Origin: Dehalococcoidia bacterium | GTDB taxonomy: Bacteria; Chloroflexota; Dehalococcoidia; Bin125 | Length of the DNA stretch: 64,000 nucleotides | Assembly (NCBI GenBank): GCA_965242485.1 | Contig: CBDESM010000003.1 | Location: 1,357,362-1,421,361 of the forward strand | Direction: 5' to 3' | Shown: piece by piece, positions 1-64,000 of the stretch | How positions within the stretch are numbered: the stretch's first letter is position 1 | How the letters are laid out: each line of letters opens with the position of its first letter | The notes under the pieces: model-generated | Seen by the model: the letters and a program-made list of their open reading frames with translations, nothing else | The model's database searches: none | Told to the model about the DNA's origin: nothing | Program-made: the position numbers and the translations under genes

Positions 1-155
1 GAGCCGGCGCGAAACGGCTCGCGTGCGCCCGTTGAGCACGAGATGGCGAACGTTGGAACCGGGATCGACGGCCCGTTCGATCTCGTCCAAATTCGAGACG
101 ACTAGATCGATTTGGCTGGCGCGGGAAGCGTTCATCAGCGCGGTGCCGCGGAACC

Positions 156-395
156 TCATTCGATGATCCGCAGCCCGTCGCGCATCGCCTTGAAGGCCGC
201 CAAATGCTCCACCGGCTGGGCATAGCGATCCCTCGTCACGAACGCTTCGTAGCCGTTGGCCAGCGCATAGTCGAACAGGACGGGATCGCTGCTGCCGGCC
301 AGCTGCAGCGACTCGACATGGGAGGCGTCGACGCCGCGGGCGCGCAACTCGGACTCCAGTTCGCGGGCCGCGCTCTCATCCACAAAGAAGCGCAT
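156..395 (-). CDS. DUF5615-like (PIN-fold, Mut7-C-like) small protein; putative toxin partner of the upstream HTH–DUF433 gene
   Basis: 79 aa. Clear paralogue of ORF 21333..21746, which starts MRLLLDENITPRL, a typical DUF5615 N-terminus. The two share the C-terminal motif ...AIDAMRKGLRIVE / ...AFKAMRDGLRIIE. Overlaps the upstream gene by 20 nt on the same strand. Confidence 0.55.
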   Translation of the reverse strand: MRFFVDESAARELESELRARGVDASHVESLQLAGSSDPVLFDYALANGYEAFVTRDRYAQPVEHLAAFKAMRDGLRIIE

Positions 396-1017
396 CGGCC
401 TGTCCGACCCCGCCCAATGCGCACTCGAATTCCACCGCTCGCCGCGCTTGATACGGCGTGATCCAATATGCAGCGGCGGCGGCCGCGTAGTCCCGCTTCG
501 AGCAGTACTCGGACAGCACGATCCACGTATCCACCCGCCTGCCCCGGAGCACCGGCAGGCAGCTGCGGCGGCCGGGGACCATCTCTACCGCGTCGGCGTA
601 CTCGTAGAGGCGGCCGAGCGGGCCTTCGTGCCAGCGCTCGGCGAAGAAGCGGTGCGCGTCGATCTGCTCGGGCAGCGCGTCGCGGATGCTGATCGGTACT
701 AGGTCGGTCGCCCAGCGGGCGCAGGTTGCGTCGAGGCGGGCGAGCGCGGCGGGCAGCTCCGCTTCCGGCAGGCCCAGCTCGAGCAGCTTGGCCGCGGCCA
801 GGATGCGGTGCAGGTCGTCCCAGTCGTAGTAGCGCGGCGGATCGTCGAACTCCGCCTGCATTTCCGGCGGTTCCCGGTTCTCCAGCGAGGCCGGCATCAG
901 CCCGCTCGCCCGCCACTGCTCCAGCCGCTCGAGGCTGAAGCCGGACAAGCCCGCGACGATCCGCGGGGTCAGCGCACCGTGCTGGTGCATCTCGTTTCCG
1001 GCCGGGTCGCAGCTCAT
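376..1017 (-). CDS. MerR-like HTH + C-terminal DUF433 domain protein (putative antitoxin/regulator of the DUF5615 gene)
   Basis: Start chosen at ATG 1017 (MSCDPAGN...), preceded by GGGAGGGG. This matches the MSCKEP start of the paralogue at 20723. The C-terminal YWITPYQARRAVEFE is a DUF433 signature. The N-terminal 'LSGFSLERLEQWRASGL...YYDWDDLHRILAAAKLLELGL' is MerR-type HTH-like. Paralogues at 20723 and 23503. Confidence 0.55.
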   Translation of the reverse strand: MSCDPAGNEMHQHGALTPRIVAGLSGFSLERLEQWRASGLMPASLENREPPEMQAEFDDPPRYYDWDDLHRILAAAKLLELGLPEAELPAALARLDATCARWATDLVPISIRDALPEQIDAHRFFAERWHEGPLGRLYEYADAVEMVPGRRSCLPVLRGRRVDTWIVLSEYCSKRDYAAAAAAYWITPYQARRAVEFECALGGVGQADALLCG

Positions 1018-1075
1018 CGGGCATCCCCTCCCGCGCGTGGCCCGATCAGCGTATCCGCGCGGGGCGGCCGCGGGC

Positions 1076-2305
1076 TCAGCCCAGCAGCAGCGGGATTTCC
1101 ATCTCTTCGGGGCGCAGGCCGGCGTGGTAGCCGCGCAGGCTGGAGATGCCGCTGCCACGGTCGCCGTAGAGGAGCACGTCGCGGCCCGGGCCGAGCGCGA
1201 CGTAGTCGCCGATCCGCTCGGCCGCCTCGGCGGAGATGCGGCCGGGGCCGAACAGCTCCAGCTGTTCCGCTTCGCCGCGCGAGAGCAGCGCCCAGCGCTC
1301 GCCCCAGCGTTCGCGGAATTTGGCGGCGAAGGTTTCGCCGGCGCCGGCGCGCGTGCAGAACATCGGCACCCGCGGCTCGCCGTGCGGGGGCAGGTGCAGA
1401 TCGTCCAGCAGCGGGTCGTCGTGCAGGATCACGTCCTTGCCCGCCTCGTCGACGCGCAGCGCGCCGTGGTCGGCGCTGACCGCGATCCGCGCGCGCCCGT
1501 CCAGTCGTTCCCTGAGCCGGGCCAGCGCGGCGTCGATCGCGTGCAGCGCGGCCAGCGCTTCGGGATGCTCGGGCCCGCGGCGGTGCGAGGCGGAATCAAG
1601 CATCGGCAGGTAGAGGTAGTGGATGCCGCCCTCGGCCTCGTCGATCAACCGCCGGCCGACGACGTCGACGGCGCTGCGCAGGTGCCGGTACGAGTCGGTC
1701 GGCCAATTGCCCCGTCCCCAGGAAGTGAACTCGCTGTCGGCGATCGCGGCCGGGTGGTAGGTGCGCAACGGACCGGGCATGGCCGCGAGCCGGGACGGGC
1801 AGGGGAACGCTTCGCGCGGGCCGACCCCGAAGCGCTGCAGGCGCCGCTCGGAGGCGCGGTCGATGAACGGCAGGATCGTCGCCGTGACGCCGCGGCGGTG
1901 CAGGTGCGTGAACCAGGACGGAACGGCGTGGCGCGAGGGCCATTCGCCGGTCGCGATCGCGGAGAGCGCGGCCGCGGTCGTCGAGGGGAAGACGGAGCGC
2001 AACGGGATGCGCTCCGCCCGCGCGAAGAACGAGGGCCCGCAGCCGTGCCGCTCGTCGTCGCAGACGTGGTCGAGGAAGACGTCGCCCAAGCCGTCGACGA
2101 GCACGAACAGGAGCGGGCGGTCGGCGCCGATCCGTTCGACCAGCGCGGCGGCGGCGCGGTCGCCGGGACCGAGCGGCAGGCCGCCGATCCGCGCGAGGGC
2201 GCGGGCCAGGTCCACCGTGGTGGGCGGCCCGCCGGCGGGGTGCAGGAGCTCGCCGTCCGCGAGCCAGCGCTCGACCCGTTCGCGGTCGGACCCGGCCCGG
2301 CTCAC
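1076..2305 (-). CDS. Alkaline-phosphatase-superfamily type I phosphodiesterase / nucleotide pyrophosphatase family protein
   Basis: 409 aa. Motifs LLFVLVDGLG and VFPSTTAAALSAIATGEWPSRHAV are typical of the NPP/PF01663 metal-binding core. Confidence 0.6.
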   Translation of the reverse strand: MSRAGSDRERVERWLADGELLHPAGGPPTTVDLARALARIGGLPLGPGDRAAAALVERIGADRPLLFVLVDGLGDVFLDHVCDDERHGCGPSFFARAERIPLRSVFPSTTAAALSAIATGEWPSRHAVPSWFTHLHRRGVTATILPFIDRASERRLQRFGVGPREAFPCPSRLAAMPGPLRTYHPAAIADSEFTSWGRGNWPTDSYRHLRSAVDVVGRRLIDEAEGGIHYLYLPMLDSASHRRGPEHPEALAALHAIDAALARLRERLDGRARIAVSADHGALRVDEAGKDVILHDDPLLDDLHLPPHGEPRVPMFCTRAGAGETFAAKFRERWGERWALLSRGEAEQLELFGPGRISAEAAERIGDYVALGPGRDVLLYGDRGSGISSLRGYHAGLRPEEMEIPLLLG

Positions 2306-2341
2306 GCGACGGCCCTTCCGCCGCGGCTCGCGGCGGCCCGG

Positions 2342-3199
2342 CTAGATCTGCGAATAGCCGGTGCCGGGCGCGTCGACGCCGGTGCCGGCGGGGGTCTTGC
2401 CGCCCATGTCCCAGCCGAACTCCTTCAGGATCTGCTGCGAGTAGGTGACGCGGCCGGTGACCTGGTCGAGCGGCTCGGAGGCGAGCAGCAGCGCGGCCTG
2501 CGCCATGATCTCGACGCTCTCGGCGTCGTTCGGGTCGCGGCCCTCCATCAGGCGGTGGTGGACGACGCCGGGCGTGGGCACGATCTGGGAGGGGCTGTAG
2601 CAGCTGACGGAGACGCCGAACTGGTAGACCTCGGAGGCGAGCCCCTGGGTGAAGCGTTCGAGCGCGGCCTTTTCCGCGCCGTAGAGCGAGCCGCCGCCGC
2701 CGTCGCCCTCGTAGGGGCCGCGGCCGGGGCCGATCGCGGCGGCGCTGGAGACGTTGACGATGGCGCCCGTCTTGCGCTCGATCATGCCGCCCTCGTTGAG
2801 GCAGAGCTGCGACATGTAGAAGGGGCCGTGGAAGTTGACCGCGGTCGAGCGCAGCCAGCGGTTGACGGGGAAGTCCTTGACCGGGATGAAGTAGGTCAGG
2901 GCCGCGTTGTTGACGAGGATGTCGGGCGGGCCGTAGGTATCGATGCACTGCTGCACGATCTGGGCGCACTCGTCGTACTCGGAGACGTTGCCGGCGACGG
3001 CGGTCGCCTCGCCGCCGGCGTCCTTGATGTTCTTGATCGTCATCTCGAGCGAGCCGGGCAGGGGGTGGGTGCCCTCCTCGAGGGTGCGGGCCGTCGCGAT
3101 CACCTGCGCGCCCTCGGCCGCGAAGCATTCCGCGATCGCCGCGCCGATCCCGCGGCTCGCGCCGGTCACGATCGCCGTCTTGCCGTCCAACTTGCCCAT
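2342..3199 (-). CDS. SDR family oxidoreductase
   Basis: Start MGKLDGKTAIVTGASRGIGAAIA (TGxxxGIG Rossmann motif), AAGGAG RBS upstream. NNAA and YxxxK-type SDR core present. Confidence 0.75.
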   Translation of the reverse strand: MGKLDGKTAIVTGASRGIGAAIAECFAAEGAQVIATARTLEEGTHPLPGSLEMTIKNIKDAGGEATAVAGNVSEYDECAQIVQQCIDTYGPPDILVNNAALTYFIPVKDFPVNRWLRSTAVNFHGPFYMSQLCLNEGGMIERKTGAIVNVSSAAAIGPGRGPYEGDGGGGSLYGAEKAALERFTQGLASEVYQFGVSVSCYSPSQIVPTPGVVHHRLMEGRDPNDAESVEIMAQAALLLASEPLDQVTGRVTYSQQILKEFGWDMGGKTPAGTGVDAPGTGYSQI

Positions 3200-3261
3200 G
3201 CTGCTGCTCCTTGAATTGCGGGGGGATGCGGGGAGCATAACGGGCGGCGCGGCCGGAGCGG

Positions 3262-4440
3262 TCAGGTTCCGGCCCGCTGCCAGCGCGCGCCCGGCTCGAT
3301 CCGCCGCCGCGCCAGCCGGGCGAGCGCGGCAAACGCGCCGACGCCGATGCCGAGCCGAGCGCGGAGGCCCGCGTAGGTGGCGTCGCCGCGCGTGATCCGG
3401 CAGCAGGTGCGCCAGAAGCGATCGGAGTGCTGGAGCAGGCGCACGTAGGGCCAGGGCAGCGCGTGGAACAGCGCTTGGAGATCGCGGGCGGCGGCCAGCT
3501 CGGGCTCGATCTCGCGCTCGACCGCCGCCGCGTAGGCGCGGAAGTCCGCTTCCTCGCCGGCGATGATCCGCAGCGCCGCCGCGGCCGCCAGCCGGCCGGA
3601 GCGGATCGCGTTGCCGATGCCCTCGCCGGAGAGCGGGTCGATCAGCCCGGCCGCGTCGCCGACGAGGGCGGCGCGGCCGGCGTGGAGCGCGTCGCCGGGG
3701 TCGCGCAGGGGCAGGTGGTGGCCGCGCAGGCCCGACAGCCCGCCGCCGTCGAAGCCCTCGCTGCCGGCGTAGTCGGCCAGCTCGCGGCGCAGGCCGCCGG
3801 CGATGGCGGGGAAGCCGCCGACGCCGAGGTTGCAGTGGTCGCCCTTGGGGAAGACCCAGCCGTAGCCGCCGGCGAGGCTGCCCAAATCGAGGCCGACGTG
3901 CTCGCTCCAGCGCCCGCCGGGGCCGCCGGAGGCGCGCGCGGCGTTGGCCTCGATCGCGACGGCGGCACGCATGCGGGGCAGCCCCAGCGCGGCGCGGCAG
4001 GCCCCGTTCGCCCCGTCCGCGCCGATGATCGCGTCGGCCGAGAACGCGCCGTCGTCCGTGTGCACCGTCGTCCCCTCGAGCCCGCGGACGGCGATGCCCT
4101 GGCGGAATTCGGCGCCGGCCGCGGCCGCCCGCTCGGCCATGTAGGCGTCGAGCCGGGAGCGCTGGGTCATCAGCACCAGCGGCTCCGCGAAGTCGTGCTC
4201 GTACTCGCGCCCGCGGCGGTAGCGGACGCGGAAGCCGCGGATCTCGCGTTCGACGACCGGGTCCAGCGGATAGGGCAGCGCCTTGGCGGCGCTGATCAGC
4301 ACGCCGCCGCCGCAGGGCTTGTCGCGCGGGAAGGCGGCCCGGTCGAGCATCAGCACGCGCGCGCCGGCGGCGGCGAGGTCGTAGGCCGCGCTGGAGCCGG
4401 CCGGCCCCGCGCCGACGATGATCGCGTCGTAGCGGCTCAT
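3262..4440 (-). CDS. Geranylgeranyl reductase family FAD-dependent oxidoreductase
   Basis: Start MSRYDAIIVGAGPAGSSAAYDLA (GxGxxG FAD motif). FPRDKPCGGG and GDAAGLIDPLSGEGI motifs. ATGA overlap with plsY stop. The N-terminal 117 codons of the listed ORF are antisense-type extension. Confidence 0.75.
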   Translation of the reverse strand: MSRYDAIIVGAGPAGSSAAYDLAAAGARVLMLDRAAFPRDKPCGGGVLISAAKALPYPLDPVVEREIRGFRVRYRRGREYEHDFAEPLVLMTQRSRLDAYMAERAAAAGAEFRQGIAVRGLEGTTVHTDDGAFSADAIIGADGANGACRAALGLPRMRAAVAIEANAARASGGPGGRWSEHVGLDLGSLAGGYGWVFPKGDHCNLGVGGFPAIAGGLRRELADYAGSEGFDGGGLSGLRGHHLPLRDPGDALHAGRAALVGDAAGLIDPLSGEGIGNAIRSGRLAAAAALRIIAGEEADFRAYAAAVEREIEPELAAARDLQALFHALPWPYVRLLQHSDRFWRTCCRITRGDATYAGLRARLGIGVGAFAALARLARRRIEPGARWQRAGT

Positions 4441-5033
4441 CGCTCCGCCGCCCCGGCCGGGGCGGCCGCGCCGCGCTCGCGCAGGACCTTGTCGATTCCC
4501 GCCTTGAGGCCGGCCGCGATCGGCGCGGCGAAGCAGAAGCCGATCGCCGCGGGCGGGGCGCCGAAGGCGATCGCGAGGAAGGGCAGCGGCGCGGAGACGA
4601 GCAGGATGCCGAGCTCGGCCTTGCGCGTGATCAGGTAGACGATGCCGCCGACGACGAAGGTGGCGCCGAACTGGAGCGGCAGGAACGCGCCGGAAGCGCC
4701 GAGCGAGGCGGCCGCGGCGCGCCCGCCGTTGAAGCGCAGGAAGATCGGGAACATGTGCCCGGCCATGACCAGCGCGCCGGCCGCGGCCCACCAGCCGTGC
4801 TCGAGCCCGGCCCAGCGCGCGATCGAGACCGCGAGCAGGCCCTTGCCGATGTCGGCCAGGATGATGCCGACACCCGCGGCCTGGCCCGCGCCCTCGCGGG
4901 CCGCGTTGGCCGCGCCCACGTTGCCGTCGCCGGCGCGCCGCAGGTCCCCGCCCGTGAGCGCGCGGAAGACGAGCCAGGCGACGGGAATCGAGCCGAGCAG
5001 GTAGGCGGCTGCCAGGACGCCGGCCTCGGTCAC
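4437..5033 (-). CDS. plsY: Glycerol-3-phosphate acyltransferase PlsY
   Basis: 198 aa, multi-TM. GSIPVAWLVFRAL...GDGNVGAANA matches the PlsY signature. Confidence 0.8.
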   Translation of the reverse strand: MTEAGVLAAAYLLGSIPVAWLVFRALTGGDLRRAGDGNVGAANAAREGAGQAAGVGIILADIGKGLLAVSIARWAGLEHGWWAAAGALVMAGHMFPIFLRFNGGRAAAASLGASGAFLPLQFGATFVVGGIVYLITRKAELGILLVSAPLPFLAIAFGAPPAAIGFCFAAPIAAGLKAGIDKVLRERGAAAPAGAAER

Positions 5034-5076
5034 GGCCGGCTCCGCCGCCCCCGCCCGAACGCGCCGGCCGCCACCG

Positions 5077-6009
5077 TCAGTTCTGGCCGTCGTAGACGGG
5101 CGTGATCCAGTGCGCGTAGGCGTCGAGCCGGCCCAGGATCGCGTCGAAGAAGAGCCGCTGCAGCTGGCCGGTCACGTGCCCGATGCCGCCGTCGCCGACC
5201 TGCCGCCGGTCGACCGAGAGCAGCGGCGTCACGTGCGCCGCCGTGCCCGTCATGAACACCTCGTCGGCCAGCCAGAGCTCGCTGCGGTCGATCGAGCGCT
5301 CGACCGTCTCGATCCCCAGTTCCGTGCGGGCGAGCTCGATCACGGTGGCGCGGGTGATGCCGACGAGGATGTTGTCGCTCGAAGGCGGCGTGTAGATCAC
5401 GCCGTCCTGCACCATGAAGATGTTCTCGCCCGAACCTTCCGAGACGCTGCCGTCGTGGTTCAGCATGATCGCCTCGTCGAAGCCGTGGTGCACCGCCTCG
5501 GTGTTGGCCAAGGCCGAGTTGATGTAGACCCCGTTGACCTTCAGCCGCACCGGGATCGAGGTGTCGTCGGCCCGCCGCCAGGACGAGGTCATCACGTGCA
5601 CGCCGGCGTTGGTGTCGAGGTACGCGCCGAAGGGGGCGACGAACGCGAGGAAGTCGTCCTCGACGTCGTGCAGCCGCACGCCCAGGACCTCCTGCGACTT
5701 GTAGACCATCGGTCGGACGTAGCAGTCCTCCTTGAGGCCCGAGGCGGCGACCATCTCGTGGGTCAGCGCGCAGAGCTCGTCCTCGCTGTAGCGCAGCGGC
5801 ATCATCAGCCCGTGCGCCGATTTGCGTAGGCGCTGGTAGTGCTCGCGCATGCGGAAGAGGTAGAGCTGCTCGGTTTCCGCATTCCAGTTGGCGCGGATGC
5901 CCTCGAAGACCGCGGTGCCGTAGTTGAAGGCGTGGGTCATGACCCCGATCTTGGCGTCGGCGAGCGGCATCAATTCGCCGCGTAGGTGGGCCATCGGCGT
6001 GCCGGGCAT
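5077..6009 (-). CDS. ilvE: Branched-chain amino acid aminotransferase
   Basis: Start MPGTPMAHLRGEL with GGAGGAA RBS. Class IV aminotransferase features (FEGIRA, yeast-like VRPMVYKS). Confidence 0.8.
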   Translation of the reverse strand: MPGTPMAHLRGELMPLADAKIGVMTHAFNYGTAVFEGIRANWNAETEQLYLFRMREHYQRLRKSAHGLMMPLRYSEDELCALTHEMVAASGLKEDCYVRPMVYKSQEVLGVRLHDVEDDFLAFVAPFGAYLDTNAGVHVMTSSWRRADDTSIPVRLKVNGVYINSALANTEAVHHGFDEAIMLNHDGSVSEGSGENIFMVQDGVIYTPPSSDNILVGITRATVIELARTELGIETVERSIDRSELWLADEVFMTGTAAHVTPLLSVDRRQVGDGGIGHVTGQLQRLFFDAILGRLDAYAHWITPVYDGQN

Positions 6010-6128
6010 GGGCGGTTCCTCCGCTGGGCGCCGCAGGGTTCGCTCCCGCGCGCGGCATGGGACTCGGTGCGGCTCAGCATATCGCGCGGCTGCCCCGCCA
6101 CCGCGCCCGGCCTTCCCGCCCGCTCCCG

Positions 6129-6557
6129 CTAGGCCTCCAGGATCATCTGCGTCTGCGTCACCTGCGCCAGCAGCTTGCCCTCGGCGCTGAGGATCGTCGT
6201 CTGCCAGACGTGCGTGCGGCGGCCGCGGTGCAGCGGGCGGCACTCGCCCCGCACGGTCTCGCCCTCGCGCCCGCCGCGGAAGAAATTCGTCTTCGATTCG
6301 ATCGTCGTCGTGCCCGAGCCGTCCGGCGCGCTGATCATCGTCGCCAGCGCCCCCAGCGTGTCGGCGAAGGCCATGATCGCGCCCCCGTGCAGCAGCCCCG
6401 GCGCCGTGCAGAGCTCCCGCCGCACCTCCAGCTCGCCCGCGATCAGGTCCGGCTCGACCGAAACCAGCCGGATGCCCAGCAGCTCGGGCAGCAGCCCCCG
6501 CATCCGCTCGTACAGCGGCTCCAGCGCGATCTCCCCGCCGCCGGCCCCTTTCGCCAT
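6129..6557 (-). CDS. PaaI/hotdog-fold thioesterase
   Basis: 142 aa, MAKGAGGGEIALEPLYERMRGLLPELLGIRLV...LHGGAIMAFADTLGA...; typical PaaI family. The upstream part of the listed ORF is extension. Confidence 0.7.
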   Translation of the reverse strand: MAKGAGGGEIALEPLYERMRGLLPELLGIRLVSVEPDLIAGELEVRRELCTAPGLLHGGAIMAFADTLGALATMISAPDGSGTTTIESKTNFFRGGREGETVRGECRPLHRGRRTHVWQTTILSAEGKLLAQVTQTQMILEA

Positions 6558-6593
6558 GCCGGGCACGATACCGCCGCGTGGTACCGTCGCGGC

Positions 6594-7499
6594 ATGCCGG
6601 GCAGCCCCGTGTACCGCGTCGGTTCGCGCGAGATCAAAGTCGTCTCCGACGGCGTGATTATGCTCGACGCCGGCGCCGTCTTCGGCCTCGTGCCCAAGGT
6701 GATGTGGTCGCGCGTGATCGACGGCACCAACGAACTCAACCAGATCCCGCTCGCGCTCAACTGCCTGCTGACCGAATCCGACGGCAAGATCGTGCTGATC
6801 GAAACCGGCCAGGGCGACAAGGATTTCGAGCAGATCCGCAAGCGCGGCGGCGAAGTCAAGCACGGCATGCTGCTGCGCGACCTCGCCCGCAACGGCGTCC
6901 GCCCCGAAGACGTCGACATCGTGATCAATACGCACCTGCACAACGACCACGTCGGCTGGAACACCGTCGCCGACACCGGCGCCGAGGGCGGCGGCCACCG
7001 TGCCACCTTCCCCAACGCGCGCTACTACGTGCAGCGTGGCGAGTGGGTCGAGGCGATGCACCCCAACGAGCGCACCCGCGCCACTTACCTAGCCGAAAAC
7101 CTCGTCCCGGTCGAGGAAGCCGGCCAGATCGAGTTCGTCGACGGCGAGGCCCGGATCACCTCCGACATCAAGATGATCGAGACGCCCGGCCACACCGCCG
7201 ACCACGCCGCGGTGGTGATCTCCAACGGCGGCGAAACCGCCGTCTACATGGGCGACATGATCCAGCACGAAGTCCAGCTCGAGCGCGTCGCCTGGCTCTC
7301 CGCCTTCGACGTGCTGCCGCTGGTCAACCTCGAAACCAAGAAGCGGCTGATCGCCGAGGCGATCGCCGGCAACCACCTGCTGATCGCGGTCCACAACGCC
7401 TTCCCCGGCGCCGGCCGCCTCGCCCGCACCGAAAACGGGCGCAGCAGGTGGACGGCCGAGCCGCCGCACGCGACCGCGACCGCAGCGGAGGTGGACTGA
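6594..7499 (+). CDS. MBL-fold metallo-hydrolase (lactonase-like)
   Basis: Start MPGSPVYRV. HxHxDH motif (INTHLHNDHVGWN), later GHTADH and a downstream His. Confidence 0.65.
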   Translation: MPGSPVYRVGSREIKVVSDGVIMLDAGAVFGLVPKVMWSRVIDGTNELNQIPLALNCLLTESDGKIVLIETGQGDKDFEQIRKRGGEVKHGMLLRDLARNGVRPEDVDIVINTHLHNDHVGWNTVADTGAEGGGHRATFPNARYYVQRGEWVEAMHPNERTRATYLAENLVPVEEAGQIEFVDGEARITSDIKMIETPGHTADHAAVVISNGGETAVYMGDMIQHEVQLERVAWLSAFDVLPLVNLETKKRLIAEAIAGNHLLIAVHNAFPGAGRLARTENGRSRWTAEPPHATATAAEVD

Positions 7500-7502
7500 C
7501 CC

Positions 7503-8165
7503 ATGCCCTTCGGAAACCCGCTCGGACCCACCGGCGACCCGATGATGGACCCGCAGGCGGCCATGGCCAGCCTGCCCAAGCCGCGCACCAAGGTCTGGCG
7601 CGAAGAGCGGCTCGTCGACGACGTCTTCCTCGCCTACCTCGACAAGACCGCAGTCCTGCCCGAGCCCGATCTGGTCTGCCGCGTCTTCCTCGTCCTGCGC
7701 CGCGGCGAGCGCCACCTCGCCGTCCGCCTCGGCGACCGCCGCCAGCCGTGGCAGCTGCCCGTGCTCGAGCCCGAGATCACCCCCGCCGTGGAGGACGACG
7801 AGGCCGATATCGAAGCGATGCAGGACGACCGCCGCGAACGGCTCGGCGCGATGCTCTCGAGCGCCCTCGCCGATACTTGGCAGATCCCGCTCGCCGGCTG
7901 GCGCCAGTTCTCGCGCTTCCAGATGACCGCCAAGCAGAACCAGGACCAGTACGAGCCCGGCGCGCGGCGCTACGAGATCGTCGTGGTCGGCGAGTGCGGC
8001 GAACCCGATCAATTGGCCGAAGGAACCGAGTGGACCCGCCGCTTCCTGCGCCCGCGCGACATGAACAAGATCCTGCGCGAGCGCTACTTCGACAAGCCCG
8101 AGCTGATGCAGGCCCACGAGCGCCAGGTGATCGAAGCCCTCTCGGCCGCTGCGGCGGCCGGCTGA
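7503..8165 (+). CDS. Hypothetical protein
   Basis: 220 aa with protein-like composition (W/Y/F/K present); the antisense frames are R/G/A-rich. No family recognised. Confidence 0.45.
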   Translation: MPFGNPLGPTGDPMMDPQAAMASLPKPRTKVWREERLVDDVFLAYLDKTAVLPEPDLVCRVFLVLRRGERHLAVRLGDRRQPWQLPVLEPEITPAVEDDEADIEAMQDDRRERLGAMLSSALADTWQIPLAGWRQFSRFQMTAKQNQDQYEPGARRYEIVVVGECGEPDQLAEGTEWTRRFLRPRDMNKILRERYFDKPELMQAHERQVIEALSAAAAAG

Positions 8166-8435
8166 GGCGGCGCTGCTAGACTGGGCTTGTCATGGATGTC
8201 ATGGATGCCGTCATGAACACTGCGAGGCTTCCGCGCGGCGCTTCCGGCCGCGCCCCGTTCATCGCCCGGCCGCTCGTCGCTGTACCCGGCGGTTCCGCGC
8301 GACGCGCCCGCGGCTGAGAGCGCCGCGCGCATCGCCGCGGAACCAGCGCCGGTCGCGGGGCCGGCGCTCGCCGTTCCACCCGCCATCGCCTCCTCTCCCG
8401 CCCAGCGCGGAAGCCCCTCCGAACAGGAACGAACC
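8166..8435 (+). promoter_or_regulatory. Candidate ilvBNC leader/attenuator region
   Basis: 270-nt untranslated gap before ilvB. Contains a 41-codon small ORF (MDVMDAVMNTARLP...), a near-tandem 'gtcatggat' repeat, and two GC-rich palindromes (gcgccgg-N8-ccggcgc; ggttccgcg...cgcggaacc). Confidence 0.25.
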
Positions 8436-10115
8436 ATGCGAATGTCCGGCGCCGACATCCTGATGCACTGCCTCCGCGCCGAAGGCGTCGAGATCTTCTT
8501 CGGCTACCCCGGCGGCGTCGTCCTGCCGCTCTACAACCGGCTCGGCGACTACCCCGACATCAAGCACGTGCTGGTCCGCCACGAGCAGGCCGCGGCCCAC
8601 GCCGCCGACGGCTACGCCCGCGTTTCCGGCAAGATCGGCGTCTGCCTCGCCACCTCCGGCCCCGGCGCCACCAACCTCGTCACCGGCATCACCACCGCCT
8701 ACATGGACTCCGTCCCGATGGTCGTGATCACCGGCAACGTCGCCCGCGACCTGATCGGCCGCGACGGCTTCCAGGAGGCCGACATCACCGGCATCACCCT
8801 GCCGATCACCAAGCACAACTACCTGCTGATGCGGGCCAACGAGATCGCCCCCGCGGTCAAGGAAGCCTTCCACATCGCCGGCACCGGCCGCACCGGCCCG
8901 GTCCTCGTCGACATCCCCAAGGACGTCTTCATCGAAGAGGCCGAGTGGGACGGATACCCCCGCGAAGTCTCGCTGCGCGGCTACCCGGCCATGGACATCC
9001 CCCGCGCCGACGAGGTGGCCAAGGCGGCCGACGCGATCAACGCGGCCGAGAAGCCGATCATCATCGCCGGCCAGGGCGTCGTCGCCTCGGGCGCCGCGGC
9101 CGAACTGAAGCAGCTCGCCGAATCGGCCGACATCCCCGTGCTCACCACCCTGCTCGGCATCTCCGGCTTCCCCGACACCCACGAGCTCTCCTTCGGCTTC
9201 CTCGGCATGCACGGCAACTACTACGCCAACATGGCCGCCGACCGCGCCGACGTCGTGATCGGCATCGGCATGCGCTTCGACGACCGCGCCATGGGCCGCT
9301 TCGCCGACTTCAACCCCGGCGCCAAAATCGTCCACATCGACATCGACCCGGCCGAGATCGGCAAGAACTTCGAGACCCACGCGCCCGTCAACGGCGACGT
9401 CCGCGAGACGCTCGCGCGGCTGCTGCCCCAGCTCGACGCCGCCTCGCGCCCCGAATGGCGGGCCGAGATCGAGGCGATCAAGGCCGACCACCCGACCGAC
9501 TACATCGAAGAGGGCACTGACGTCACCGGCCCCTGGCTGGTCCAGGCCCTGGCCGAGGAAACCGACGGCGCGGCCACCATCGTCACCGGGGTCGGCCAGC
9601 ACCAGATGTGGGCGGCGCAGTACTACCCCTACTCGACCCCGCGCCAGTGGGCCACCAGCGGCGGCCTCGGCACGATGGGCTACGAAGTCCCCGCCGCCAT
9701 GGGCGCCCAGTTCGCCCAGAAGGAGCCGGTCTGGTCGATCTGCGGCGACGGCGGCTTCCAGATGACCTCGCAGGAGCTGCAGACCGTGCGCGAGCACGAC
9801 CTGCCCGTGCGCTACGCGATCTTCAACAACCACTACCTCGGCATGGTCCGCCAGTGGCAGGAGCTGTTCTACGAGAACAACTACCACTCGGTCGACTTGG
9901 GCCAGCCCGACTTCCTCAAGCTGGCCGACGCCTACGGCATCCCCGGCCTGCGCGCCGAAACCCGCGCCGAAGCCCGCCAGGTGCTGCGCGAGGCCAACGC
10001 GGCCGAGGGCCCCGTCGTGATCGACTTCCGCCTCCAGCCCGAGGAGAACGTCTGGCCGATGGTCCCGGCCGGCGCCGCGCTCTCCGAAACCATCGAATCC
10101 CCGGCCGAGCTCTAG
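8436..10115 (+). CDS. ilvB: Acetolactate synthase large subunit
   Basis: 559 aa; TPP enzyme with GYPGG...ATSGPGATN...GDG motifs, followed by ilvN and ilvC. Confidence 0.9.
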   Translation: MRMSGADILMHCLRAEGVEIFFGYPGGVVLPLYNRLGDYPDIKHVLVRHEQAAAHAADGYARVSGKIGVCLATSGPGATNLVTGITTAYMDSVPMVVITGNVARDLIGRDGFQEADITGITLPITKHNYLLMRANEIAPAVKEAFHIAGTGRTGPVLVDIPKDVFIEEAEWDGYPREVSLRGYPAMDIPRADEVAKAADAINAAEKPIIIAGQGVVASGAAAELKQLAESADIPVLTTLLGISGFPDTHELSFGFLGMHGNYYANMAADRADVVIGIGMRFDDRAMGRFADFNPGAKIVHIDIDPAEIGKNFETHAPVNGDVRETLARLLPQLDAASRPEWRAEIEAIKADHPTDYIEEGTDVTGPWLVQALAEETDGAATIVTGVGQHQMWAAQYYPYSTPRQWATSGGLGTMGYEVPAAMGAQFAQKEPVWSICGDGGFQMTSQELQTVREHDLPVRYAIFNNHYLGMVRQWQELFYENNYHSVDLGQPDFLKLADAYGIPGLRAETRAEARQVLREANAAEGPVVIDFRLQPEENVWPMVPAGAALSETIESPAEL

Positions 10116-10137
10116 GCCCGGCAGCGAAGGCGGCAGC

Positions 10138-10725
10138 ATGCCCTCCATCAACACCATCGTCGCCCACGTCGAGGACCGCCCCGGCGTCCTCGCCCGCGTC
10201 GCCTCCCTCTTCCGCCGCCGCGGCTTCAACATCGAGTCGCTCACCGTCGGCCCCTGCGAGGAAGCGGGCATCTCCCGCATGACCATCGTCGTCGACGGCG
10301 ACGACCGCACCGTCGACCAAGTCTGCCGCCAGCTCTACAAGCTGATCGACGTCGTCTCCGTCTTCGACATCACCTACTCGCCGATGGTCGACCGCGAGCT
10401 GGCGATGATCAAAGTCGCGGCCCAGAACTTCAACCGCCGCGAAGTGCTCGACGTCGTCCAGATGTTCCGCGCCGACGTGGTCGACGTCAACGAAGATTCG
10501 CTGATCGTCCAAGTCCTCGGCGACGAGGGCAAGGTCAACGCCGCGCTGCGCATGTTCGAGCCCTTCGGCATCCTCGAGATGGTGCGCACCGGCCGCGTCG
10601 CGATGACCCGCGGCTCGCAGACCAGCAAGCCGCCGCCGATGTCCGACGCCGAAGCCACCGCCGCCGCCGTCCGCGCCATGCTCGGCCGCCGCCCCGAAGG
10701 CGTGCTGCCCTTCGCCAGCGACTGA
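10138..10725 (+). CDS. ilvN: Acetolactate synthase small (regulatory) subunit
   Basis: ACT domain start [35 protein letters not shown]. Confidence 0.85.
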
Positions 10726-10829
10726 TCGCGGCTGATCGCGGCCGCCCGCGTCGGAGCCCGCGGCCGTCGGCGGTAGACTCGCGCCGCCACGCCGATTTCC
10801 CCGCGCCAGCCCCGAGCCAGGAGCCGACC

Positions 10830-11834
10830 ATGCCCGCCACGATGTACTACGACGCCGACGCCGACCTCGACCTGCTCGCCGGCAAGAAAGTCGCCGTGAT
10901 CGGCTTCGGCTCGCAGGGCCACGCGCACGCCCTCAACCTGCGCGACTCCGGCGTCGACGTCATCGTCGGCCTCTACCCCGGCTCGCGCAGCTGGCGGAAG
11001 GTCGAGGAATCCGGACTCGCCGTCGACACCGTCGCCGACGCGGCCGCGGCCGCCGACATCGTGATGGTGCTCACCCCCGACCACGTCCAGAAGCAGATCT
11101 ACGACCAGCACATCGCCCCCTCGATGGTCGAGGGCAAGACCCTGATGTTCGCGCACGGCTTCGCCATCCACTACAACCAGGTGCAGGCCCCGCCCGAGGT
11201 CGACGTGACGATGATCGCGCCCAAGGGCCCCGGCCACCTCGTCCGCCGCGTCTTCGAAGAGGGCGGCGGCGTGCCCGCCCTGCTCGCCATCCACCAGGAC
11301 GCCTCCGAAACCGCCAAGGACATCGCCCTCGCCTACGCCAAGGGCATCGGCGGCACCCGCGCCGGCGTGCTCGAAACCACCTTCCTCGAAGAAACCGAGA
11401 CCGACCTCTTCGGCGAGCAGTCCGTCCTCTGCGGCGGCGTCACCGCGCTCATGCAGTCCGCCTTCGAAGTCCTCGTCGAAGCCGGCTACCAGCCCGAATC
11501 CGCCTACTTCGAGACGATCCACGAGGTCAAGCTGATCGTCGACCTGATCTACGAAGGCGGCTTCGCCAACATGCGCTACTCCGTCAGCGACACCGCCGAA
11601 TACGGCGACCTCACACGCGGCCCGCGCATCATCGACGCCTCCGTCAAGGAGCGCATGCGCGGCATCCTCAACGACATCCAGGACGGCGCCTTCGCCCGCG
11701 AATGGATCATGGAGAACCAGACCGGCCGCCCCGGCTTCGACAAGCTCCGCGCCCGCGCCGCCCGCCACCCCAGCGAAGCAGTCGGCGCCGAACTCCGCGG
11801 CATGATGGCCTGGCTAAACGAAGCCGCCGACTGA
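10830..11834 (+). CDS. ilvC: Ketol-acid reductoisomerase
   Basis: 334 aa; [23 protein letters not shown] Rossmann region, class I KARI. Confidence 0.9.
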
Positions 11835-11853
11835 GCGGAGGCGTCCTCGGCTG

Positions 11854-11979
11854 CTAAGCGTCGTCTTCGGCGCGGCCGACCTTGAGCGCGACGGTTAACT
11901 CTTCTGGGCTGCCGCCCCAGCGTTCGCGGGCCCATTTGAGGACGGGGCCTTGCACGTTTGCTGGTCTGTTGTCGGCCAT
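11854..11979 (-). CDS. Possible 41-aa small ORF (HTH-like fragment)
   Basis: MADNRPANVQGPVLKWARERWGGSPEELTVALKVGRAEDDA, with GGAG/GGGAG RBS, 40 nt downstream of the PH-domain gene. Resembles an XRE-type helix N-terminus; may be a remnant. Confidence 0.2.
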   Translation of the reverse strand: MADNRPANVQGPVLKWARERWGGSPEELTVALKVGRAEDDA

Positions 11980-12019
11980 TGCTCGCTCCCACTCCTACGA
12001 TACGCGGGTGCGCGGCCGT

Positions 12020-12553
12020 TCAGCGGGTTTTTGCGTCGATGCTTTTGAGCAGGTCGCGGATTTCTTCTAGGACGGGTTGGTCGCTTGTTGGGGCGGAGGG
12101 CGCGGGGGTGGGGCTGCTGCTGGTTGTTACTTGGTCGCGTTGGTTGAGGACGGCGTCGCGGAATGCTTCGGTGTCGATGATGCCGTAGAGGTTGCCTTCG
12201 GCGCTGGCGTTGGGGCCGCCGGAGCCGGCTGTTTCGACGCGCAGGCCGCGGATGCCGTAGCGCCGCATGATCGGGCCGTGGTGCAGGCGCAGGTCGGTGA
12301 TCCGGTCCAGCGGGATCGTCGCCTCGCTCTTGGTGAAGACGCCGCGCCGGATCTCCAGCGAGCGCTCGGTCAGCCGCGCCGAGAGGCTGCGGTAGTAGGC
12401 CGGCGCGAACCAAGCCGAGAAGATCAGCCAGAAGGGGATCAGCGGAATCCCCGCCACCGTGATGAAGAGCAGCCCCGTCACCCACCAGCGCCCGTAGGCC
12501 TGCACCGCCGGGTCGAACTCCGCCTCCAGCAGCACCGTCTCGTTCCTCGCCAT
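12020..12553 (-). CDS. PH-domain (bPH_2/YdbS-like) membrane protein
   Basis: Start MARNETVLLEAEF. Two TM helices, then the conserved RGVFTKSEATIPLDRITDL bPH_2 pattern. Confidence 0.6.
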   Translation of the reverse strand: MARNETVLLEAEFDPAVQAYGRWWVTGLLFITVAGIPLIPFWLIFSAWFAPAYYRSLSARLTERSLEIRRGVFTKSEATIPLDRITDLRLHHGPIMRRYGIRGLRVETAGSGGPNASAEGNLYGIIDTEAFRDAVLNQRDQVTTSSSPTPAPSAPTSDQPVLEEIRDLLKSIDAKTR

Positions 12554-12776
12554 CGCGCACCTCCGTCCGCGGCACCCGGCCGCGCCCCGCAACGCTAGCG
12601 AACAGTGGAGCGCGACGCACGGCTGCCTCGCGCTTCCGCCTGCCGGGGGTCTTGCAGTGGACCGGGCCCGGCGGCTATCTTGCGTGCGCCGGCGAGAGCC
12701 GGCCGGGGTTCACGGGCGAGCACCGCGGGGCCTGCATCCACGTATATGACGGCGGGGCAGACGGGAGGGGGCGGCG

Positions 12777-14225
12777 ATGGGCCTAATGGCGCTATTTCGG
12801 CGGGCGGCTGCGCTGCTCGTCGCAGTCGGGCTGCTGGCCGTTTCGGTGGCGGGCGTGTCCGCGGACAACGGGGATGAAGAGACCGCCGTGGCGGCTGTGG
12901 CAACTGAGTTGCGGCCGACGCGGGTGGTTGCCGAGATTCCTGAGGGGTATGAAACATTGTTCCCGCTTGAGTGGGGAGGTGGCAGCCTGCTTCAACTCAA
13001 GGGCCGGTTGGCTGATCTCGGTTGCGCGATGAACACGCTGTGGTTCTATGATCGGGATAGATGGAATGGATACAACCGGTATGATCTGACGTACGATTTC
13101 CCGACCAATCGGCAGTTTCTCCAGCACTATGACCAAGAGGTACCCGCCGGCACGCTCTACGCGACCTGCGCGGATCAACCAGTCGGGAACGACCTACAGC
13201 CGACGCAGATCATCGCGGAGGTGCCGGAAGAATACGACACGATGTTTGAGCTGCAATGGGGAGGCGGGTCACTGCTGCATTTCAAGGGCCGTCTTGCCAC
13301 GATGGGGTGCATCGCAAACAACATTGAGATACACGATCTCGGTGCTGGTCGCACCTACACCTACAATCAATACAACACAAACTCAACAGACAGAGCAAAT
13401 CAACAATTCCTTACCAGCTTTGAACAATTCATACCTTCTGGAGCATTTTCGGCTGATTGCTATAACATCTGTGAATTCAAAGACAGGGAGTGTGTTTCGT
13501 TTGAGGGAGCACGAGATCAACATCAATATTATACAAGTGAAAAGTATCGTCTACAGGACGCAATTTGCACTAATGACTTTCACCCTATCGTTAAAGAAAA
13601 AGTTTTCCCTATACTACCTATGCTTCCCAATATTTGTATCATTAGATCTGGAAATAACACTGGATTTTATGGAGTTGGAGGTACTACATATACTTCAAAT
13701 TCTATACTGTATACCTTAAATATACAACCCTTTATCATGATATTCAGCGACAAAAATTACTATCGTAGAGATAACGAACATAGCGATATTTTGCTCCATG
13801 CAGAAATTCATGAATTGTGTCATATAAATCAACGATGGCACTGGACTCAACGATTAGCGCCCAACTTGAGTTATAACTATTCAGCCAATGCGCCTTGGCA
13901 ATATTTGCAAGCAAGTGAACATGGGAAAGAATTTATGATTGCCATAGGATATCAGATTGGTGGTATTGATTATGTGCCAAGCGCTACGGTATACAAAGAC
14001 ATATATAGTCCAGGAAGTATTATAGAGTTATCAGCTGAATTGTGCACTATGTATATTTTAGATAAAATGGGTCTTAATACTGCTTATAATTATCGCACAT
14101 GGAACATGTGGGATAAGATATTTGAAGAAATTCCAATTCGTGACTTCAATGTAAACAAATACCTCACCCCCCAAATCCGTGAATGGCTTGAAACCTATAT
14201 GATACTCCCTGAAATCACGGAATGA
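12777..14225 (+). CDS. Secreted protein with two N-terminal tandem ~95-aa repeats and a C-terminal HExxH zinc-metallopeptidase-like motif
   Basis: Signal peptide MGLMALFRRAAALLVAVGLLAVSVAGVSA. Repeats AEIPEGYETLFPLEWGGGSLLQLKGRLADLGC... and AEVPEEYDTMFELQWGGGSLLHFKGRLATMGC.... HAEIHELCH motif. GC drops from ~65% to ~35% within the ORF, around nt 13440. Confidence 0.55.
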   Translation: MGLMALFRRAAALLVAVGLLAVSVAGVSADNGDEETAVAAVATELRPTRVVAEIPEGYETLFPLEWGGGSLLQLKGRLADLGCAMNTLWFYDRDRWNGYNRYDLTYDFPTNRQFLQHYDQEVPAGTLYATCADQPVGNDLQPTQIIAEVPEEYDTMFELQWGGGSLLHFKGRLATMGCIANNIEIHDLGAGRTYTYNQYNTNSTDRANQQFLTSFEQFIPSGAFSADCYNICEFKDRECVSFEGARDQHQYYTSEKYRLQDAICTNDFHPIVKEKVFPILPMLPNICIIRSGNNTGFYGVGGTTYTSNSILYTLNIQPFIMIFSDKNYYRRDNEHSDILLHAEIHELCHINQRWHWTQRLAPNLSYNYSANAPWQYLQASEHGKEFMIAIGYQIGGIDYVPSATVYKDIYSPGSIIELSAELCTMYILDKMGLNTAYNYRTWNMWDKIFEEIPIRDFNVNKYLTPQIREWLETYMILPEITE

Positions 14226-14232
14226 GGGCACG

Positions 14233-15168
14233 ATGAGATTCGGCATTCACCTGATCCAGCAGAACATCTCGATGGCGGAGTGCCGGGGGCTTTGGCGCTG
14301 GGCTGATGGGGCGGGGTTTGACTGGTTCGATGTTTCGGACCACTTCTATGAGTCGCCGCAGACGCCGAAGAACGGGCCGTATCTGGAGTGCTTGGCGTGC
14401 CTTGCGGCGCTGGCTTGCGACACCGAGCGGATGCGGATCGGGACCGTGGTGCTGGCGATGGATTACCGGCATCCGGCCGTGCTTGCGAATGCGCTGGCGG
14501 CGATTGACCAGCTCGCGGAGGGGCGGCTGGAGCCGGGTTTCGGGGCGGGCTGGAATCAGCAGGAGTACGAGGCCTACGGGATTCCGTTCGAGCGGATCGG
14601 GCGGCGGCTCGATGTGCTGGAGGAGGGCATCCGGGTGATCCGGCTGCTGTTCGAGCGCGAGCGGGCCGATTTCCAGGGGCGGTTTTTCCAGCTGCGCGAC
14701 GCCGCCTGCCAGCCCAAGCCGCTGCAGGAGCGGGTCCCGTTCTGGATCGGCGGCAACGGCGAGCGGCGCACGCTGCGGCTGATCGCCGAGCATGCCGACG
14801 GCTGGAACTCGCCCTACGTCACGGCGGAGGAATGGCGTCGGCTCTCGGCCGTGCTCGACGCCCATTGCGAGGCGGTCGGCCGCGATCCCGCCACAATCCA
14901 GCGCGACGTCAACCTCTCCTTCCACCTCGCGGCGAGCGAGGCGCACCGCGAGCGCTCGGAGGCGCATTTCACGGAGGCGTTCGGCCCGGCCGGCGACGCC
15001 TTCCGCTCGCGCGGCGCGGTGCTGGGCACGCCGCCGGAGGCGGTCGAGATGCTGGGCGCGTACGCGGAGGCGGGCGTCGACCGGATCAACATCGCGTTGC
15101 GCCCGCCGCTCGACTGGGACGCGCTGCGCGCCTGGGCCGGCGAGGTGCTGCCGGCGTTCGCCGAGTAG
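14233..15168 (+). CDS. LLM-class (luciferase-like) F420/flavin-dependent oxidoreductase
   Basis: 311 aa. TIM-barrel LLM pattern (FDWFDVSDHF..., ERMRIGTVVLAMDYRHPAVLANALAAIDQLAEGRLEPGFGAGW). Confidence 0.65.
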   Translation: MRFGIHLIQQNISMAECRGLWRWADGAGFDWFDVSDHFYESPQTPKNGPYLECLACLAALACDTERMRIGTVVLAMDYRHPAVLANALAAIDQLAEGRLEPGFGAGWNQQEYEAYGIPFERIGRRLDVLEEGIRVIRLLFERERADFQGRFFQLRDAACQPKPLQERVPFWIGGNGERRTLRLIAEHADGWNSPYVTAEEWRRLSAVLDAHCEAVGRDPATIQRDVNLSFHLAASEAHRERSEAHFTEAFGPAGDAFRSRGAVLGTPPEAVEMLGAYAEAGVDRINIALRPPLDWDALRAWAGEVLPAFAE

Positions 15169-15223
15169 CCCCGCTCTAGACTGCGCCCGAACCTGTTCAG
15201 ATCAAGCACCAAGGGAGTTGTCC

Positions 15224-16825
15224 ATGCCCGCCGATCAGACGCGCGAATCTTGGAAGCCGGGACAGGACTGGAAGGGCGCGATCGAGGAGATCGAGTACAT
15301 CAAGTCGCTCGCCCGCGAGATGGGCGGCCCGGCCCGGATCGAGCGCCAGCACTCCGGCGGGCGCTACACGATCCGCGAGCGGATCGACAAGTTCCTCGAT
15401 CCGGGTTCTTTCTTCGAGGCCGGCCCGCTGGTCGGCGCCTACGAGTACGACGGCGACGGCAACCTGCGCGATTTCACGCCGGGCGCGTTCGTGATGGGGA
15501 TGGGCAAGATCGACGGGCGCGACGTGGTGATCGGCGGCGACGATTTCACGATCTCCGGCGGCAGTCCGCACAACGTCTCCAAGGGCGCGTCGCAGTTCGC
15601 CACGCCGATGGCGATGCAGTACGGCCTGCCCTACGTGCAGCTGATCGAGGGCGTCGGCCACAGCGCCAAGCGCGACGAGGAGGAGGGCCGCATGGCCCTG
15701 CCCGGCGGCAACATCTGGTGGCGCCACATCGAGCTGCTCAAGAAGGTGCCCGTCGCCTCCGGGATCATGGGCTCCGTCGCCGGCGCGCCCGCGGCCTTCG
15801 CGCTGCTTTCGCACTTCACCGTGATGGTCAAGGGCAACTCGCAGATCTTCCCCTCCGGCCCGCCCGTCGTCCGCCGCGCCATCGGCGAGACCTTCAACAA
15901 GGAGGAGCTGGGCGGCCACAAGGTGCACGTCCACCAGAGCGGCCAGGTCGACAACGAAGCCGAATCCGAAGAGGACGCCTTCAACCAGATCAAGCAGTTC
16001 CTCTCCTACCTGCCCAACACCACCAACGACGTGCCCGAGCGGATCGAGACCGGCGACGACCCGAACCGCCGGGTCGAGGAGCTGCTGCGGATCATCCCCG
16101 AGAACCGCAAGCGCGCCTACGACCCGCGCAAGCTGATCCGGCTGGTCGTCGACAACGGCGAGTTCTTCGAGATGCGGCCGAAGTGGGGCGGCGCGATCAT
16201 CACCGGCTTCGCCCGCATCGGCGGCTACTCGATCGGGGTGATGGCGAGCGACCCGCTGGTCATGGCCGGGGCGATGAACGGCGACGCGGCCGACAAGTTC
16301 GCCCACTTCGTCGACCTCTGCGACGGCTTCAACCTGCCGATGGTGATCTTCCTCGACATGCCCGGCTTCATGCTGGGCTCGGCTGCCGAGCGGCAGGCGA
16401 CGATGCGGCGCGGCACGCGCGCACTGATCGCGGCCTACGAGGCCGACGTGCCCAAGGTCGAGTTCAACATCCGCAAGTCATACGGCGTCGCGGCCGACGC
16501 GCCCAACAGCATGGGCGAGCCGTTCGGCGTCAACATGCGCTTCGGCTGGCCCGCCGGCGAGTGGGGCGGCATCCCGATCGAGGGCGGCGTCGCCGCCGCC
16601 TACAAGCGCGAGATCGAATCGGCCGAGAACCCGGAAGCGCACCGCGAGATGATCGAGAACCGCCTGCTGCGCCTGCGCAGCCCGATGAAGGCGGCCCACA
16701 ACTTCGACGTGATCGACCTGATCGACCCGCGCGACACCCGCCGCATCGCCCACCGCTTCATCGAAGCCGCCCAGCCGATGCTCAAGCGCCTAGCCCAGCG
16801 CCCCAAACGCGTGATCAGGCCCTAA
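15224..16825 (+). CDS. Acyl-CoA carboxylase carboxyltransferase (beta) subunit
   Basis: Start MPADQTRESWKPG with AAGGGAG RBS. Typical PccB/AccD5-like carboxyltransferase N and C domains. The 5' 144 codons of the listed ORF are extension. Confidence 0.8.
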   Translation: MPADQTRESWKPGQDWKGAIEEIEYIKSLAREMGGPARIERQHSGGRYTIRERIDKFLDPGSFFEAGPLVGAYEYDGDGNLRDFTPGAFVMGMGKIDGRDVVIGGDDFTISGGSPHNVSKGASQFATPMAMQYGLPYVQLIEGVGHSAKRDEEEGRMALPGGNIWWRHIELLKKVPVASGIMGSVAGAPAAFALLSHFTVMVKGNSQIFPSGPPVVRRAIGETFNKEELGGHKVHVHQSGQVDNEAESEEDAFNQIKQFLSYLPNTTNDVPERIETGDDPNRRVEELLRIIPENRKRAYDPRKLIRLVVDNGEFFEMRPKWGGAIITGFARIGGYSIGVMASDPLVMAGAMNGDAADKFAHFVDLCDGFNLPMVIFLDMPGFMLGSAAERQATMRRGTRALIAAYEADVPKVEFNIRKSYGVAADAPNSMGEPFGVNMRFGWPAGEWGGIPIEGGVAAAYKREIESAENPEAHREMIENRLLRLRSPMKAAHNFDVIDLIDPRDTRRIAHRFIEAAQPMLKRLAQRPKRVIRP

Positions 16826-16839
16826 CCGGGCGCGGGGCC

Positions 16840-17388
16840 TCAGGCCGACTTGGTCTCCCACACGGCGGGGTGGCAGTAGTCGTCATCTTCATCGACGTCG
16901 TAGGGGATGAGCGCGGCTGCGTAGGGGATTTCTTCGTCCTGCTTGGAGACCTTGATCGCCGTGTGCGCTCTCGCCATCTCCGCCACTTGGGCCGCGGTCA
17001 AGTTCAGCACCTCATGGATGATGTCTTCGACGGATGCGATCTCCATGGCGGAGAAGCCGCCGAGTTCAGCGCGTTGCAGCGCTACCGGCCGCTGCTGCGA
17101 CTTGCTGAAGCGGTCGCGGAGACGCATCCGAATCTGGTCTTTGTTCTGCAGCTCGCGGAGGTGCGCGTCCAAGTCCTTCAAGATCGGGCCGTGGCGGCCG
17201 CGCAGGAACGTGGCACCGGCGATCGGCTCGCCCCACAGCGAGTAGTGGTGGAACTCGCTCATCCAGAGAATCTGGTGAAGCTTGGCCTTGCCGAAGTGGT
17301 CGTCGCTGAAGCATCGTTCGGCCACGTAGAGGATCAGGTTGCGGAGTTTCTCCGCATCCAGTTCCGGTCGGAACGGGGAGATCTTCAT
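16840..17388 (-). CDS. Panacea-domain (DUF4065, SocA-like antitoxin) protein
   Basis: 182 aa. KLRNLILYVAERCFSD...KAKLHQILWMSEFHHYSLWGEPIAGATFLRGRHGPI matches the Panacea/DUF4065 pattern (KLQKLLY...G.P.....F.A...GPV). Confidence 0.65.
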   Translation of the reverse strand: MKISPFRPELDAEKLRNLILYVAERCFSDDHFGKAKLHQILWMSEFHHYSLWGEPIAGATFLRGRHGPILKDLDAHLRELQNKDQIRMRLRDRFSKSQQRPVALQRAELGGFSAMEIASVEDIIHEVLNLTAAQVAEMARAHTAIKVSKQDEEIPYAAALIPYDVDEDDDYCHPAVWETKSA

Positions 17389-17441
17389 GGCTGCGCGCTC
17401 CGGCTGCTCCGTACCGCCACGGCCTGACGATAGGGTATGCC

Positions 17442-17741
17442 GTGATGTCCGAGCTGCGAGATCCGATTACGGATGTTGAAATCACGGATTACTTCCGGGC
17501 GCAGTGGCGGAGGCTGCTGATGCCCGAACACCTGATCGACGAGATCGCGTTCTCCCTCTACGTCGAGTTCGTCGAAGCGCTGCCGCCGCGATCTCCGGAT
17601 GGGATGTTCTGGGTTTCGCGCGCCGCCCCGCGGCATCCGGACTCCCGCTTCTTCGGCGAGAGCATCCATATCTGCTGCCGCCTCGACGGGACGGTATTGG
17701 TGCTCGATCAGGTGATGACGCGACATCCGTGGCAATCTTGA
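17442..17741 (+). CDS. Hypothetical 99-aa protein, divergent from the Panacea gene
   Basis: Protein-like composition (MMSELRDPITDVEITDYFRAQWRRLLMPEHLIDEIAFSLYVEF...). No family recognised. Confidence 0.4.
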   Translation: MMSELRDPITDVEITDYFRAQWRRLLMPEHLIDEIAFSLYVEFVEALPPRSPDGMFWVSRAAPRHPDSRFFGESIHICCRLDGTVLVLDQVMTRHPWQS

Positions 17742-17798
17742 TGGTGCTCTTGTTCCGCTAGCCTCGCGGCTGCTGGATGCACGAGCCGGAGGGTTGCC

Positions 17799-18830
17799 AT
17801 GCGCGCGGTCGTGATGCGGGACTTCGAACTGATCGTCGACGACATCCCCGTGCCCGAGCCGGCGGCGGGCGAGGTGCTGGTCAAGACGCTGGCCTGCGGC
17901 ATCTGCGGGTCGGACCTGCACTTCCTCAAATTCGCGGAGGACATGGTGCGGGCGTCGAGGGAAGCGGGCTCCGGCGCCTTCACGGTCGACCTCGAGCGGG
18001 ACATCGTGATGGGCCACGAGTTCTGCTGCGAAGTCCTGGAGTACGGCCCGGGCACGGAGCCGACGGTGCCGGTCGGCGAGCGCGTCGTCAGCTTCCCGAC
18101 CAAAGGCGCCTACTCGAACGTCTATCCGGGCGGCTACGGCGAGTACCAGCTGCTGGACGCGGCGATGCTGCTGCCGGTGGCCGACTCGGTGCCGAGCGAG
18201 CACGCGGCGACGACGGAGCCGCTCGCGGTGGGGCTGCACGCGGCGCGGGCGGGGCGCTTCGCGGGCAACGAGGCGGCGGTCGTCTACGGCTGCGGCCCGG
18301 TCGGTCTGGCGACCATTGCGGCGCTGCGCTTGGACGGGATCGGGCCGATCATCGCCTCCGACTTCTCCCCGCGCCGGCGCGAGCTGGCCGGCGCGATGGG
18401 CGCGGACGCGGTGGTGGACCCGCGCGAAACGCCGCCGATGACGGCGCTGGAGCGGCGCGGCTCCTACGGCGAGGTGGTGATGTTCGACGCGATCGGCGTG
18501 CCGGGCACGATCGACCTGCTGATGCGCGAGGCGCCGGGTCGCGGCACGCGGCTCGTGATCGCCGGCGTCTGCATGCAAGATGATCAGATCCGCCCGATGG
18601 CCGGGATCGAAAAGGAACTCTCGATCAAATTCGTGCTCGCCTACACGCCGGCGGAGTTCGCCGACAGCTTGGACGCGATCACGGACGGACGCATCGATCC
18701 GTCGAACCTGGTGACGGGCAAAGTCGGGCTGGACGGCGTGCCGGGCGCGTTCGAGACCTTGGCGGACCCGGAGGAGCACTGCAAGATCATCGTGACGCCG
18801 CATGAAGCGAACGCGCTCAAGGCGCGGTGA
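17799..18830 (+). CDS. Zinc-dependent alcohol dehydrogenase (MDR family)
   Basis: GEVLVKTLACGICGSDLH motif and a GxGxxG region. Confidence 0.75.
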   Translation: MRAVVMRDFELIVDDIPVPEPAAGEVLVKTLACGICGSDLHFLKFAEDMVRASREAGSGAFTVDLERDIVMGHEFCCEVLEYGPGTEPTVPVGERVVSFPTKGAYSNVYPGGYGEYQLLDAAMLLPVADSVPSEHAATTEPLAVGLHAARAGRFAGNEAAVVYGCGPVGLATIAALRLDGIGPIIASDFSPRRRELAGAMGADAVVDPRETPPMTALERRGSYGEVVMFDAIGVPGTIDLLMREAPGRGTRLVIAGVCMQDDQIRPMAGIEKELSIKFVLAYTPAEFADSLDAITDGRIDPSNLVTGKVGLDGVPGAFETLADPEEHCKIIVTPHEANALKAR

Positions 18831-19912
18831 CGAGTACGGTGATGCGCCCGCCGCTCTTCGGGATCAACCGCCAGGATGCATCTTCGGTCGCCGCATTCGC
18901 GGAGGATGTGCGGCGGATCGAGGCGCTCGGCTGGGATGCCGCGTGGACGCCGGAATCGCAACTGCGGCGGCGCGACACCTACGTGCTGCTCGCGGCGGCC
19001 GCGCAGGCGACCGAGACGATCCGGCTGGGCACGCTGCTGGCGAACCCGATCAACCGGCACCCGACCGTGGCGGCGTCCTCGATCTCGACGATTGACGAGC
19101 TGGCGCCGGGCCGCGTAGCGCTGGGCTACGGAGCGGGCGACACCGCGGTGCGGCTGGCCGGGCTGCGGCCGGCGCGGGTGCGCGAGATGGAGGACGGCAT
19201 CGTTTTGATGCGACGGCTGCTCGCGGGCGAACATGTCGAGGTCGGCGCGGAGCGCCCGGCGCATTTGCCCTTCCACCGCCCGGTGCCGGTCTGGCTGACG
19301 GCGGGCGGCCCGCGCACGCTGGAGATGGGCGGCCGCGCCGCCGATGGCGTGTTCATGCGGGTCGGCACGCATCCGGCCAACATCGACGCGACCGTGGCCC
19401 GGATCCGCGCGGGGGCGGCGGCCGCCGGCCGCGAACCGAACGACGTGCCGCTGGGGATCATCTTCCACACGGTGCTGGTTGACGATCCCTCGGAAGCCAC
19501 GGCGATGGCCAAGTCGATGGCGGCCGGCTACTACGAATACTCGCCGATGCTGTTCGCCCCGCCCGGCCTCGCATGGGACGGCCCGGACCCCGAAACACTC
19601 AAGCGCGAGCTCGGCATCTGGCCCGACTTCCATCACGCCCGCGACCTGCTCGCCAGCGGCGCGGCGGTCGATTTCCTCGGCGACGATCATGCCGACGCCT
19701 TCGCGCTGCGCGGCGGCACTGATGACGTGGCGGAGCAGCTGATCGGAGTGCTGCGCAATTGCGCCGACGCGGGCATCCGCTTCGAGCATGTAGTGCTGCA
19801 TCCGATTCCGGACCCGCGCACGCCGGATGTTGGGGCGGATGCATATACGGAGCGGGTCGCGCGCGAGGTGCTGCCGCGGGTGCGCGAGGAAGTTGCGCGC
19901 TGGCCGCTCTAA
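18827..19912 (+). CDS. LLM-class flavin/F420-dependent oxidoreductase
   Basis: 361 aa. GTGA overlap with the ADH stop; GTG start assumed, with an alternative ATG at 18842. LLM-like pattern (FGINRQ..., RLGTLLANPINRHP, VALGYGAG). Confidence 0.55.
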   Translation: MTSTVMRPPLFGINRQDASSVAAFAEDVRRIEALGWDAAWTPESQLRRRDTYVLLAAAAQATETIRLGTLLANPINRHPTVAASSISTIDELAPGRVALGYGAGDTAVRLAGLRPARVREMEDGIVLMRRLLAGEHVEVGAERPAHLPFHRPVPVWLTAGGPRTLEMGGRAADGVFMRVGTHPANIDATVARIRAGAAAAGREPNDVPLGIIFHTVLVDDPSEATAMAKSMAAGYYEYSPMLFAPPGLAWDGPDPETLKRELGIWPDFHHARDLLASGAAVDFLGDDHADAFALRGGTDDVAEQLIGVLRNCADAGIRFEHVVLHPIPDPRTPDVGADAYTERVAREVLPRVREEVARWPL

Positions 19913-19949
19913 CCTGCTGCCGGAACCGCGGGCAAGGCAGGAGGACGAG

Positions 19950-20666
19950 ATGGCAGACCTCGATCACGTGCAGGCGCTGGCTTGGGACATCGGCGGCACG
20001 ATCTTCGACTGGCACCACACGATCCGCGACGAGGTCGCGGCCATCGCCGAGTCGCAGGGCGCGGAGCTCGACGCGGCGGCGTTCACCAACCAGTGGCGCT
20101 TCACGATGTTCCGCCGGCTCCAGCTGGTGCGGCGCGGCGACCTGCCCTGGCTCAACGCCGACCAGCTGCACCGCCGCGTGCTCGACGAGGTGCTCGATGA
20201 TCACCCGCAAATCCAGCTGAACTTCGAGCAACGCGATGAGCTGAATCAAGTCTGGCACCGGCTCAACTGCTGGCCCGGTTCGGCCGAAGCGCTCGAGGCG
20301 CTGCGCTCGCGCTACCGCGTGACCGTCCTCACCGTGATGTCCTGGGCCATAGCCGTGGACAGCTCGAAGCACAACGGCATCTCGTGGGACGGCATCCTCT
20401 CCTGCGAGCTCCTCGGCCACTACAAGCCCGAGCGCGAGGCGTACCAAGCCGGCGCCCGCCTGCTCGGCCTCGAGACGAGTCAAGTGATGATGTGCGCCGC
20501 CCACAAGGGTGACCTCAAGGCCGCCGCCGTGACGGGCATGCCCACGGCCTACGTGCCGATCCCCGGCGAGCGCGGCGAAGGCAACGACCCCGACCTCAGC
20601 CCCGACCCCAGCTTCACCGTCAACGCCACCGATTTCTCCGATCTGGCCAAGCAGCTGCTGGCCTGA
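19950..20666 (+). CDS. HAD-superfamily hydrolase, haloacid-dehalogenase type II-like
   Basis: Start MADLDHVQALAWDIGGTIFDW (motif I DxGGT), with GGAGGA upstream. HYKPEREAYQ region typical of HAD-II. Confidence 0.6.
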   Translation: MADLDHVQALAWDIGGTIFDWHHTIRDEVAAIAESQGAELDAAAFTNQWRFTMFRRLQLVRRGDLPWLNADQLHRRVLDEVLDDHPQIQLNFEQRDELNQVWHRLNCWPGSAEALEALRSRYRVTVLTVMSWAIAVDSSKHNGISWDGILSCELLGHYKPEREAYQAGARLLGLETSQVMMCAAHKGDLKAAAVTGMPTAYVPIPGERGEGNDPDLSPDPSFTVNATDFSDLAKQLLA

Positions 20667-20722
20667 ATTCAACAGCAGGTACCGTGGACGCATCTCGCCG
20701 TTGCGGGGATCAGGAGTGAACG

Positions 20723-21352
20723 ATGAGCTGCAAAGAGCCCGATGAGGCTCGTTCCGGTTGGGGGCTTTTGCCGTCGCGCATCGTTGCCGCTTGTTCGGGG
20801 CTTCCACGGACGGAACTGGATCGCTGGCGGCGTTGCGGGGTGCTGCCCGTGACGGTTGAGTGCTTGGAAGACGGCGAACCCGGCACGGCCGGCTGGCATT
20901 ACACATGGGCTGAACATCAGCGGGCAATCGCCGCGGCCAAGATGCTCGATCTGGGAATCGGGCAGGAGCAACTTGCCAGCGCGATGCAACGGCTCGACGA
21001 AGCGTGCGAATTCTGGCCAGTCACGCTGCTTCCCGAGTTGTTGGAACGGGAGCTTCCCCGCAGTGTGGAGGCGTGGCGCTTCCGAGCGGAGCGGACGTAC
21101 GAAGGCGCCCTCGGCCGCCTGCGGGATTTCGGCGACGTGGTGCGCATGGAGCATCAGAAGCTGGGCGGGATGCCGACGGTGTGCGGACGCCGGATCGGCA
21201 CGGACATGCTGGCACGCGAACATGACGGCGGCAGCACGATCGAGGAGATCTCCCGCGAGTACTGGATCACGCCGGTTGAAGTGAGGCGCGCCGTCGAATT
21301 CGAGCGGGCCGTCGACGAGTTCTGGCTGGCTGATGCGCCTGCTGCTGGATGA
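20723..21352 (+). CDS. MerR-like HTH + DUF433 protein (paralogue 2)
   Basis: 209 aa. C-terminal EYWITPVEVRRAVEFERA is a DUF433 signature; N-terminus parallels the gene at 376..1017. Overlaps the downstream DUF5615 gene by 20 nt. Confidence 0.6.
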   Translation: MSCKEPDEARSGWGLLPSRIVAACSGLPRTELDRWRRCGVLPVTVECLEDGEPGTAGWHYTWAEHQRAIAAAKMLDLGIGQEQLASAMQRLDEACEFWPVTLLPELLERELPRSVEAWRFRAERTYEGALGRLRDFGDVVRMEHQKLGGMPTVCGRRIGTDMLAREHDGGSTIEEISREYWITPVEVRRAVEFERAVDEFWLADAPAAG

Positions 21353-21746
21353 AAACATCACGCCAAGGCTGGTCCACGCGCTCCGGCAGTTCGGGGATCA
21401 CGCGGTCCACGCGAACAACGTCGACCTGAACTCGACGCCGGACCCGACAATTTTGGCGTACGCGGTGGCGAACCGCTACGACGCGATCATTACCCGCGAC
21501 GGCTACGACGAACCGACGGAGCGCCGCGCCGCGATCGACGCAATGCGGAAGGGACTTCGGATCGTGGAGTTGAGGTTCCGATCCAATGCGCGCGGAAGCG
21601 GCAGGGCGCCGGAGCAAATTCAGCTCATACTGGACAACCGGCCGGCAATTCAGCGGGCTGTCGCGGCCAGCTCGACGACGCGGAAGATCGTGCTGAGCGG
21701 AAGCACGATGGGAGTCGTGCGGACCGTCGAACTCTCCGATCTCTAA
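21333..21746 (+). CDS. DUF5615 (PIN-like) protein, putative toxin
   Basis: MRLLLDENITPRLVHALRQFGDHAVHANNVDLNSTPDPTILAYAVANRYDAIITRDGYDE is a canonical DUF5615 start. Confidence 0.7.
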   Translation: MRLLLDENITPRLVHALRQFGDHAVHANNVDLNSTPDPTILAYAVANRYDAIITRDGYDEPTERRAAIDAMRKGLRIVELRFRSNARGSGRAPEQIQLILDNRPAIQRAVAASSTTRKIVLSGSTMGVVRTVELSDL

Positions 21747-21785
21747 TCTTCGTGCCACGGTTCCAATGGCGCCTCGAGAGGCGCC

Positions 21786-22529
21786 TCAGGCGAGGCTGCC
21801 GCCGTCTACGAGGAACTCGGAGCCGGTGCAGAAGCTGGATTCGTCGCTGGCCAGGAAGAGGGCGAGGTTGGCGACTTCGGAGGGGTCGGCGGCGCGGCGC
21901 AGGGGGACGTTGCGGAGGAACCGCTGCGGGTCGGATTCATAGCCGGGCACTTGCTGCAGCATCGCGGTCTCGATCGGGCCGGGGTGGATCGAATTGACGC
22001 GGATGCCGAAGCGGCCCCACTCGCGCGCGGCGACTTTGGTCATGCCGCGGACGGCGAACTTGCTGGCGGTGTAGGCGATCGCGCCCTGCCCGGCGCGGAA
22101 CCCGGCGGTGGACGAGATGTTGACCACCGAGCCCGATTGCTGCTCGATCATCTGCCGGCCGCACGCCTTCATCCCCAGCCAGACGCCGATCTGGTTCACC
22201 TCGATCACCAGCCGGTACGTCTCCTGATCCATCTCGGTCACCGGCGCATTGCGGTAGATGCCGGCGTTGTTGACCAGCACGTCGAGCTTGCCGTGGTCTT
22301 CGACGATCCCGGCGACGATCGCGCCCCATGCGGATTCGTCGGTCACGTCGAGCCGCCGGTAGGAGGCCGCTGCTCCGATCCGCGTGGCCGCCGCTTCGCC
22401 CTCGGCGTCGAGCACGTCGGCCAGGATCACCCGCGCGCCCTCGGCCGCGAACAGTTCCGCCTCGGCCGCGCCCTGTCCGCGCGCGGCGCCCGTGATCAGC
22501 GCCACTTTCCCCGCCAGTCGCTCGCCCAT
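21786..22529 (-). CDS. SDR family oxidoreductase
   Basis: Start MGERLAGKVALITGAARGQGAAEA. NNAG and YxxxK SDR core. Confidence 0.75.
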   Translation of the reverse strand: MGERLAGKVALITGAARGQGAAEAELFAAEGARVILADVLDAEGEAAATRIGAAASYRRLDVTDESAWGAIVAGIVEDHGKLDVLVNNAGIYRNAPVTEMDQETYRLVIEVNQIGVWLGMKACGRQMIEQQSGSVVNISSTAGFRAGQGAIAYTASKFAVRGMTKVAAREWGRFGIRVNSIHPGPIETAMLQQVPGYESDPQRFLRNVPLRRAADPSEVANLALFLASDESSFCTGSEFLVDGGSLA

Positions 22530-22636
22530 CTCGCGCTCCTTCCCCGCAGCCGCGGCCATCGCCCCGGCTGCCGTCGAGCGAGGATAAGCATTCGCGGCGG
22601 CCCTATCTTGGGCGCAGGTTCCGAGAGGGGGACGGC

Positions 22637-23488
22637 ATGGCGGATCGACTGGACGGCAAAGTGGCGGTGGTGACCGGAGGTGCGAGCGGGATCGGCGAGG
22701 GCGCGGTGCAGCTCTTCGCCGAAGAGGGCGCGCGCGTGCTCGCCGCCGACATCCTCGACGAGCGCGGGCAGTCGGTGGTCGAATCGATCGGCCCCAGCGC
22801 GGCCTACATCCACGCCGACGTTTCGAAGGAGGCCGACGTGGCCGGCGCGGTCGCGCACGCCGTCGAGCGCTGGGGCCGGATCGACGCGATCTTCAACAAC
22901 GCCGGCGCGGGCGGCGCGAACGCGGGCCTGCTCGAGATCGACGAGGCCGGCTACGACGCGACGATGGACCTGCTGGTCAAGGGCGTCGTGTTCGGGATCA
23001 AGCACGCCGCGCGGGCGATGATGGAGACGGGCGGCGGCGCGATCGTCAATACGGCCTCCGTGGCCGGGATCAACGCGGGCGCCGGCCCCGCGATCTACAG
23101 CGTCGGCAAGGGCGCCGTCGTCCACCTCACCAAGGTGGCCGCCTATGAACTGGGCCAGCACGGCATCCGCGTCAACTGCATCTGCCCGGGCGGAATCGCG
23201 ACGCCGATCTTCGGCAAGGCGATCGGCCTCAGCCCCGAAGACGCGGACAAGACGGTGGAGGCGATGGCGCAGGTGATGGGCGGGGCGCAGCCGATCGCGC
23301 GCTCCGGCATGCCGCGCGACATCGCCAACGCCGCGCTCTGGCTTTCGAGCGATGATTCCACGTTCGTCACCGGCCACGCGCTCGTCGTTGACGGCGGCCT
23401 CACCCTCGGCCGCCCCCGCACCGGCGAGTTCGACCAGAACATCCGCCAGCTCTTCCAATCCCTCGGTCTCGAAGTCCCCGCCGAGTAG
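22637..23488 (+). CDS. SDR family oxidoreductase
   Basis: MADRLDGKVAVVTGGASGIGEGAV. NNAG...YSVGKGAV catalytic region. Confidence 0.75.
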   Translation: MADRLDGKVAVVTGGASGIGEGAVQLFAEEGARVLAADILDERGQSVVESIGPSAAYIHADVSKEADVAGAVAHAVERWGRIDAIFNNAGAGGANAGLLEIDEAGYDATMDLLVKGVVFGIKHAARAMMETGGGAIVNTASVAGINAGAGPAIYSVGKGAVVHLTKVAAYELGQHGIRVNCICPGGIATPIFGKAIGLSPEDADKTVEAMAQVMGGAQPIARSGMPRDIANAALWLSSDDSTFVTGHALVVDGGLTLGRPRTGEFDQNIRQLFQSLGLEVPAE

Positions 23489-23502
23489 CGAGCGGGCTAC
23501 GA

Positions 23503-24207
23503 TTGGCGCAGGAGATTGCGCTGCCGGGAACATTGACTGTGCCAGAGGTTGATCAAGGCTCGTTGAGCACTCGCTTGGTGGCTTCGCTTGCCGGTGTTCG
23601 GCCGTCGCGGCTGGACGGTTGGCATCGGCGAAGCATCGTTCGGGCCAGCACTTCCAAGGCATCGCCGCCCAATCGTTGGTACACGTGGCGCCGATACTGC
23701 CAAGTTCGCGCTGCCGCGAAGCTGCTCGGACGCGGCGTCCCCGCGCGGGCGCTGCGCGATGAGATCGACGCTCTCGATGCGACGGTGCGCGACTGGCCGC
23801 TGCTGACCCTTGGCGAGTATCGGCATTGCGGTGTAGAGCCATGCAGTGCCGGCCCGCCGTTCCTCGCGGTCGTTCGAAACGGCGGCGGGCGGGACGTGAT
23901 TTGGTTCTTGCATGACGAGGCAGGCCTTCCAAGCGAGGCCGCGAGGCGCTTGGAAGTGATCGGCGAACTCCAAGTCGAAGGACCGCTCGCCGGGCTTGCG
24001 CAATACAGCCAGTGGATCGACATGCGCCCGTCCGTCCAAGCGGGCTGGCCGACAATCGTCAGTACCAGGATCACGACCGGAACTATTGCCGGGTATGCCT
24101 CGACCGGCATGTCCGCCGCCGAGATCGCAGACACGCTTTGGCTGAATCTGATGTTGGTGGAGAAGGCGCTCGCCTTCCAGGCCGAAGTCGGCATCCCGGC
24201 GTCTTGA
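23503..24207 (+). CDS. MerR-like HTH + DUF433-related protein (paralogue 3, no DUF5615 partner)
   Basis: 234 aa. The N-terminal region aligns with the paralogues at 376 and 20723 (LAGVRPSRLDGWHRR...YTWRRYCQVRAAAKLLGRGV). The C-terminus is divergent. Confidence 0.5.
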   Translation: MAQEIALPGTLTVPEVDQGSLSTRLVASLAGVRPSRLDGWHRRSIVRASTSKASPPNRWYTWRRYCQVRAAAKLLGRGVPARALRDEIDALDATVRDWPLLTLGEYRHCGVEPCSAGPPFLAVVRNGGGRDVIWFLHDEAGLPSEAARRLEVIGELQVEGPLAGLAQYSQWIDMRPSVQAGWPTIVSTRITTGTIAGYASTGMSAAEIADTLWLNLMLVEKALAFQAEVGIPAS

Positions 24208-24432
24208 GCAGCGCACGGTCTGCTGACCGCTGCGACCCCGGCACCAAGCCTGCCAGGAAGACTCAGCCCTTTCGGATGCGGATCTGATCCAGACGGCGCG
24301 CGGATCATGAACATCGTCCAGCGCGGTGCCGTGATCGAGCTGTTGATGCCGGCGGATGTCGATGCCTGGCTCTCGGCGCGGGGCCTCCCGGCGCTCCCGC
24401 CGCGCTGATTCGGGGGCGGCTACCCTGCGTTC

Positions 24433-25752
24433 GTGCTGCGGCGACCGATCTTCTACGGCTGGGTCGTCGTCGGGGCGGCATTCATCGCGCAGTTCGTGGC
24501 GGTGGGGGTGCAGACCTCGGTTTCGGGGGCCTTCGCGCCGCCGCTGCTGGAGACCTTCGGCTGGTCGCGCACGCAGTACTTCCTGCCCGACACGGTCGGC
24601 CAGGTCGTGATGATGTTCTTCGGGCTGCTGGTCGGGCCCTACATCGACCGGGTCGGGCCGCGCCGGATCATGCTGATCGGCGTGGCCGTGCTGGCGCCGT
24701 CGCTGTTCATCATCAGCCAGCTCGCGGACCTCTGGCAGTGGATTTTGCTGCGCGGCATCTTCATCGCGCCCGGCGCGGCGCTCTGCGGCTTCCTGCTGGC
24801 CAACGTGACCGTTTCCAAGTGGTTCGTGGCCAAGCGCGGGCGCGCGCTGGGCTGGACCTCGATGGGCGTCTCCGCCGCCGGCGTGTTCTGGCCGATCCTC
24901 GCGGCGCTGATGATCACCGCGGTCGATTGGCGCGCCTCCTGGGCCCTGCTCTCGCTGATCTCCTTGATCGTGCTCGTGCCGATGGCGATGCTGATGCGCG
25001 GCCGGCCGGAGGATTACGGACTCCAGCCCGACGGCGAGGCGGCCTCGATCTCCGAGGAGCAGCGGCTCCGCGCCGAACACGACTTCCGCACCTCGCTGAC
25101 CCGGCGCGAGGCGCTGCGCACGCCCGCCTTCTACCTGATCGTGCTGATCTTCGGCGCTTCCGTCGTGGGCATCTACGCGATCCTGCTCAACGGCCTGCTC
25201 TTCCTGCAGGATCACGGCTTCAGCTACGGCTGGGCCGCGGCGCTGGTGCCGGTGATGTCGATCTGCTCGCTGGTCACCAAGGCGCCTTGGGGCTGGGCGC
25301 TGGACCGCTTCGATTCACGCGCCGTCGGCGCGATCAGCTTCGCCATCGCGGCCGCGGGCTTCGCCGCCGTCGTGCTTTCAGCCGACACCGGCTCGGTGAT
25401 CATCGTGGCGCTGGCGATGGCGCTGCTGGGCTGTGGGATCGGCGGCAACATCCCGATCGGGGAGATGCTCTGGGCCGAGTACTTCGGGCGGCGCTACTTG
25501 GGCGCGGTGCGCGGGCTCGGCTTCCCCGTCTCGAGCGGCATCTCGGCAGTCACGCCCGTCGCGATCGCGCTCTACTTCGACCGGATCGGCTCCTACGACG
25601 GGGCCTTCTACGCCTGCGCGGGGCTCTGGGCGCTGTGCGCGCTGCTCTGCGCGTCGCTGCGGCTGCCGGCGAAGAGGCGGGGGGGCGCCCGCCTCTTCGC
25701 GCAGCGGATGCTGCTCGCCGCCCTGCCCGAGCGGCAGAAGCCGTCGGGCTGA
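24433..25752 (+). CDS. MFS transporter
   Basis: 439 aa, about 12 predicted TM helices; oxalate/formate-antiporter-like organisation. Confidence 0.7.
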   Translation: MLRRPIFYGWVVVGAAFIAQFVAVGVQTSVSGAFAPPLLETFGWSRTQYFLPDTVGQVVMMFFGLLVGPYIDRVGPRRIMLIGVAVLAPSLFIISQLADLWQWILLRGIFIAPGAALCGFLLANVTVSKWFVAKRGRALGWTSMGVSAAGVFWPILAALMITAVDWRASWALLSLISLIVLVPMAMLMRGRPEDYGLQPDGEAASISEEQRLRAEHDFRTSLTRREALRTPAFYLIVLIFGASVVGIYAILLNGLLFLQDHGFSYGWAAALVPVMSICSLVTKAPWGWALDRFDSRAVGAISFAIAAAGFAAVVLSADTGSVIIVALAMALLGCGIGGNIPIGEMLWAEYFGRRYLGAVRGLGFPVSSGISAVTPVAIALYFDRIGSYDGAFYACAGLWALCALLCASLRLPAKRRGGARLFAQRMLLAALPERQKPSG

Positions 25753-25782
25753 GGCGGCGGGCGATCCGCTTCCGCGCGGCTG

Positions 25783-26637
25783 CTAGCTGCCGCGCGTGTC
25801 CGTGCAGTCGGTCGGGATGGTCAGCACCGGGCTGCGCAGCCAGTTGTTGTGGTCCGGGTAGCGCGAGCTGCTCTCGGCCGGGAAGTAGCGCGCGCTGGGC
25901 ACGCAGTCGTCGGCGCCGGTGGCGTCGAAGGCGAACTCGGTGCGGCCGTTGGCGACGCGGCGGGCGATGATGCGTCCGCTGACGCCGTTGCCGAGGTCGA
26001 TCTCGGAACTGCGCAGCCAGCGGCCGATGCGGTCCTCGGGCAGCGGGTCCGGGAAGTAGCGCGCCCGCGGCGTGATCACGTCCGTCTCGCCCTCGAGCCG
26101 CATGCCGAACTCGATCTGGCCCTCGCGGCCGGTGTTGTCGGAGACGCGCGCCACGATCCGCGCCTGGACGGAGTCCTCGTCCGACATGGCTCCGTCATCG
26201 CCGCCCGCATCGGGCTCCGACGCGGGCTCCTCCGGCGCGGGGTCGGGCGGCGGAGGCGGCGCGACCGCGGTGAACTCGCTCGGCTCGACCTTCTTGACCG
26301 AGCCCTGCCCGACGTCGAGCACTTCCGTGCGCCGGGTGCCCGAGCTGCTGACGATCTCGATCCGGCCGGTCGCGGCGTCGGACTGGTTCGGGAAGATCGC
26401 CCACTGGCCGGCGGTGATCACGGCGCGGGTGACCTCTTCGCCGTCGGCCTCGCTGACGAAGCGGACGACGGCGCCGTTGTCGGCGTGGTAGCCGGTGCCC
26501 CAGAACCAGTGCGGGGGCGGGCTCGTGCCCTGCGCGCCGGCGCCGGGGCTGAACAGCGCGAACAGCAGGGCGGCTAAGCCTGCGACGGCCGCAACCTGCC
26601 AGATTCGGCGCTTGAGGGGGAGTTGACTGACATTCAC
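25783..26637 (-). CDS. Secreted hypothetical protein (tandem paralogue 1)
   Basis: GTG start inferred 6 nt after GGAGGT (VNVSQLPLKRRIWQVAAVAGLAALLFALFSPGAGAQG signal peptide). Pro-rich linker. C-terminal half nearly identical at DNA level to the next gene. Confidence 0.55.
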   Translation of the reverse strand: MNVSQLPLKRRIWQVAAVAGLAALLFALFSPGAGAQGTSPPPHWFWGTGYHADNGAVVRFVSEADGEEVTRAVITAGQWAIFPNQSDAATGRIEIVSSSGTRRTEVLDVGQGSVKKVEPSEFTAVAPPPPPDPAPEEPASEPDAGGDDGAMSDEDSVQARIVARVSDNTGREGQIEFGMRLEGETDVITPRARYFPDPLPEDRIGRWLRSSEIDLGNGVSGRIIARRVANGRTEFAFDATGADDCVPSARYFPAESSSRYPDHNNWLRSPVLTIPTDCTDTRGS

Positions 26638-26767
26638 GCTGCGACCTCCATGGTGTTCCGGTTCCACCCGCTGTTGCACTATAGACATAACGCTCGGATA
26701 TAGCGCAAGGTTCCCGCGCTTCCGCGCCAGATTGAGCAGCTGCTCGGCGGCGGCGTCCTGTTCATCG

Positions 26768-27607
26768 CTAGCCGCCGCGCGTGTCCGTGCAGTCGGTCGG
26801 GATGGTCAGCACCGGGCTGCGCAGCCAGTTGTTGTGGTCGGGGTAGCGCGAGCTGCCCTCGGCCGGGAAGTAGCGCGCGCTGGGCACGCAGTCGCCGCCA
26901 TCAGTCGCGTCGAAGGCGAACTCGGTGCGGCCGTCGGCGACGCGGCGGGCGATGATGCGTCCGCTGGCGCCGTTGCCGAGGTCGATCACGGAGCTGCGCA
27001 GCCAGCTGCCGATGCGGCTCTCCGGCAGCGGGTCCGGGAAGTAGCGCGCCCGCGGCGTGATCACGTCCGTCTCGCCCTCGATCCGCATGCCGAACTCGAT
27101 GCTGCCCTCGCGGCCGGGATTGTCGGAAACGCGCGCCACGATCCGCGCTTCAACCGAGCCGGTCTCTGCCGCCGGCTCGGTTTCCGGAGCAGGTTCGGGA
27201 ACCGGTTCCGGTTCCGGCTCAGGCGGGACGTATACGGAGAATTCGCTCGGCAGGATCCGCTGCACCACGCCTTCTCCGACGCTGAACACCTCCGTGCGGC
27301 GGGTCTCGGACTCGGCGACGATCTCGATCCAGCCGGTCGGGGCGGCGAGCCGATGCACCGTGATCGACCACATGCCGTTGCCGATCACGGTGCGGACGGC
27401 CTCTTCGCCGTCGGCCTCGTTGACGAAGCGGAGGACTGCCCCGTTGTCGGCCTTGTAGCTCATGCCCCAGAACCAGTGCGGGGGTCCGTCCGCCGTGCCC
27501 TGCGCGCCGGCGCCCGGGCTGAATGCCGCGAGCAGCAGGGCCGCGAGGCCCGCGATTGCCGCAAGTTGCCAAGTTCGATGCTTGAGGGAGAGTTGACCGA
27601 CGCTCAC
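26768..27607 (-). CDS. Secreted hypothetical protein (tandem paralogue 2)
   Basis: Same RBS/GTG context (GGAGGTCGCAGCGTG) as paralogue 1. Signal peptide, PEPEPEP linker, C-terminal ~150 aa almost identical to paralogue 1. Confidence 0.55.
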   Translation of the reverse strand: MSVGQLSLKHRTWQLAAIAGLAALLLAAFSPGAGAQGTADGPPHWFWGMSYKADNGAVLRFVNEADGEEAVRTVIGNGMWSITVHRLAAPTGWIEIVAESETRRTEVFSVGEGVVQRILPSEFSVYVPPEPEPEPVPEPAPETEPAAETGSVEARIVARVSDNPGREGSIEFGMRIEGETDVITPRARYFPDPLPESRIGSWLRSSVIDLGNGASGRIIARRVADGRTEFAFDATDGGDCVPSARYFPAEGSSRYPDHNNWLRSPVLTIPTDCTDTRGG

Positions 27608-27710
27608 GCTGCGACCTCCATGCCGTTGCGGTTCCACTATCACATAACGACGCGGCTTGGAGGAAGGTTCCCGCGCCTTCGGGCCGGATGCGCGGAGCAG
27701 GCGCAGGCCG

Positions 27711-28469
27711 CTACTTGGCGGTGAAGCCGCCGTCCACGGCCAGTTCCGCGCCGGTAATGTAGGACGCCTCGTCCGACGCGAGGAAGAGCACCGCGTTCGC
27801 CACTTCCTCGACCTCGCCGGTGCGCCGCATCGGGATCGAGCGCCGCAGCCGCGCCAAGTCGTCGGGCGTCTGCGGAGCGCCGCTGCGCATCGGCGGCATG
27901 AAGCCGGGATGGACCGAGTTGACGCGGATGCCATCCGGCGCGAGCCGCACGGCCATCGCCTTGCTCAAGTTCCGCACGCCGGCCTTCGAAGCGTGGTAGG
28001 CCGGGTGCCCGCCGGCGCTGCCGACCAGCCCGTAGATCGAGGAGATGTTGACGATCGAGCCGCCGGGCGGGTCGGAGCCGCGCATCGCTTCCGCGCCGTG
28101 CGTGCAGCCGAGGAAGACGCCGGTCGCGTTGACCGCCATGATCCGGTGCCAGCCCTCGGTGCTGGCCGGATCCGGCTCCGAGCCGCTGCTCAGCCCGGCG
28201 TTGTTGACCAGCGCGTCCAGACCGCCGTGCCGTTCCAGCGCCGTCGCGATCAGCGCCTTCCAATCCGCTTCCGAGCTTACGTCCGCGTGGATGTACAGCG
28301 CCTCGCCGCCCCCGGCCCGGATCTCGGCTGCGACCTGCTCGCCGAGCTCGTCCGAAACGTCGGCGAGGATCACGCGCGCACCCTCGCGGGCGAACAGCCG
28401 CGCCTCGGCCGCGCCCATCCCGGACGCGGCCCCCGTGACGATGGCGGACTTGCCGTCGAGCCGTCCCAT
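27711..28469 (-). CDS. SDR family oxidoreductase
   Basis: MGRLDGKSAIVTGAASGMGAAEA. NNAG and YHASKAG motifs. Confidence 0.75.
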   Translation of the reverse strand: MGRLDGKSAIVTGAASGMGAAEARLFAREGARVILADVSDELGEQVAAEIRAGGGEALYIHADVSSEADWKALIATALERHGGLDALVNNAGLSSGSEPDPASTEGWHRIMAVNATGVFLGCTHGAEAMRGSDPPGGSIVNISSIYGLVGSAGGHPAYHASKAGVRNLSKAMAVRLAPDGIRVNSVHPGFMPPMRSGAPQTPDDLARLRRSIPMRRTGEVEEVANAVLFLASDEASYITGAELAVDGGFTAK

Positions 28470-28502
28470 TCGCGGACCCCGCGATCTGCTTGGCGCGGGC
28501 GG

Positions 28503-29702
28503 CTACGCGCCGTTGCCCGTCACCGACGCGGGCGGCGGCGGCAGGTGGTAGATGCGCTCGGCAGTGTCGCGCAGCACCTTGCGGCGCACGCCCTCGTCGA
28601 GGTCGGTCAGCACCTCGGTGATGTGCTCCTGCGCCTTCGGGTAGAGGCAGGTCGGGTGCGGGAAATCGGTCTCGAACATCACGTTGTCCTCGCCGATCGC
28701 CTCGATCGTCGCGCGCGGCCCGAAATCCTCGAACCAGAACGACGCGTAGACCTGCCGCCGGAAGTACTCCGAGGGCTTCATCGTCAGGCCCTCGCGCTCC
28801 GTCGGCACCGTCTCCTGCCACTGGTAGTCCATCGCCTCCAGCAGGAACGGCACCCAGCCGATCCCGCTCTCGACCGAGACGAAGTTGAGCCGCGGCCAGC
28901 GCTCCAGCATCCCCGAGAAGATCAGGTTGATGATCACCTTGAAGTTGGTGATGAACAGGCAGATCGAGGCCAGCGCCAGCTGCCGCTGCGGCCCGTAGCC
29001 CTTCCAGACCAGCTTGTCGACCACGCCCGCGCCCGCGCCGATGTGGAAGTTGACCGGCATCTCCAGCGCGTCGCAGGCCTCCCAGAACGGATCCCAAGCC
29101 GGGTCGTTCAGGTAGGGCAGCCCGAACGCTTCCGGCGTGTCGCACATCGTGATCCCGGTCATCCCCATGTCGTGGATGCGCTGCAGCTCCTCGACCGCCG
29201 CCGGAATGTCCCAGAACGGCACCAGCCCCTGCGGGAACAGCCGCCCGTCGCCGGCCGCCTGGAACTCCGCCACCGCGTCGTTGTAGACCGTGCAGCAGAC
29301 GTTGCGCAGTTCTTCGTCCTCGATTTTGATGAAGTTCTGCGAGCCGAACCCGGCCACGTTGGGGTACACGATCTGCTGCGCGATGCCCAGCTTGTCCAGC
29401 AGCCCCAGCCGCGCCACGGGGTCGGTCGCCGCGGCCGACATCTCCTCGAACGAGCCCAGCCCGATCACCCCGTACTCCTTCGACCCGTCCTCTTTCACCA
29501 CCGTGAAGCCGGGCGGCCCGAAATCGATCTGCGACTGCCCGTCGGGCGAGATCGCCCAGCGCACGTCGCCGGCGTCGTTGGTGATGATGTGCGGCACCCG
29601 GTCCTTGAACTTCGCCGGCGCCCGCGAGGTCCACAGGTCGGGCGGCTCCGTGTAATGCGAATCGATGTCCACCACCGGGATCCCGTGCACGGTCAAGCTC
29701 AT
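28503..29702 (-). CDS. Amidohydrolase family protein (PF04909-like, ACMSD-type)
   Basis: Start MSLTVHGIPVVDIDSHYTEPPDLW with GAGGAG RBS. DxH...FHIG...ETDFPH metal-binding pattern. Confidence 0.7.
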   Translation of the reverse strand: MSLTVHGIPVVDIDSHYTEPPDLWTSRAPAKFKDRVPHIITNDAGDVRWAISPDGQSQIDFGPPGFTVVKEDGSKEYGVIGLGSFEEMSAAATDPVARLGLLDKLGIAQQIVYPNVAGFGSQNFIKIEDEELRNVCCTVYNDAVAEFQAAGDGRLFPQGLVPFWDIPAAVEELQRIHDMGMTGITMCDTPEAFGLPYLNDPAWDPFWEACDALEMPVNFHIGAGAGVVDKLVWKGYGPQRQLALASICLFITNFKVIINLIFSGMLERWPRLNFVSVESGIGWVPFLLEAMDYQWQETVPTEREGLTMKPSEYFRRQVYASFWFEDFGPRATIEAIGEDNVMFETDFPHPTCLYPKAQEHITEVLTDLDEGVRRKVLRDTAERIYHLPPPPASVTGNGA

Positions 29703-29791
29703 CTCAGGCTCCTCTCGCCCGTATCCAGCTTCCGTAATCCTAGCCCCGCCGGACCTTGCGGGGCGCGGCGGCCCCGCGATACTCTGGCCGC

Positions 29792-30268
29792 ATGTCCGAA
29801 GGCCGAACCCATCACGAAGTCGCCGAAGCGACCGTCGCCTATCCCGCAACGGGACTTGCCGCTTTGCGCGAGCGGCTGGAGGAGTTCGACGGCTGGCTGA
29901 CGCCGGAGCAGCACCGGGTGATCGACGCGGAAGAGGACGGGGTGCCCGTGCTCTGCTTGCAGCTCTGGGTGCGCGATTACCAGGACATCGGGGCGCGCTG
30001 GGAGGCGCGCGACACGGGCGAGCCGCATCCGCCCACGCTCTACGCCTGGCTCAAGTTCCGCTCCCACCGCAAGGACAAGGCCTGGACCGATGCGGAGATC
30101 GAAGCGGCGCTGGCCGACCTGCACCAAGGCGCGCGCGAGATCAAGGACTCCGAGCCGCTCGAACGATCTCCCGATCCGCCGCCGCCCGGCTACGACGATT
30201 ACGACGTCGAGGATTGGTTCATGGACCTGAGATACGGTTTCACATGGCAGCGTCATCTGAAGTCGTGA
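29792..30268 (+). CDS. Hypothetical protein (copy 1 of a tandem duplicate), occupying the antitoxin position upstream of a PIN gene
   Basis: 158 aa, start MSEGRTHHEV. The start context ctggcNgcATGTCCGAAG is shared with copy 2. Tryptophan-rich, protein-like composition. Overlaps the VapC start by 25 nt. Confidence 0.5.
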   Translation: MSEGRTHHEVAEATVAYPATGLAALRERLEEFDGWLTPEQHRVIDAEEDGVPVLCLQLWVRDYQDIGARWEARDTGEPHPPTLYAWLKFRSHRKDKAWTDAEIEAALADLHQGAREIKDSEPLERSPDPPPPGYDDYDVEDWFMDLRYGFTWQRHLKS

Positions 30269-30684
30269 TCGAGCGCCTGCTCGACACCAACGCCGTGTCG
30301 AACTCCCTCAAACCCCGGATCGCGGCGGCGGTCGCTCCCTACCTGCAGACGCCCGGAGCCTCCGCGATCTCGTTCCAAACCGAGGGCGAGCTGGGCGTTT
30401 GGGCCTCATCGCCGACCATCCCTGCGGTCCACGCGCGGCAGATTCGCGCGTTCGTGCGCGATGCGCCGATTCTCTATGCGAATGAAGCGGTCGTCGCCCA
30501 CTACATCACGATCGTCCGTCGCCGGCGCAACGCGGGCCAGCCCGAAAACGTCAAGGACGCCTGGATCGCCGCTACCGCTCTCGCCTACGGCCTGCCCCTG
30601 ATCACCTTCGACCGCCACGGCTTCAACGACATTCCCGACCTCGATCTCACCCTGCTCCGCCTAGCCGGCCGGCTCCCTCGCTAA
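30244..30684 (+). CDS. vapC: PIN-domain ribonuclease, VapC-like toxin
   Basis: MAASSEVVIERLLDTNAVS...DAWIAATALAYGLPLITFDRHGFNDIPDLDL shows the conserved acidic residues of the PIN fold. Confidence 0.7.
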   Translation: MAASSEVVIERLLDTNAVSNSLKPRIAAAVAPYLQTPGASAISFQTEGELGVWASSPTIPAVHARQIRAFVRDAPILYANEAVVAHYITIVRRRRNAGQPENVKDAWIAATALAYGLPLITFDRHGFNDIPDLDLTLLRLAGRLPR

Positions 30685-30693
30685 TCTGGCTGC

Positions 30694-31185
30694 ATGTCCG
30701 AAGATCGAACCCGGCACGAGTCCACCGAAACCGCCCCGAGGCTTGCCGCGCTGCGCGAGCGGTTGGAGACGTTTGACGGCTGGCTGACGCCGGAGCAGCA
30801 CCGGGTGATCGACGCGGAGGAGGACGGGGTGCCCGTGCTCTGCTTGCAGCTCTGGGTGCGGGATTACCAGGACATCGGGGCGCGCTGGGAGGCGCGCGAT
30901 GCGGGCGAGCCGCATCCGCCCGCGCTCTACGCCTGGGTCAAGTTCCGTTCCCACCGCAAGGACAAGGCTTGGGCCGATGCGGAGATCGAAGCGGCGCTGT
31001 CCGACCTGCGCCAAGGCGCGCGCGAGATCAAGGACTCCGAGCCGCTCGGCAGGTCCCCCGACCCGCCGCCACCCGGTTACGAGGACGACTACGACGTCCA
31101 AGACTGGTTCATGGACCTGAGATACGGCTTCACATGGCAGCCGGCTGCGCCCGCCCGACTTGATCGGGCAGGGCGGATTGCCTGA
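30694..31185 (+). CDS. Hypothetical protein (copy 2 of the tandem duplicate, no PIN partner)
   Basis: 163 aa. About 93% identical at protein level to 29792..30268 over about 150 residues, with a different C-terminal tail. Confidence 0.5.
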   Translation: MSEDRTRHESTETAPRLAALRERLETFDGWLTPEQHRVIDAEEDGVPVLCLQLWVRDYQDIGARWEARDAGEPHPPALYAWVKFRSHRKDKAWADAEIEAALSDLRQGAREIKDSEPLGRSPDPPPPGYEDDYDVQDWFMDLRYGFTWQPAAPARLDRAGRIA

Positions 31186-31233
31186 AGCGCGGACGACGGG
31201 CCGCATTCGCAGCGCGAATGCGGCCCGCTTGGA

Positions 31234-32043
31234 TTAGCTGCCGGAGCCGGAGCCCGAACCGCTGCCGGACCCGGACCCACTGCCAGAGCCTGAACCGCTG
31301 CCCGAGCCAGATCCGCTACCGGAGCCGGAGCCCGAACCGGAGCCGCTGTCGCCGTCGGAAGTTGCGGGGGTGGCAACGGGCACTTGGCTGATGCCTTCGC
31401 CACGATGGGTGTCGAGCTGGCTGGACCAGTAGGTGATCCGGTAGGCGTTGGAGCTCACGGTCGTCCAAGTCTTCCCGTTTTCGGACGGGTAGACGATGTC
31501 CTCCTCGGGGATCGGCAGCGGGTCGCCGTTCCGCATGAACGGGGTCAGCGTGTGCGTGCAGACGTAGTCCTCGACCCGCGTCCACTCGTACCAAGTCTGC
31601 CGCCCGCCGCCGGCGTATGTGACTTCCTTCGTGCGCCCCGTCGGACGCCGGCTGTAGACGTGGTTGACCTCGCAGGTCATCGTCCTCTGGAATGACAGCT
31701 GCGGGTAGCGGCAGGTCTGTTCCGGATAGCCCTCCGGGTAGCCGGAGTACCTCGCGGCGCAAGCCGCGATCCGCGCCTCCTCCGCGGCTTGGGCGTCATC
31801 GTCGCCGCCCGAGCCTTCGCCTGATCCTTCACCTGATCCGTCGCCGGATCCTTCGCCCGAGCCTTCGCTTGAATCCTCGCTCGTCCCTGAGCCCGACCCG
31901 GAGCCTGAGTTGGAATCGTCCGACGGCGATTGGGCGCTCGCCGTCGCGGCCAGCGCGAAGACCGCGCCGACCGCCAGCAGGGCGCCGATCAGAAGCCGGC
32001 CGATCCATTCGCCTGATCCCCTGAGCCTGGTGAAGTCCAGCAT
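31234..32043 (-). CDS. Secreted protein with Gly/Ser-rich low-complexity segments and a C-terminal (GS)n tail
   Basis: Start MLDFTRLRGSGEWIGRLLIGALLAVGAVFALAATASA (signal peptide) with GAGGAG RBS. Lies 18-60 nt downstream of the RM gene on the same strand. The C-terminus is 25 x GS. Confidence 0.5.
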   Translation of the reverse strand: MLDFTRLRGSGEWIGRLLIGALLAVGAVFALAATASAQSPSDDSNSGSGSGSGTSEDSSEGSGEGSGDGSGEGSGEGSGGDDDAQAAEEARIAACAARYSGYPEGYPEQTCRYPQLSFQRTMTCEVNHVYSRRPTGRTKEVTYAGGGRQTWYEWTRVEDYVCTHTLTPFMRNGDPLPIPEEDIVYPSENGKTWTTVSSNAYRITYWSSQLDTHRGEGISQVPVATPATSDGDSGSGSGSGSGSGSGSGSGSGSGSGSGSGSGSGSGSGS

Positions 32044-32102
32044 CGATCTTCTCCTCGCGGTTTCCGGTGTAGTTTCACCATACACAACCTTCGCCGCGCA
32101 AC

Positions 32103-34937
32103 TTACTCACCCGGCTCCGTCAGCCGGCGGTTCGAGACCACGGGCTCCGAGGCCAGCATTCGCCGCAGCGGCGTCAGATCCGGCAGCCCCAGCACCTCCG
32201 CCAAGCCCGCATCCAGCCGTTCCCGCGCCGCGCAATCCGCCATCTCCGGCAAGGGCAGCAGCGTCTCCTCCGCCAATTCCTCGAACAGCGCCGCTAGCCG
32301 CTCCAGCTGCCCATCCGCCAGCTCGCGGACGTCGAGCACCGGCATTTCTTCCAAGTCGCCCTTCTTGAGGCTGACCCAGCCGCCTTCGGTTGTCGTTCGC
32401 GTGCCGAGCAGCGTGAGCAGTCCCAAACTGCTGTTCAGCCACAGCGCGAGGCCAAAATCATGCAGCTCTTCCGTGGTTTTGATCTCCCAGAAGACATTCG
32501 AGAGGACGTCCCGGTCGCATTTCATCGAAACCGTGCGGACGGTGTCCAAGCGCAACCGCTCCGCAACGAGCAGTCGCGCCGCCTTTTGCCAGAGATCCGT
32601 GGCGCTCTTCAATCTGCGTCCGGGTCGTGGTTTCGAGAGCGCTGCTAGATGTTTATTCGGTGCAACGCTCAGCGTTGTTCGTTCATTGGTGTCATGTCCG
32701 GCTACGAGCGGGTATGCCGTGTTGGTATCCGTATAGGTGAATCCGTCCAAGATGTCGCGGCGGTCCGGGCCGATGCTGCCGAGCTCGCCGAGCGGACAGA
32801 TTGGAAGCTCGGCTCTCGTCGACTGTCCTGGTACTTGGACCGTGCTACCGGCGAGCAGTGAGTGTGCTGCACGGGCGAGGTCGCCGCGCGAAAACTGCAC
32901 TCCGTCCCATTGTTCTCCCGTCGCGTCGCCTTGCGGCAGCGATATTGCTTCGCCGATGTGGCGGCCGTCGAGTTCGAGCAGGGCTGCGCCCGTTGCTTCG
33001 AGCTCGGCCGGGGGCGTCGCTCCGATCACGTCGGCGAGGCGGCCCGCGTCAAGCACGTTGTCGGGGTTTTCCCACAGATTCACGTAGGTCGTGCGCGACT
33101 CGCCTGTGTCCCCCTCCGCCCGTTTGGTCGCGATCAGCAGCGCTTCCGAGAGGTCGGTGCTGTCGGAGAAATTCCAGCGCTGCGGGTCGTGCGACGCGAT
33201 CACCATGTCCAAGCGGAAGTCGCGCTCGATCAGCGCCCGCGTCTGCTGCCACGAGCGGCCCGTGCAGACGGTCAGCGGCAGTACCAGCGCCAAGCGCCCC
33301 TCGCCGGCGCGGATTTTCGGCGTCACCGCGGCGACGAATGCAGCGCCGACGCCGGCTACGGCGGATGCGCCCTGCGACTTGAGCCGGGCCTTGATCTCGG
33401 ACTGGATTCGCGTCCGCTCCCTGTCCGGCAGGCTGCCGAAGAGCAGGCTCGAACGGGTGAACGGCGGGTTCATGATCGCCAAATCAAGCGGCGGCAGCAC
33501 CGCCGTATCAACTCCTTCTATTACCCCCCCCCCCCCCCCACTTATAGTATTCATCCCGCGTACCTTGGCGGGAGCAACGACCGCGACCGACTCGCCCGCG
33601 CCGAGCGGGTACTGCACGGCGGCCTCGCTCTGGCCGAGGAAATCGAGCGAGCCGAGCTTGACATCGTCGCTCGATGCTTCCAGCGGCATCACGTACAGGT
33701 TCATCCGGTCGAAGTGGATCGCCGGGTTCAGCATCGCCAAGCTGGTCGCCGCGAAGTGCACCGCCGAAAGCTGCACGTCGAACCCGTGCAGCGCCTGCTC
33801 GACCATCACCTTGTGCAGCGCGTCCTTCTTCTGCCCGCCCGCGGTCACGTGCCGCCGTTCCGCCTCCGACGCGACCGCCATCAGCAGCGTTCCGGTGCCG
33901 CAGGCGATGTCCGCGATGTTCAGCGAGGCCGGGAATTCGTGCTGCGCCCAATCCGTCTGCGGCGGCCACTGGTGGAAGACCAGCCGCGCCAGCATCGTCG
34001 CCGCCGGCACCGACGTGTAGTACGCCCCCGTGAATTTGGCGTCGGATAGCAGCGTGTGGAACAGCCGCCCCGACAAGTCGTGCCCCTCGACGTCGCGCGT
34101 CTGCCTGACCGCGTCGATCAGCGGGTCGATCACCGCGGCCTGCGCCGGCGCGGGCGCGTCGCAGAGGATGTCCAAGAGGTCCGCCGCCAGCTGGAAGACC
34201 GGCACGTAGTCGATCTCGTCGCAGATCGTGCGCCAAGCGTCGCGCAGCCCCGGCGCCCCGCGCTTGGCCGCCTCCGAAACCGTGGGCACCTGCGCGTGCG
34301 CGGCCGAGAGCCGCTCCTCGAAGGCGAGCGCGTTGAACAGCACCAGGCAGCCGATCCGCAGCGCCGCCGCCCGCTCCTTCTCCTTGTCCGACTCCGCGAT
34401 CGCGTCCGCGATCCGCTGCCCGATCCGCGCGTGCCGCGAGACTTCCTTGGCCGCCGTCTCCGTCGCGTAGCGCACCGCGCCGGCCGCCGCGGCCACGCGG
34501 TCGACGCCCTCGACGTGCAGGGGCAGCGCCCGCAGGAAATCGGCCAGCTGATGCGCGCTGCCGCTGCGCAGCTGCGGTTCCGGCTCGACCCGCTCCCGCG
34601 TGCTGTGCAGGTACCAGCTCAGATCCTCCGCCTCGGCTAGCGCCCGCCCCACGTCATCGGCCGTGTCCAGCCCCTGCGGATACAGCACCCCGATCCGCCC
34701 GATCGCGGCCGGGAACTCGCCGATTCGCTCCGCCAGCTGCGCGTCCAACTGCGCCCGTGCCCCCGCCCATTTGCACTCGACCAGCGCGAACTCGTCCCCC
34801 GCGAGCCGCTCGACGCGGATATCCGGCGCATCCCCGTCAAGCCGCTGCTCCGCCGCCGCCGCGATCCCCCGCGCCTTCAGCAACTCCCCCAGCAGCGTAT
34901 TCGCCGCCTCCTCCCGAGACCTCCATCGCCGCACCAT
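32103..34937 (-). CDS. Single-polypeptide nuclease + gamma-class N6-adenine DNA methyltransferase + C-terminal target-recognition region. Type IIL/IIG (MmeI-family-like) restriction-modification enzyme.
   Basis: 945 aa from ATG 34937 (MVRRWRS...). PD-(D/E)xK-like N-terminus (APDIRVERLAGDEFALVECKWAG). GAYYTS (the MmeI-type 'HYTS' motif X). Motif I IADIACGTGTLLMAV. Motif IV IMNPPF. A long C-terminal region. The listed ORF extends to a GTG at 35123 through a degenerate duplicated segment. Confidence 0.65.
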   Translation of the reverse strand: MVRRWRSREEAANTLLGELLKARGIAAAAEQRLDGDAPDIRVERLAGDEFALVECKWAGARAQLDAQLAERIGEFPAAIGRIGVLYPQGLDTADDVGRALAEAEDLSWYLHSTRERVEPEPQLRSGSAHQLADFLRALPLHVEGVDRVAAAAGAVRYATETAAKEVSRHARIGQRIADAIAESDKEKERAAALRIGCLVLFNALAFEERLSAAHAQVPTVSEAAKRGAPGLRDAWRTICDEIDYVPVFQLAADLLDILCDAPAPAQAAVIDPLIDAVRQTRDVEGHDLSGRLFHTLLSDAKFTGAYYTSVPAATMLARLVFHQWPPQTDWAQHEFPASLNIADIACGTGTLLMAVASEAERRHVTAGGQKKDALHKVMVEQALHGFDVQLSAVHFAATSLAMLNPAIHFDRMNLYVMPLEASSDDVKLGSLDFLGQSEAAVQYPLGAGESVAVVAPAKVRGMNTISGGGGGVIEGVDTAVLPPLDLAIMNPPFTRSSLLFGSLPDRERTRIQSEIKARLKSQGASAVAGVGAAFVAAVTPKIRAGEGRLALVLPLTVCTGRSWQQTRALIERDFRLDMVIASHDPQRWNFSDSTDLSEALLIATKRAEGDTGESRTTYVNLWENPDNVLDAGRLADVIGATPPAELEATGAALLELDGRHIGEAISLPQGDATGEQWDGVQFSRGDLARAAHSLLAGSTVQVPGQSTRAELPICPLGELGSIGPDRRDILDGFTYTDTNTAYPLVAGHDTNERTTLSVAPNKHLAALSKPRPGRRLKSATDLWQKAARLLVAERLRLDTVRTVSMKCDRDVLSNVFWEIKTTEELHDFGLALWLNSSLGLLTLLGTRTTTEGGWVSLKKGDLEEMPVLDVRELADGQLERLAALFEELAEETLLPLPEMADCAARERLDAGLAEVLGLPDLTPLRRMLASEPVVSNRRLTEPGE
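33524..33539. repeat. Homopolymeric C16 (G16 on the coding strand) inside the RM gene
   Basis: Read directly from the sequence: ttaCCCCCCCCCCCCCCCCactt. On the coding strand it encodes SGGGGGV in-frame, and it is flanked by unusually AT-rich codons. Confidence 0.9.
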
Positions 34938-34939
34938 GC

Positions 34940-35207
34940 CCCCATTGTCGCACAGCGCCCCGGCCGTCCCGTTTAACCGCGCGTGCCGCGAGATTTCCTT
35001 GGCCGCCGTCTCCGTCGCGTAGCGCACCGCGCCAGCGGCGGCCACGCGGTCGACGACCTCAATGTGCTGGGGCAGCGCCCGCCCCATATCCTCGGTCGTG
35101 TCCAGCCCCTGCGGATACAGCACCCTGATTTACCCGATCGCCGCCGGGAACGCGCCGATTCGCTCCGCCAACTGCGCCCGGGCCCCCGCCCATTTGCACT
35201 GGTGCGA
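34940..35207 (-). pseudogene. Degenerate duplicate of codons ~45–115 of the RM gene (contains an in-frame TAA)
   Basis: Minus-strand translation reads ...QCKWAGARAQLAERIGAFPAAIG*IRVLYPQGLDTTEDMGRALPQHIEVVDRVAAAGAVRYATETAAKEISRHAR. This is homologous to the RM gene segment KWAGARAQLDAQLAERIGEFPAAIGRIGVLYPQGLDTADD...SRHAR. About 90% DNA identity to 34420–34760. Confidence 0.4.
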
Positions 35208-35224
35208 TGGGTTATGCTAGATTG
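35195..35224 (+). promoter_or_regulatory. Candidate sigma70-like promoter (TTGCAC-N18-TAGATT) for the low-GC inserted gene
   Basis: It sits exactly at the junction between GC-rich repeat sequence and the low-GC insert, about 50 nt upstream of ATG 35275 (RBS GGAAGGGG). Confidence 0.2.
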
Positions 35225-35274
35225 AAAGCAACGGGGTGGCGAGTGTTGCTCCGAACACAGGAAGGGGCGGGGCG

Positions 35275-36141
35275 ATGCGCTGGGTACTTGTGGCTACAAT
35301 CGCGGTAATCGCAATTGCGCTGGTGGGAGCAATTCTATTTCTTTTTCAATCTGAGCAAGAGCAAGTCGAACCTCAGCCTACTCCACGCACATCCGTTGGG
35401 CGAACAGTCGTAGATGATGCGTATAATAATCCAGTTCCTGTGGATTTCAAGGATGGCAGCACAATTGACGTGCGTCCCGCAATTTTGATAACTGATAAAG
35501 ATGATTGGCGTTTGGCTGTGCAATTTAGACATAGATCAAGTCAACGGCAAAGTCAGCGCACCGTTCTTGGCAGAGTCAAGTCGTCGCAAATTGCTGAAAC
35601 GCGCATGGGCGATTGTTTTGCAAGCAAAGTTGTTCCTACGGGGGCAATAGTGCGCGACTCTGTATTGGCAGTGAAGGTCATCGCTTGTACGCACGATAAT
35701 GGCGATATTACACTTGGCATTCAAGGCTATCGCGCGAATGAACATGGCGATAAAGGCGAACGTTTCATCACCACACGTATTAAAAAAGAGCAACAACGTT
35801 CAGATATTTGGTTTAGTTCTACATTTACCAAAAATACTTACGATCTTATGCCGTGGCACTACACAGCACCACGAGCAGTGCCGACGTATCCTAGACAGTC
35901 TGATGTTCCGTCGTCCAGCCTTGAAGTTGATACAGGTGCTAGGTCGCGGGAAGTTTGTGATATTCACGGCGGGCGATGGACTGGGGGGCGATGCTTGAAA
36001 TATCACCAGCGCCCCATTGTTACGCAATCCGTAGAGTCTGCTTGCCGTGCCGTTTGGGGTGAGACGCAGCAATATTCAGAGTGTGTGTCTTTCTGTAAGT
36101 CAAATCCCACACTGCGGTCTCCAATGTGCGGGCGGCGCTGA
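35275..36141 (+). CDS. Hypothetical membrane-anchored protein encoded in a ~40% GC insert
   Basis: MRWVLVATIAVIAIALVGAILFLF (N-terminal TM) followed by a Cys-containing soluble domain. Composition strikingly different from the flanking ~70% GC DNA. No family recognised. Confidence 0.45.
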   Translation: MRWVLVATIAVIAIALVGAILFLFQSEQEQVEPQPTPRTSVGRTVVDDAYNNPVPVDFKDGSTIDVRPAILITDKDDWRLAVQFRHRSSQRQSQRTVLGRVKSSQIAETRMGDCFASKVVPTGAIVRDSVLAVKVIACTHDNGDITLGIQGYRANEHGDKGERFITTRIKKEQQRSDIWFSSTFTKNTYDLMPWHYTAPRAVPTYPRQSDVPSSSLEVDTGARSREVCDIHGGRWTGGRCLKYHQRPIVTQSVESACRAVWGETQQYSECVSFCKSNPTLRSPMCGRR

Positions 36142-36150
36142 TGTCCACCT

Positions 36151-36315
36151 TCACTCAACCAATGCGAACTTGCCTCTCGCCAGCCGCTCGACGCGGATAT
36201 CCGGCGCATCCCCGTCAAGCCGCTGCTCCGCCGCTGCCACGATCCCCCGCGCCTTCAGCAGCTCCCCCAGCAGCGTATTCGCCGCCTCCTCCCGAGACCT
36301 CCATCTCCGTGCCAT
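36151..36315 (-). pseudogene. Diverged 5' fragment (start codon + 54 codons) of an RM-gene copy
   Basis: Encodes MARRWRSREEAANTLLGELLKARGIVAAAEQRLDGDAPDIRVERLARGKFALVE*, versus MVRRWRSREEAANTLLGELLKARGIAAAAEQRLDGDAPDIRVERLAGDEFALVECK in the intact gene. Together with 34940–35207 it forms one split pseudo-copy of the first ~115 codons. Confidence 0.4.
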
Positions 36316-36339
36316 GCCCCCGATTGTCGCACAGCGCCG

Positions 36340-36420
36340 ATCTTCGCACTAGCTAACCTATGTTATATAAACTTGAAATTATACTCAATACTATTCTATA
36401 CCATTCTTTCGTCGCAATCA
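36340..36420 (-). promoter_or_regulatory. AT-rich putative promoter region upstream of the RM 5' fragment
   Basis: An ~80-nt AT-rich stretch in a 70% GC background. The minus strand reads ...tagtattgagTATAATttcaagtttatataacat..., about 50 nt before the fragment's ATG. Confidence 0.25.
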
Positions 36421-36662
36421 TCCTTCGCGCGTTGTTTCTTCCGCCTGCGGTCTTTCGCATAGAGAGCGCCCAGCCAGTAGGCTCCCGCCATCAAGAACGG
36501 CAGCGCCAGAATCGCGAACTCGACATCTAGTGCTCGGGCAGCGAAATAGAGGGCAATCCCTATTACCGAAAGCGGCAACGCGCGTTCCACGTAACGCGCT
36601 GCCAGCGATCCCTCGTCTATCCACGTCCGGAAGGTTCGGACGAACCCGCGCAAGCGCGTCAT
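36396..36662 (-). CDS. Small hypothetical membrane protein
   Basis: 88 aa with two hydrophobic helices (SVIGIALYFAARAL / FAILALPFLMAGAYWLGALYA). Confidence 0.35.
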   Translation of the reverse strand: MTRLRGFVRTFRTWIDEGSLAARYVERALPLSVIGIALYFAARALDVEFAILALPFLMAGAYWLGALYAKDRRRKKQRAKDDCDERMV

Positions 36663-36736
36663 GATCTCTCCGCTCTCGCCACGATCATTTCAATGGCACT
36701 CTGTTGCGTATTGCTCTCCGTCGCTGTTCAGCGTCC

Positions 36737-37801
36737 TCAGTCTGCGACTGCTTCCGTGCCTGTTGGGGCGGTGAGAATCTCGGCGACCATTGTCTCGGCG
36801 GCTGCGGTTGGGGTTGTGCCTTGTTCTTTGGCGCGGTGGAAGATGTTGCGGGTTGTTTCGAAGACGCTTTCGGCGTGTTGTTGGGACTGTTGGGGGGGCC
36901 AGGACTCGATTTCTATGGCTACGGAGATGAGGCCGCCGCTGTTGACGATGAAATCGGGGGCGTAGAGGATGTTGAGGTTGGCGATTTTGGCGGCGTCTTC
37001 GGGGTCTTGATCGAGTTGGTTGTTGGCTGCGCCGCAGATGCCGCGGCAGCGGAGCTGAGGGATCGTGGTCGCGTTGAGGATGCCGCCGAGCGCGTTGGGG
37101 GAGAGGATGTCGCACTCTGCGCGCATTGCTTCGTCGACGGAGAGGGCGGTTGCGCCGATCTGCGCTGCGAGCGTCGCGGCCGCGTCGGCGCGCACGTCGG
37201 CGACGAGCACTTCGCCGCCTGATTCGGCCAGCCGTGTTGCGACTTTGCCGCCGACCTTGCCGACGCCGACGACGGAGACGCGGCGGCCGGCGAACTCCGG
37301 GCTGCCGTCCAGCGCGTCGAGCGTGGCGCGCATGCCTTGCAGGACGGTCGTCGCCGTGAGTGCGGAGGTGTCGCCCGAGCCGCCCTTGGCCGGCGACATT
37401 CCGCACATGTAGGGCGTCAGCTCGGAGAGGCGGTCGACTTCGGCGGTGGTCGTGCCGACGTCGGTCGTGGTGATGAATTTGCCGCCGAACTCAGTGACGA
37501 ATTCGGCGTAGGAGCGGAGCATCGCGTCGGTTTTCGCGCCGGGGTCGCCGATCACGACGGCCTTGCCGCCGCCGAAGGGGAGGCGCGCGCCGGCGGCCTT
37601 CATCGTCATCGCGCCGGAGAGGCGCAGGACGTCGCGGAGGGCTTCGCCGCGGTCGGCGTAGGGCTGCCAGCGGGTGCCGCCGACGGCGGGGCCGAGCGCG
37701 GTCGAGTGGACGGCGATGATCGCGGTCAGGCCGGCATCGTCGTCGCGCCAGAGCCGCACGTCCTCGTGGGTCGCCGTCGGAATCTGCTCGATCTCCGCCA
37801 T
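36737..37801 (-). CDS. Glu/Leu/Phe/Val dehydrogenase family (leucine/valine dehydrogenase-like)
   Basis: Start MAEIEQIPT with GGAGG RBS. GGGKAVVIGDP catalytic Lys region and the NAD-binding VGVGKVGGKVA motif. The listed 738-aa ORF is an antisense-type extension. Confidence 0.8.
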   Translation of the reverse strand: MAEIEQIPTATHEDVRLWRDDDAGLTAIIAVHSTALGPAVGGTRWQPYADRGEALRDVLRLSGAMTMKAAGARLPFGGGKAVVIGDPGAKTDAMLRSYAEFVTEFGGKFITTTDVGTTTAEVDRLSELTPYMCGMSPAKGGSGDTSALTATTVLQGMRATLDALDGSPEFAGRRVSVVGVGKVGGKVATRLAESGGEVLVADVRADAAATLAAQIGATALSVDEAMRAECDILSPNALGGILNATTIPQLRCRGICGAANNQLDQDPEDAAKIANLNILYAPDFIVNSGGLISVAIEIESWPPQQSQQHAESVFETTRNIFHRAKEQGTTPTAAAETMVAEILTAPTGTEAVAD

Positions 37802-37812
37802 GCTGCGCCTCC

Positions 37813-38991
37813 TCACTCGTCTCCGCGCAGGGCCCGCGCGAGCGCAGCTGCGGCGTCGGGGCCGCTCGCGATCCGTTCGATCGCGCCCTGGGCGTCGATT
37901 GCGATCAAGCGTAAATCTCCGTCGCGCGCGTACAACGCGCCGATGTCGCCGCGCCATGTCAAGCGTGCGACATCTCCGGCGGCGGAATTTCCGCCGAGGA
38001 CCGCGAGCGCGCCGAATTCGCGCAGGTCGCGGAGATCGAGCGCGCCGCAGCCCTCGCAGCCCGGCGGGGCGATAGCGAGCACGACGGGCGCGCCGCGCTG
38101 GTCGCTGAGTCGCCAGCGCCCGCCGTCCGCCAGCTCCGCCGCGAAGTCGGGCGCGAGCAGGCCCCGTTCGACGCCGACCTCGGCATCGGCCGAGCCGGGC
38201 GGCGCTTTGAGCCCGGGCGCGATCTCCGTCCCGCCGACGGCGGAGCGCGAGGCGGCATCCGCGGCGTCGGCGGCGATTCGCTCGTCCGGCGCCTGCCCCG
38301 CGTAGATCAGGGCGATCGTCCCGTCGGGGTCGATGAAGAACGTGCGTGGCGGGCCGGCCGGGCCGCCGCCGCCGTAGGCGCGGAAAACGTCGCCGCTGAA
38401 GTCCATCGGCAGCAGGTAGTTGATGCCGAACTCGTCGGCGAAGTCGCCGGCGGGGCCGCGCGATTCCTCGATGTTGATGCCGGCGATGATCAGGCCGGCG
38501 GCGGCGTGCTCGGCCTGCGCGCGGACGAGCGCGGGCACCTCGCGGCGGCAGGGGCCGCACCAGGAGGCCCAGAAATTCAGCACGACGGCGTGCCCGCGCC
38601 AGTCGGAGAGGCGGAAGCGCCCGCCCTCGAGCGTCTCCAGCTCGAAATCGGGCGCGACCGCGCCGATCTCGGCCGCTACGACCGCGCCCGGCGCGAGCAG
38701 GTAGTCCGGCAGCGGCGCGACGCCGCCTTCGCCCGTGCCGTCTCCCCCGCGCAGCAGGGCCAGCCAGAGCGCGAGCGCGACGGCCGCGACCGCGCCCAGC
38801 CCGGCCAGGACAGTGCGCGCGCCGTGGTACTCGCGCGGACGGTTCGGGTTCTCCGGCGGGAATTCGTCCCCGCCGCCCGCCGACGGGCCGGCCGGCTGGT
38901 CGGTCTCCGGGCTCTCCGGGCTGGTCGGCTGCTCGGCCAATGCGCACCCCCATCCGCGTAGGTATGCTGCCCGCGCGGATGAGTCAAGCAT
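37813..38991 (-). CDS. TlpA/redoxin-like thiol-disulfide oxidoreductase with two thioredoxin-fold repeats, membrane-anchored
   Basis: Start MLDSSARAAYL. TM TVLAGLGAVAAVALALWLALL. First domain WASWCGPCRRE (CxxC). Second domain has the degenerate site APPGCEGCGA. Confidence 0.7.
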   Translation of the reverse strand: MLDSSARAAYLRGWGCALAEQPTSPESPETDQPAGPSAGGGDEFPPENPNRPREYHGARTVLAGLGAVAAVALALWLALLRGGDGTGEGGVAPLPDYLLAPGAVVAAEIGAVAPDFELETLEGGRFRLSDWRGHAVVLNFWASWCGPCRREVPALVRAQAEHAAAGLIIAGINIEESRGPAGDFADEFGINYLLPMDFSGDVFRAYGGGGPAGPPRTFFIDPDGTIALIYAGQAPDERIAADAADAASRSAVGGTEIAPGLKAPPGSADAEVGVERGLLAPDFAAELADGGRWRLSDQRGAPVVLAIAPPGCEGCGALDLRDLREFGALAVLGGNSAAGDVARLTWRGDIGALYARDGDLRLIAIDAQGAIERIASGPDAAAALARALRGDE

Positions 38992-39012
38992 GAGCCGGGC
39001 CGCGGAGGGCGC

Positions 39013-39519
39013 ATGACCGCGCAGCAGATTCCCGCCGAGCCGTTCCTCGAGGCGATCCGCGGCGCGGGCGTCGAGGATGTCGTGCTCGTGCCCGACACGC
39101 ACCAGCGCACGCTGCTGGACGCGATCATGCAGGATCCGGGCATCCGCACGGTCCACTGCTCGACCGAGGACGAGGCGATCGCGGTGAGCGCCGGGCTGAT
39201 CGTGGGCGGGCGCAGCCCGATGATGCAGATCCAGCACGCCGGCCTCTACGCCTGCGTCAACAACCTGCGCGGCGTCGGGCTCGACGGCGGCTTCCCGATC
39301 GTGCTGCTGATCGGCCTGCTCGGGCGCGACCCGGAGCTGGAGCCGCGCGAGGACGGCAGCTCTATGGTGCGCCTCTCCGAACCGCTGCTCGACACGCTCG
39401 GCATCCCCCACTACCTGCTCGACGGCCCCGATGATCTGCACCGGGTCGGCGAGGCCTTCGACGAAGCCCGCGAGCGCGGCGGCCCGGTGGCGCTGCTCGT
39501 GGGCACCACGACCAGCTGA
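39013..39519 (+). CDS. TPP-dependent decarboxylase, alpha subunit (sulfopyruvate/phosphonopyruvate decarboxylase ComD-like)
   Basis: 168 aa, TPP-enzyme N-terminal Pyr domain (GVEDVVLVPDTHQRTLLDAI...CSTEDEAIAVSAGL). Confidence 0.6.
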   Translation: MTAQQIPAEPFLEAIRGAGVEDVVLVPDTHQRTLLDAIMQDPGIRTVHCSTEDEAIAVSAGLIVGGRSPMMQIQHAGLYACVNNLRGVGLDGGFPIVLLIGLLGRDPELEPREDGSSMVRLSEPLLDTLGIPHYLLDGPDDLHRVGEAFDEARERGGPVALLVGTTTS

Positions 39520-39530
39520 GCGGAGCCGTC

Positions 39531-40133
39531 ATGAGCGAACGGGAAGACCGGCGGATGCCGCTCGAATCGGCGCTCGACGTGCTCGCCCGGCGGCGCGGCG
39601 ACGAGGTCGTCGTGGGCACGATGACGGCCAACGCGCCGTGGCGCGAGCGTTCGCCGAGCGACCGCAACCTCGCCTGCCTCGGCTTCATGGGCGGCGCGTC
39701 GACGCTCGCGCTCGGCGTCGCCTTGGCGCGGCCGGAGGTCGGCGTCTGGGTGCTCGACGGCGACGGCTCGCTGCTGATGCAGCTCGGCTCGCTCGCCACC
39801 ATCGCCGGCGCCGCCCCGGCCAACTTCGTCCATGTCGTCTTCCACAACGGCGTCTACGAGACCAGCGGCGCGCAGCCGCTCCCCTCCCAAGCCCAGGTCG
39901 ATTTCGCGGCCATGGCCGAAGCCGCCGGCTACCGCGAGACGGCGCAATTCCACGGCGCGGAAGAGTTCGACGCCGCCCTCGACGAGCTCCTGGCCGCCGA
40001 GGGCCCGACCCTGATCGAGCTCTTCACCCAACCCGCCGGCCGCTTCTTCTCCGCCCGCCCCACCCCGCCCGGCAGCACCCCCGCCCTGCAGCGGATGTGG
40101 CCCGGCGTCCGCGACGCGCTCAGCAGCGGGTAG
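39531..40133 (+). CDS. TPP-dependent decarboxylase, beta subunit (ComE-like)
   Basis: 200 aa, TPP-binding PP domain (LGFMGGASTLALGVALARPEVGVWVLDGDGSLLMQLGSLATI). Confidence 0.6.
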   Translation: MSEREDRRMPLESALDVLARRRGDEVVVGTMTANAPWRERSPSDRNLACLGFMGGASTLALGVALARPEVGVWVLDGDGSLLMQLGSLATIAGAAPANFVHVVFHNGVYETSGAQPLPSQAQVDFAAMAEAAGYRETAQFHGAEEFDAALDELLAAEGPTLIELFTQPAGRFFSARPTPPGSTPALQRMWPGVRDALSSG

Positions 40134-40140
40134 GCGCGGC

Positions 40141-40434
40141 ATGGCGTTTGCAGTCCGCCCGCGGTACGTGTTGGCAGTGCTCGCCGCCTCACTGGTGATC
40201 GGCGTTGCGCTCTTCGCGTCGGCTTGCGATTCTGATGATCCGGAACAGCGCTTGGAGAACGTGCTGGTCGAAGTCGGCGACGAAGATATGGCGCGGCGGG
40301 CGCTTGAATTCGATGCCGCATTCCAAGCTTGCGAGGCCGCGGTCCGCACCAAAGGCTACGGTGGAATCGACGGCGATACCGCTCGCGCGAAGGTGCTTGC
40401 AGAGTGCGCGGTTTGGCTGCTTGAGGGCCGATAG
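40141..40434 (+). CDS. Small putative lipoprotein
   Basis: MAFAVRPRYVLAVLAASLVIGVALFASAC signal peptide with a lipobox-like Cys. Confidence 0.4.
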   Translation: MAFAVRPRYVLAVLAASLVIGVALFASACDSDDPEQRLENVLVEVGDEDMARRALEFDAAFQACEAAVRTKGYGGIDGDTARAKVLAECAVWLLEGR

Positions 40435-40451
40435 CGAGGCGCGTTCTGCAG

Positions 40452-40736
40452 CTAATCGCCGCTCATATCTTCGTACTTGGCTGATTCCCCTTGGCGCGCC
40501 TCGCGGATGACCGTCCAGATGAACGCGAGCAGGGCGATCAGCAGCGGGATCAGGCCGATGATCGTGAGCGTTTCGGGGATGACTGAAGCATCGTCGAGAT
40601 CAGCGCCGAGCAAACCGATGATGCCGAGCACGATCATGCAGGCGACGAACCAAGCGATGCCCGCGCAGATGTACTTTCCGCGTTGCCAGAAATGGTGCCA
40701 GAACGTCATGTCCGCCTCCTCCCGCGCCTGCGCCAA
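40452..40736 (-). CDS. Small hypothetical membrane protein
   Basis: 94 aa, two TM helices (ICAGIAWFVACMIVLGIIGLLG / IIGLIPLLIALLAFIWTVI). Confidence 0.35.
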   Translation of the reverse strand: MAQAREEADMTFWHHFWQRGKYICAGIAWFVACMIVLGIIGLLGADLDDASVIPETLTIIGLIPLLIALLAFIWTVIREARQGESAKYEDMSGD

Positions 40737-40771
40737 GCGTATCCCGCGCGGACTGCGGCGGAGCGGGACTG

Positions 40772-41662
40772 CTAGTGATGATCGTCGCCGTGCGAGGGTT
40801 CTGGTTCGGGGATGCAGCGGTTTTGCAGGGTGCCGATGTTTTGGATTTCTACTTGGACCGTGTCGCCGGGTTGGAGCCAGCGCGGGGGGGTCATGCCGGC
40901 GGCTACGCCGGAGGGGGTGCCGGTGGCGATGACGTCGCCGGGTTCGAGCGTCATTGCGGTGCTGATGTACTCGATGATCTGGTAGCAGTTGAAGATCATG
41001 TACTTGGTGTTCGAGTCTTGGCGGACTTCGCCGTTGACCAGGGTGCGGATGTCCAGGTCGTGCGGGTCGCCGAGCTCGTCGGCGCTGACGATGGCGGGGC
41101 CGGTCGGGCCGTGCGTGTCGAAGGACTTGCCCATCGTGAACTGGCGGGTGCGGTTCTGCCAGTCGCGCACGCTGATGTCGTTGACGATGGTGTAGCCGGC
41201 GATCACGGAAGGGGCGGCGGCGGCGGAGACGTGGCGGCAGGTCTCGCCGATCACGATGCCGAGCTCGCCCTCGTAGTCGACGCGGTCGGAGACGCGGGGG
41301 ATTTCGATTGCGCCGCGGGCCGAGTTGGTGCAGGTCGGCTGCTTGGTGAAGATGGTCGGGAAGGCGGGCTTTTCGGCGTTGGTTTCGGCGATGTGCTCGG
41401 CGTAGTTGAGGCCGACGGCGAGGAATTTGCCCGGCCGCGGGACGGGCGCGAGCAGCTCGACCTCGGCCAGCGGCATGCGGTTGCCGCCCTTCTCGACGGC
41501 GATCTCGGCGGCGATGCGGGCGTCCGCGCCGAGCGCGAGGAAGCCGCGCATGTCGGTCGGCGCGTCGGGCCTGGCCAGCAGCATGTCCACGATTTCGTCG
41601 CCGACGATCACGCCCACGCGCGGCCGATCCTCGTAGGAAAAACTCGCCAGTCGCATGCGCAC
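40772..41662 (-). CDS. Fumarylacetoacetate hydrolase (FAH) family protein
   Basis: 296 aa. FLAVGLNYAEH...YEGELGIVIG...DxxxRDWQ is the typical FAH-fold hydratase/isomerase pattern. Confidence 0.7.
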   Translation of the reverse strand: MRMRLASFSYEDRPRVGVIVGDEIVDMLLARPDAPTDMRGFLALGADARIAAEIAVEKGGNRMPLAEVELLAPVPRPGKFLAVGLNYAEHIAETNAEKPAFPTIFTKQPTCTNSARGAIEIPRVSDRVDYEGELGIVIGETCRHVSAAAAPSVIAGYTIVNDISVRDWQNRTRQFTMGKSFDTHGPTGPAIVSADELGDPHDLDIRTLVNGEVRQDSNTKYMIFNCYQIIEYISTAMTLEPGDVIATGTPSGVAAGMTPPRWLQPGDTVQVEIQNIGTLQNRCIPEPEPSHGDDHH

Positions 41663-41757
41663 CTCCCGTTCTCGCCCGCAGGCTACCAGCGGCCGGATCG
41701 CCGGCCTCCGTGCATTGCGCGCCGCGGCTTTACCATCAGCGATGGAGGAGTTGGCCG

Positions 41758-43812
41758 ATGCGGCGCCTTTCGCGACGCGCGTTCATCCGCTCGGGGGCCC
41801 GCGCGGGGCTCGGCGCCGGGGCGCTCGCGCTGGTCGGGTGCAGCGCGCCGGAGACGTACAACGAGCGCCGCGACGAGGAGCATCAAGCGCCCGCGCCGCC
41901 GCCCGCGCGGCAAGCCGAGTCCGTCGCCGAGTTCGTCGAGCAGCAGGAAGAACCTGCTCCGCCCCCGGCACCGGTGCGGGATCCGCTGCTGTTGCGGCGG
42001 CAGAACGATTGGCGCGGACTGCGGGACGCGACGGGCGGCGTCGAGGGCCCGCGGCCGAAGGGCGACATCGTGCTCAGCACGCCCGGGCCGCAGCACTGGT
42101 CGCCGATCACTCCGGCGGGCTCGTTCCTGCCGGCCTCTTCGGGGCCGCAACTGCTGCCGCTGCTCTACAGCCAGCTGATCACGCTCCGCGTCGACGACGA
42201 AACCGATGCGCACCGCAACACGATCGAGGGCGATCTGGCGTCGAGTTGGGAGGTTGCGGACGGGACGATGATCGTCTTCCACCTGCGGGAGGACGTGCGC
42301 TGGCCCGAGGAATCGGAGCTCGAGGGACGGGCGCTGACGGCGTCCGACGTCGCCGCGATGCATGAACGGTTCCGCGGCGAGGACGCGCATCAGCGGGCGG
42401 CGTACCGCACGGTGACGCGGATCGAGGCGGATGATGCGGCGGGCACGGTCGCGTTCCGGCTCTCGCATCCGACCAGCTTCCTGCTCACGGCGATGACCGC
42501 GCCCGACCACGTCGTGCTGCCGCCGGACTGGGATCCCCTCGACTTGATCCCGCCGCCGTCGAACGATCCGTTCTTGCCGCCGGTTCCGGTGCCGCCGCTG
42601 CCGGGCACGGGGCCGTTCGAGTTCCGCCACTCGGGCGGAATCGGCTCGACCTGGTCGCTGGTGCGGCGCATCGGCTACTTCAAGCAGGACCCGGGCGGCG
42701 CGATCCCGCAGCCCTACGTCGACACGGTCAACGGCGGCATCCTGCCCGATCGGCGCGCGCCGTTCCAAGCCGGGCTGCGGCGGGAGGCCGTGCTCGAGAC
42801 TTGGGCCGACGGCCGCTTCGATGGGCTGGCCTTGGAGTCGGGCGACGAGATCGACGCGGCGCTCGCGCCGTTTTCCGACTCGGTCCTGCAGGTCGCGCCG
42901 CCGGTGCCGCGCCGCGCATCCCATGTCAACGTGATGACGGGCGGCGAGACGGGCATCGGCGATCCGCGCGCGCGGCGGGCGCTCTCGAAGGCGATCGACC
43001 GCGAGGTGCTGGCCGCGCGCTGGCACGGCGGGTTCGCGGACGCCGATTGCGGAATGCACTGGCCGTCCGTCGCCGATCCCGCCAAGGCGGACGGGTTCCG
43101 CGAGTGGCCGTGGTCGCTCGCGGAGCTCGGCGACGGCTTCCGGCATGATCCGGCGGCGGCCGCGGAGTTGCTCGCCGCCGCCGGCTACGGGCCGGAACGA
43201 CCGCTGCCGTTGATCATCGACAGCGGCGAAGCGCCCGGCACGGTGGAAGCCGTTTTGGATAACCGCAACCCGATCCGGCGGGATTTCCTGATCGAGCAAT
43301 GGCGGCAGGTGTTCGGCGACGCGATCAAGGTCGAGCAGCGCGATCTGGTGCGGGTGGACCTGTCGTCGAATTCGTTCGCGTTGCTGCCGCATGAAGATGT
43401 GAACGTCAATTTCACGTTCGGGCCCTTCAGCGGCGGGGCGTTCGCCGCCGAGGCCGATCCGACGACGCTGGGCTTTCCGTCGTCGTCCCTATCCGATTTG
43501 GTGCGCCCGCCAGATGAAGAACAGACGGTGCCTGAAGGGCGCCGCGGCGCGGAGGACGACGCGGAGCTGGATGCGCTCTGGGAGCGCCAGGAGCGGACGC
43601 TGGACCCGTTCGAGCGCTCGGAGATCCTGGAGCAGATCCGCGCCAAGCGAGCGGAGCATATGCTCCCGATCTACTTGGTCAATTCCTATGGACTCTTCGT
43701 CCGCCGCGGCAACGTATATAACTTGGGTGCAACCTACTTCGCGCACAACCCGCTCGATTATCCCAAGCAACTGGAACGCACGTGGAAGCGGATCGGCGAG
43801 GATGAAGCCTGA
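41758..43812 (+). CDS. ABC transporter substrate-binding protein, family 5 (peptide/opine type), Tat-exported lipoprotein
   Basis: Start MRRLSRRAFIRSGARAGLGAGALALVGCSAP (twin-arginine + lipobox). Family-5 SBP blocks (MIVFHLREDVRWPE...). Confidence 0.6.
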   Translation: MRRLSRRAFIRSGARAGLGAGALALVGCSAPETYNERRDEEHQAPAPPPARQAESVAEFVEQQEEPAPPPAPVRDPLLLRRQNDWRGLRDATGGVEGPRPKGDIVLSTPGPQHWSPITPAGSFLPASSGPQLLPLLYSQLITLRVDDETDAHRNTIEGDLASSWEVADGTMIVFHLREDVRWPEESELEGRALTASDVAAMHERFRGEDAHQRAAYRTVTRIEADDAAGTVAFRLSHPTSFLLTAMTAPDHVVLPPDWDPLDLIPPPSNDPFLPPVPVPPLPGTGPFEFRHSGGIGSTWSLVRRIGYFKQDPGGAIPQPYVDTVNGGILPDRRAPFQAGLRREAVLETWADGRFDGLALESGDEIDAALAPFSDSVLQVAPPVPRRASHVNVMTGGETGIGDPRARRALSKAIDREVLAARWHGGFADADCGMHWPSVADPAKADGFREWPWSLAELGDGFRHDPAAAAELLAAAGYGPERPLPLIIDSGEAPGTVEAVLDNRNPIRRDFLIEQWRQVFGDAIKVEQRDLVRVDLSSNSFALLPHEDVNVNFTFGPFSGGAFAAEADPTTLGFPSSSLSDLVRPPDEEQTVPEGRRGAEDDAELDALWERQERTLDPFERSEILEQIRAKRAEHMLPIYLVNSYGLFVRRGNVYNLGATYFAHNPLDYPKQLERTWKRIGEDEA

Positions 43813-43815
43813 CGA

Positions 43816-46254
43816 TCAGTCGGCGCGGACGGCTAGGGGGATGGTGCCGCTGACGTCGTCGTCGTAGAGCTGGTCGATTTGCTGTCTTGAGAGGCTGGTG
43901 AGGCGGGTGAGGACGGTGCGGGTGTCGCGGCCGAGGGTGGGCGAGGGGGAGTCGATGGCTTCGTTGAGCCAGTTGCGGAAGCGGTAGGGCTGGCGGGGGT
44001 AGCGCTTGGCGCCGGCGTAGGTGTGCTGTTGCGTGATGAAGAATTTCCGCGCGGCGAGATGCTCGTCTTCGAGCAGGTCTAGTCCGGTCGCGACCAAGGC
44101 GGCGTTGACGCCGGCGGCTTGCAGTGCGGCGGCGAGCGGCTTGGCTTCGCGTTGGGCGATTTCGGCGGTGATTGCGGAATCGAGCGCGTCGCGTTCGGCG
44201 CCGCGGTGCTCGAAATCGCCCCAGCGTTCGAGCCATTCGGACCTGCCGAGCACGCCGGCGAGGGCGGCGAATTCGCGGTCGTCGGCGCAGGCGATGGCGA
44301 TCCAGCGCTGCGCAAGCGGCTCTTCGCCGTCGGCGCAGCGGTAGGTGTTGTGGGGCGCCATGCGCGGGTGGAAGTTTCCCGCCCGGCCGGGGTCGTCGCC
44401 GGAGATCGCGTAGGCGGTGAGGGCGTCGCCGAGGAACGACGTCGCGGTTTCGGTTTGGGAGAGGTCGACGTGGCAGCCGCCGGGTTCGCCGGCGGCGATC
44501 AGGCGGTCGCGGCGTTCGAGCGCGGAGAGCAGGGCCAGCGCGCCCATCACGCCGGCCAGCGGGTCGCCGCCGGTGGTGCCGCTGAAGATGGGCTGGTCGT
44601 CGGGATAGCCGGTGAGGTGCGGCAGGCCCGACATTTGCTCGGTCGTGTTGGCGAAGGCGGTGTAGTGGCTCCAGCTGCCGGTCAGGCCGAAGCCGGGCAT
44701 CGAGAGCATGATCAGATCGGGGTTGATCTTGCGCAGCGCTTCCCAGTGCAGGCCGAAGTTGCCCATGACGCGGGGGGTGTAGTTTTCGACGATGACGTCG
44801 GCTTCCTCGACCATTTCGCGGATTGCGTTGGCCCCGCGGTCGTCGTTGAGGTTGAGCGTGATGCCCTGCTTGTTGCGGTTGACCCAATTGAACTGGGGGG
44901 CGTTTTCCCAGAAGCGTTCGATATCGGCGGAGCCGCCGGCGCGCCAGCCGTCGATTCGCTGCACGGACTCGACTTTGATCACGTCGGCTCCGGCGTCGGC
45001 CATCATCAGGGTCGTCATCGGGCCGGACATGAACATCGAGAGGTCGATCACGCGCAGGCCTTCGAGCGGCCGCTCGCGGCCGTCGGAATCGCCGCCGCGC
45101 ATGCGCCGGTCGGCGCGCCAGATGTTTTGTTCGCGCGCGGTTTCGGTATGTTCGCCGAGCAGCGGCGTCGGCGCGCCCAATTCGCGCTGTTCGCCGAACA
45201 TCCAGGGAATGCCGGGCATGCGCACGCGGCCGGCGCGGGGATGGTCGAACTCGAGCAGGAACTTGCGCTCGCGGTGCGGCAGCAGATTCAGGACTTCGGC
45301 GAGGTCCGGCACCAAGCCGAAGGGGATGCGCCAGGCCTGCGCGTCGTGGAAGATCTCGTCGGCCGGCCGGTCGCGGGTCTGTTGCGCCAGTTCGTCGGCG
45401 ACGTCGCGGGAGTTGGCATAACGCGACCAGGCGTCGGTGAAGCGGGGGTCGTCGATCAGCTCGGCGCGGTCGAAGAACTGGCACATCACTTCCCACTGCG
45501 CCTGGGTCAAGGTATTCGCGCCGACCCAGCCGTCGGCGGTGGGCAGGATGAACGACGGGGCGGGGCCGATATCGGCGCGGCGGATGCCGATATCGCCGGT
45601 GTAGTCGTAGCGCTGGGTGACCAGCAGGGCCATATTGATCGCGGCTTCGAGCACGGAGACGTCGACGTGATCGCCGCGCCCGGTCTGCTGCTGCGCGCGC
45701 ACGGCGATCAGGGTCGCGACGGCGGCGTATGCGCCGGCCAGGGTTTCGGGCACGTTGCCGCCGAGTTGGAGCGGTTCGCGCTCGGCGCGGCCGCAGAGGT
45801 GGGAGAAGCCGCCCGAGGCGCAGGCGGTGAGGTGGCTCCATTTCCAGCCGACGCGGGGACCGCTCGAACCGAAGCCGCTGACGGTGACGAGGATCAGGCC
45901 GGGGTTGGCGGCGGCGAGGTCGTCGTAGCCGATGCCGCGCTCGGCCAGCTGGGGCTCCGGCTCGCCGGCGATGACGACGTCTGCGCCGGCGAGGATGCGG
46001 TCGCGCAGGTCGCGGTCGTCGTCGCCGAGGACGATGCCGCGCTTGCTGGTGTTGGCGTAGAGGAAGGGCGCGCTGGCTTCGGGATCGTCGGCGTCGGCGA
46101 AGGGGCCGCGGCGGCGCGCGGAGTCGCCGCCGGGCGGCTCGATCTTGATCACGTCCGCGCCGAGATCGCCGAGCAGCTTGGCGGCGAAGGGCGCGGCCAG
46201 CCCCTCCGAGATGTCGGCCACCCGCAGCCCCGAAAGCGCGCGCACGTCGGTCAT
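43816..46254 (-). CDS. CoA-transferase family III (CaiB/BaiF) protein with two tandem CoA-transferase domains
   Basis: Start MTDVRALSGLRVADISEGLAAPFAAKLLGDLGADVIKIEPPGGD. A second copy of the motif appears at LEGLRVIDLSMFMSGPMTTLMMADAGADVIKVES. 812 aa. Confidence 0.7.
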   Translation of the reverse strand: MTDVRALSGLRVADISEGLAAPFAAKLLGDLGADVIKIEPPGGDSARRRGPFADADDPEASAPFLYANTSKRGIVLGDDDRDLRDRILAGADVVIAGEPEPQLAERGIGYDDLAAANPGLILVTVSGFGSSGPRVGWKWSHLTACASGGFSHLCGRAEREPLQLGGNVPETLAGAYAAVATLIAVRAQQQTGRGDHVDVSVLEAAINMALLVTQRYDYTGDIGIRRADIGPAPSFILPTADGWVGANTLTQAQWEVMCQFFDRAELIDDPRFTDAWSRYANSRDVADELAQQTRDRPADEIFHDAQAWRIPFGLVPDLAEVLNLLPHRERKFLLEFDHPRAGRVRMPGIPWMFGEQRELGAPTPLLGEHTETAREQNIWRADRRMRGGDSDGRERPLEGLRVIDLSMFMSGPMTTLMMADAGADVIKVESVQRIDGWRAGGSADIERFWENAPQFNWVNRNKQGITLNLNDDRGANAIREMVEEADVIVENYTPRVMGNFGLHWEALRKINPDLIMLSMPGFGLTGSWSHYTAFANTTEQMSGLPHLTGYPDDQPIFSGTTGGDPLAGVMGALALLSALERRDRLIAAGEPGGCHVDLSQTETATSFLGDALTAYAISGDDPGRAGNFHPRMAPHNTYRCADGEEPLAQRWIAIACADDREFAALAGVLGRSEWLERWGDFEHRGAERDALDSAITAEIAQREAKPLAAALQAAGVNAALVATGLDLLEDEHLAARKFFITQQHTYAGAKRYPRQPYRFRNWLNEAIDSPSPTLGRDTRTVLTRLTSLSRQQIDQLYDDDVSGTIPLAVRAD

Positions 46255-46358
46255 CGCCAGCCTCCTGCGCCCACAGGCTAGCGTCTCGGCGCGCGGAGTC
46301 CGCGAATGTCCTGCATAGAATGCCCGTGCCATGCTCGCGTCGCTGGAGGAACCGACTG

Positions 46359-47840
46359 ATGCCCCGCAATCTTGAAAATCGCACCATCTTCACTGGCGAC
46401 TGCCTCGACATCCTGCGCGGGGTCAACTCGGATTCGGTGGACCTGATCTACCTCGATCCGCCGTTCAACTCAGATCGGACCTACGGCAACGATTTCGATG
46501 ACCACTGGCAGCTCGACCGGTTGCCGGAGGCCGTGATGAAGCGGCTGCTGGAGACGATGGGGCGGGTGACGCAGGACAACGACGGGGCGGGCGCTGTGAT
46601 CAACGCCGCCGGCAAGGTGGCCGGCGAGTCGACTCAGGCGTACCTCACCTACATGTTCGAGCGCATCGCGGAGATGGCGCGGGTCTTGAAGCCGACGGGG
46701 AGCATCTACCTGCATTGCGACGACACGGAAGGCGCGTGGCTGAAGGCGGTGATGGATGCCGTGTTCGGGCGCAGCTGGTACCGCAACGAGATCGTCTGGC
46801 AGCGGACGAGTGCGCACAACGATGCCGGGGCATTCGGCCGCGTCGCCGATTACGTCCTGTTCTACAGCCGTTCGCCGATCAATGAAGCGGCCGTCGTCAC
46901 GCCGCTGAAGGATGAGCACGTGGCCGCGAAGTACCGGCATGACGATGGCGATGGGCGGGGCAGGTACCGCGCCGACGGCGACCTGACGGGGGCCGACCTC
47001 TCCGACGGCGAGAGCGGACGGCCGTGGGGCGGTTACGACCCGTCCGCGCGCGGGCGGCATTGGGCGGTGCCCAAGGCCCGCGGGCGCGGCGAGTATGCCG
47101 ACTGGATCGCGGAGAACATCATTCCGGGATATGAGAAGATCGAGGGCATCCACGCCCGTTTGAATGAGCTGGATGCGGCGGGTTTGATCTACAGGACGAG
47201 CAAGGGCACGCCCAACATCAAGCGCTATCTGAGCGCTTCAAAGGGGCAGGTGCCGACGGCGATCTGGACCGACATCCCGCCTGTGAACTCGCAGGCCGCA
47301 GAGAAGACCGGATATCGGACCCAGAAACCGCTCAAGCTGCTCGAACGAATCATCGCTGCCTCGTCAAACGAGGGCGACCTCGTGCTCGATCCGTTCTGCG
47401 GCTGCGCGACGGCGTGCGTCGCCGCCGAGCGCTTGGGCCGGGATTGGGTCGGCATCGACCAGAATGACGAAGCGCTCCAACAGGTCAAGATCCGGCTCGC
47501 CCAGCAGGAACCCGGAATCGCGCTCTGGGCGGAGAAGGTCGTGCACCGGACGCGCCCGCCCAAGCGGACGGATGAAGGCGACCTGACGCTTTCGGATCCG
47601 ATTCCGCTCTCGGTCAAGCGCGAGATGTACGAGGAGCAAAACGGACGCTGCAATGCGTGGACGATCGGCTGCGAAGAACGCCCTTCGATCTTCAACATTG
47701 AGGTGGATCACATCCGCCCCCGCAGCGCCGGCGGTGCGCACGAGCGGTCGAATCTCCAACTCCTCTGCGGCTGGTGCAACCGCTCCAAGCGTGACCGCAC
47801 GATGGATTACCTCGCACAGCGCATCGCCGAAAGAGGGTGA
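46359..47840 (+). CDS. DNA methyltransferase (PF01555 N4/N6, beta-class) fused to a C-terminal HNH endonuclease domain
   Basis: Start MPRNLENRTIF after GGAGGA. LIYLDPPFNSD (motif IV near the N-terminus). LVLDPFCGCATAC (motif I near the C-terminus, hence beta-class). C-terminal EVDHIRPRSAGGAHERSNLQLLCGWCNRSKRD is an HNH motif. Confidence 0.75.
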   Translation: MPRNLENRTIFTGDCLDILRGVNSDSVDLIYLDPPFNSDRTYGNDFDDHWQLDRLPEAVMKRLLETMGRVTQDNDGAGAVINAAGKVAGESTQAYLTYMFERIAEMARVLKPTGSIYLHCDDTEGAWLKAVMDAVFGRSWYRNEIVWQRTSAHNDAGAFGRVADYVLFYSRSPINEAAVVTPLKDEHVAAKYRHDDGDGRGRYRADGDLTGADLSDGESGRPWGGYDPSARGRHWAVPKARGRGEYADWIAENIIPGYEKIEGIHARLNELDAAGLIYRTSKGTPNIKRYLSASKGQVPTAIWTDIPPVNSQAAEKTGYRTQKPLKLLERIIAASSNEGDLVLDPFCGCATACVAAERLGRDWVGIDQNDEALQQVKIRLAQQEPGIALWAEKVVHRTRPPKRTDEGDLTLSDPIPLSVKREMYEEQNGRCNAWTIGCEERPSIFNIEVDHIRPRSAGGAHERSNLQLLCGWCNRSKRDRTMDYLAQRIAERG

Positions 47841-48128
47841 ATGATGGATTGGCAAGTGGTGCTCAGCACATTCGTCGGAGCGTTGACAGGATCACTGCCA
47901 GTGATTCTCTTGACTTGGTGGCTCACGATGTCAGCACGCAAGTCGGCTGCGAGATCGCAGCGGCGCATTGAAGGATCACTGAAAGGAATTAACGATGCTC
48001 TTCAAGAAATGGCATACTGGGGCGGCTTTGATGCAGAACGCCAAATTGAAGCAGACATGGAAGCAGCGCGTGCGAAGACTCGGGCGCATGAAGAAGGAGA
48101 GGATCCTGAGAATCGGGGAGACGCCTGA
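47841..48128 (+). CDS. Small hypothetical membrane protein (low-GC)
   Basis: 95 aa. TM segment VVLSTFVGALTGSLPVILLTWWLTM. Starts 1 nt after the MTase stop. About 50% GC. Confidence 0.35.
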   Translation: MMDWQVVLSTFVGALTGSLPVILLTWWLTMSARKSAARSQRRIEGSLKGINDALQEMAYWGGFDAERQIEADMEAARAKTRAHEEGEDPENRGDA

Positions 48129-48132
48129 TGAG

Positions 48133-48615
48133 ATGGTCGTCGTCTCTGATCGGCTGCATGATTTAGATTGGATCCCAGTCACGGCGACTAAATTTCCAAT
48201 CCGTTGGTGGATCGGAGCGGATGGCTCGCGGCGAATCGAGCCAGTGAAGGACGCCACACCTAGGAGTCTTCAATTAGCATTCGAGATCAATACGACCACT
48301 GAAATTCGCTTGCTTTGGCTCTCAGCTGGACGCTTCTTACATTTCGAACGCGCATACCACCAAAGTGATGGCCAGTGCGTGATCGAAAGAGGCTCCGGGA
48401 AGATCATATTCTATAACAGATACGCTATTGCGCGCGAAGAGGTGTTCAGTCGTGTACGCCTGATAATCGAATATCTGCCGAAAGAAGACTCATGGTCGGA
48501 AATTGCTTATGCTGAATTCTTGGAGCTTGATACATCCTCTCTTCGCGATGGCTGGAAACGCTGGTTCACAGAATGGATTCGCTTTGCCCGAGTCAGCATC
48601 TTCGGAGATCGGTAG
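48133..48615 (+). CDS. Hypothetical protein (low-GC)
   Basis: Start MVVVSDRL chosen 12 nt after GGGGAG and 5 nt after the previous stop. The longer 47995 start would overlap the small gene by 134 nt. W/Y/F/K/I-rich, genuine-looking composition. Confidence 0.35.
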   Translation: MVVVSDRLHDLDWIPVTATKFPIRWWIGADGSRRIEPVKDATPRSLQLAFEINTTTEIRLLWLSAGRFLHFERAYHQSDGQCVIERGSGKIIFYNRYAIAREEVFSRVRLIIEYLPKEDSWSEIAYAEFLELDTSSLRDGWKRWFTEWIRFARVSIFGDR

Positions 48616-48745
48616 GCTGCGCGGGCTGATCGTCGTTGCGAGGGGTTTGGGGAGATGCGCGAGATCAGCGGGGGCGGGGTGATTGCTGGCGGAGCGGCTT
48701 GCGGGGAGCCTTGTTGGGGGCGGGGCTTGCCGCTCCGCTTGTCGG

Positions 48746-49471
48746 CTATGTTGCGTCTGCGTCGGTCGCGTCTGCGTCGGTCGCGTCTGCATCGGTTGCG
48801 TCTGCATCGGTTGCGTCGGTCGTGCTTTCGGCGATTTCGGCGATTTGGCGGGAGCCGTCGCGCCGGCATTGCCAGCGACCGTCGTCGGTTCGCTGGACGT
48901 GGGGGCCGGACTCGAAGCGGTTGCCAACGTGCCGGTATTCGATGTTGAACCTCTGGTGGTAGCCGGGAATGTCCAGGCCGCCGACGAGAATTGTCAGGAT
49001 CACTGCAGGCCTGCCCGGCCTGCCTTCAATGGCCGGCCTGCCTGGGATACCCGGCCTGCCTGGGATACCCGGCATGGTCTCAACTATGTCAGTGTAGGGA
49101 TCGTCCGGCACCGGCGGCACCGGCGGCACCGGCGGCACCGGCGGCACCTCTGGCTGCGCCTCTATCGCCGGCTGCGCCGGTATGACCACCCTGGTGGTCC
49201 GCGTCTGCCAGCCCAAGCCGGTCTCGCAGGCAAGGTCGGCCAGCGCTTGGGCGACCCGGCCCCGCTCGGCCGGGGTGCTGCCGTGGACGGGCCAAGAGCT
49301 GTCTTCCGGCGTCACGTCGCTGTTGCATACGAAGATGCCGCCTTCGGAGACGCAGTGATCGTCGGCGGAGGCGGAGCCGCCCCAGAGTGCGCTGATTCCG
49401 GCGACCGCGGCCAGCGCGACGACGGCGGCGGCGAGCGGCATGGCTGCCTGCTTCATGGCGGTGAGGATCAT
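48746..49471 (-). CDS. Putative secreted low-complexity repeat protein ((PPV)4, collagen-like GIPGRP repeats, (DAT)n tail)
   Basis: Signal peptide MILTAMKQAAMPLAAAVVALAAVAGISALWGGSASA. The repeats are encoded by the DNA tandem repeats listed below. The upstream part of the listed ORF is the C-terminus of the IS remnant. Confidence 0.4.
   Translation of the reverse strand: MILTAMKQAAMPLAAAVVALAAVAGISALWGGSASADDHCVSEGGIFVCNSDVTPEDSSWPVHGSTPAERGRVAQALADLACETGLGWQTRTTRVVIPAQPAIEAQPEVPPVPPVPPVPPVPDDPYTDIVETMPGIPGRPGIPGRPAIEGRPGRPAVILTILVGGLDIPGYHQRFNIEYRHVGNRFESGPHVQRTDDGRWQCRRDGSRQIAEIAESTTDATDADATDADATDADATDADAT
48756..49150. repeat. Cluster of short tandem DNA repeats (15-mer gtctgcgtcggtcgc x~5; 21-mer ggcctgcctgggatacccggc x~2.5; 9-mer ggcaccggc x~5)
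   Basis: Directly visible in the sequence. In-frame with the minus-strand ORF, so copy-number change would alter protein length without a frameshift. Confidence 0.7.
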
Positions 49472-49479
49472 GTTGCTCT

Positions 49480-50480
49480 CCAACCTGAAGGTCAGCGCCT
49501 TCGACGCTCGGTCGGCCTCGTCAGCGCAGGGGCGACCAGCTCCCCGCGGACGCGCCTCGGGCGCGTTTCGGCTGCGCCCAGAATAGGCGATCCGCGACTG
49601 TGGGGCGCGGGACGGGCCGGAGGGGGCGGGCGGGGCGCTGGGCGAGGGCGGAAGTGGCGTACCGGCGGAAGATCGCAGAGGTGGAGAATCTGGATGCGAA
49701 GCAGGAGGAGATCGAGGTGGAACCGCGGCAGTTGGGAGCCCGCACCCGGCTGCACAGATCGTCCCGATCAGCCGTTCGGCCTTGCCGTTGGTGCGCGGGG
49801 TGCAGGACCGTGTGCGCAAGTGGCGCAGGTCCCAGCGCCCGGCACTCTTCGTGCCAGCGGTCGTTGAGGCAGGCGGGCCCGTTGTCGGTCATCACCTGCT
49901 CAACCGCGAGGCCGCGTTTGGCGCATCAGCGGACGGCGCGGCGCAGAAAGGCGACTGTGTGCTCGGCCCGCTTCGAGGGCGGCGCTTCGGCGCAGGCCAG
50001 CGCGAGCGATCGTCCACGGCGATGTGCGGGTATGCCAGCCGGTACCGGGGCAGAGCGTGCGCGGGTCGGCCAGGATCACCTTGTCGGGCTGGTAGAAGCG
50101 GTCCAGATTCTTGATGTCGACGTGCAGCAGCTCGCCTCACCCGCTCGCGTTCGTAGCGCAGCACCAGCGGCTTCGAAGCCAGTATCTGGCACGAGATGCC
50201 GAACCGCCGCCGCCCCTGCCGACGGTCGAGGCAGGTGCCGCCCAGCTCCACCAGCGGTGCACGGTCAAGCGGCCCGCTTCCTGCCCGCGGGCTGTCTCCG
50301 CGATGCTCGTCCTGCCTCGGCTAGGCGCACCGCGCGCAGCCTCGTCTCGATCGAATGGCGCATCTGCAGCCCCGCTCCGCCGCCACCAGCCAGCGGGACC
50401 CCTTGGGGGGGCATCTCGTTCAACACCAGTCTCGTAGGCGGTCCCCACCCAATCAGCTGTCCCGAACCTCTGTGGTTTTG
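49480..50480 (-). mobile_element. Degraded IS481-family transposase (pseudogene, at least 3 frameshifts and internal deletions)
   Basis: Minus-strand fragments in different frames: HTH-like MRHSIETRLRAVRLAEAG; LTVHRWW; GELLHVDIKNLDRF (catalytic DDE region); HIAVDDRSRW; MTDNGPAC...; PRTNGKAERLIGTI (C-terminal motif). No intact ORF. Confidence 0.65.
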
Positions 50481-50509
50481 AGGGCAGCACATCCCAGGCA
50501 GCGCTGACC

Positions 50510-51295
50510 TTACGACAACCGCGCTGCTAGCTTGCCGCGTTCCGACCACTTCGCCGGTTCGGCCACTTCCCTGATGAGGTTGTAATCGACATGCGTCCAG
50601 TAGGGCAGAGCGTCGTTGAAGAGAGCGATGCGGGGCAGATTGCTCACTCCATTGGATGAATGGGCGATGTCGCCGAACGCCGCGTATGCGGCATTGATGG
50701 CAGCGTCCGCTGACGGTTGATCGCGGCCGTTCACCCACTGGACCAACGCGGTGCGCTCTCCGACCACGTGAAAGTCAATAGTCCAGCGTCGTCCCGATCG
50801 GCCTTCGGCCTGGACTCCGGGGTTGAACGGGACCTGCAGCTCGGTGAGCCAGCTGCCCACCCGATCTTGACTGTCCAGCCGTGAATCTTCCTTCTTCATC
50901 CGGGGAGCACCTGTGAACCACAGGTCAGCGAGGCGGAGCGCAGTCTGCGCGACCGAGTAGACCGCAAAGGGCAATTCGCCAAGTGTCTGGCAGTCACGAC
51001 GCAGCCGGCCGCGGGAGATCGCGACTCCGCTGGTTCGCTGAATGTGGTCCAACAACTCGCTCTGTTTCTTCGTGAGCGCGTCAATGCCTCGCCGAGTCCA
51101 GAGCCAGCCCAAGGCTTCGCCGAAATCGGTGACCGCGTGCGCGTCGCCGTCACTGACGACATACACGTCAATCATCGTCCTGTCCGGATACAGGAGAGGC
51201 GTCGTGACGCGCACGGCTGAGTTGGGGAGTTCTTCGCAGCTGAAATGGCCATGAGCCTTTCCCGCGAGCGCACGGGAGATTTGCGTGGTGTTCAT
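50510..51295 (-). CDS. Uncharacterised ~260-aa protein, family 'A' copy 1 (array member)
   Basis: Paralogue of 51843..52637 and 52653..53444. Shared N-terminal motif TPLLYPD..IDV.V....G...V.DFG.A..WL and central L.FT.GV...GRSG..WT.DF. ATGA overlap with the upstream family-B gene. Confidence 0.55.
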   Translation of the reverse strand: MNTTQISRALAGKAHGHFSCEELPNSAVRVTTPLLYPDRTMIDVYVVSDGDAHAVTDFGEALGWLWTRRGIDALTKKQSELLDHIQRTSGVAISRGRLRRDCQTLGELPFAVYSVAQTALRLADLWFTGAPRMKKEDSRLDSQDRVGSWLTELQVPFNPGVQAEGRSGRRWTIDFHVVGERTALVQWVNGRDQPSADAAINAAYAAFGDIAHSSNGVSNLPRIALFNDALPYWTHVDYNLIREVAEPAKWSERGKLAARLS

Positions 51296-51768
51296 AGCAG
51301 CACCTCTCCCTGTACTTCGGGCATCATAAACGACCCGGTGTGGTGGATGCGGGCTTCAGCGCAGAACTGGAGCCATGCGAAGTCTGGCTCATTCCACGTC
51401 GCTGTGATGTCTTTCGGCTCAAATGCATACACTTCTTCACTTTTATCAGTCCAGATCTGCTTATGCGTTCCCGGATGTCTGCTGCCGTCCAAATTTCGGT
51501 GGTTTACCGCACCCATGTCCAAGCCATAGATGCGCCAGCGCCGCGCATAGATGAGATTGAAGGAGAGTTTGCTTGCGCTCGGGTTGTACCAGCCGTGCAT
51601 CTGCAGTTGCTCTGGGACATCTGCCAGAATCGGTGCCGTGAACATCGCCGCCCCAGCATGGCCAGGGTCTTGGCTCCACTCAATGTCGTCATTGATCTGT
51701 TTCTCGCTTTCGTAGATGAGTCTCCGGACCTCATCCCCTGATAGCTGTTTTGCCACTGCAAGCACCAA
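51292..51768 (-). CDS. Uncharacterised ~150-aa protein, family 'B' copy 2 (array member)
   Basis: Paralogue of 53441..53890. Shared GWYNP...KL.F.......IYGL.MG..H..LD......H...WT......Y.P.DI.A.W..P. Lower GC (~50%). Confidence 0.5.
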   Translation of the reverse strand: MVLAVAKQLSGDEVRRLIYESEKQINDDIEWSQDPGHAGAAMFTAPILADVPEQLQMHGWYNPSASKLSFNLIYARRWRIYGLDMGAVNHRNLDGSRHPGTHKQIWTDKSEEVYAFEPKDITATWNEPDFAWLQFCAEARIHHTGSFMMPEVQGEVLL

Positions 51769-51842
51769 TCTTTCGCACGCGCCGTCTGCATGCTAGCGCT
51801 GCTCAAGATGGCGTGTCAGGCGCCGGCGGCGCGGAAGCCGTG

Positions 51843-52637
51843 TTATGGGGAGCTGCTTCGGGGCGCGCGGAGGATGCGCTCGAACTCGTCCCGGTCGGTC
51901 CAGCGGGCGACGCGGGAGACGGTCGCCAAACGGTTGAAATCCTCGTCGGTCCATGGCGCGGAGTCGCAGTGGAACAGGGATACGAGCTGGCAGCGGGCCG
52001 GTTCTGGAAGCGCATCGCGGATGTCGCGGCAGCCGATGTAGGCGTGTTCGGCAATGCGGGGGGCGGAGTCGGGGTCCGAGGTTCGGAGATGGAAGACCAA
52101 GGAGTGCAACGGCGGCACGGCGACGTCGAAGTCGACCGTGTACTCGTGGCCTGATCGGCCCGCGACTCGGACGCCGGAGGTGAAGGCGATCTCGCGGTGG
52201 CGGAACCAGCGTTGGACATCGGATGAGGCCGTGCCGTCGGCTGGATGGCCGTCGATCCAGCGGAGGTCGGCGACGCGCGCTGCCGCTTGGGCGACGAACA
52301 TGATCGCGGAGCCGATTTCGCCGAGGCTGGCGCAGCGGTAGGAGATCGGGCCGCCATCGAATTCGAGCCGGTCGACCGGTGCGATGCCGGCGAGGTGCTG
52401 CTCCTGGTTCGGCGAGGGCCGGTCGTCCCAGAAGTGCATTTGGAGCCGCGCCATCGCTTCGCCGTAGTCGGTCGCGATGAACTCGCCGTCTTCGATGCAG
52501 ACGAACACGTCGATCACGTCGTTGTCGGGGTACAGCAGCGGCGTCGCGATGCGGACCGCTCCGTTTTCGGTGAGGGAGCACGGGTACTGCGGACCGAGCT
52601 GCCGCGCCGCCTCGTCGCGAAGCTCCGACGGGGTCAC
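51843..52637 (-). CDS. Uncharacterised ~260-aa protein, family 'A' copy 2
   Basis: 264 aa, MTPSELRDEAARQLGPQYPCSLTENGAVRIATPLLYPDNDVIDVFV...; lies 15 nt downstream of copy 3. Confidence 0.55.
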   Translation of the reverse strand: MTPSELRDEAARQLGPQYPCSLTENGAVRIATPLLYPDNDVIDVFVCIEDGEFIATDYGEAMARLQMHFWDDRPSPNQEQHLAGIAPVDRLEFDGGPISYRCASLGEIGSAIMFVAQAAARVADLRWIDGHPADGTASSDVQRWFRHREIAFTSGVRVAGRSGHEYTVDFDVAVPPLHSLVFHLRTSDPDSAPRIAEHAYIGCRDIRDALPEPARCQLVSLFHCDSAPWTDEDFNRLATVSRVARWTDRDEFERILRAPRSSSP

Positions 52638-52652
52638 GTCAGCGCTCCGAAT

Positions 52653-53444
52653 TCATGCGGCGGCTATGGGGCTGCGGAGCACCTCTTCGAGGTCCGAGCG
52701 GTCCGACCATCTCGCGATTCGGGAGACGTGTTCGACCAAGCCGTAGTGCTGGTCGCTCCAAATGTCGGCTTGATCGTCGAAGAGCGAAACGAGTTGCGGA
52801 ATAGGACCGCTCGCCCCGATTTGGCTGAGGTCGACGCAGGCCGCCAGCACATGCTCCGAGAGCCGGCGCGCGGCAGCCCGATCGCCGGTGCTGAGGAGGA
52901 ACACGTATGAAGGCGGAAGCGGCGGGGTCATGATGAAGTCGACCGTCCAAGTGGCGGATGATCGTCCACGGACCCGCTCTCTCTGGCGAAATGGAATCTC
53001 CCGGCTGCGAAGCCACTCGTCGACTTCTTCAGCTGTGGTGCGGAACGTCTGGCTACGGAACGTGAACCAGATGTCGGCCACGCGGAGGGCCGCCTGCCCG
53101 ACCTTGGCGACGGAATCGGCGAGGCTGCCCGGATCGTCGCATTGGAGGCTCAGATCGCCTTGATCCAGATCTACGCCGACCGTGTTCACGACATCGCGCA
53201 GCATCCGTTCTTGGCCGTCCGTGAGACGCCCGGTGCGCGACCTCGTTTCGAGCCAGCCGAGGGCGTCCCCGAAGTCCGAAACGACGATGCGGCCGTCCTG
53301 CTCGGTGACGAAGACGTCGATGCCGTCACCGTCGGGCAGCAGCAGCGGAGTTTGCACCCGGAGCGCGCCCCTCTCGGTCACGGTGCAGGCGTATTGCGCG
53401 GGCAGGCTGTCTCGGAGCCGCGCGCAGAGCTCGTTGGGAGTCAT
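52653..53444 (-). CDS. Uncharacterised ~260-aa protein, family 'A' copy 3
   Basis: 263 aa, MTPNELCARLRDSLPAQYACTVTERGALRVQTPLLLPDGDGIDVFV...; ATGA overlap with the upstream family-B gene. Confidence 0.55.
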   Translation of the reverse strand: MTPNELCARLRDSLPAQYACTVTERGALRVQTPLLLPDGDGIDVFVTEQDGRIVVSDFGDALGWLETRSRTGRLTDGQERMLRDVVNTVGVDLDQGDLSLQCDDPGSLADSVAKVGQAALRVADIWFTFRSQTFRTTAEEVDEWLRSREIPFRQRERVRGRSSATWTVDFIMTPPLPPSYVFLLSTGDRAAARRLSEHVLAACVDLSQIGASGPIPQLVSLFDDQADIWSDQHYGLVEHVSRIARWSDRSDLEEVLRSPIAAA

Positions 53445-53890
53445 GAGAATCCCTCCAACCGGATGGGCGGCGGGTAGAGCTGCCCGTCATGCAGCAAGTG
53501 CGATTCCCGTCGGAACTCCGACCAGACCTGCACGGGGTTCGACCAATCGGCCGAGATGTCGTCGGGCAGATAGCGATTCTGGTCGCGACGCTCTTCGGTC
53601 CAGTAGTGCTTGTGCGGACGGCGCGGATTCGCGATGTCCAGTTCGGGGTGGGTGATTCCCATGCACAGCCCGTAGATTCGCCCGCGGTCCGGTCGAAACA
53701 CGGTGAAGGTGAGTTTTTCCGTGCGCGGGTTGTACCAGCCCTCGAGGCAATGATCATTCGGGTCGGAGGTCTCGACATCGACGCGGAAGCGGAAGGTACG
53801 GGCGTTCCGACGATCGGGCGGCCAATGAATGTCGCCCTCGATGCGCATGGCGAGGTCGCGGAGGAACGCATCTACGTCGTCCTTGTTCAT
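53441..53890 (-). CDS. Uncharacterised ~150-aa protein, family 'B' copy 1
   Basis: Start MNKDDVDAFLRDLAMRIEGDIHW. The upstream part of the listed 275-aa ORF overlaps uppP in another frame and is discarded. Confidence 0.5.
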   Translation of the reverse strand: MNKDDVDAFLRDLAMRIEGDIHWPPDRRNARTFRFRVDVETSDPNDHCLEGWYNPRTEKLTFTVFRPDRGRIYGLCMGITHPELDIANPRRPHKHYWTEERRDQNRYLPDDISADWSNPVQVWSEFRRESHLLHDGQLYPPPIRLEGFS

Positions 53891-53967
53891 TGAGATCGCT
53901 GTCTGCTTTCCGCCTGCGGGGGCGTTTCGCTTGATGCGCCCCGGTCCCTGATCAGAATAACCGTCGG

Positions 53968-54843
53968 TCAGGCGCCGGCGGCGCGGGCGAGGAGGATGGC
54001 GGAGGCGGCTGCGAGGCAGTAGAGGGCGAAGGGGGCGAGGGTGGCGGCTTTGGCGATGTGGAGGAGGGCGCGGATGCCGAGGAGGGCGCTGAGGAAGGCG
54101 GCGGTTGCGCCGATGGCGAGGGCGGCGGGGTCGGCTGAGGCGCCGTCTCGGACGACGTCGTAGAGGGCGAGGAGGCCTGCGCCGGCGAGGGCGGGGATGG
54201 CGAGCCAGAAGGCGAATCTGGTGGCGGCTTCGCGGTTCGCGCCGAGGGAGATGGCGGCGGAGATGCACATGCCGGAGCGGGAGACGCCGGGGAGGACGGC
54301 GATGGCTTGGGCGACGCCGATGGCGGCTGCCTTGGCGAGCGAGAGGCCGGCGAGGCCGCCGGGGGAGGGCTCTGCGCCGGCGGCTCCATGGGCATCAGCA
54401 TCGGCAGGGGCGCCGGCGCCCGATCGCGTCGGAGCGAGGCGGCGTTCGGCGGCGATGAGGATGAGGCCGGTGGCGAGGAGGAAGGCGGCGGCGGGGGTCG
54501 GGCCGCGGAGCTGGTCTTCGAGCAGTTGCCAGGCGATTGCGCCGGCGGCGGCGATGGGGAGCGTGGCGGCGATGCCGAGGGCGAGCAGGCGTCGGGGCTG
54601 GACGCCGTCGACGGGGCGCGCGCGGGCGGAGCGGAGACCAGAGAGGAGGGCGATGATCTCGCGGCGGTAGGCGACGAGGATGGCGGCGAGAGCGCCGGCG
54701 TGGACGGCGGCGTCGAAGGCGAGGCCGGGGTCGTCCCAGCCGAAGAGCCAGCGGGCGATGGAGAGGTGTCCGCTGCTGGAGACGGGGAGGAATTCGGTCG
54801 CGCCTTGGATGATGCCGAGCAGGGCGGCTTGGAACAGGGGCAC
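53968..54843 (-). CDS. uppP: Undecaprenyl-diphosphate phosphatase
   Basis: ALLGIIQGATEFLPVSSSGHL and later GVSRSG motifs; about 8 TM helices. Start assumed at GTG (VPLFQAALLG); the exact start is uncertain. Confidence 0.7.
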   Translation of the reverse strand: MPLFQAALLGIIQGATEFLPVSSSGHLSIARWLFGWDDPGLAFDAAVHAGALAAILVAYRREIIALLSGLRSARARPVDGVQPRRLLALGIAATLPIAAAGAIAWQLLEDQLRGPTPAAAFLLATGLILIAAERRLAPTRSGAGAPADADAHGAAGAEPSPGGLAGLSLAKAAAIGVAQAIAVLPGVSRSGMCISAAISLGANREAATRFAFWLAIPALAGAGLLALYDVVRDGASADPAALAIGATAAFLSALLGIRALLHIAKAATLAPFALYCLAAASAILLARAAGA

Positions 54844-55132
54844 GCGGCTAGGCTTCCGCGTTCCGCGCGCGCGCCGCGCACTGTGCGGGAGGACTCGTCG
54901 AGGTGCACGGGCCGGCAGCCGGGCGGCTCGCACGGTCGCCCGCGACGTGCTGCGCGGAAGGATTCGTCAGGGTGCGCGGGCGGGTTGCCGTGGGATCTGG
55001 GCGGTCGCGCGGGGGGTGCTGTGCGAAGAGATTCGCCGGGGAGTGCGAGCGGGCGGGGGCGCGGGGGGGATAGAGTTGCGGGGATGCCGCGCGGCGGCGC
55101 GAGGGGAGGTTCAGGTGGAGATCACGGAGGTC

Positions 55133-55780
55133 ATGCGGACGGCGTTTTCGGCGCGGGAGTTCACGGATGATCCGGTGCCGGACGAGGTGCTGGAGCGCAT
55201 TTTGGAGCATGCGCGGTTCGCGCCGAGCGGGGGGAATCGCCAAGGCTGGCATGTGATCATCATCCGCGATCGTGCGGTGCGGGAGCGGCTGGCGGAGCTG
55301 GTGCAGGCGCCAGCGCGACGGTACATCGCGCAGGTGCAGGCGGGCGAGAGTCCGTGGAACTCGGTGCGGCCGTCGTCGGTGACGGAGGAGTCGGCGGCGG
55401 CGACGCGGGTGCCGGGCCGCCTGCACCAGCCGTACGTGGAAGCGCCGGCGCTGCTGGCGGTCTGCGTGGATCTGGGGGTGGTGGCGTCGACGGACAAGGA
55501 GCTGGATCGGGTGGGGGTGATTTCGGGCGCGTCGATCTACCCGTTCGTCTGGAACATCCTGCTGATGGCGCGGAACGAGGGGCTGGGCGGAACGCTGACG
55601 ACGCTGATCGCGGCGGCGGAGCCGGAGGCGCGGGAGCTGCTGCAGCTGCCCGAGGACTACGCGCTGTGCGCGCTGCTGCCGATCGGCAAGCCGGTGAAGC
55701 AGCTGACGAAGCTGCGGCGCGGCCCGGTCGGGGGGTTCGCGACGATCGACCGGTTCGACGGGGCGGCGTTCGGGGGCTAG
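55133..55780 (+). CDS. Nitroreductase family protein
   Basis: [44 protein letters not shown] is a classic nitroreductase N-terminus. An alternative GTG start lies at 55115. Confidence 0.7.
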
Positions 55781-56901
55781 CGGCCGGCGGCGATGAGGGC
55801 GTCGAGTTCCCGCTTGAGGCGCGGGAGGATTTCGTCGTAGGGGTAGTGGCCGAGCGATTCTTCGCCGCGCTTGAGGTTGACGGCGGCGGGGCCGCACCAG
55901 AGGCCGAGGTCGGCGTCGTCGGTTTCGCCGGGGCCGTTCACGCGGCAGCCCATGACGGCGATGGTGACGTCGTGGTCGGCGGCGTAGGCGCTCATCCGCT
56001 TCACGTCCTGGGCGAGTTCGACGAACTTTTCGTTTTCGACGCGGGAGCAGGAGGGGCAGGAGATGATGTTGAGGCCCTCGTCGAACTTGGGCGGGACGGA
56101 GCGGAAGCGGCCGGCGGCGATGTCGGCGAGGATTTCGCGGGCGGCATCGATCTCCATGCCCTTGTCGTCGAAGGGGACGGTGAGGGAGACGCGGACGGTG
56201 TCGCCGATGCCCTGGGAGATCAGCTGCTCGAAGGCGACGCGGGTCTTGATTATGCCGTCGGGCGGCATGCCGGCTTCGGTGACGCCGAGGTGGAGGGGGA
56301 CGTCGGGGCGTTCGGCGGCGAACTTGCGGTTGACTTCGACGACTTGCTTCCAGTCGGAGTCCTTGAGCGAGACGACGTAGCGGTCGAAGCCGAGGTCGTC
56401 GAGCAGGGCGCAGTGTTCGGCGGCGCTGGCGACGATGGCGGAGACGTGGTCGGTGGGGTAGCGCTCGAGCATGCGCGGGTCGATGGAGCCGCAGTTGACG
56501 CCGACGCGGATGGCGCAGTCGTGTTCGGCGGCGGTTTCGGCGATGAAGGCGACCTTGTCCTCGATGGACTTCTGCTTCTCGTGGTGGTGGAGATGGCCGG
56601 GGTTGTAGCGGATCTTGTCGACGTGGGGCGCGACGTCGGTGCAGAGGCGGTAGTTCTCCTGGAGGTCGACGGAGAGCGGGGCGGAGGTCTGCCCGCGGAC
56701 CCGGGCGAGGGCTTCGACGTCCCTCTTGGAGTCGACGGCGACGCGGACGAGGTCTGCGCCTGCGGCTTCGAGCAGGCGGACCTGGCGGACGGTGGCTTCG
56801 ACGTCTTGGGTGCGGGTGGCGGCCATGGATTGGACGGCGATGGGCGCGCCGGCGCCGATCTGGACGTCGCGGACTTTCACGGATCGCGTGGGGTTGCGCA
56901 T
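55777..56901 (-). CDS. ispG: 4-hydroxy-3-methylbut-2-en-1-yl diphosphate synthase (flavodoxin)
   Basis: Start [26 protein letters not shown] with GGAGGA RBS. Conserved GcpE C-terminal Cys cluster CPSCSR...GCRVNGPGE. Confidence 0.9.
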
Positions 56902-56953
56902 GGGCCGGTCCTCCGTCCACAGTTTCGCACGCCGGCGGGCATACGATTCGAGG

Positions 56954-57358
56954 GTGCTGTTCAACGCGTTGTTCCTGTTCTTGTTTTTCGCGGCTTGGTG
57001 CGTGCTGGGGGTGCTGGCTTGGATTCCGCTGAGCCTGCGGCGGGGGGCGAAGGGGGCGCTGTTCGCGCTGCCGTTCGCGCTGGCGGGCGGCGCGGCGGGC
57101 GGTGCGGCGGTGCCGCTGCTGGGGCTGGATACGGGGGCCGGGATCGGGGCGAGCATGATCGCCGCGGCGTGCGGGGGGGCGCTGTTGTGCTGGCTGGGCT
57201 ACCGGGCTTGGGACGCGCTGGATTTGGGCGGGCGGTTCGCGGGCTGGGCGCGCGGGACGGGGCGCGGGGCCGGATGGGGCGGGGTATCGTCGCGGCAGTT
57301 TGATCGCGCTGATCACGGAAGCGAACCGGGCGGGCGCGAAGGGGAAAGGCGAGGCTGA
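56954..57358 (+). CDS. Possible small membrane protein translationally coupled to proS (TGATG overlap)
   Basis: GTG start. Hydrophobic segments ([24 protein letters not shown]; [24 protein letters not shown]) followed by a G/R-rich tail. Could be a non-coding leader instead. Confidence 0.25.
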
Positions 57359-59088
57359 TGGCGGCGACGTCGACGCGGATGAGCGGGCTGATGGGGCGGA
57401 CGCTGCGGCGCGCGCCGGCGGACGTGGAGTCGGCCAACCACCAGCTGCTGCTGCGAGCGGGCTGCATCGTGCAGCTGTCGGCGGGCGTGTATTCGTTCCT
57501 CGCGCCGGCCTGGCGGGCGATCCGCAAGGTCGAGCAGATCATCCGCGAGGAGATGGAGGCGGCCGGGGCGCAGGAGATCCGGATGCCGGCGATCCAGCCG
57601 CTGGAGCTGTGGCAGGAGACGGGGCGGGACCAGTCCTACGGGCCGGTGCTGTTCCAGCTGCAGGATCGGCGGGAGCGGGCGATGGTGCTCGCGCCGACGC
57701 ACGAGGAGGCGGTGACGGACATTTTCCGCAAGACGGTGCAGTCGTACCGCGAGCTGCCGCAGCGGGTATTCCAGTTCCAGACGAAGTTCCGCGACGAGCC
57801 GCGGCCGCGCGGGGGGCTGACGCGGGTGCGCGAGTTCATCATGAAGGACGCGTATTCGTTCGACGCGGACGAGGAGTCGTTCCAGGCGACCTACGCGGCG
57901 ATGGCGCGGGCGTACCACAACGTTTTCCGGCGCTGCGGGGTGCCGGTGGTCGCGGTGCAGGCGGATTCGGGGGCGATCGGGGGGAAGCAGTCGGAGGAGT
58001 TCATCTTCCTGACGGAGATCGGCGAGGATTCGATCGCGCTGTGCCCGTCCTGCGGCTATGCGGCGAATCAGGAGCGGGCGGAGTTTTCGCGCGGCGATGC
58101 GCTGGTGGCGGAGCCGGGCGAGGTCGGGGAAGTGGCGACGCCGGGCGCGACGACGATCGCGGGGCTGGCGGAGTTCTTGGGGATCGCGGAGTCGGAGACG
58201 GCCAAGGCGGCGTTTTTCATGGCGGATTCGCGGCCGGTGTTCGCGGTGATCCGGGGCGATCTGGAGGTGAGCGAGCTGAAGCTGGCCAACGCGCTGGGGG
58301 CGCGGGAGATCCGTCCGATGGAGCCGGGCGAGGTGGCGGCGCAAGGCTGGGTGGCGGGATCGGCGTCGCCGGTCGGGATCGATCCGGAGCTGGTCGTCGC
58401 CGATCCGAGCGCGGCGGAGTTCCCGAACCTGGTCGGGGGGGCGAACCGCGAGGGGGTGCATCTGCGCAACCTGAACTACGGGCGGGATTGGACGGCGGCG
58501 ACGGTGGCGGACATCGGGATGGCGCGGGCGGGGGATCCGTGCGCGTCGTGCGGGGCGGGGCCGGAGCTGGAGCTGCAGCGGGGGATCGAGCTGGGGCACA
58601 TTTTCCGGCTGGGGGAGGTGTACGCGGAGCCGATGCAGGCGGCGTACCTGAACGAGGCGGGCGAGCGGGCGCTGCCGATCATGGGCTGCTACGGGATCGG
58701 GCTGGAGCGGCTGGTGGCGGCGGTGGTCGAGGCGAACCACGACGAGGCGGGCATCCGCTGGCCGGCTTCGGTGGCGCCGTGGGACGTGCAGGTGACGGCG
58801 ATCCAGCCGTCGGACGGGGCGGTGGCGGCGGCGGTCGATTCGCTGGAGGCGGAGCTGGGGGAGCGGGGGATCGCGGCGCTGATCGACGACCGCGAGGAGC
58901 GGCCGGGGGTGAAGTTCAACGACGCGGACCTGATCGGGCTGCCGCTGCGGGTGACCGTGGGTCCGCGCGGGCTGGCGGAGGGGAAGGCGGAGCTGAAGCG
59001 GCGCGGCGGCGGCGAGGCGCGGGACGTGGAACTGGCCGACGCCGCGGCCGCGGTCGTGGAGGCGCTGGCCGAGGCAGCCGGCGGATAA
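57358..59088 (+). CDS. proS: Proline--tRNA ligase (bacterial type with editing/INS domain)
   Basis: 576 aa. HQLLLRAGCIVQ start region, class II aaRS motifs, C-terminal anticodon-binding domain. Confidence 0.9.
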   Translation: MAATSTRMSGLMGRTLRRAPADVESANHQLLLRAGCIVQLSAGVYSFLAPAWRAIRKVEQIIREEMEAAGAQEIRMPAIQPLELWQETGRDQSYGPVLFQLQDRRERAMVLAPTHEEAVTDIFRKTVQSYRELPQRVFQFQTKFRDEPRPRGGLTRVREFIMKDAYSFDADEESFQATYAAMARAYHNVFRRCGVPVVAVQADSGAIGGKQSEEFIFLTEIGEDSIALCPSCGYAANQERAEFSRGDALVAEPGEVGEVATPGATTIAGLAEFLGIAESETAKAAFFMADSRPVFAVIRGDLEVSELKLANALGAREIRPMEPGEVAAQGWVAGSASPVGIDPELVVADPSAAEFPNLVGGANREGVHLRNLNYGRDWTAATVADIGMARAGDPCASCGAGPELELQRGIELGHIFRLGEVYAEPMQAAYLNEAGERALPIMGCYGIGLERLVAAVVEANHDEAGIRWPASVAPWDVQVTAIQPSDGAVAAAVDSLEAELGERGIAALIDDREERPGVKFNDADLIGLPLRVTVGPRGLAEGKAELKRRGGGEARDVELADAAAAVVEALAEAAGG

Positions 59089-59198
59089 CGATCCGGACGC
59101 GGCCGGGCGGCGGGGCGCGTGTACACTTGAGGGCAGCGGGATTTCGATCCGCCGATGACGAAGCGCGCCGGACGGGCGGGCGCGAGCGAGCCGACGAG

Positions 59199-60629
59199 AT
59201 GAACGCCGATTTCCTGATTTCGATCAAGCAGCTGACGGCCGAGAAGGCGCTGGACGAAGACGTGGTGTTCGGCGCGGTGGAGCGCGGGATGGCGGCGGCG
59301 GTGAAGCGGGGCTACGGGATGGCGGGCGCGGTGCAGGTGCGGATCGACCGTTCGGGCGGCGGGATGGACGTGTGGTCGGAGCTGGAGGTGGTGGAGATCG
59401 AGGAAGACATCGAGGACGAGGATCTGCAGATCGAGCTGGAGCGGGCGCGGGAGATCAAGCCGGAGGCGCAGATCGGGGAGATGCTGCGCGAGGACCACGA
59501 GATCAGCGGCGTGGGCGGGCGGATCGAGGCGCAGACGGCGAAGCAGGTGGTGCTGCAGGCGCTGCGCGAGGCGGAGCGGGACGCGGTGTTCTCGGAGTAT
59601 TCGGGGCAGGAAGGGGGGATCATTTCGGGCACGGTGCTGCGGGTGGATCAGGGGCAGGTGACGGTGGATCTGGGGCGGGCGCAGGCGATCATGCCGCTGT
59701 CGGAGCAGGTGCGGACGGAGCGGTTCCGCAGCGAACAGCGGGTGAAGGCGGTGATGGTGGAGGTGCTGAAGGCGGCGAAGGGGCCGCAGGTGGTGATCAG
59801 CCGCAACCGGCCGGAGTTCGTGCAGCGGCTGTTCGAGCTGGAAGTGCCGGAGATCAGCCGGGGGCTGGTGGAGATCGCGGCGATCGCGCGGGAGCCGGGG
59901 CAGCGGACGAAGGTGGCGGTGCACGCGCGTCAGGAGGGGGTGGACCCGGTCGGGGCCTGCGTGGGGATGCGGGCGGCGCGGATCCAGAACGTGGTCAACG
60001 AGCTGGACGGGGAGCGGATCGACGTGATCCAGTGGGATCCGGATCCGCGGCGGTACGTGGAGCACGCGCTGAGCCCGGCGCACGTGCTGGCGGTGCGGAT
60101 CGACCCGGAGACGAATACGGCCGAGGTGGCGGTGCCGGACCCGCAGCTGAGCCTGGCGATCGGGCGGGAGGGGCAGAACGCGCGGCTGGCGGCGCGGCTG
60201 ACGAAGCTGCGGATCGACATCAAGCCGCAGACGGTGGCGGAGCGGCTGCAGGCGGAGAACCGGGGGGCGTTCGCGCCGCAGGCGGAGCTGGAGATCGCGC
60301 CCGAGGCGCCGGTCGCGCCGGCTCCTCCGACGGCTGCCCCGCCGGAGGAGCCCGAGCCCGCTCCGGCGCCGGTTCCCGCGGCCGCGCCGCAGGAGGATCG
60401 TCCGGCGGCGGTCGAGGGGGCGGAGCCGGAAGAGGAGCTCGAGCCGGAGCCGGTCGCGGCGGCGGCGGAGCTGGGAGGGGATTCGCGGCCCGGCCAGATC
60501 CGCTTCGGCGAGGACGTGCTGCGGCGGGAGATCGAGGAGCCGCGGCGGCAGCGGCGGCGCCCGCGCTACTACGAAGTCGACGAAGGCTTGGAAGACGACC
60601 CCTACGCGGAATACGAGGACGAGTTCTAA
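59199..60629 (+). CDS. nusA: Transcription termination/antitermination factor NusA
   Basis: Start [29 protein letters not shown]1 and KH domains; acidic Pro/Glu-rich C-terminal tail. The listed 1109-aa ORF is mostly 5' extension. Confidence 0.9.
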
Positions 60630-60717
60630 TCTTCCGCCAGGGAACGGGCGGGGGCGTCCGTCCGCGGCGATGCGGAGCGGCCGGCGGACTCCCGCGCGAA
60701 CGGGGAGGCCGACCGGG

Positions 60718-61008
60718 ATGATCGAGACGGGGCAACGGGGCGGAGGGAGAGCCGGCGGCGGGCCGATCCGGCGCTGCGCGTCGTGCCGGGCGCAACGGGC
60801 GCGGGGTGGGATGCTGCGGGTGGTGCGGCGCGCGGACGGCTCGGTCGAGCTGAGCCGGGGCGGGCACGCGGACGGGCGCAGCGCGTACGTCTGCCGGGCG
60901 AAGGAATGCATCGAACGGGCGGCCGCGGGGCCGCCCTTGGCGCGCGCGCTGCGGACGTCCGTCCCGGCCGCCGTGCTGGCGGAGCTGAAGGCAGAGGAGG
61001 CGGCATGA
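60718..61008 (+). CDS. ylxR: YlxR-family (DUF448) RNA-binding protein
   Basis: [47 protein letters not shown] is the YlxR pattern. Position between nusA and infB. ATGA overlap with infB. Confidence 0.6.
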
Positions 61009-62864
61009 CCACGGCACAAGCCGGCGCGGCGGTGCAGATCCCGCGCACGCTGACGGTGCGCGAGCTGGGCGACCTGCTGGGCCAGACGCCGGTCACGATC
61101 ATCAAGGTGCTGATGACGAACGGCGTCATGGCCGACGTCAGCAAGACGCTGGACTTCGACACGGCGGCGGTCGTCGCGGTCGACTTGGGCTTCGAACCGG
61201 AGGAGGGGCCGGCGCCGACGGCGGACGCGCCGGCGCTTGCGCCGCTGACGGCGGTCGACCTCGCGGGCGGGGACGAGGCGGAGGAAGATCCGCTGCAGCT
61301 GGCGCCGCGGCCGCCGGTGGTGGCGGTGCTTGGGCATGTCGACCACGGCAAGACGTCGCTGCTGGATCGGATCCGGTCGGCGAACGTGGCGGACGGCGAG
61401 GCGGGCGGGATCACGCAGCGGGTGGGCGCGTACCAGGCCTCGCTGCCGACCTCCGAGGGGCCGCGGCTGCTGACGTTCATCGACACGCCGGGCCACGAGG
61501 CGTTCACGGAGATGCGCGCGCGGGGGGCGAACGCGACCGACATCGCGGTGCTGGTGGTGGCGGCGAACGACGGGGTGATGCCGCAGACGCGGGAGGCGAT
61601 CGATCACATCCACGCCTCGGGCGCGAAGATGGTGGTGGCGCTGAACAAGATCGATTTGGAAAACACGGATCCGGCGCGGGTGAAGACGGCGCTGGCGGAG
61701 CATGGCGTGCAGGTCGAGGAGTACGGCGGCAGCGTGCCGCTGCGGGAGGTGTCGGCGACCGAGGGGACGGGGATCGACGAATTGCTGGAGACGATCGTGC
61801 TGGTGGCGGACTTGGAGAATTACCAGGCGAATCCGGCGGGATCGGCGCGGGGCGTGGTGCTGGAAGCGGAACTGGACCGGCGGCAGGGGCCGCGGACGAC
61901 GCTGCTGGTGCAGCGGGGGACGCTGCGGCAGGGGGATTCGCTGCTGGCCGGCCGGACCTGGGGCCGGGTGAAGGCGATGACGTCGTTCAGCGGCGAGCGG
62001 CTGCTGGAGGCGGGGCCGTCGACGCCGGTGGTGGTGCTGGGCCTGCAGGAAGTGGCGGAGGCGGGGGACCGCTTCGCGACGGCGAAGAGCGACCGGGAGG
62101 CGCGGCGGATCCACGAGCAGGCGAAGCGGGAGCGGGAGGCGCGGGAGGCGCAGCTGCGGCGGGGGGCCGGGCTGGACGCGCTGTTCGACGAGATTTCGCG
62201 CGGCGAGACAACGTCGCTGAACTTGATCGTGAAGACGGACGCGGTGGGCAGCGTGGAGGCGCTGCGCGAGTCGCTGGAGCGGCTGTCGAACCCGGAGGTG
62301 CGGGTGAAGGTGATCCACGCGAGCGCGGGGGCGGTCTCGAACGCGGACGTGAGCCTGGCGGCGGCCTCGAAGGGGATCGTGATCGCGTTCAATACGGGCG
62401 TGGAGCCGGCGGCGGAGAAACTGGCGGAAGGCGAGGGGATCGAGATCCGCTCGTACGAGATCATCTACGAGGCGATCGAGCAGGTGGAGGCGGCGATCAG
62501 CGGGATGCTGAAGCCGATCGAGGCGGAGATCGAGGAGGCGCGGGCGGAGGTGCTGCAGGTGTTCCCGATCCGCGGGCTGGGCAACATCGCCGGCTGCCGC
62601 TTGCTGGAGGGGACGGTGCGGCGGGGCGCGCGGGCGCGGGTGCGGCGCGGCGGCGAGGAGATCGCGGACGGGCCGATCAGCAGCCTGCGGCGCTTCCAGG
62701 ACGACGTGCAGCAGGTCGAGGCGGGGCAGGAGTTCGGCGTGGCGCTGGAGCGGTTCGACGGCTTCGAGCCGGGCGACGCGATCGAGTTCTACCGGGTCGA
62801 GGTGCAGTCGCGCGTGATTTCCGGCGGCGAGATCCGGCCGGCGCCGGACGCGGCGCGGAACTGA
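61005..62864 (+). CDS. infB: Translation initiation factor IF-2 (short form)
   Basis: Start [11 protein letters not shown] after GGAGG. G-domain [12 protein letters not shown]...DTPGH...NKID. Confidence 0.9.
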
Positions 62865-62877
62865 TCGGGCGTCCGCG

Positions 62878-63273
62878 GTGGCCGGGCAGGAGCGGATGCC
62901 GCGCGTGAACGAGCTGCTGCGGGGCACGATCGCGGAGATCGTCGCGGACGAGCTGAAGGACCCGCGGCTGGACGTGGCGGTGCTGAGCGTGACGGAGGTG
63001 CGGGCGGCGCGGGACCTGCGGACGGCGCGGGCGTTCATCTCGGTGATGACGTCGCCGGACGACGAGGAGCGGGACGCGCGGACGGCGCCGGCGGAGGCGC
63101 TGCGGGCGTTGGAGGGGGCGGCGCCGCTGGTGCACCGGCTGCTGAAGCGGAGGCTGCGGATGAAGCGGGTGCCGATGATCCGGTTCGAGCTGGATCCGCG
63201 GATGGCGGCGGCGGCGGAGCTGCAGGAGCGGCTGCGGGCGCTGGGCGCGGGGGAAGCGGCGGCCGCGCCGTGA
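62878..63273 (+). CDS. rbfA: Ribosome-binding factor A
   Basis: [31 protein letters not shown] matches the RbfA N-terminus. Confidence 0.8.
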
Positions 63274-64000
63274 GCGAGGAGGGCGGGCGGCCGGAGCGGC
63301 GGCGCGGCGGGCCGCGCGGGCGGCGGCGGCGCGGCAGCGACGGGCCGGCCCTGATCCTGCTGATCGACAAGCCGAGCGGGCCGACCTCGCACGACATGGT
63401 GCGGGAGGCGCGGCGCTGGACGGGGCTGCGGCGGATCGGCCACGGGGGCACGCTGGACCCGCTGGCGACGGGGCTGCTGCCGCTGTTCGTGGGCCCGGCG
63501 ACGCGGCTGAACGAGTACCTCGGCGCCTACGACAAGGAGTACGAGGCGACGGTGCTGCTGGGCGCGGCGACGGATACGGACGACAGCGAGGGGGAGGCGA
63601 TCTCGGGCGGGCCGATCGAGGGCATCGGCGCGGCGGAGATCGAGCGGGCGCTGGAGCGGTTCCGGGGGGAGATCGATCAGGTGCCGCCGAAGTTCAGCGC
63701 GGTGAAGCGGCAGGGCGTGGCGGCGCACCGGGCGGCGCGGGCGGGCGAGCCGCTGGAGCTGGAGCCGCGGCGGGTGACGGTGCATGAGCTGGAGCTGCGT
63801 TCCTACGAGCCGCCGCACGCGGAGCTGGCGATGCGGGTGAGCACGGGGACGTACGTGCGGGCGATCGCGCGGGATCTGGGCGAGGCGCTGGGCTGCGGGG
63901 CGCACGTCGTGGCGATGCGGCGGACGGCGATCGGCGCGGTGCGGGCGGAGGACGCGCATCGACCGGAGGAATTCGAGGCGGCGGCGGACGCGGAGCGGAT
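63270..64000 (+). CDS. truB: tRNA pseudouridine(55) synthase TruB (3'-partial, runs off window)
   Basis: LIDKPSGPTSHDMV...GHGGTLDPLATGLL is the catalytic Asp motif. GTGA overlap with rbfA; the exact start is uncertain. Confidence 0.8.
   Translation, partial: MSEEGGRPERRRGGPRGRRRRGSDGPALILLIDKPSGPTSHDMVREARRWTGLRRIGHGGTLDPLATGLLPLFVGPATRLNEYLGAYDKEYEATVLLGAATDTDDSEGEAISGGPIEGIGAAEIERALERFRGEIDQVPPKFSAVKRQGVAAHRAARAGEPLELEPRRVTVHELELRSYEPPHAELAMRVSTGTYVRAIARDLGEALGCGAHVVAMRRTAIGAVRAEDAHRPEEFEAAADAER

Follow-up and report, generated by a model that had tools for sequence, protein, structure and literature searches.

Phase-variable restriction–modification (RM) genes are textbook features of Neisseria, Haemophilus, Helicobacter and Campylobacter. 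The closest parallels to the gene described here are Campylobacter cj0031 and Streptomyces pglX. In Campylobacter jejuni, cj0031c encodes a phase-variable Type IIG RM enzyme with an intragenic poly-G tract, and its switching alters methylation and the restriction of phage growth (Anjum et al. 2016, PMC4889913). In Streptomyces coelicolor, a G tract in pglX, part of the Pgl (BREX type 2) system, is reported to cause phase variation of phage resistance (Sumby & Smith 2003, as cited in PMC4365076). In the phasevarions of host-adapted pathogens, the methyltransferase that varies in phase is a Type III mod or a Type I hsd enzyme (PMC5909438, PMC7383803). A full-text literature search returned no report of a phase-variable RM gene for Chloroflexota or sponge symbionts.

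The window analysed here, a 64-kb stretch of DNA from a 69%-GC uncultivated member of the Chloroflexota, carries a G16 tract inside a predicted nuclease–methyltransferase gene. Judging from the allele comparison below, this tract is probably a real, heritable and hypermutable simple-sequence repeat, that is, a contingency locus in a single-chain Type IIG-like RM gene. The features of the locus, all on the minus strand, are as follows.

32103..34937, minus strand: Type IIG-like fused nuclease–methyltransferase gene, 944 aa from the ATG at 34937; top Foldseek match BpuSI.
34503..34937, minus strand: N-terminal PD-(D/E)XK nuclease-fold domain, about aa 1–145, with the invariant P-D...E-C-K motif at 34770–34826.
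33882..33911, minus strand: methyltransferase motif I, DIACGTGTLL, which binds AdoMet and precedes the tract in the gene; weak MTS and Methyltransf_25 matches, PADLOC MTase_II 1.7e-9.
33540..33554, minus strand: AT-rich five-codon insertion ATGAATACTATAAGT, coding for MNTIS and adjoining the 5' end of the tract; a feature of the window's lineage alone.
33524..33539, minus strand: G16 homopolymer, the proposed slippage-prone switch, Gly467–471 (ATG numbering); 12 other loci carry an orthologous tract, G13 to G26 long, at this site.
33507..33523, minus strand: AT-rich 3' flank TAATAGAAGGAGTTGAT, source of the stop codons for both OFF frames.
33459..33470, minus strand: methyltransferase motif IV, NPPF, downstream of the tract; absent from every OFF-frame product.
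32418..33017, minus strand: probable target-recognition region, aa ~641–840, untranslated when OFF; no other part diverges more among the 13 alleles with a tract.
34977..36321, minus strand: degraded duplicate of the first ~500 nt of the gene, in pieces at 36145–36321 and 34977–35200; context, not part of the switch.

The first-pass annotation gave the enzyme 945 aa; 945 is the number of codons including the stop, and the protein from the ATG has one residue fewer. The ORF in public collections begins at GTG 35123 and yields 1006 aa, its first 62 residues running into the degraded duplicate of the gene's own 5' end. This duplicate is split by a 0.95-kb insert of 48% GC. The upstream low-GC ORF gave no match in PHROGs, Pfam or NCBIfam. 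Neighbouring genes are a Glu/Leu dehydrogenase, a variably present UvrD/PD-(D/E)XK helicase, PIN toxin modules and Uma2.

The protein combines an N-terminal PD-(D/E)XK nuclease fold with a helical domain resembling that of HsdM and an N6-adenine methyltransferase domain, and its C-terminal region is variable. Foldseek with the full-length AlphaFold model ranks BpuSI first (3s1s, E 1e-8), followed by HsdM, DrdV, BsaXI, LlaBIII and PglX. Because this model is poor (pLDDT 59.8; tract loop <50 and predicted disordered), the N-terminal 290 aa were predicted separately (pLDDT 89), and the fold search with the N-terminal domain again placed BpuSI among the top matches. The PD...ECK motif, motif I and NPPF are invariant across the family. 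Taken with the nuclease fold and the Type IIG enzyme as best full-length fold match, they identify the product, as a prediction, as a fused nuclease–methyltransferase. The segment at aa ~641–840, modelled with low confidence, has a mean pairwise identity of 62–75% vs 85–98% elsewhere across the 13 alleles with a tract, and the C-terminal half of the gene has a dS well above that of the N-terminal half. Such hypervariability is as expected for a recognition domain, and the segment is probably the target-recognition region.

Endonuclease and methyltransferase on one polypeptide, a mark of Type IIG enzymes, are both predicted here from motif I, NPPF and the BpuSI fold match. Type IIG enzymes also carry their target-recognition domain in that chain and depend on AdoMet to cleave at a set distance from an asymmetric site. 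Membership of a curated family (Type IIG, N6_Mtase or Eco57I-like) was not found: Pfam gave only sub-threshold MTS and Methyltransf_25 matches, NCBIfam no significant match for the protein and a PDB profile search no match for it, and the PADLOC models REase_MTase_IIG (E 1e-3) and PglX (E 2.5e-3) matched weakly. BpuSI and DrdV/MmeI-type Type IIG/IIL enzymes (PDB 3s1s, 7lo5) share the order of N-terminal PD-(D/E)XK, helical connector, gamma-class N6-adenine methyltransferase with NPPF and C-terminal recognition region. They differ in showing 7–13% identity, TM-scores of 0.31–0.33 that come from a low-confidence model, and no family-level HMM match. The "Type IIL-like" label of the first-pass annotation is not established: no MmeI-family or other curated family matches, and the fold supports Type IIG-like only. 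Type IIL was dropped for want of specific support. What defines that subtype is modification of a single DNA strand. Pfam gave no MmeI-family domain; DrdV is the fourth Foldseek match, from the low-confidence full-length model. BREX/Pgl membership was rejected because partner genes are missing (no PglZ or BrxC in any locus). On the modelled evidence, the gene is accurately labelled as Type IIG-like, of an uncharacterised family. A search found more than 1,800 homologues, and this large family without curated annotation is flagged as a probable new Type IIG-like lineage. Distant plasmid homologues carry only the annotation "N-6 DNA methylase".

The homopolymer was first noted as a C16/G16 tract in this gene, and it lies exactly there: C16 on the plus strand, G16 on the coding strand. 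No other homopolymer in the window exceeds 7, the length of the next longest. All seven overlapping G10 matches in the window fall inside it, while 100 dinucleotide-preserving shuffles of the window gave a mean of 0.36 such matches and a maximum of 3. The tract is in frame and codes for SGGGGGV, with IMNPPF 19 codons downstream, in agreement with its description as just upstream of that motif. Its flanks are AT-rich in a GC-rich ORF, as was also observed at first pass: ATGAATACTATAAGT has 20% GC and TAATAGAAGGAGTTGAT 29%, compared with 68% for the gene, and both rank among the gene's most AT-rich 15-nt windows. Three other alleles (L058, L059, L060) share the MNTIS insertion of the 5' flank, so this insertion is not an assembly artefact of the window. 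G16 supplies the long simple-sequence repeat within an ORF that marks a contingency locus.

The second mark, a change of repeat number that switches the product through frameshift and truncation, is found in silico and in natural truncated products. With G13, G16 or G19 the full-length protein is read; at other lengths translation stops 0–5 codons past the tract. G15 leads immediately to TAA (33521–33523, the −1 change) and a product of 471 aa (ATG numbering), and G17 adds NRRS before TGA (33508–33510, the +1 change) for 476 aa. The OFF product retains the nuclease domain and the half of the methyltransferase that binds AdoMet; motif IV and the whole C-terminal recognition region are lost. The expectation that ±1 slippage would truncate the enzyme before these two elements holds in silico, and natural alleles with proteins of 465–572 aa ending at the tract bear it out.

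These alleles come from 13 tract-bearing loci at the window site, including the window itself, drawn from independent assemblies. A tract absent or short in orthologues would have pointed to an artefact; the opposite was found, with tracts at the same codon position in 12 of 12 other orthologous loci. Four of the 13 are ON (window G16, L001 G13, L053 G13-T-GG, L052 G15) and nine are OFF, frameshifted exactly at the tract (L037 G15, L049 G26, L050 G15, L051 G14, L054 G13, L055 G16, L058 G15, L059 G14, L060 G13). Frame toggles between alleles with identical flanks, which supports the phase-variation reading proposed at first pass: in one identical-flank set G13 is ON and G14, G15 and G26 are OFF; a second flank type has G15 in the ON state and G13 in the OFF state. 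Each OFF allele becomes a stop-free ORF of >930 aa once one G is changed. L058 and L059 match over 6,590 nt apart from a single G in the tract, a hint of switching within a clonal population. Length polymorphism with ON and OFF states in otherwise intact genes, a further mark of contingency loci, is thereby present across the 13 loci. The 90%-identity protein clusters around the window protein and its nearest relative hold nine tract-truncated (465–572 aa) and four full-length proteins. Exact look-up of hypothetical truncated variants of the window protein found none on record, the real truncated relatives differing by a few residues. A JGI metagenome DNA scan for G12 plus the conserved downstream 32-mer gave 0 matches and added no alleles.

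Homopolymers of this kind invite a technical explanation, in which the true length is fixed and in frame in each lineage and the differences and OFF states are sequencing, assembly or polishing errors. Runs of 13–17 G are hard on all platforms, and long homopolymers are error-prone in Illumina and long-read assemblies alike. With four of 13 alleles in frame, the ON share is about the one third that random length error would give, and the one-G difference between L058 and L059 could come from two assemblers of one sample. Yet the lengths span 13 to 26, beyond ±1, and OFF states recur across samples and platforms. Homopolymers of G8 and G9 are expected to be read accurately by both sequencing technologies, and a related gene carries, in another loop, an ON/OFF pair in just this range (L056/L057 G9 ON, L033 G8 OFF) with identical flanks. 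Error also gives no account of a long pure tract kept at one site between lineages whose genes differ at dS 0.4–0.9, nor of tracts arising at three separate sites. The technical explanation is improbable.

The loop with the G8/G9 pair is one of two other variable loops of related genes in which poly-G tracts occur with ON/OFF pairs; in the other, L011 has G13 ON and L038 G17 OFF. Among 47 species-level loci, G/C runs of ≥12 number three in the gene vs one in the flanks, a modest statistic (p = 0.027); for runs of ≥8 or ≥10 the gene is not significantly enriched (p = 0.25 and 0.15). The case of L025 hints that long G/C runs may gather in defence and surface genes. Some family members are broken outside the tract, L031, L039 and L041 by frameshifts and L036 and L040 by insertions, so function is lost irreversibly as well.

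Such losses lend some weight to a second alternative, a non-adaptive hotspot that arose by chance in a Gly-rich loop of a dispensable gene, with OFF alleles as early pseudogenes and no selected reversible switching. The ancestral loop already read S-G-G-G-S-R-G with G-rich codons, and an ON fraction of about one third fits neutral length drift. Against this, no second lesion occurs in any of the nine OFF alleles at the window site or in either of the two at the other sites. Post-tract dN/dS is 0.09–0.43 in ON–OFF and OFF–OFF pairs, and the ON–ON values (0.14–0.27) lie within that range; by this measure the sequence beyond the tract is under purifying selection, with ratios of 0.1–0.4 even when OFF is compared with OFF. 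Although the lineages diverged long ago, 12 of 13 alleles keep the tract free of interruptions, and tracts recur at three loops of the gene while being rare in flanking DNA. A mere hotspot is an unlikely explanation.

The OFF state itself might not be null. Transcriptional or translational slippage could restore some full-length protein, or restart at AAGGAG-N11-GTG could yield a split two-chain enzyme with altered activity. In the window and L060, both OFF-frame stops adjoin a perfect AAGGAG with an in-frame GTG 11 nt on, gene callers predict a 455–465-aa C-terminal ORF in OFF alleles, and the break falls in the loop of predicted disorder (pLDDT <50). Against this, AAGGAG simply consists of the codons of a conserved E-G. 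RNA polymerase slippage is documented chiefly for A/T runs, which also speaks against leakage through a G tract. As a programmed restart site in general, AAGGAG-GTG was rejected because the other flank types lack AAGGAG. A non-null OFF state of either form is very unlikely.

With phase variation as the preferred reading, slipped-strand mispairing at replication would gain or lose G's, as it does at such tracts in other bacteria. An in-frame length would give the full predicted enzyme and other lengths a truncated product. Since cutting and protective methylation lie on one polypeptide, both would be lost and regained together, and a natural population would therefore contain restricting/methylating cells alongside non-restricting ones. 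From allele comparison we infer both this within-population heterogeneity and its reversibility. The benefit may be bet-hedging, in which phage defence is set against the enzyme's cost, the risk of autoimmunity or a barrier to gene uptake. An epigenetic side-effect of the phasevarion type is possible.

Set beside the known systems, the tract in this uncultivated Chloroflexota is, as far as its sequence can tell, a contingency locus of the kind known from pathogens. Like cj0031c, the gene combines endonuclease and N6-adenine methyltransferase (predicted here), and an intragenic poly-G frameshift would switch the whole enzyme. The hosts differ, C. jejuni being a low-GC host-associated pathogen. 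There is no detectable sequence relationship, curated Pfam, NCBIfam and PADLOC Type IIG models barely matching the window protein, and the tracts of the window family are longer (13–26) and lie at three different loops across the family. As pglX is summarised in PMC4365076, it too belongs to a high-GC genome and to a phage-defence system, encodes an N6-adenine methyltransferase, contains a G tract and has ON/OFF states attributed to tract-length change; PglX is also among the window protein's fold matches. The first-pass remark that such loci are rarely described in high-GC genomes is thus fair, but pglX, on that summary, is a precedent. In contrast to the window protein with its invariant PD-(D/E)XK module, PglX lacks a nuclease domain and acts together with PglW, PglY and PglZ, whose genes are not near the window-family gene in any locus. 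Phasevarions resemble the window locus in that a simple-sequence repeat turns the DNA methyltransferase of a host-associated bacterium ON and OFF. Unlike it, they act as epigenetic regulators and their restriction partner is often inactive; in the window family the nuclease catalytic residues are invariant, which points to a defence role. Among the characterised BpuSI and DrdV/MmeI-type enzymes, we know of none that is phase variable.

If the switching is real, localised hypermutation of defence genes would extend to high-GC uncultivated symbionts. It would explain many of the "pseudogene" or "split gene" calls for this family in metagenome-assembled genomes, provide a natural marker for strain-resolved metagenomics, and might allow the methylomes of ON and OFF genomes to be told apart in long-read data that already exist. 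The samples PANK22-1 and NGUY21-1, whose codes matched no paper in a literature search, are probably sponge metagenomes. A broader reading is offered tentatively and is rather less than an even bet: in uncultivated Chloroflexota that are probably host-associated, the family might be a contingency locus invented again and again, with independent poly-G tracts in at least three surface loops and purity selected for mutability. Tract length would drift so quickly that at any one time about one third of lineages are ON, symbiont populations would be standing mixtures of restricting and non-restricting cells, and aa 641–840 would diversify by recombination. More speculatively still, the OFF state might give a split two-chain enzyme. 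Were this so, localised hypermutation, so far a hallmark of low-GC pathogens, would reach high-GC environmental symbionts known only from metagenomes.

A homopolymeric tract lies in frame inside a restriction-modification (R-M) gene, exactly where the first-pass annotation had proposed a candidate phase-variation switch. The tract and its gene are as follows:

33524-33539, + strand: homopolymer C16 (G16 on the coding strand, -), by sequence inspection
32103..35123, - strand: R-M ORF, GTG start at 35123, 1006 aa, the version in public collections
ATG at 34937, - strand: preferred start of the R-M gene, 944 aa; homologues start at the matching position

No other homopolymer in the 64-kb window (68.6% GC) exceeds 7 nt. 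All seven overlapping G10 matches of the window fall inside it, against a mean of 0.36 and a maximum of 3 in 100 dinucleotide-preserving shuffles. G16 encodes Gly467-471, with IMNPPF 19 codons downstream (ATG numbering). The flanks, described from the start as AT-rich, are indeed among the gene's most AT-rich 15-mers: ATGAATACTATAAGT (20% GC) and TAATAGAAGGAGTTGAT (29% GC). Within them, five AT-rich codons (MNTIS) are an insertion confined to the window's lineage. In silico, G13, G16 or G19 yields the full-length protein (ON), G15 gives an immediate TAA and G17 a TGA after four extra codons (OFF); the flanks supply the stop codons for both OFF frames. The expectation that ±1 slippage truncates the enzyme ahead of NPPF is borne out here and in natural OFF products, from which NPPF and the last 470 residues are missing. 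A C-terminal fragment could restart at AAGGAG-N11-GTG downstream of the tract, a motif that is not conserved in other flank types.

Typical family members carry the loop S-G-G-G-S-R-G in mixed codons, without a tract; the window's subclade differs. Twelve further orthologous loci (L numbers) were recovered from independent assemblies, with proteins 71-96% identical. A check for an absent or short tract found it pure or nearly pure at the same position in 12/12, from G13 to G26.

Alleles at the tract (OFF: frameshift exactly at the tract)
Window: G16, ON
L001: G13, ON
L053: G13-T-GG, ON
L052: G15, ON
L037 (OZ242037.1): G15, OFF
L049: G26, OFF
L050: G15, OFF
L051: G14, OFF
L054: G13, OFF
L055: G16, OFF
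L058: G15, OFF
L059: G14, OFF
L060: G13, OFF

The position of the tract is conserved, its length varies between near-identical alleles, and an open frame depends on the tract alone. L058 and L059 show 0 mismatches over 6,590 nt, their sole gap being one G of the tract. Within one flank type G13 is ON and G14, G15 and G26 are OFF; within another, G15 is ON and G13 OFF. The L053 tract resembles a G16 that a single G-to-T substitution has stabilised. L058, L059 and L060 have the same unusual AT-rich flanks as the window; the flanks thus characterise the lineage and did not arise as an artefact in the window's assembly. Of the products in two protein clusters at 90% identity, one centred on the window protein and the other on its nearest relative (P0001), four are full-length and nine, of 465-572 aa, terminate or start at the tract.

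Judged from sequence, the OFF alleles are not decaying pseudogenes. A one-G change of the tract restores a stop-free ORF of >930 aa in every one of them. Downstream of the tract, ON-OFF and OFF-OFF pairs give dN/dS of 0.09-0.43, a range that contains the ON-ON values (0.14-0.27), and the tract is kept between lineages differing at dS 0.4-0.9. Among the 13 tract-bearing alleles, aa ~641-840 (32418-33017 of the window) are 62-75% identical versus 85-98% elsewhere, and synonymous divergence in the C-terminal half (0.13-0.58) is far above that in the N-terminal half (0.03-0.05); together these suggest that recognition-domain alleles are exchanged by recombination.

Poly-G tracts, also bordered by AT-rich sequence, occur in two further variable loops of the family (sites B and C):

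Site C, L056 and L057: G9, ON
Site C, L033: G8, OFF; flanks identical to L056/L057; +1 G restores the frame
Site B (loop between VPG and IPLC), L011: G13, ON
Site B (same loop), L038: G17, OFF; +1 restores the frame

Across 47 species-level loci, the gene is enriched in G/C runs of at least 12 nt (3, versus 1 in a fourfold length of flanking DNA; binomial p = 0.027); at lower length thresholds the enrichment is not significant. The ON fraction of 4/13 corresponds to the one third expected under free drift of tract length and is compatible with fast switching. It would equally arise if OFF states and length differences were random tract-length errors, which is the main caveat. Such error accounts poorly for lengths ranging from 13 to 26, for OFF states recurring across samples and platforms, for three tracts maintained through evolution, and for the G8/G9 pair at site C; tracts of that length are expected to read accurately on both technologies.

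Some members of the family are inactivated by other lesions: frameshifts away from long runs (L031, L039, L041), an IS110-like transposase insertion in L036 (7779-9044) and a ~1 kb insert in L040 (7428-8401). In L034 (7875-8053) and L035 (7830-8110) the gene contains insertions of 180-280 nt that keep the frame and include short repeated motifs. Upstream of the gene, L038 (OZ242043.1, 3840-4700) has a G-rich repetitive stretch in which several runs of G8-G10 occur along with GGGGAGGGGATT-like repeats. In L017 (OZ241751.1, 4400-6000) a tandem paralogue lies directly upstream, and an intergenic G10 run right after its stop codon could affect the promoter of the second copy. In the Dehalococcoidia MAG OZ241849.1 (L025, 14769-14783), a C15 run (G15 on the coding strand) falls at codons ~4-8 of the gene for a 607-aa secreted protein with RCC1 repeats; this is another candidate poly-G contingency locus in the same bacterial group, here in a surface or secreted protein.

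The enzyme belongs to a family without curated annotation. Pfam gives sub-threshold MTS and Methyltransf_25 hits, NCBIfam no significant match, PADLOC MTase_II (1.7e-9) with REase_MTase_IIG and PglX near 1e-3, and a profile search of PDB sequences no match. More than 1,800 homologues are ~941 aa long; in a one-genome-per-species collection nearly all come from Dehalococcoidia/Chloroflexota MAGs, and distant plasmid homologues are annotated simply "N-6 DNA methylase". Invariant in a 26-member alignment are N-terminal P-D...E-C-K, motif I (AdoMet binding) D-x-A-C-G-T-G-T-L-L and motif IV N-P-P-F; residue numbers in alignment A1 (D40, E55, K57, NPPF 491-494) are ATG numbering + 1. AlphaFold modelled the full-length protein with low confidence (pLDDT 59.8; tract loop 439-480 <50); Foldseek nevertheless ranks the Type IIG enzyme BpuSI first among the matches to this model (full length, E 1e-8), ahead of HsdM subunits, DrdV, BsaXI, LlaBIII and PglX/BrxX. 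From the invariant motifs and these matches, the predicted architecture is a nuclease, a helical connector, a gamma-class N6-adenine methyltransferase and a C-terminal variable region. The initial label "Type IIL-like" found no specific support in Pfam, NCBIfam, PADLOC or the fold matches, and this predicted R-M enzyme is labelled Type IIG-like. Invariance of the nuclease residues favours a role in defence over a purely regulatory one.

Neighbouring genes encode a Glu/Leu dehydrogenase, a variably present UvrD/PD-(D/E)XK helicase, repeated 159-aa plus PIN modules and Uma2; no BREX/Pgl partner genes lie near the gene in the window or the compared loci. Immediate surroundings are:

29700-31200, + strand: array of two-gene modules adjoining the R-M gene; also in L001 and L049-L055
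31234-32085, - strand: 283-aa predicted secreted protein, directly downstream of the R-M gene
34977-35200 and 36145-36321: degraded second copy of the gene's first ~500 nt, split by an insert (35201-36144)
35236..36141, + strand: 301-aa insert ORF; transmembrane helix at the N-terminus, tail rich in Cys

The extra N-terminus of the 1006-aa version reads into this degraded copy (36145-36321 is 90% identical to 34767-34943). The insert spans 0.95 kb at 48% GC, and searches of Pfam, NCBIfam and PHROGs gave no match for its ORF. Where the insert lies, related loci have either nothing or the helicase gene. The 283-aa protein contains long stretches of (GS)n and (EGSG)n encoded by 6/12-nt tandem repeats; its segment is missing in L001 and L037, and a similar-size gene occupies the position in L059 and L060. 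Each module pairs a ~159-aa protein of no known family with a PIN-domain protein, in copy numbers that differ between strains, and the array resembles a toxin-antitoxin/defence island with the dehydrogenase and Uma2 genes at its borders.

In function, the nearest counterpart is the Campylobacter jejuni Type IIG enzyme cj0031c, in which methylation and phage restriction are switched by a poly-G tract (PMC4889913). Among high-GC genomes it is the pglX G tract of Streptomyces coelicolor (PMC4365076). Full-text literature searches found no report of phase-variable R-M genes in Chloroflexota or sponge symbionts. The mechanism is thus already known; new are the phylum, the unannotated enzyme family and the unusually rich natural ON/OFF polymorphism. 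By what is known of contingency loci, slipped-strand mispairing would change tract length reversibly and at high frequency. Restriction and protection would switch together, because nuclease and methyltransferase form one chain, and the benefit may be bet-hedging between phage defence and the enzyme's cost or barrier function.

Follow-up and report, generated by a model that had tools for sequence, protein, structure and literature searches.

The arrangement in front of an intact Type IIG-like RM gene in the window (the whole 64,000-nt stretch of DNA analysed here) is very probably a non-functional scar of two lineage-specific events, a tandem duplication of the 5' end of the gene and the entry of foreign DNA into the upstream copy. 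A sequence-only reading had proposed this course, duplication followed by the disruption of one copy by foreign DNA, and its core is supported by the empty site in a close relative (L079) and by the pattern of decay in the copy.

The intact gene and its family

The intact RM gene (ref) lies on the minus strand at 32103–34937, with its 3' end at 32103 and its ATG at 34937 (MVRRWRS...), a start that the sequence-only reading had placed correctly. It encodes a putative fused nuclease-methyltransferase of 944 aa and of the Type IIG type, 99% covered by >1000 homologues of ~941 aa each. Sequence and model together point to an N-terminal fusion with a PD-(D/E)xK nuclease domain: E30, P38-D39, E54 and K56, the residues of the signature, are invariant across 24 homologues, as is C55, and residues 2–113 are predicted to form an alpha-beta-beta-beta-alpha-beta core (pLDDT mostly 65–89). 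The chain also carries motif I and motif IV of gamma-class N6-adenine methyltransferases, with DIACGTG (343–349) and NPPF (490–493) invariant in the homologues, and PADLOC gives a match to MTase_II (1.6e-9). Searches of Pfam and NCBIfam returned nothing at threshold, methyltransferase models matching only below it (MTS, 17.7 bits against a cut-off of 23), and a profile search of the PDB gave only PglX (E=0.13), with no significant sequence match. Foldseek with the predicted model ranks BpuSI first (E=2e-8), together with BsaXI and DrdV, at TM-scores of just 0.2–0.25 and a mean pLDDT of 56.8.

Ref resembles the Type IIG enzymes (BpuSI, DrdV, MmeI-like) in being a single predicted nuclease-methyltransferase chain of ~940 aa with an N-terminal PD-(D/E)xK signature and in having a C-terminal region of ~400 aa after the methyltransferase; its best structural match, at those low TM-scores, is BpuSI. 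It differs from them in lacking a Pfam or NCBIfam model at threshold, the likeness being drawn from sequence and predicted structure. The closer matches are largely limited to metagenome-assembled genomes of Chloroflexota/Dehalococcoidia, and ref belongs to a large Type IIG-like family in Chloroflexota that is without a name and bears several signs of turnover, long poly-G tracts among them. Gene callers can mis-start the gene, because a 1006-aa ORF reads in frame from the adjacent pseudo-copy into the real start.

Anatomy of the duplicated 5' end and its insert

Two fragments of the 5' end of ref lie upstream of it, on the same strand and either side of the insert. Copy B (36152–36338) holds 22 nt of upstream sequence and codons 1–54, with an ATG at 36315 and the box TGTGCGACAAT at 36333–36323; read as 36338..36152 it aligns with ref 34959..34774 over 16/16 nt and 156/170 nt (92%), and it encodes MARRWRS...ALVE*, with the TGA at the junction to the insert, where E54 is parted from C55 in the nuclease motif. 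Copy A (34977–35200) is a pseudo-copy of codons 54–171, which aligns as 35200..34977 with ref 34777..34425 in four blocks of 89–97% identity. It has lost 12, 114 and 3 bp, all three deletions being in-frame and flanked by short direct repeats (one lies between copies of GCGCAGNTGG, another between copies of GCGGGCGCT and the third among GCN triplets), and it carries an in-frame TAA at 35132–35130. The sequence-only reading had seen both fragments, and their alignments to ref go far beyond chance; its diverged copy of codons 1–54 with an ATG of its own is our copy B, and it was right about an adjacent pseudo-copy with a TAA, although this spans codons 54–171 with three in-frame deletions and not codons ~45–115.

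At the duplication junction, between copy A and the upstream box of ref, stands a 17-nt filler, TTAAACGGGACGGCCGG (34960–34976, minus strand), which has no match anywhere else in the window and none to the sequence after the RM stop codon. A segment of ~536 bp, which starts ~23 nt ahead of the ATG and reaches codon 171, was doubled here in direct tandem with the 17 nt of filler at the junction, perhaps by end-joining or template switching, or else because the whole gene was duplicated in tandem and deletions wore one copy down. The fragment left upstream was truncated but retained the native flank, and the downstream copy, with the remainder of the gene, stayed intact.

The second of these routes changes only the first step of the history. 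A full RM'-RM pair would have arisen, the upstream paralogue would have been inactivated by the gene X insertion and a stop codon and worn down by deletions, and one large deletion would have removed everything from codon 172 onwards together with most of the spacer between the copies, the 17 nt being what is left. A whole-gene tandem duplication of this family does exist, in L022, with two intact copies at 82% protein identity, the three internal deletions of copy A show deletional erosion to be active, and the filler could be a spacer remnant. However, this route requires an extra large event, the 3' two-thirds of the second copy left no trace, and the 17 nt resemble neither the sequence after the stop codon nor the rest of the window. 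We regard it as unlikely, while giving it real weight.

The insert itself (35201–36151, plus strand) is 951 bp long and missing from L079. Its GC content is 50%, not the ~40% of the sequence-only reading, and it is compositionally foreign, with a GC3 of 41.5% where the RM gene has 85%. It carries gene X (35275–36141, plus strand), the opposite-strand membrane-protein gene of the earlier reading, which encodes 288 aa, membrane-anchored at the N-terminus and rich in Cys at the C-terminus. Family-model searches found no match for it, to a transposase or any other family; it is a member of a very small lipoprotein family, with homologues elsewhere at 48–57% identity. To judge from this conservation, gene X is a real and apparently intact gene, so that, the relic having captured it, part of the scar now encodes a probable working protein.

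A search of the insert for terminal inverted repeats found none, nor was there a second copy of it within the window or a plasmid match, and homology to the gene X loci L004 and L006 is restricted to the coding sequence. The insert therefore has neither the inverted ends and transposase nor, within the window, the multiple copies with conserved ends of an insertion sequence, MITE or transposon; the inverted ends for which the earlier reading had suggested looking did not appear, nor did further copies in the window. The insert is flanked by a 4-bp direct repeat, CACT, at 35197–35200 and 36152–36155 (plus strand). The earlier reading had described an imperfect repeat of 5–6 bp; a flanking direct repeat is present, but it is exactly 4 bp, the next 7 nt matching at 4/7 with changes unlike the other substitutions of the copy, and it could equally be a target-site duplication or junction microhomology. 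In the history that we favour, 951 bp of low-GC DNA, with the complete gene X and its own ribosome-binding region, entered the upstream fragment within the PD-(D/E)xK motif, probably by illegitimate recombination.

Seven copy-derived changes in copy B cluster beside the insert junction, within 21 nt (34779–34799), a clustering which uniform neutral decay would not lead one to expect and which counts against the history that we favour.

Upstream of copy B, on the minus strand, are an AT-rich spacer (36339–36395), the ancestral region upstream of the RM gene that is conserved in L079, and orf88 (36396–36662), a conserved small two-helix membrane protein; in this clade the RM gene ancestrally has orf88 next to it on the upstream side. 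The AT-rich stretch noticed earlier at 36340–36420 is indeed 31% GC. Ref has lost this AT-rich part, as the sequence-only reading had suspected when it proposed that the gene may lack its original promoter; a core promoter was probably retained, however, because the duplicated unit takes in the conserved box TGTGCGACAAT. In ref the box stands at 34944–34954 (minus strand), is extended -10-like and lies 6 nt before the ATG, the spacing in the duplicated unit being 6–7 nt. It is found 6–9 nt before the start in 12/47 family members, against about 0.1 per offset elsewhere, and recurs in 60%-identical homologues in unrelated contexts. A TANNNT signal ~12 nt upstream marks leaderless genes (PMC3160421), and the position and conservation of TGTGCGACAAT suggest that it is the core promoter of a leaderless-type transcript. 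Ref would then still be transcribed from the duplicated box, the mRNA being leaderless or nearly so, with the AT-rich region no longer in place upstream. A simple sigma-70 scan, which requires a -35 hexamer, made no promoter call either in the AT-rich stretch or ahead of ref.

Comparison with relatives and decay of the copy

Contig L079, the close relative (92–96% nt identity), has the ELFV dehydrogenase, orf88, the AT-rich spacer and a single, uninterrupted RM 5' end at the same locus; both the duplication and the insert were sought there and are absent. Its positions 1–2021 align with 38165–36145 of the window and 1828–3901 with 34959–32882, and copy B occupies the ancestral, promoter-proximal position, because the ancestral upstream flank runs on into it. 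The ancestral state, as L079 displays it, consisted of the dehydrogenase, orf88, the AT-rich spacer, the TGTGCGACAAT box and one RM gene, and since L079 is undisturbed, duplication and insertion both arose in the lineage of the window. The synteny comparison called for in the earlier reading thus backs its core. Gene order in other syntenic relatives is ELFV-UvrD-orf88-RM (L080/L081), ELFV-UvrD-RM (L001) or ELFV-RM (L042), and none of these has a duplicated 5' end. The boundary between the dehydrogenase and the RM gene is a variable slot, in which the presence of a UvrD-type helicase-nuclease and of orf88 differs among relatives.

Exact matching of the junction against JGI metagenomes gave no hit, and the arrangement is in one assembly only. 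It might then be an artefact of metagenome assembly, in which two strain variants were joined into a chimera or a repeat was wrongly resolved. The source does look like a genome assembled from a metagenome or of an uncultured type, the protein collection lists neither the 944-aa nor the 1006-aa product, and no independent contig holds the junction. Yet the copies differ by 8%, three deletions and a stop codon, no long shared k-mer stands at the junctions, which are marked by a 4-bp repeat and by 17 unique nt of filler, gene X and orf88 of the same arrangement sit on a 2.6-Mb contig, and the decay is biologically coherent. An artefact is highly improbable.

That decay was traced by polarising changes with L079 as outgroup over 405 nt, in which ref and the copy differ at 32 positions, ref and L079 at 22, and the copy and L079 at 37. 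Ref and the copy share derived bases against L079, L080 and L001, which shows them to be each other's closest relatives. Most of their differences (23/32) are copy-derived and spread 9:6:8 over the codon positions, 18 being G-to-A or C-to-T transitions, and the in-frame TAA of copy A arose by CGG-to-TAA. Ref-derived changes number 8, with 5 at third positions; they include the change of the start from MARR to MVRR and the loss of 1 nt from the spacer between box and ATG. The fragment is under relaxed constraint, and the copy is a neutrally decaying paralogue, not a foreign allele, because it has 23 changes against 8, mostly GC-to-AT and even over the codon positions. The last stage of the history was one of decay, in which the fragment took on these substitutions and lost its three stretches.

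The same figures bear on the reverse order of events, in which gene X killed a single-copy RM gene and illegitimate or homologous recombination with DNA of a close strain restored the 5' end, the fragments being the resident allele and the intact 5' end an import. The derived changes on the ref branch, the deletion in its spacer among them, could be read in this way, and RM genes of the family are often disrupted in other genomes, by an IS110-family element in L041 and by an IS5-like element at the NPPF motif in L045. Against it stand the derived bases common to ref and the copy relative to L079, a branch ratio that fits a pseudogene beside a selected gene, and a divergence between ref and L079 that does not clearly step at codon 171, being 5.4% within the duplicated part and 4.3% across a 2.1-kb alignment containing that part; the donor would also have to be closer than every sequence found. 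Insertion first is therefore quite improbable.

A working role for the fragments is more doubtful still. The repeats of ref and copy are direct, with identical runs of 53, 44 and 21 bp, and if RecA recombined copy B with the intact 5' end, 1378 bp (gene X and copy A) would be deleted, which would re-couple the native AT-rich region and yield an intact gene; alternatively, the fragments might regulate, for example as antisense to gene X. The suggestion in the sequence-only reading that the repeats are a substrate for recombination is physically sound, but nothing points to a selected function: the fragment has a stop codon and deletions and is evolving neutrally, which means that nothing maintains it, a deletion would be irreversible, the ORFs searched (29.7–36.7 kb) gave no recombinase family match, and all relatives lack the arrangement. 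We consider a functional switch extremely improbable.

Duplication followed by insertion and decay agrees with other partial tandem duplications that degenerated, in its direct adjacent copies, single-copy relative, stop codon and slippage deletions, and in a truncated copy that evolves faster without codon-position bias; it differs in that the relic captured a complete foreign gene. It also recalls the RM genes of the same family hit by mobile elements (L041, L045), although the insert here has no transposase or inverted ends, only the 4-bp flanking repeat, and struck a spare fragment and not the working copy. The rearrangement itself is of little import, an ordinary genomic scar that is unusually well documented; it offers a clean, datable case, in a 69%-GC genome, of a gene that was partly duplicated and whose spare copy took in foreign DNA and decayed as a pseudogene with an AT bias.

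Poly-G tracts and possible phase variation

For further work the family holds more promise than the scar. Apart from the duplication and insertion, a G16 homopolymer (33524–33539, minus strand) lies within the reading frame of ref, at codons 467–471, and its length differs among relatives: G13 in L079 and G15 in L080, in both of which the gene is split, G15 in L042, with a frame break, and G13 in L001, in frame, homopolymer lengths in assemblies being error-prone. Tracts of G8–G17 stand at other positions in further family members, whose reading frames break at these same sites.

Phase-variable Type IIG genes of Helicobacter pylori and Campylobacter (e.g. JHP1272) are driven by homopolymer tracts (PMC3936762, PMC8355987). 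As in those genes, a long G run lies within the coding region of ref, where its length would set the frame, and relatives vary in tract length and frame; the hosts here, by contrast, are Dehalococcoidia known from metagenome assemblies alone. We suggest tentatively that in uncultured Dehalococcoidia the RM gene may serve as a contingency locus, switched on and off at its G13–G16 tract by slipped-strand mispairing, and that the decayed 5' duplication, together with the IS hits and tandem copies across the family, may be by-products of a costly, self-restricting enzyme being repeatedly lost and regained. Homopolymer-driven RM phase variation is known mainly from host-adapted pathogens. If the proposal is true, it would extend such variation to a Chloroflexota lineage and to a Type IIG-like family that has no name.

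The intact RM gene and its upstream fragments

The intact RM gene lies on the minus strand from ATG 34937 to 32103 and encodes 944 aa. A start at 34937 gives the full-length product, since 99% of its length is covered in alignments with upwards of 1000 database proteins of ~941 aa. Curated family models gave no match to the protein at threshold and PDB sequence searches no significant match, while PADLOC returned a Type II methyltransferase match (1.6e-9). In an alignment of 24 homologues, E30, P38-D39 and E54-C55-K56 are invariant and form a PD-(D/E)xK signature, as are DIACGTG and NPPF, motifs of gamma-class N6-adenine methyltransferases. As a whole the AlphaFold model is poor, with a mean pLDDT of 56.8; residues 1–280 are usable and have a predicted α-β-β-β-α-β core. 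In Foldseek the top-ranked structure is that of the Type IIG enzyme BpuSI (E=2e-8); BsaXI, DrdV, Type I HsdM and BREX PglX come next, and TM-scores are low throughout. On account of the invariant motifs, the PADLOC match, the predicted core and the BpuSI match, we treat the gene as putatively belonging to an unnamed Type IIG-like family. RM-family loci in JGI metagenomes are all ≤41% identical to it. Exact-protein look-ups found no record of the 944-aa, 1006-aa, 301-aa or 288-aa products of the window, and cluster look-ups for source annotation gave no informative names.

The sequence-only reading proposed that the 5′ end of this gene is rearranged, with a split copy upstream, and pairwise alignment bears this out. 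The distal fragment, copy B (36338..36152, minus strand), matches 34959..34774 and takes in codons 1–54 together with 22 nt ahead of the ATG, with 16/16 nt and then 156/170 nt identical. It carries its own ATG at 36315, as the reading had it, and its product ends ...FALVE, then a stop, at the junction with the insert. The proximal fragment, copy A (35200..34977, minus strand), aligns to 34777..34425 as four blocks that are 89–97% identical and are set apart by deletions of 12, 114 and 3 bp. It had been described as codons ~45–115 with an in-frame TAA; the TAA is there (35132–35130, from CGG via three adjacent changes), and the extent is corrected to codons 54–171 minus 43 codons. Short direct repeats flank each deletion (GCGCAGNTGG, GCGGGCGCT or GCN triplets), a pattern typical of slippage. 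A 17-nt filler (34976–34960, minus strand), with no match elsewhere within the window, joins copy A to the box upstream of the intact gene. The reading frame of copy A stays open across this filler and continues into the genuine start codon; the resulting 1006-aa ORF, which begins at GTG 35123, could lead gene-calling software astray.

Duplication, insertion and decay

Most telling is the comparison with locus L079, at 92–96% DNA identity to the window. Positions 1–2021 of L079 align to window 38165–36145, a stretch that holds an ELFV dehydrogenase, the small membrane-protein gene orf88, an AT-rich spacer and then copy B as far as its junction with the insert, and positions 1828–3901 align to window 34959–32882. 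L079 thus has a single continuous RM 5′ end and lacks both the duplication and the insert, and both events are therefore specific to the window's lineage. As the alignment runs through the spacer into copy B, copy B is the one still in the ancestral location, with the original upstream region in front of it. Among 47 genome and 25 metagenome loci with the family, no extra N-terminal RM fragment was found. The duplication/insert junction was likewise not found in JGI metagenomes, and the arrangement is known from one assembly, as would be expected of an assembly chimera; against this, no long shared words lie at the junctions, which are made of a 4-bp repeat and unique filler, and gene and copy differ in a coherent decay pattern, so that a chimera is unlikely. 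A tandem duplication of the whole RM gene, later eroded by deletion, would leave the same outcome as a primary partial duplication and is the less probable of the two; whole-gene tandem copies of the family do occur in another Dehalococcoidia genome (L022 3063-8781, two intact copies with 82% protein identity and near-identical C-termini).

The direction of change was polarised with L079 as close outgroup and loci L080 and L001 as checks. Of 405 aligned positions, 32 differ between the intact gene and the copy; 23 of these changes are derived in the copy (12 G→A, 6 C→T, 5 other; codon positions 1:2:3 = 9:6:8), eight in the intact gene (mixed types; 2:1:5), and one has no assigned branch. The ~3:1 branch ratio and the absent codon-position bias fit a presumably neutral fragment beside a selected gene. 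With the distant outgroups L001 and L042 alone, 24 changes fall on the copy and three on the intact gene; relative to this, the close outgroup moved the first three differences to the branch of the intact gene, the MARR start of copy B being ancestral and the MVRR start derived. Gene and copy have derived bases in common relative to L079, and are therefore each other's closest relatives. The fragments were also considered as a foreign or imported allele, and this was rejected under both polarisations (24:3 and 23:8), since the 3:1 ratio, the lack of codon bias and the shared derived bases argue against it. A related scenario, in which insertion came first and was repaired with an imported 5′ end, is disfavoured on two counts: the same shared bases, and a divergence that shows no clear step at codon 171. 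Duplication followed by disruption, the order proposed from the sequence, is upheld by the empty site in L079 and by the neutral decay of the copy. Seven of the copy-derived changes lie within 21 nt of copy B beside the insert junction (34779–34799 vs 36157-36177), at a density far above the rest of the copy; error-prone repair at the insertion could account for this cluster, and so could gene conversion that weakens towards the edge of homology.

The repeats had also been suggested as a substrate for recombination. Identical runs of 53, 44 and 21 bp between them make this physically possible, and a selected recombination switch could be built on such runs; the neutral decay of the fragment contradicts such selection. 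The feature is an ordinary duplication-and-insertion scar.

The insert and its neighbourhood

The insert (35201–36151) is 951 bp long with 50% GC, not the ~40% first estimated, against a window mean of 69%. Within the pseudo-copy it splits the nuclease motif precisely between E54 and C55. An imperfect direct repeat of 5–6 bp had been noted at its ends; the repeat stands, at the smaller size of an exact 4-bp CACT on both sides. An 11-bp target-site duplication, drawn from a BLAST overlap, was rejected, as the extra 7 nt match at 4/7 and their changes are unlike the other decay. The terminal inverted repeats and further copies that the reading proposed to look for were not found (copies being searched within the window), nor was a transposase or a plasmid match. 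An IS or MITE was rejected for want of inverted repeats, a second window copy and a plasmid match. With no inverted ends, transposase or other window copy, the simplest reading is insertion by illegitimate recombination at the 4-bp microhomology.

The predicted opposite-strand membrane-protein gene is present in the insert as gene X (35275–36141, plus strand), whose 288-aa product has a hydrophobic anchor at its N-terminus and is Cys-rich at the C-terminus. Its homologues number only three among 5.8 billion clustered proteins, with five representatives among 1.84 billion proteins, and its relatives have lipoprotein-type signal peptides; neither gene X nor orf88 matched a family in Pfam, NCBIfam or PADLOC. 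The only other known contexts are L004 3040-5399 and L006 892-3265, where X lies between two HAD-hydrolase paralogues and homology to the window is limited to the X coding sequence. There X has 54–55% GC on contigs of 67-69% GC overall, and is GC-poor compared with its flanks in L006 and with the upstream flank in L004. The idea that X always travels with target duplications is unsupported, there being just two kinds of context and the HAD paralogues being just 62-63% identical in protein.

Upstream, homologues of orf88 (36662–36396) are 73–84% identical and lie on contigs syntenic with the window. The gene order is ELFV, UvrD-type helicase-nuclease, orf88, RM in L080 and L081, and ELFV, UvrD, RM in L001; in L042 RM follows ELFV after just 30 nt. 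The ELFV–RM boundary is a variable slot, because the UvrD-type gene and orf88 are each present or absent among relatives. The UvrD-type helicase has 925-928 aa with a C-terminal PD-(D/E)xK/Cas4-like domain (L001 1452-4238, L080 5212-7989, L081 1368-4145), and is missing between ELFV (36737-37801) and RM in the window, L079 and L042. Immediately downstream of the RM gene, a secreted-type protein of 283 aa that carries long Gly-Ser repeats (31234-32085, minus strand) is a second lineage-restricted insertion flanking RM, being in L079 and not in L001 or L042. In other Dehalococcoidia genomes the same RM family is broken by an IS110-family element (L041 7779-9044) and, at the NPPF motif, by an IS5-like element (L045 7428-8401).

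Elsewhere in the window, tandem paralogues of 159-170 aa surround a PIN-domain gene (29756-31185, plus strand; L001 equivalent 7117-9056); the window has two of them and L001 three, at 68-78% identity. A 482-aa secreted-type ORF (12777-14225, plus strand) has a high-GC N-terminal half with an internal repeat and looks like a chimeric gene, because its C-terminal half falls abruptly to ~35% GC (about 13200-14100); no flanking repeats were found for it or for the other low-GC islets in the window. A DNA methyltransferase-like ORF of 506 aa, which has a DPPF motif and is HNH-like at its C-terminus, is followed by small ORFs in a 49-54% GC islet (46320-48615); together with a further low-GC islet at 51.2-51.6 kb (51200-51770 region) they may form another defence-type region.

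Putative promoter and poly-G tract of the RM family

The sequence-only reading suspected that the active copy had lost its original promoter. The duplicated unit starts ~23 nt upstream of the ATG and contains TGTGCGACAAT, a TGn plus the −10-like hexamer GACAAT, at 34944-34954 for the intact gene and 36323-36333 for copy B. The box stands 6 nt from the ATG in the intact gene and 7 nt in copy B, L079 and L080. It or its GATAAT/GATAGT/TATAAT variants occur 6–9 nt before the start in 12/47 RM-family members (L001, L011, L014, L017, L024, L025, L027, L030, L042, L047, L079, L080), against a background in the family of ~0.1 per position at other offsets, and several of these members are ~60% identical homologues in unrelated genomic contexts. 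The box is non-coding, as its spacing from the start codon is not fixed but shifts by 1–3 nt. A scan for sigma-70 plus −35 elements found nothing relevant. In bacteria, Chloroflexi included, a TANNNT signal placed ~12 nt ahead of the start codon is the published mark of leaderless genes (PMC3160421), and conservation of the box suggests leaderless transcripts in the RM family. We infer that the intact gene retained a putative core promoter and that only the AT-rich region further upstream was lost, which leaves the earlier suspicion half right.

Within the intact gene, a run of 16 G (33539–33524, minus strand) spans codons 467–471, ~20 codons before NPPF, with unusually AT-rich flanks, and the window gene is in frame and intact across it. 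The gene is split or frame-shifted at the tract in three of four close relatives: L079 (G13, split into 471 + 465 aa), L080 (G15, split) and L042 (G15, frame break), with L001 (G13) in frame. Distant members carry G8–G17 runs elsewhere in the gene, with a frame break at the run in two of three (L038, L043). The runs lie at L079 3249, L080 9805, L042 7367, L001 5659, L016 8071, L043 8067 and L038 7792. Homopolymer phase variation of Type IIG genes is documented in Helicobacter and Campylobacter (PMC3936762; PMC8355987), and the G-tract pattern of the RM family resembles it. It looks like slipped-strand phase variation, with lengths read from assemblies that are error-prone at homopolymers, and phase variation stays a lead because such lengths are unreliable. 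The uncharacterised RM family with its poly-G tracts is more promising than the rearrangement scar.

Follow-up and report, generated by a model that had tools for sequence, protein, structure and literature searches.

In the stretch of DNA that we analyzed (the window, 64,000 nucleotides), a gene for a methylase with a C-terminal HNH domain is directly followed by two small genes, and comparison with related loci indicated that the methylase-HNH gene and the small-gene pair are separable. We give roughly an even chance to the explanation that the locus consists of two modules placed head to tail, a resident restriction-modification (RM)-like enzyme and an inserted two-gene phage-exclusion cassette. 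The features of the locus were as follows.

46315..46358, + strand: 5' leader common to cassette copies in another genomic context (blastn homology boundary)
46359..47840, + strand: methylase-HNH gene, 493 aa, PF01555 plus C-terminal PF01844 HNH; dN/dS 0.05-0.07 (6 loci)
46437..47486, + strand: methyltransferase domain, residues 27-376 (Pfam coordinates), with motif IV DPPF, target-recognition region and motif I DPFCGCAT
47649..47816, + strand: HNH (beta-beta-alpha-metal) nuclease domain, with Cys431...Cys438, D450-H451, N465, C470, C473 and N474
47841..48128, + strand: gene 2, 95-aa small membrane protein (hydropathy, flanking charges, 16 homologue clusters)
47995..48615, + strand: gene 3, product most likely soluble, beta-rich and 206 aa long (conserved start, 15 homologue clusters, dN/dS 0.11-0.30)
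47995..48128, + strand: 134 nt over which genes 2 and 3 overlap out of frame (+1) (codon-position variability)
48180..48490, + strand: hypervariable core of gene 3 (drop in nucleotide identity between conserved 5' and 3' ends)
32103..35123, - strand: other RM-like ORF, 1006 aa, with weak MTase_II/IIG matches, about 11 kb upstream and the only other one found

The 493-aa protein matched PF01555 (N6_N4_Mtase) over residues 27-376 with an E-value of 2e-44 and 152.6 bits against a Pfam gathering cut-off of 26.7, and the PADLOC model MTase_II with an E-value of 1e-49. Both motifs by which the initial annotation had recognized the methyltransferase, DPPF and FCGCAT, were present. Motif IV lies N-terminal to motif I, and D33, P34, P35 and F36 as well as D344-T351 were invariant in 26 family members. 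A DPPF motif only suggests N6-adenine as the target base, and N6-adenine is the base that the sequence suggests for this methylase. The C-terminal HNH motif, DHIRPRS...NLQLLCGWCNRSKRD, was as complete as had been claimed and matched PF01844 over residues 447-480 (E-value 1e-9, 38.8 bits against a gathering threshold of 21.4). PF14279 also scored above its cut-off (32.6 against 27.5), and the HNH gave weak matches to the HMMs of IscB and Cas9d and to a Cas9 structure. A check for loss of the catalytic residues found the domain intact in the window protein, with the catalytic Asp-His, the metal-binding Asn and the Cys ligands C431, C438, C470 and C473 all in place; D450, N465, C470, C473, N474 and K477 were invariant among the 26 sequences of alignment A4. 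The window protein has H451 and thus reads D-H, while an Arg replaces the catalytic His (D-R) in 8 of the 26 aligned relatives, which form the closest outgroup clade, indicating that the HNH domain can persist without nuclease activity. The dN/dS was 0.050 for the HNH part (residues 431 to the end, 21 pairs) and 0.055 for the methyltransferase domain. The HNH domain is selectively maintained, under the same constraint as the methyltransferase domain.

At least 120 protein clusters had the full-length architecture (47-58% identity), and a PF01844 match was on record for 109 of these. The family is cellular, patchy and cross-phylum in distribution. The gene was solitary in four distant loci (L002 and L009-L011), with no conserved neighbor and with mobile or defense genes nearby, and outgroup copies lay near transposases, an integrase, and Type ISP and HsdR-like genes. 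In the window and in L001, L005, L006 and L015, a CoA-transferase gene adjoins the methylase-HNH gene at the same chromosomal position. The gene is a resident, vertically inherited one in this Dehalococcoidia lineage, a member of a very large chromosomal family whose genes usually stand alone. The target-recognition region kept ~50% identity across phyla; its conservation and the strong vertical conservation of the gene also fit a housekeeping orphan methylase. The locus sits at the edge of a variable island with PDC-M24-like genes. A second RM-type island had initially been placed next to it; the immediate neighbors proved to be DUF1828/DUF6978 genes, which match the PADLOC candidate system PDC-M24 (a literature search on this system gave nothing relevant), and the other RM-like ORF is about 11 kb away.

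We propose that the combination of a methylating domain and a tethered HNH makes the protein a self-contained, one-polypeptide RM enzyme. The target-recognition region built into the beta-class methyltransferase domain would direct methylation to a fixed short motif, and the catalytically intact HNH would nick or cut at or near unmodified sites. As expected of a single-chain RM enzyme, it is one polypeptide without a separate partner gene. In Type IIC/IIG enzymes (MmeI, BcgI, Eco57I), a single gene without a partner likewise encodes both the nuclease and the methyltransferase in one chain, but there an N-terminal PD-(D/E)XK nuclease is joined to a methyltransferase of the gamma class, and the recognition domain is C-terminal (general knowledge and PMC4081073), whereas the methylase-HNH protein has a beta-class PF01555 methyltransferase first and a C-terminal HNH, from whose sequence we infer cleavage. 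The best PADLOC matches were MTase_II and MTase_III, and no REase_MTase_IIG was among the top 25. The arrangement of motif IV (DPPF/Y) before motif I in a PF01555 domain is shared with CcrM, M.MboIIA, M.RsrI and YhdJ-type enzymes (PDB 6pbd, 1g60 and 1eg2; NCBIfam PRK11524). The similarity to these enzymes is limited to the motif regions (E-values 4e-18 to 1e-12, about 70 residues), the protein falls below the NCBIfam cut-offs, and all of them are without an HNH domain. The HNH of Cas9/IscB and of McrA-type nucleases has the same beta-beta-alpha-metal motif, D-H...N...N with Cys ligands, but the methylase-HNH protein has no RNA-guide or modification-reader domain and its HNH partner is a methyltransferase. 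A literature search for a characterized methylase-HNH fusion gave nothing relevant. Within the literature covered, it turned up no experimental paper on the architecture and no family member with data on cleavage, methylation or phages.

The protein had also been likened to phage-type orphan methylases, which the phage relatives did not support. The phage methyltransferases of PHROG 67, such as those of Streptomyces phage Hippo (gp48) and Mycobacterium phage Amgine (gp37), were 36-39% identical over residues 5-380, and the IMG/VR relatives were 35-45% identical; all end before the HNH domain. None of 217 phage records covered at least 80% of the 493-aa protein, the best 80 IMG/VR relatives all ended at residue 442 or earlier. 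The fusion is cellular. A cellular orphan, in turn, would be a housekeeping-type methyltransferase whose HNH serves repair or recombination nicking, DNA binding or dimerization, with the small-gene pair as a selfish or moron-like insertion without a defense role. Vertical inheritance at a fixed locus, the dN/dS of 0.05, a host-like composition and the cross-phylum identity of the target-recognition region agree with this, as do the sister clade that keeps its HNH domain with Arg for the catalytic His and the fact that most loci are without a partner nuclease or second methylase. We nevertheless regard it as doubtful, since the D-H...N...N and Cys ligands of the window clade are intact and constrained like the methylase core, outgroup copies keep company with mobile and RM genes, and RM genes typically show just such a patchy spread across phyla.

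The small genes were closely linked to the methylase-HNH gene. Homology of the window to L003, L004 and L013 by blastn starts at 46315-46316, with unrelated sequence further upstream, and all three genes make up one sharp-edged block (46315-48624) common to two different genomic contexts. The methylase stop codon, TGA (47838-47840), directly abuts the ATGATG of gene 2 at 47841, with GAAAGAGGG just upstream of the gene 2 start; the 1-nt gap that the initial annotation had described does not exist. The order methylase-HNH, gene 2, gene 3 recurred in 6 of 7 independent loci carrying the pair, with stop and start codons abutting or overlapping each time. Since the window and L003 have all three genes in common as one block, some functional or at least transcriptional linkage can be argued. 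Neither 46315 nor 48624 was flanked by direct or inverted repeats of the kind expected of a transposon, and promoter and terminator scans gave nothing above shuffled controls.

These observations would suit one integrated three-gene defense or anti-defense system in which both small proteins are obligate subunits, regulators or effectors. The same comparison speaks against it. L001 carries a 91%-identical methylase-HNH gene at the same site without the pair, and L005 differs from L001 by a clean ~870-nt presence/absence indel with flanks 95-96% identical. L012 has a distant gene 2/gene 3 pair among housekeeping genes without any methylase. The pair was found in none of the four distant methylase-HNH loci, and it numbers ~15 homologue clusters as compared to at least 120 for the enzyme. 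GC3 was 0.50-0.58 in the small genes, 0.84 (host-like) in the methylase gene and 0.89 in the CoA-transferase gene, and together with the synonymous divergence it indicates different histories. The low GC noted at first inspection held up, at 0.47-0.54 over 47800-48700 compared to about 0.65-0.74 around it, and the cassette had a GC of 0.51-0.57 in every host, L012 included. Because the pair is separable by the clean indel, the copy without methylase, GC3 and divergence, we read the locus as two modules and not as one three-gene system, and an integrated system appears unlikely. The suggestion of dedicated accessory subunits was not supported. In the two-module explanation, the ~0.8-kb low-GC cassette would have entered the locus precisely at the stop codon of the methylase gene and would be expressed via translational coupling to the methylase gene; the pair would not be a subunit of the enzyme.

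The gene 2 protein contains one hydrophobic helix (Kyte-Doolittle 19-residue maximum 2.08, residues 6-24), in agreement with the single-TM protein first described, and is predicted to be an N-out/C-in single-helix protein with a basic juxtamembrane stretch and an acidic helical tail. Its 16 homologue clusters were 63-86% identical, with a dN/dS of 0.13-0.29. For gene 3, the initial annotation had given a ~160-aa protein starting at 48133 behind a GGGGAG ribosome-binding site, a start that is probably misplaced. Two of 7 loci have no start codon at this position (ATA in L003 and ACG in L005, with gene 3 intact in both). All 7 have one 46-47 codons further upstream (at 47995 in the window), at the head of the open frame and behind an AGGA/GGAGG motif. 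The upstream extension was read as coding on the basis of codon-position variability and the structure model. Gene 2 showed classical third-position variability outside the overlap (0.41 before it), which fell to 0.27 and then 0.21 within it, and in the distal half of the overlap the most variable position was gene 2 position 1, which is gene 3 position 3 (0.27). The AF2 model of the 206-aa protein (pLDDT 72.7) has a strand at residues 36-41, within the extension. With the 48133 codon dispensable as a start, that at 47995 conserved in all seven loci and the extension read as coding, gene 3 most likely spans 47995..48615. The distant pair in L012 overlaps in this way as well. If ribosomes passed from gene 2 into gene 3 by a programmed +1 frameshift, the product would be a fusion protein anchored in the membrane; this would account for a gene 3 frame that is +1 to gene 2 and open through the overlap in all seven loci, and for the two loci without a start at the 48133 position. 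The start codon and SD-like motif of all seven loci are sufficient for independent initiation and the gene 2 stop and acidic tail are kept in all loci, which makes a frameshift highly unlikely.

Neither small gene had a significant match in Pfam, PADLOC, PHROGs or NCBIfam, including member-by-member scans of alignment A5; no PADLOC protein model matched at an E-value of 0.1 or below, and profile searches against PDB sequences gave no match. Such a lack of family matches would be expected if the small ORFs were open merely by chance, in low-GC DNA between genes. The ORFs had been offered for a check of conservation and coding signature, and the 15-16 homologue clusters each, reaching down to 35-48% identity, the dN/dS of 0.1-0.3 and the codon-position variability of gene 2 outside the overlap refute that explanation, leaving it a negligible chance. 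The homologues are rare, with 5 representatives of genes 2 and 3 among 1.84 billion proteins and a single species in a GTDB scan; no relatives came from scans of JGI metagenomes or IMG/VR, and the tblastn matches of gene 3 in phages and plasmids did not rise above noise.

Between its conserved ends, gene 3 was hypervariable. Nucleotide identity of the core to L013, L005 and L006 was 0.40-0.60 and rose again to 0.7-0.8 at 48495-48615; at these loci the methylase gene reached ~0.8-0.97. Synonymous differences were saturated (pS 0.65-0.86 against 0.24-0.50 for the methylase). The core occurs as alleles of ancient divergence next to a methylase that is 90-96% identical, and these divergent alleles would have been exchanged by recombination. 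Foldseek with the 206-aa model (pLDDT 72.7) returned almost exclusively tail-tube, Hcp and pyocin-tube proteins at TM-scores of 0.3-0.6, with best E-values of 1.6e-4 in PDB and 1.7e-5 in BFVD; this class made up nearly all of the top 50 PDB matches and most of the named BFVD matches. Gene 3 is modeled, at medium confidence, as a beta-sandwich with a long hairpin and flanking helices, which may resemble the tube proteins; it shows no sequence similarity to them. No tube-family profile and no Pfam, PHROG or PDB sequence matched gene 3, and no other tail or T6SS genes were found near it. A model of the 160-aa version was poor (pLDDT 60) and its fold search uninformative; its weak SRA/MspJI-like matches were dropped as they were not reproduced with the better 206-aa model. 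In Rz/Rz1 spanins, too, the second gene starts in the +1 frame inside the gene for an N-terminally anchored helical membrane protein, as gene 3 does inside gene 2. The gene 3 protein, however, is 206 aa long and beta-rich, and a spanin pair was rejected for want of a lipobox or other lipoprotein signal and of a lysis cassette, the PHROG spanin match being insignificant (E-value 0.29).

The N-terminus of the gene 3 protein is basic (+9), without a hydrophobic signal or Cys. The conserved 134-nt dual-coding overlap would thereby use a single piece of DNA for both the acidic tail and this basic N-terminus, and the two may pair with each other. The cassette would supply a 95-aa membrane anchor and a 206-aa soluble beta-sandwich protein from genes overlapping out of frame, acting as a phage-exclusion pair, a variable sensor or decoy with a membrane partner, that rides on the methylase transcript. 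More specifically, and with little expectation of being right, we suggest an undescribed phage-exclusion module in which a host-encoded, tail-tube-like protein with a hypervariable core is a decoy or sensor for phage tail components, held at the membrane or signaling to it by way of the 95-aa partner. It would spread by insertion at the methylase-HNH stop codon, so that both layers would be co-expressed.

The immediate impact of the cassette is limited by its narrow distribution in a few uncultured Dehalococcoidia. It offers a clear case from nature of two genes overlapping out of frame over a long, conserved stretch, and an ancient allelic polymorphism kept beside a nearly invariant gene is a pattern typical of host-parasite conflict genes. 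The methylase-HNH architecture, on the other hand, is abundant in genome and metagenome protein collections, and should the protein prove to be a self-contained RM enzyme of the beta class, it would represent a compact type of restriction that differs from the Type IIG enzymes with their PD-(D/E)XK nuclease and gamma-class methyltransferase.

We analyzed the gene for a methyltransferase with a C-terminal HNH domain (methylase-HNH) together with the two small ORFs that follow it. The features are:

46359-47840 (+), methylase-HNH gene, 493 aa
47841-48128 (+), gene 2, 95-aa ORF
47995-48615 (+), gene 3, most likely extent

Residues 27-376 of the methylase-HNH matched PF01555 (E 2e-44) and residues 447-480 matched PF01844 HNH (E 1e-9). 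PHROGs also gave two parts, a methyltransferase (phrog_67) and an HNH, and PADLOC labelled the protein a Type II/III-like methyltransferase. Both domains in a single 493-aa ORF, the small ORFs downstream and the GC dip, all described in the initial annotation, were thus confirmed. A search of 5.8 billion proteins returned at least 8000 matches; in the best 120 clusters, 96-100% of the query was aligned at 47-91% identity, and 109 of these clusters had a PF01844 match on record. Matches to solved structures were confined to motif regions, and our literature search found no description of the fusion. The architecture is abundant and annotated but uncharacterised, and the methylase-HNH is a new member of it. 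A phage-type fusion, as had been suggested, was not borne out, since none of 217 cultured-phage records carried the full fusion and both these and the best 80 IMG/VR relatives had the methyltransferase part alone. Among 674 plasmid records, 1 covered at least 80% of the protein.

An alignment of 26 family members had DPPF, DPFCGCAT, D450, N465, C470, C473, N474 and K477 invariant. The catalytic D450-H451 was present in the window protein, as the earlier reading of a complete HNH motif required, while D-R replaced D-H in the eight closest outgroup sequences. The Arg-for-His clade (P0002, P0003, P0004, P0007, P0011, P0012, P0014 and P0017; 495-533 aa) retains the HNH Asn and Cys residues, and some members have a 30-aa acidic insertion following DPPFNS. 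Across seven closely related loci, the methyltransferase part had a dN/dS of 0.055 and the HNH part one of 0.050, so the nuclease domain is kept by selection. We infer that the methylase-HNH may combine restriction and modification in one self-contained enzyme. Against this stands, as the main rival, an orphan methylase with some other role for its HNH domain; in favour of the rival are the sister clade with D-R, vertical inheritance of the gene and conservation of the recognition region.

Both small ORFs are genes, as the initial annotation took them to be. Homologues formed 16 clusters for gene 2 (63-86% identity) and 15 for gene 3 (48-76%), with dN/dS values of 0.13-0.29 and 0.11-0.30, respectively. 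GC was 0.47-0.54 across the small ORFs relative to ~0.65-0.74 in the surroundings; GC3 was 0.50-0.58 in the two small genes and 0.84-0.89 in the methylase and CoA-transferase genes. The pair had a low GC (0.51-0.57) in every host. When 1.84 billion representatives were searched exhaustively by profile, only five matched the small genes, and the sole GTDB species with relatives was one Dehalococcoidia MAG. In the gene 2 product, a single hydrophobic helix at residues 6-24 is accompanied by a juxtamembrane stretch of charge +4 and an acidic tail of charge -7, from which an N-out/C-in topology is predicted.

The methylase TGA immediately adjoins the ATGATG of gene 2, without the 1-nt gap reported initially. 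The open frame of gene 3 extends over 47995-48615, and the start first assigned at 48133 (160-aa form) is probably wrong: five loci have ATG there, whereas L003 has ATA and L005 ACG. A start codon (ATG or GTG) lay 46-47 codons upstream in all seven loci, with AGGA/GGAGG-like motifs 5-10 nt before it; one of the seven is the distant L012 pair, despite different gene 2 amino acids at this position. At positions 1/2/3 of the gene 2 codons, variability shifted from 0.13/0.06/0.41 before the overlap to 0.27/0.18/0.21 in its distal half, indicating that the +1 frame is the constrained one there. The 206-aa form was also modelled better than the 160-aa form (pLDDT 72.7 versus 59.8), with residues 36-41 of the N-terminal extension as a strand. 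For these reasons gene 3 most likely spans 47995-48615, with a 134-nt overlap with gene 2. The DNA at 47995-48128 would encode in two frames the gene 2 acidic tail (net -7, residues 47-95) and a basic gene 3 N-terminus (net +9, residues 1-46).

In PDB, the Foldseek matches of the 206-aa model were almost solely tail-tube, Hcp, pyocin-tube or major tail proteins, the best at E 1.6e-4; most named BFVD matches also fell in this class, with a best E of 1.7e-5 and TM up to 0.59. The weaker 160-aa model pointed in the same direction, below significance, and no sequence-level support for the resemblance was found. We regard a tail-tube/Hcp-like fold as a lead, not a classification.

The order methylase-HNH, gene 2, gene 3 recurred in L003/L004, L013/L014, L015, L005/L008 and L006/L007. 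In L015, one related genome, a further 310-aa Dam-like (D12/alpha-class) methyltransferase gene (4350-5282; EPFAGGG and DPPY) sits between the CoA-transferase and methylase-HNH genes. Homology of the window to L003, L004 and L013 starts at 46315-46316 and that to L003 and L004 stops at 48624; the L003/L004 flanks are unrelated, and there giant proteins with fn3 repeats and a luciferase-like gene take the place of the CoA-transferase. Hence the three genes moved, or were rearranged, as one block. The initial annotation proposed a single integrated three-gene system, and its arrangement does recur in related loci, but other loci make this reading disfavoured. At the syntenic site, L001 carries a methylase-HNH of 91% identity but lacks the pair. 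It was obtained from the same sample as L005, and the two have 95-96% identical flanks; what separates them is a clean ~870-nt indel beginning at the methylase stop codon. Conversely, L012 has a diverged pair without a methylase: a 94-aa and a 228-aa gene, again with the +1 overlap, flanked by adh_short on one side and prmA/dnaK-operon genes on the other. The four distant methylase-HNH loci (L002, L009-L011) also lack the pair, and no neighbour is conserved across them; three have transposases, integrase, Type ISP enzyme or HsdR/Lhr-like genes close by and the fourth a SocA_Panacea (antitoxin-type) gene.

Relative to L013, L005 and L006, identity was about 0.8-0.97 for the methylase gene and 0.7-0.85 for gene 2, dropped to 0.40-0.60 across 48180-48490, the core of gene 3, and returned to 0.7-0.8 at the 3' end of gene 3. 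At synonymous sites gene 3 was saturated (pS 0.65-0.86 versus 0.24-0.50 for the methylase), so its alleles are old and were recombined into place, not merely fast-evolving.

Downstream lies an array (50510-54268, -) in B-A-B-B-A order, a candidate defence system:

50510-51295 (-), DUF1828, PADLOC PDC-M24B
51843-52637 (-), DUF1828, PDC-M24B
52653-53444 (-), DUF1828, PDC-M24B (E 1e-45 to 1e-71 for the three)
51292-51768 (-), DUF6978, PDC-M24A
about 53441-53900 (-), DUF6978, PDC-M24A (E 6e-36 for the two)

Related loci have one PDC-M24 B-A pair adjoining bacA. The sole Rfam match in the 64-kb window, absent from seven related loci, is a full-length one to a type II hammerhead ribozyme (RF02276; 49507-49573, -; 46.4 bits, gathering score 37; E 2e-6 over the entire window) with CGAAAC and CUGANGA cores, just upstream of a minus-strand ORF for a signal-peptide protein. 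The ORF at 48746-~49470 (-), which had no family match, codes for a signal peptide, proline-rich repeats and C-terminal DATDA repeats, the last of these encoded by 4-5 copies of a 15-nt tandem repeat, GTCGCGTCTGCGTCG (48750-48833). The peptide TPRTNGKAERLIGTI (about 49730-49790, -) is similar to the C-terminus of rve-type transposases and, since stop codons precede it, looks like a remnant; 49640-49734 is an 83% match to the 3' part of the L001 carboxyl-transferase gene. The island seems to have accumulated the remains of rearrangements. The second RM-type enzyme proposed nearby is possibly the 1006-aa ORF at 32103-35123 (-), which had no Pfam match and, among PADLOC methyltransferase models, weakly matched those of Type II, Type I and Type IIG (E 1.7e-9 at best); it is ~11 kb from the methylase-HNH, with housekeeping genes between.

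The best-supported reading is of two modules, a resident single-chain methylase-HNH and a mobile pair of overlapping low-GC genes, which would enter at the methylase stop codon and be translationally coupled to the methylase gene. The pair is without described relatives, unusual in gene anatomy and confined to a few uncultured genomes, and any function is putative. The most plausible guess is a role in phage exclusion, because of its hypervariability with ancient alleles, its membrane partner and its location on the border of a variable island with PDC-M24-like genes.
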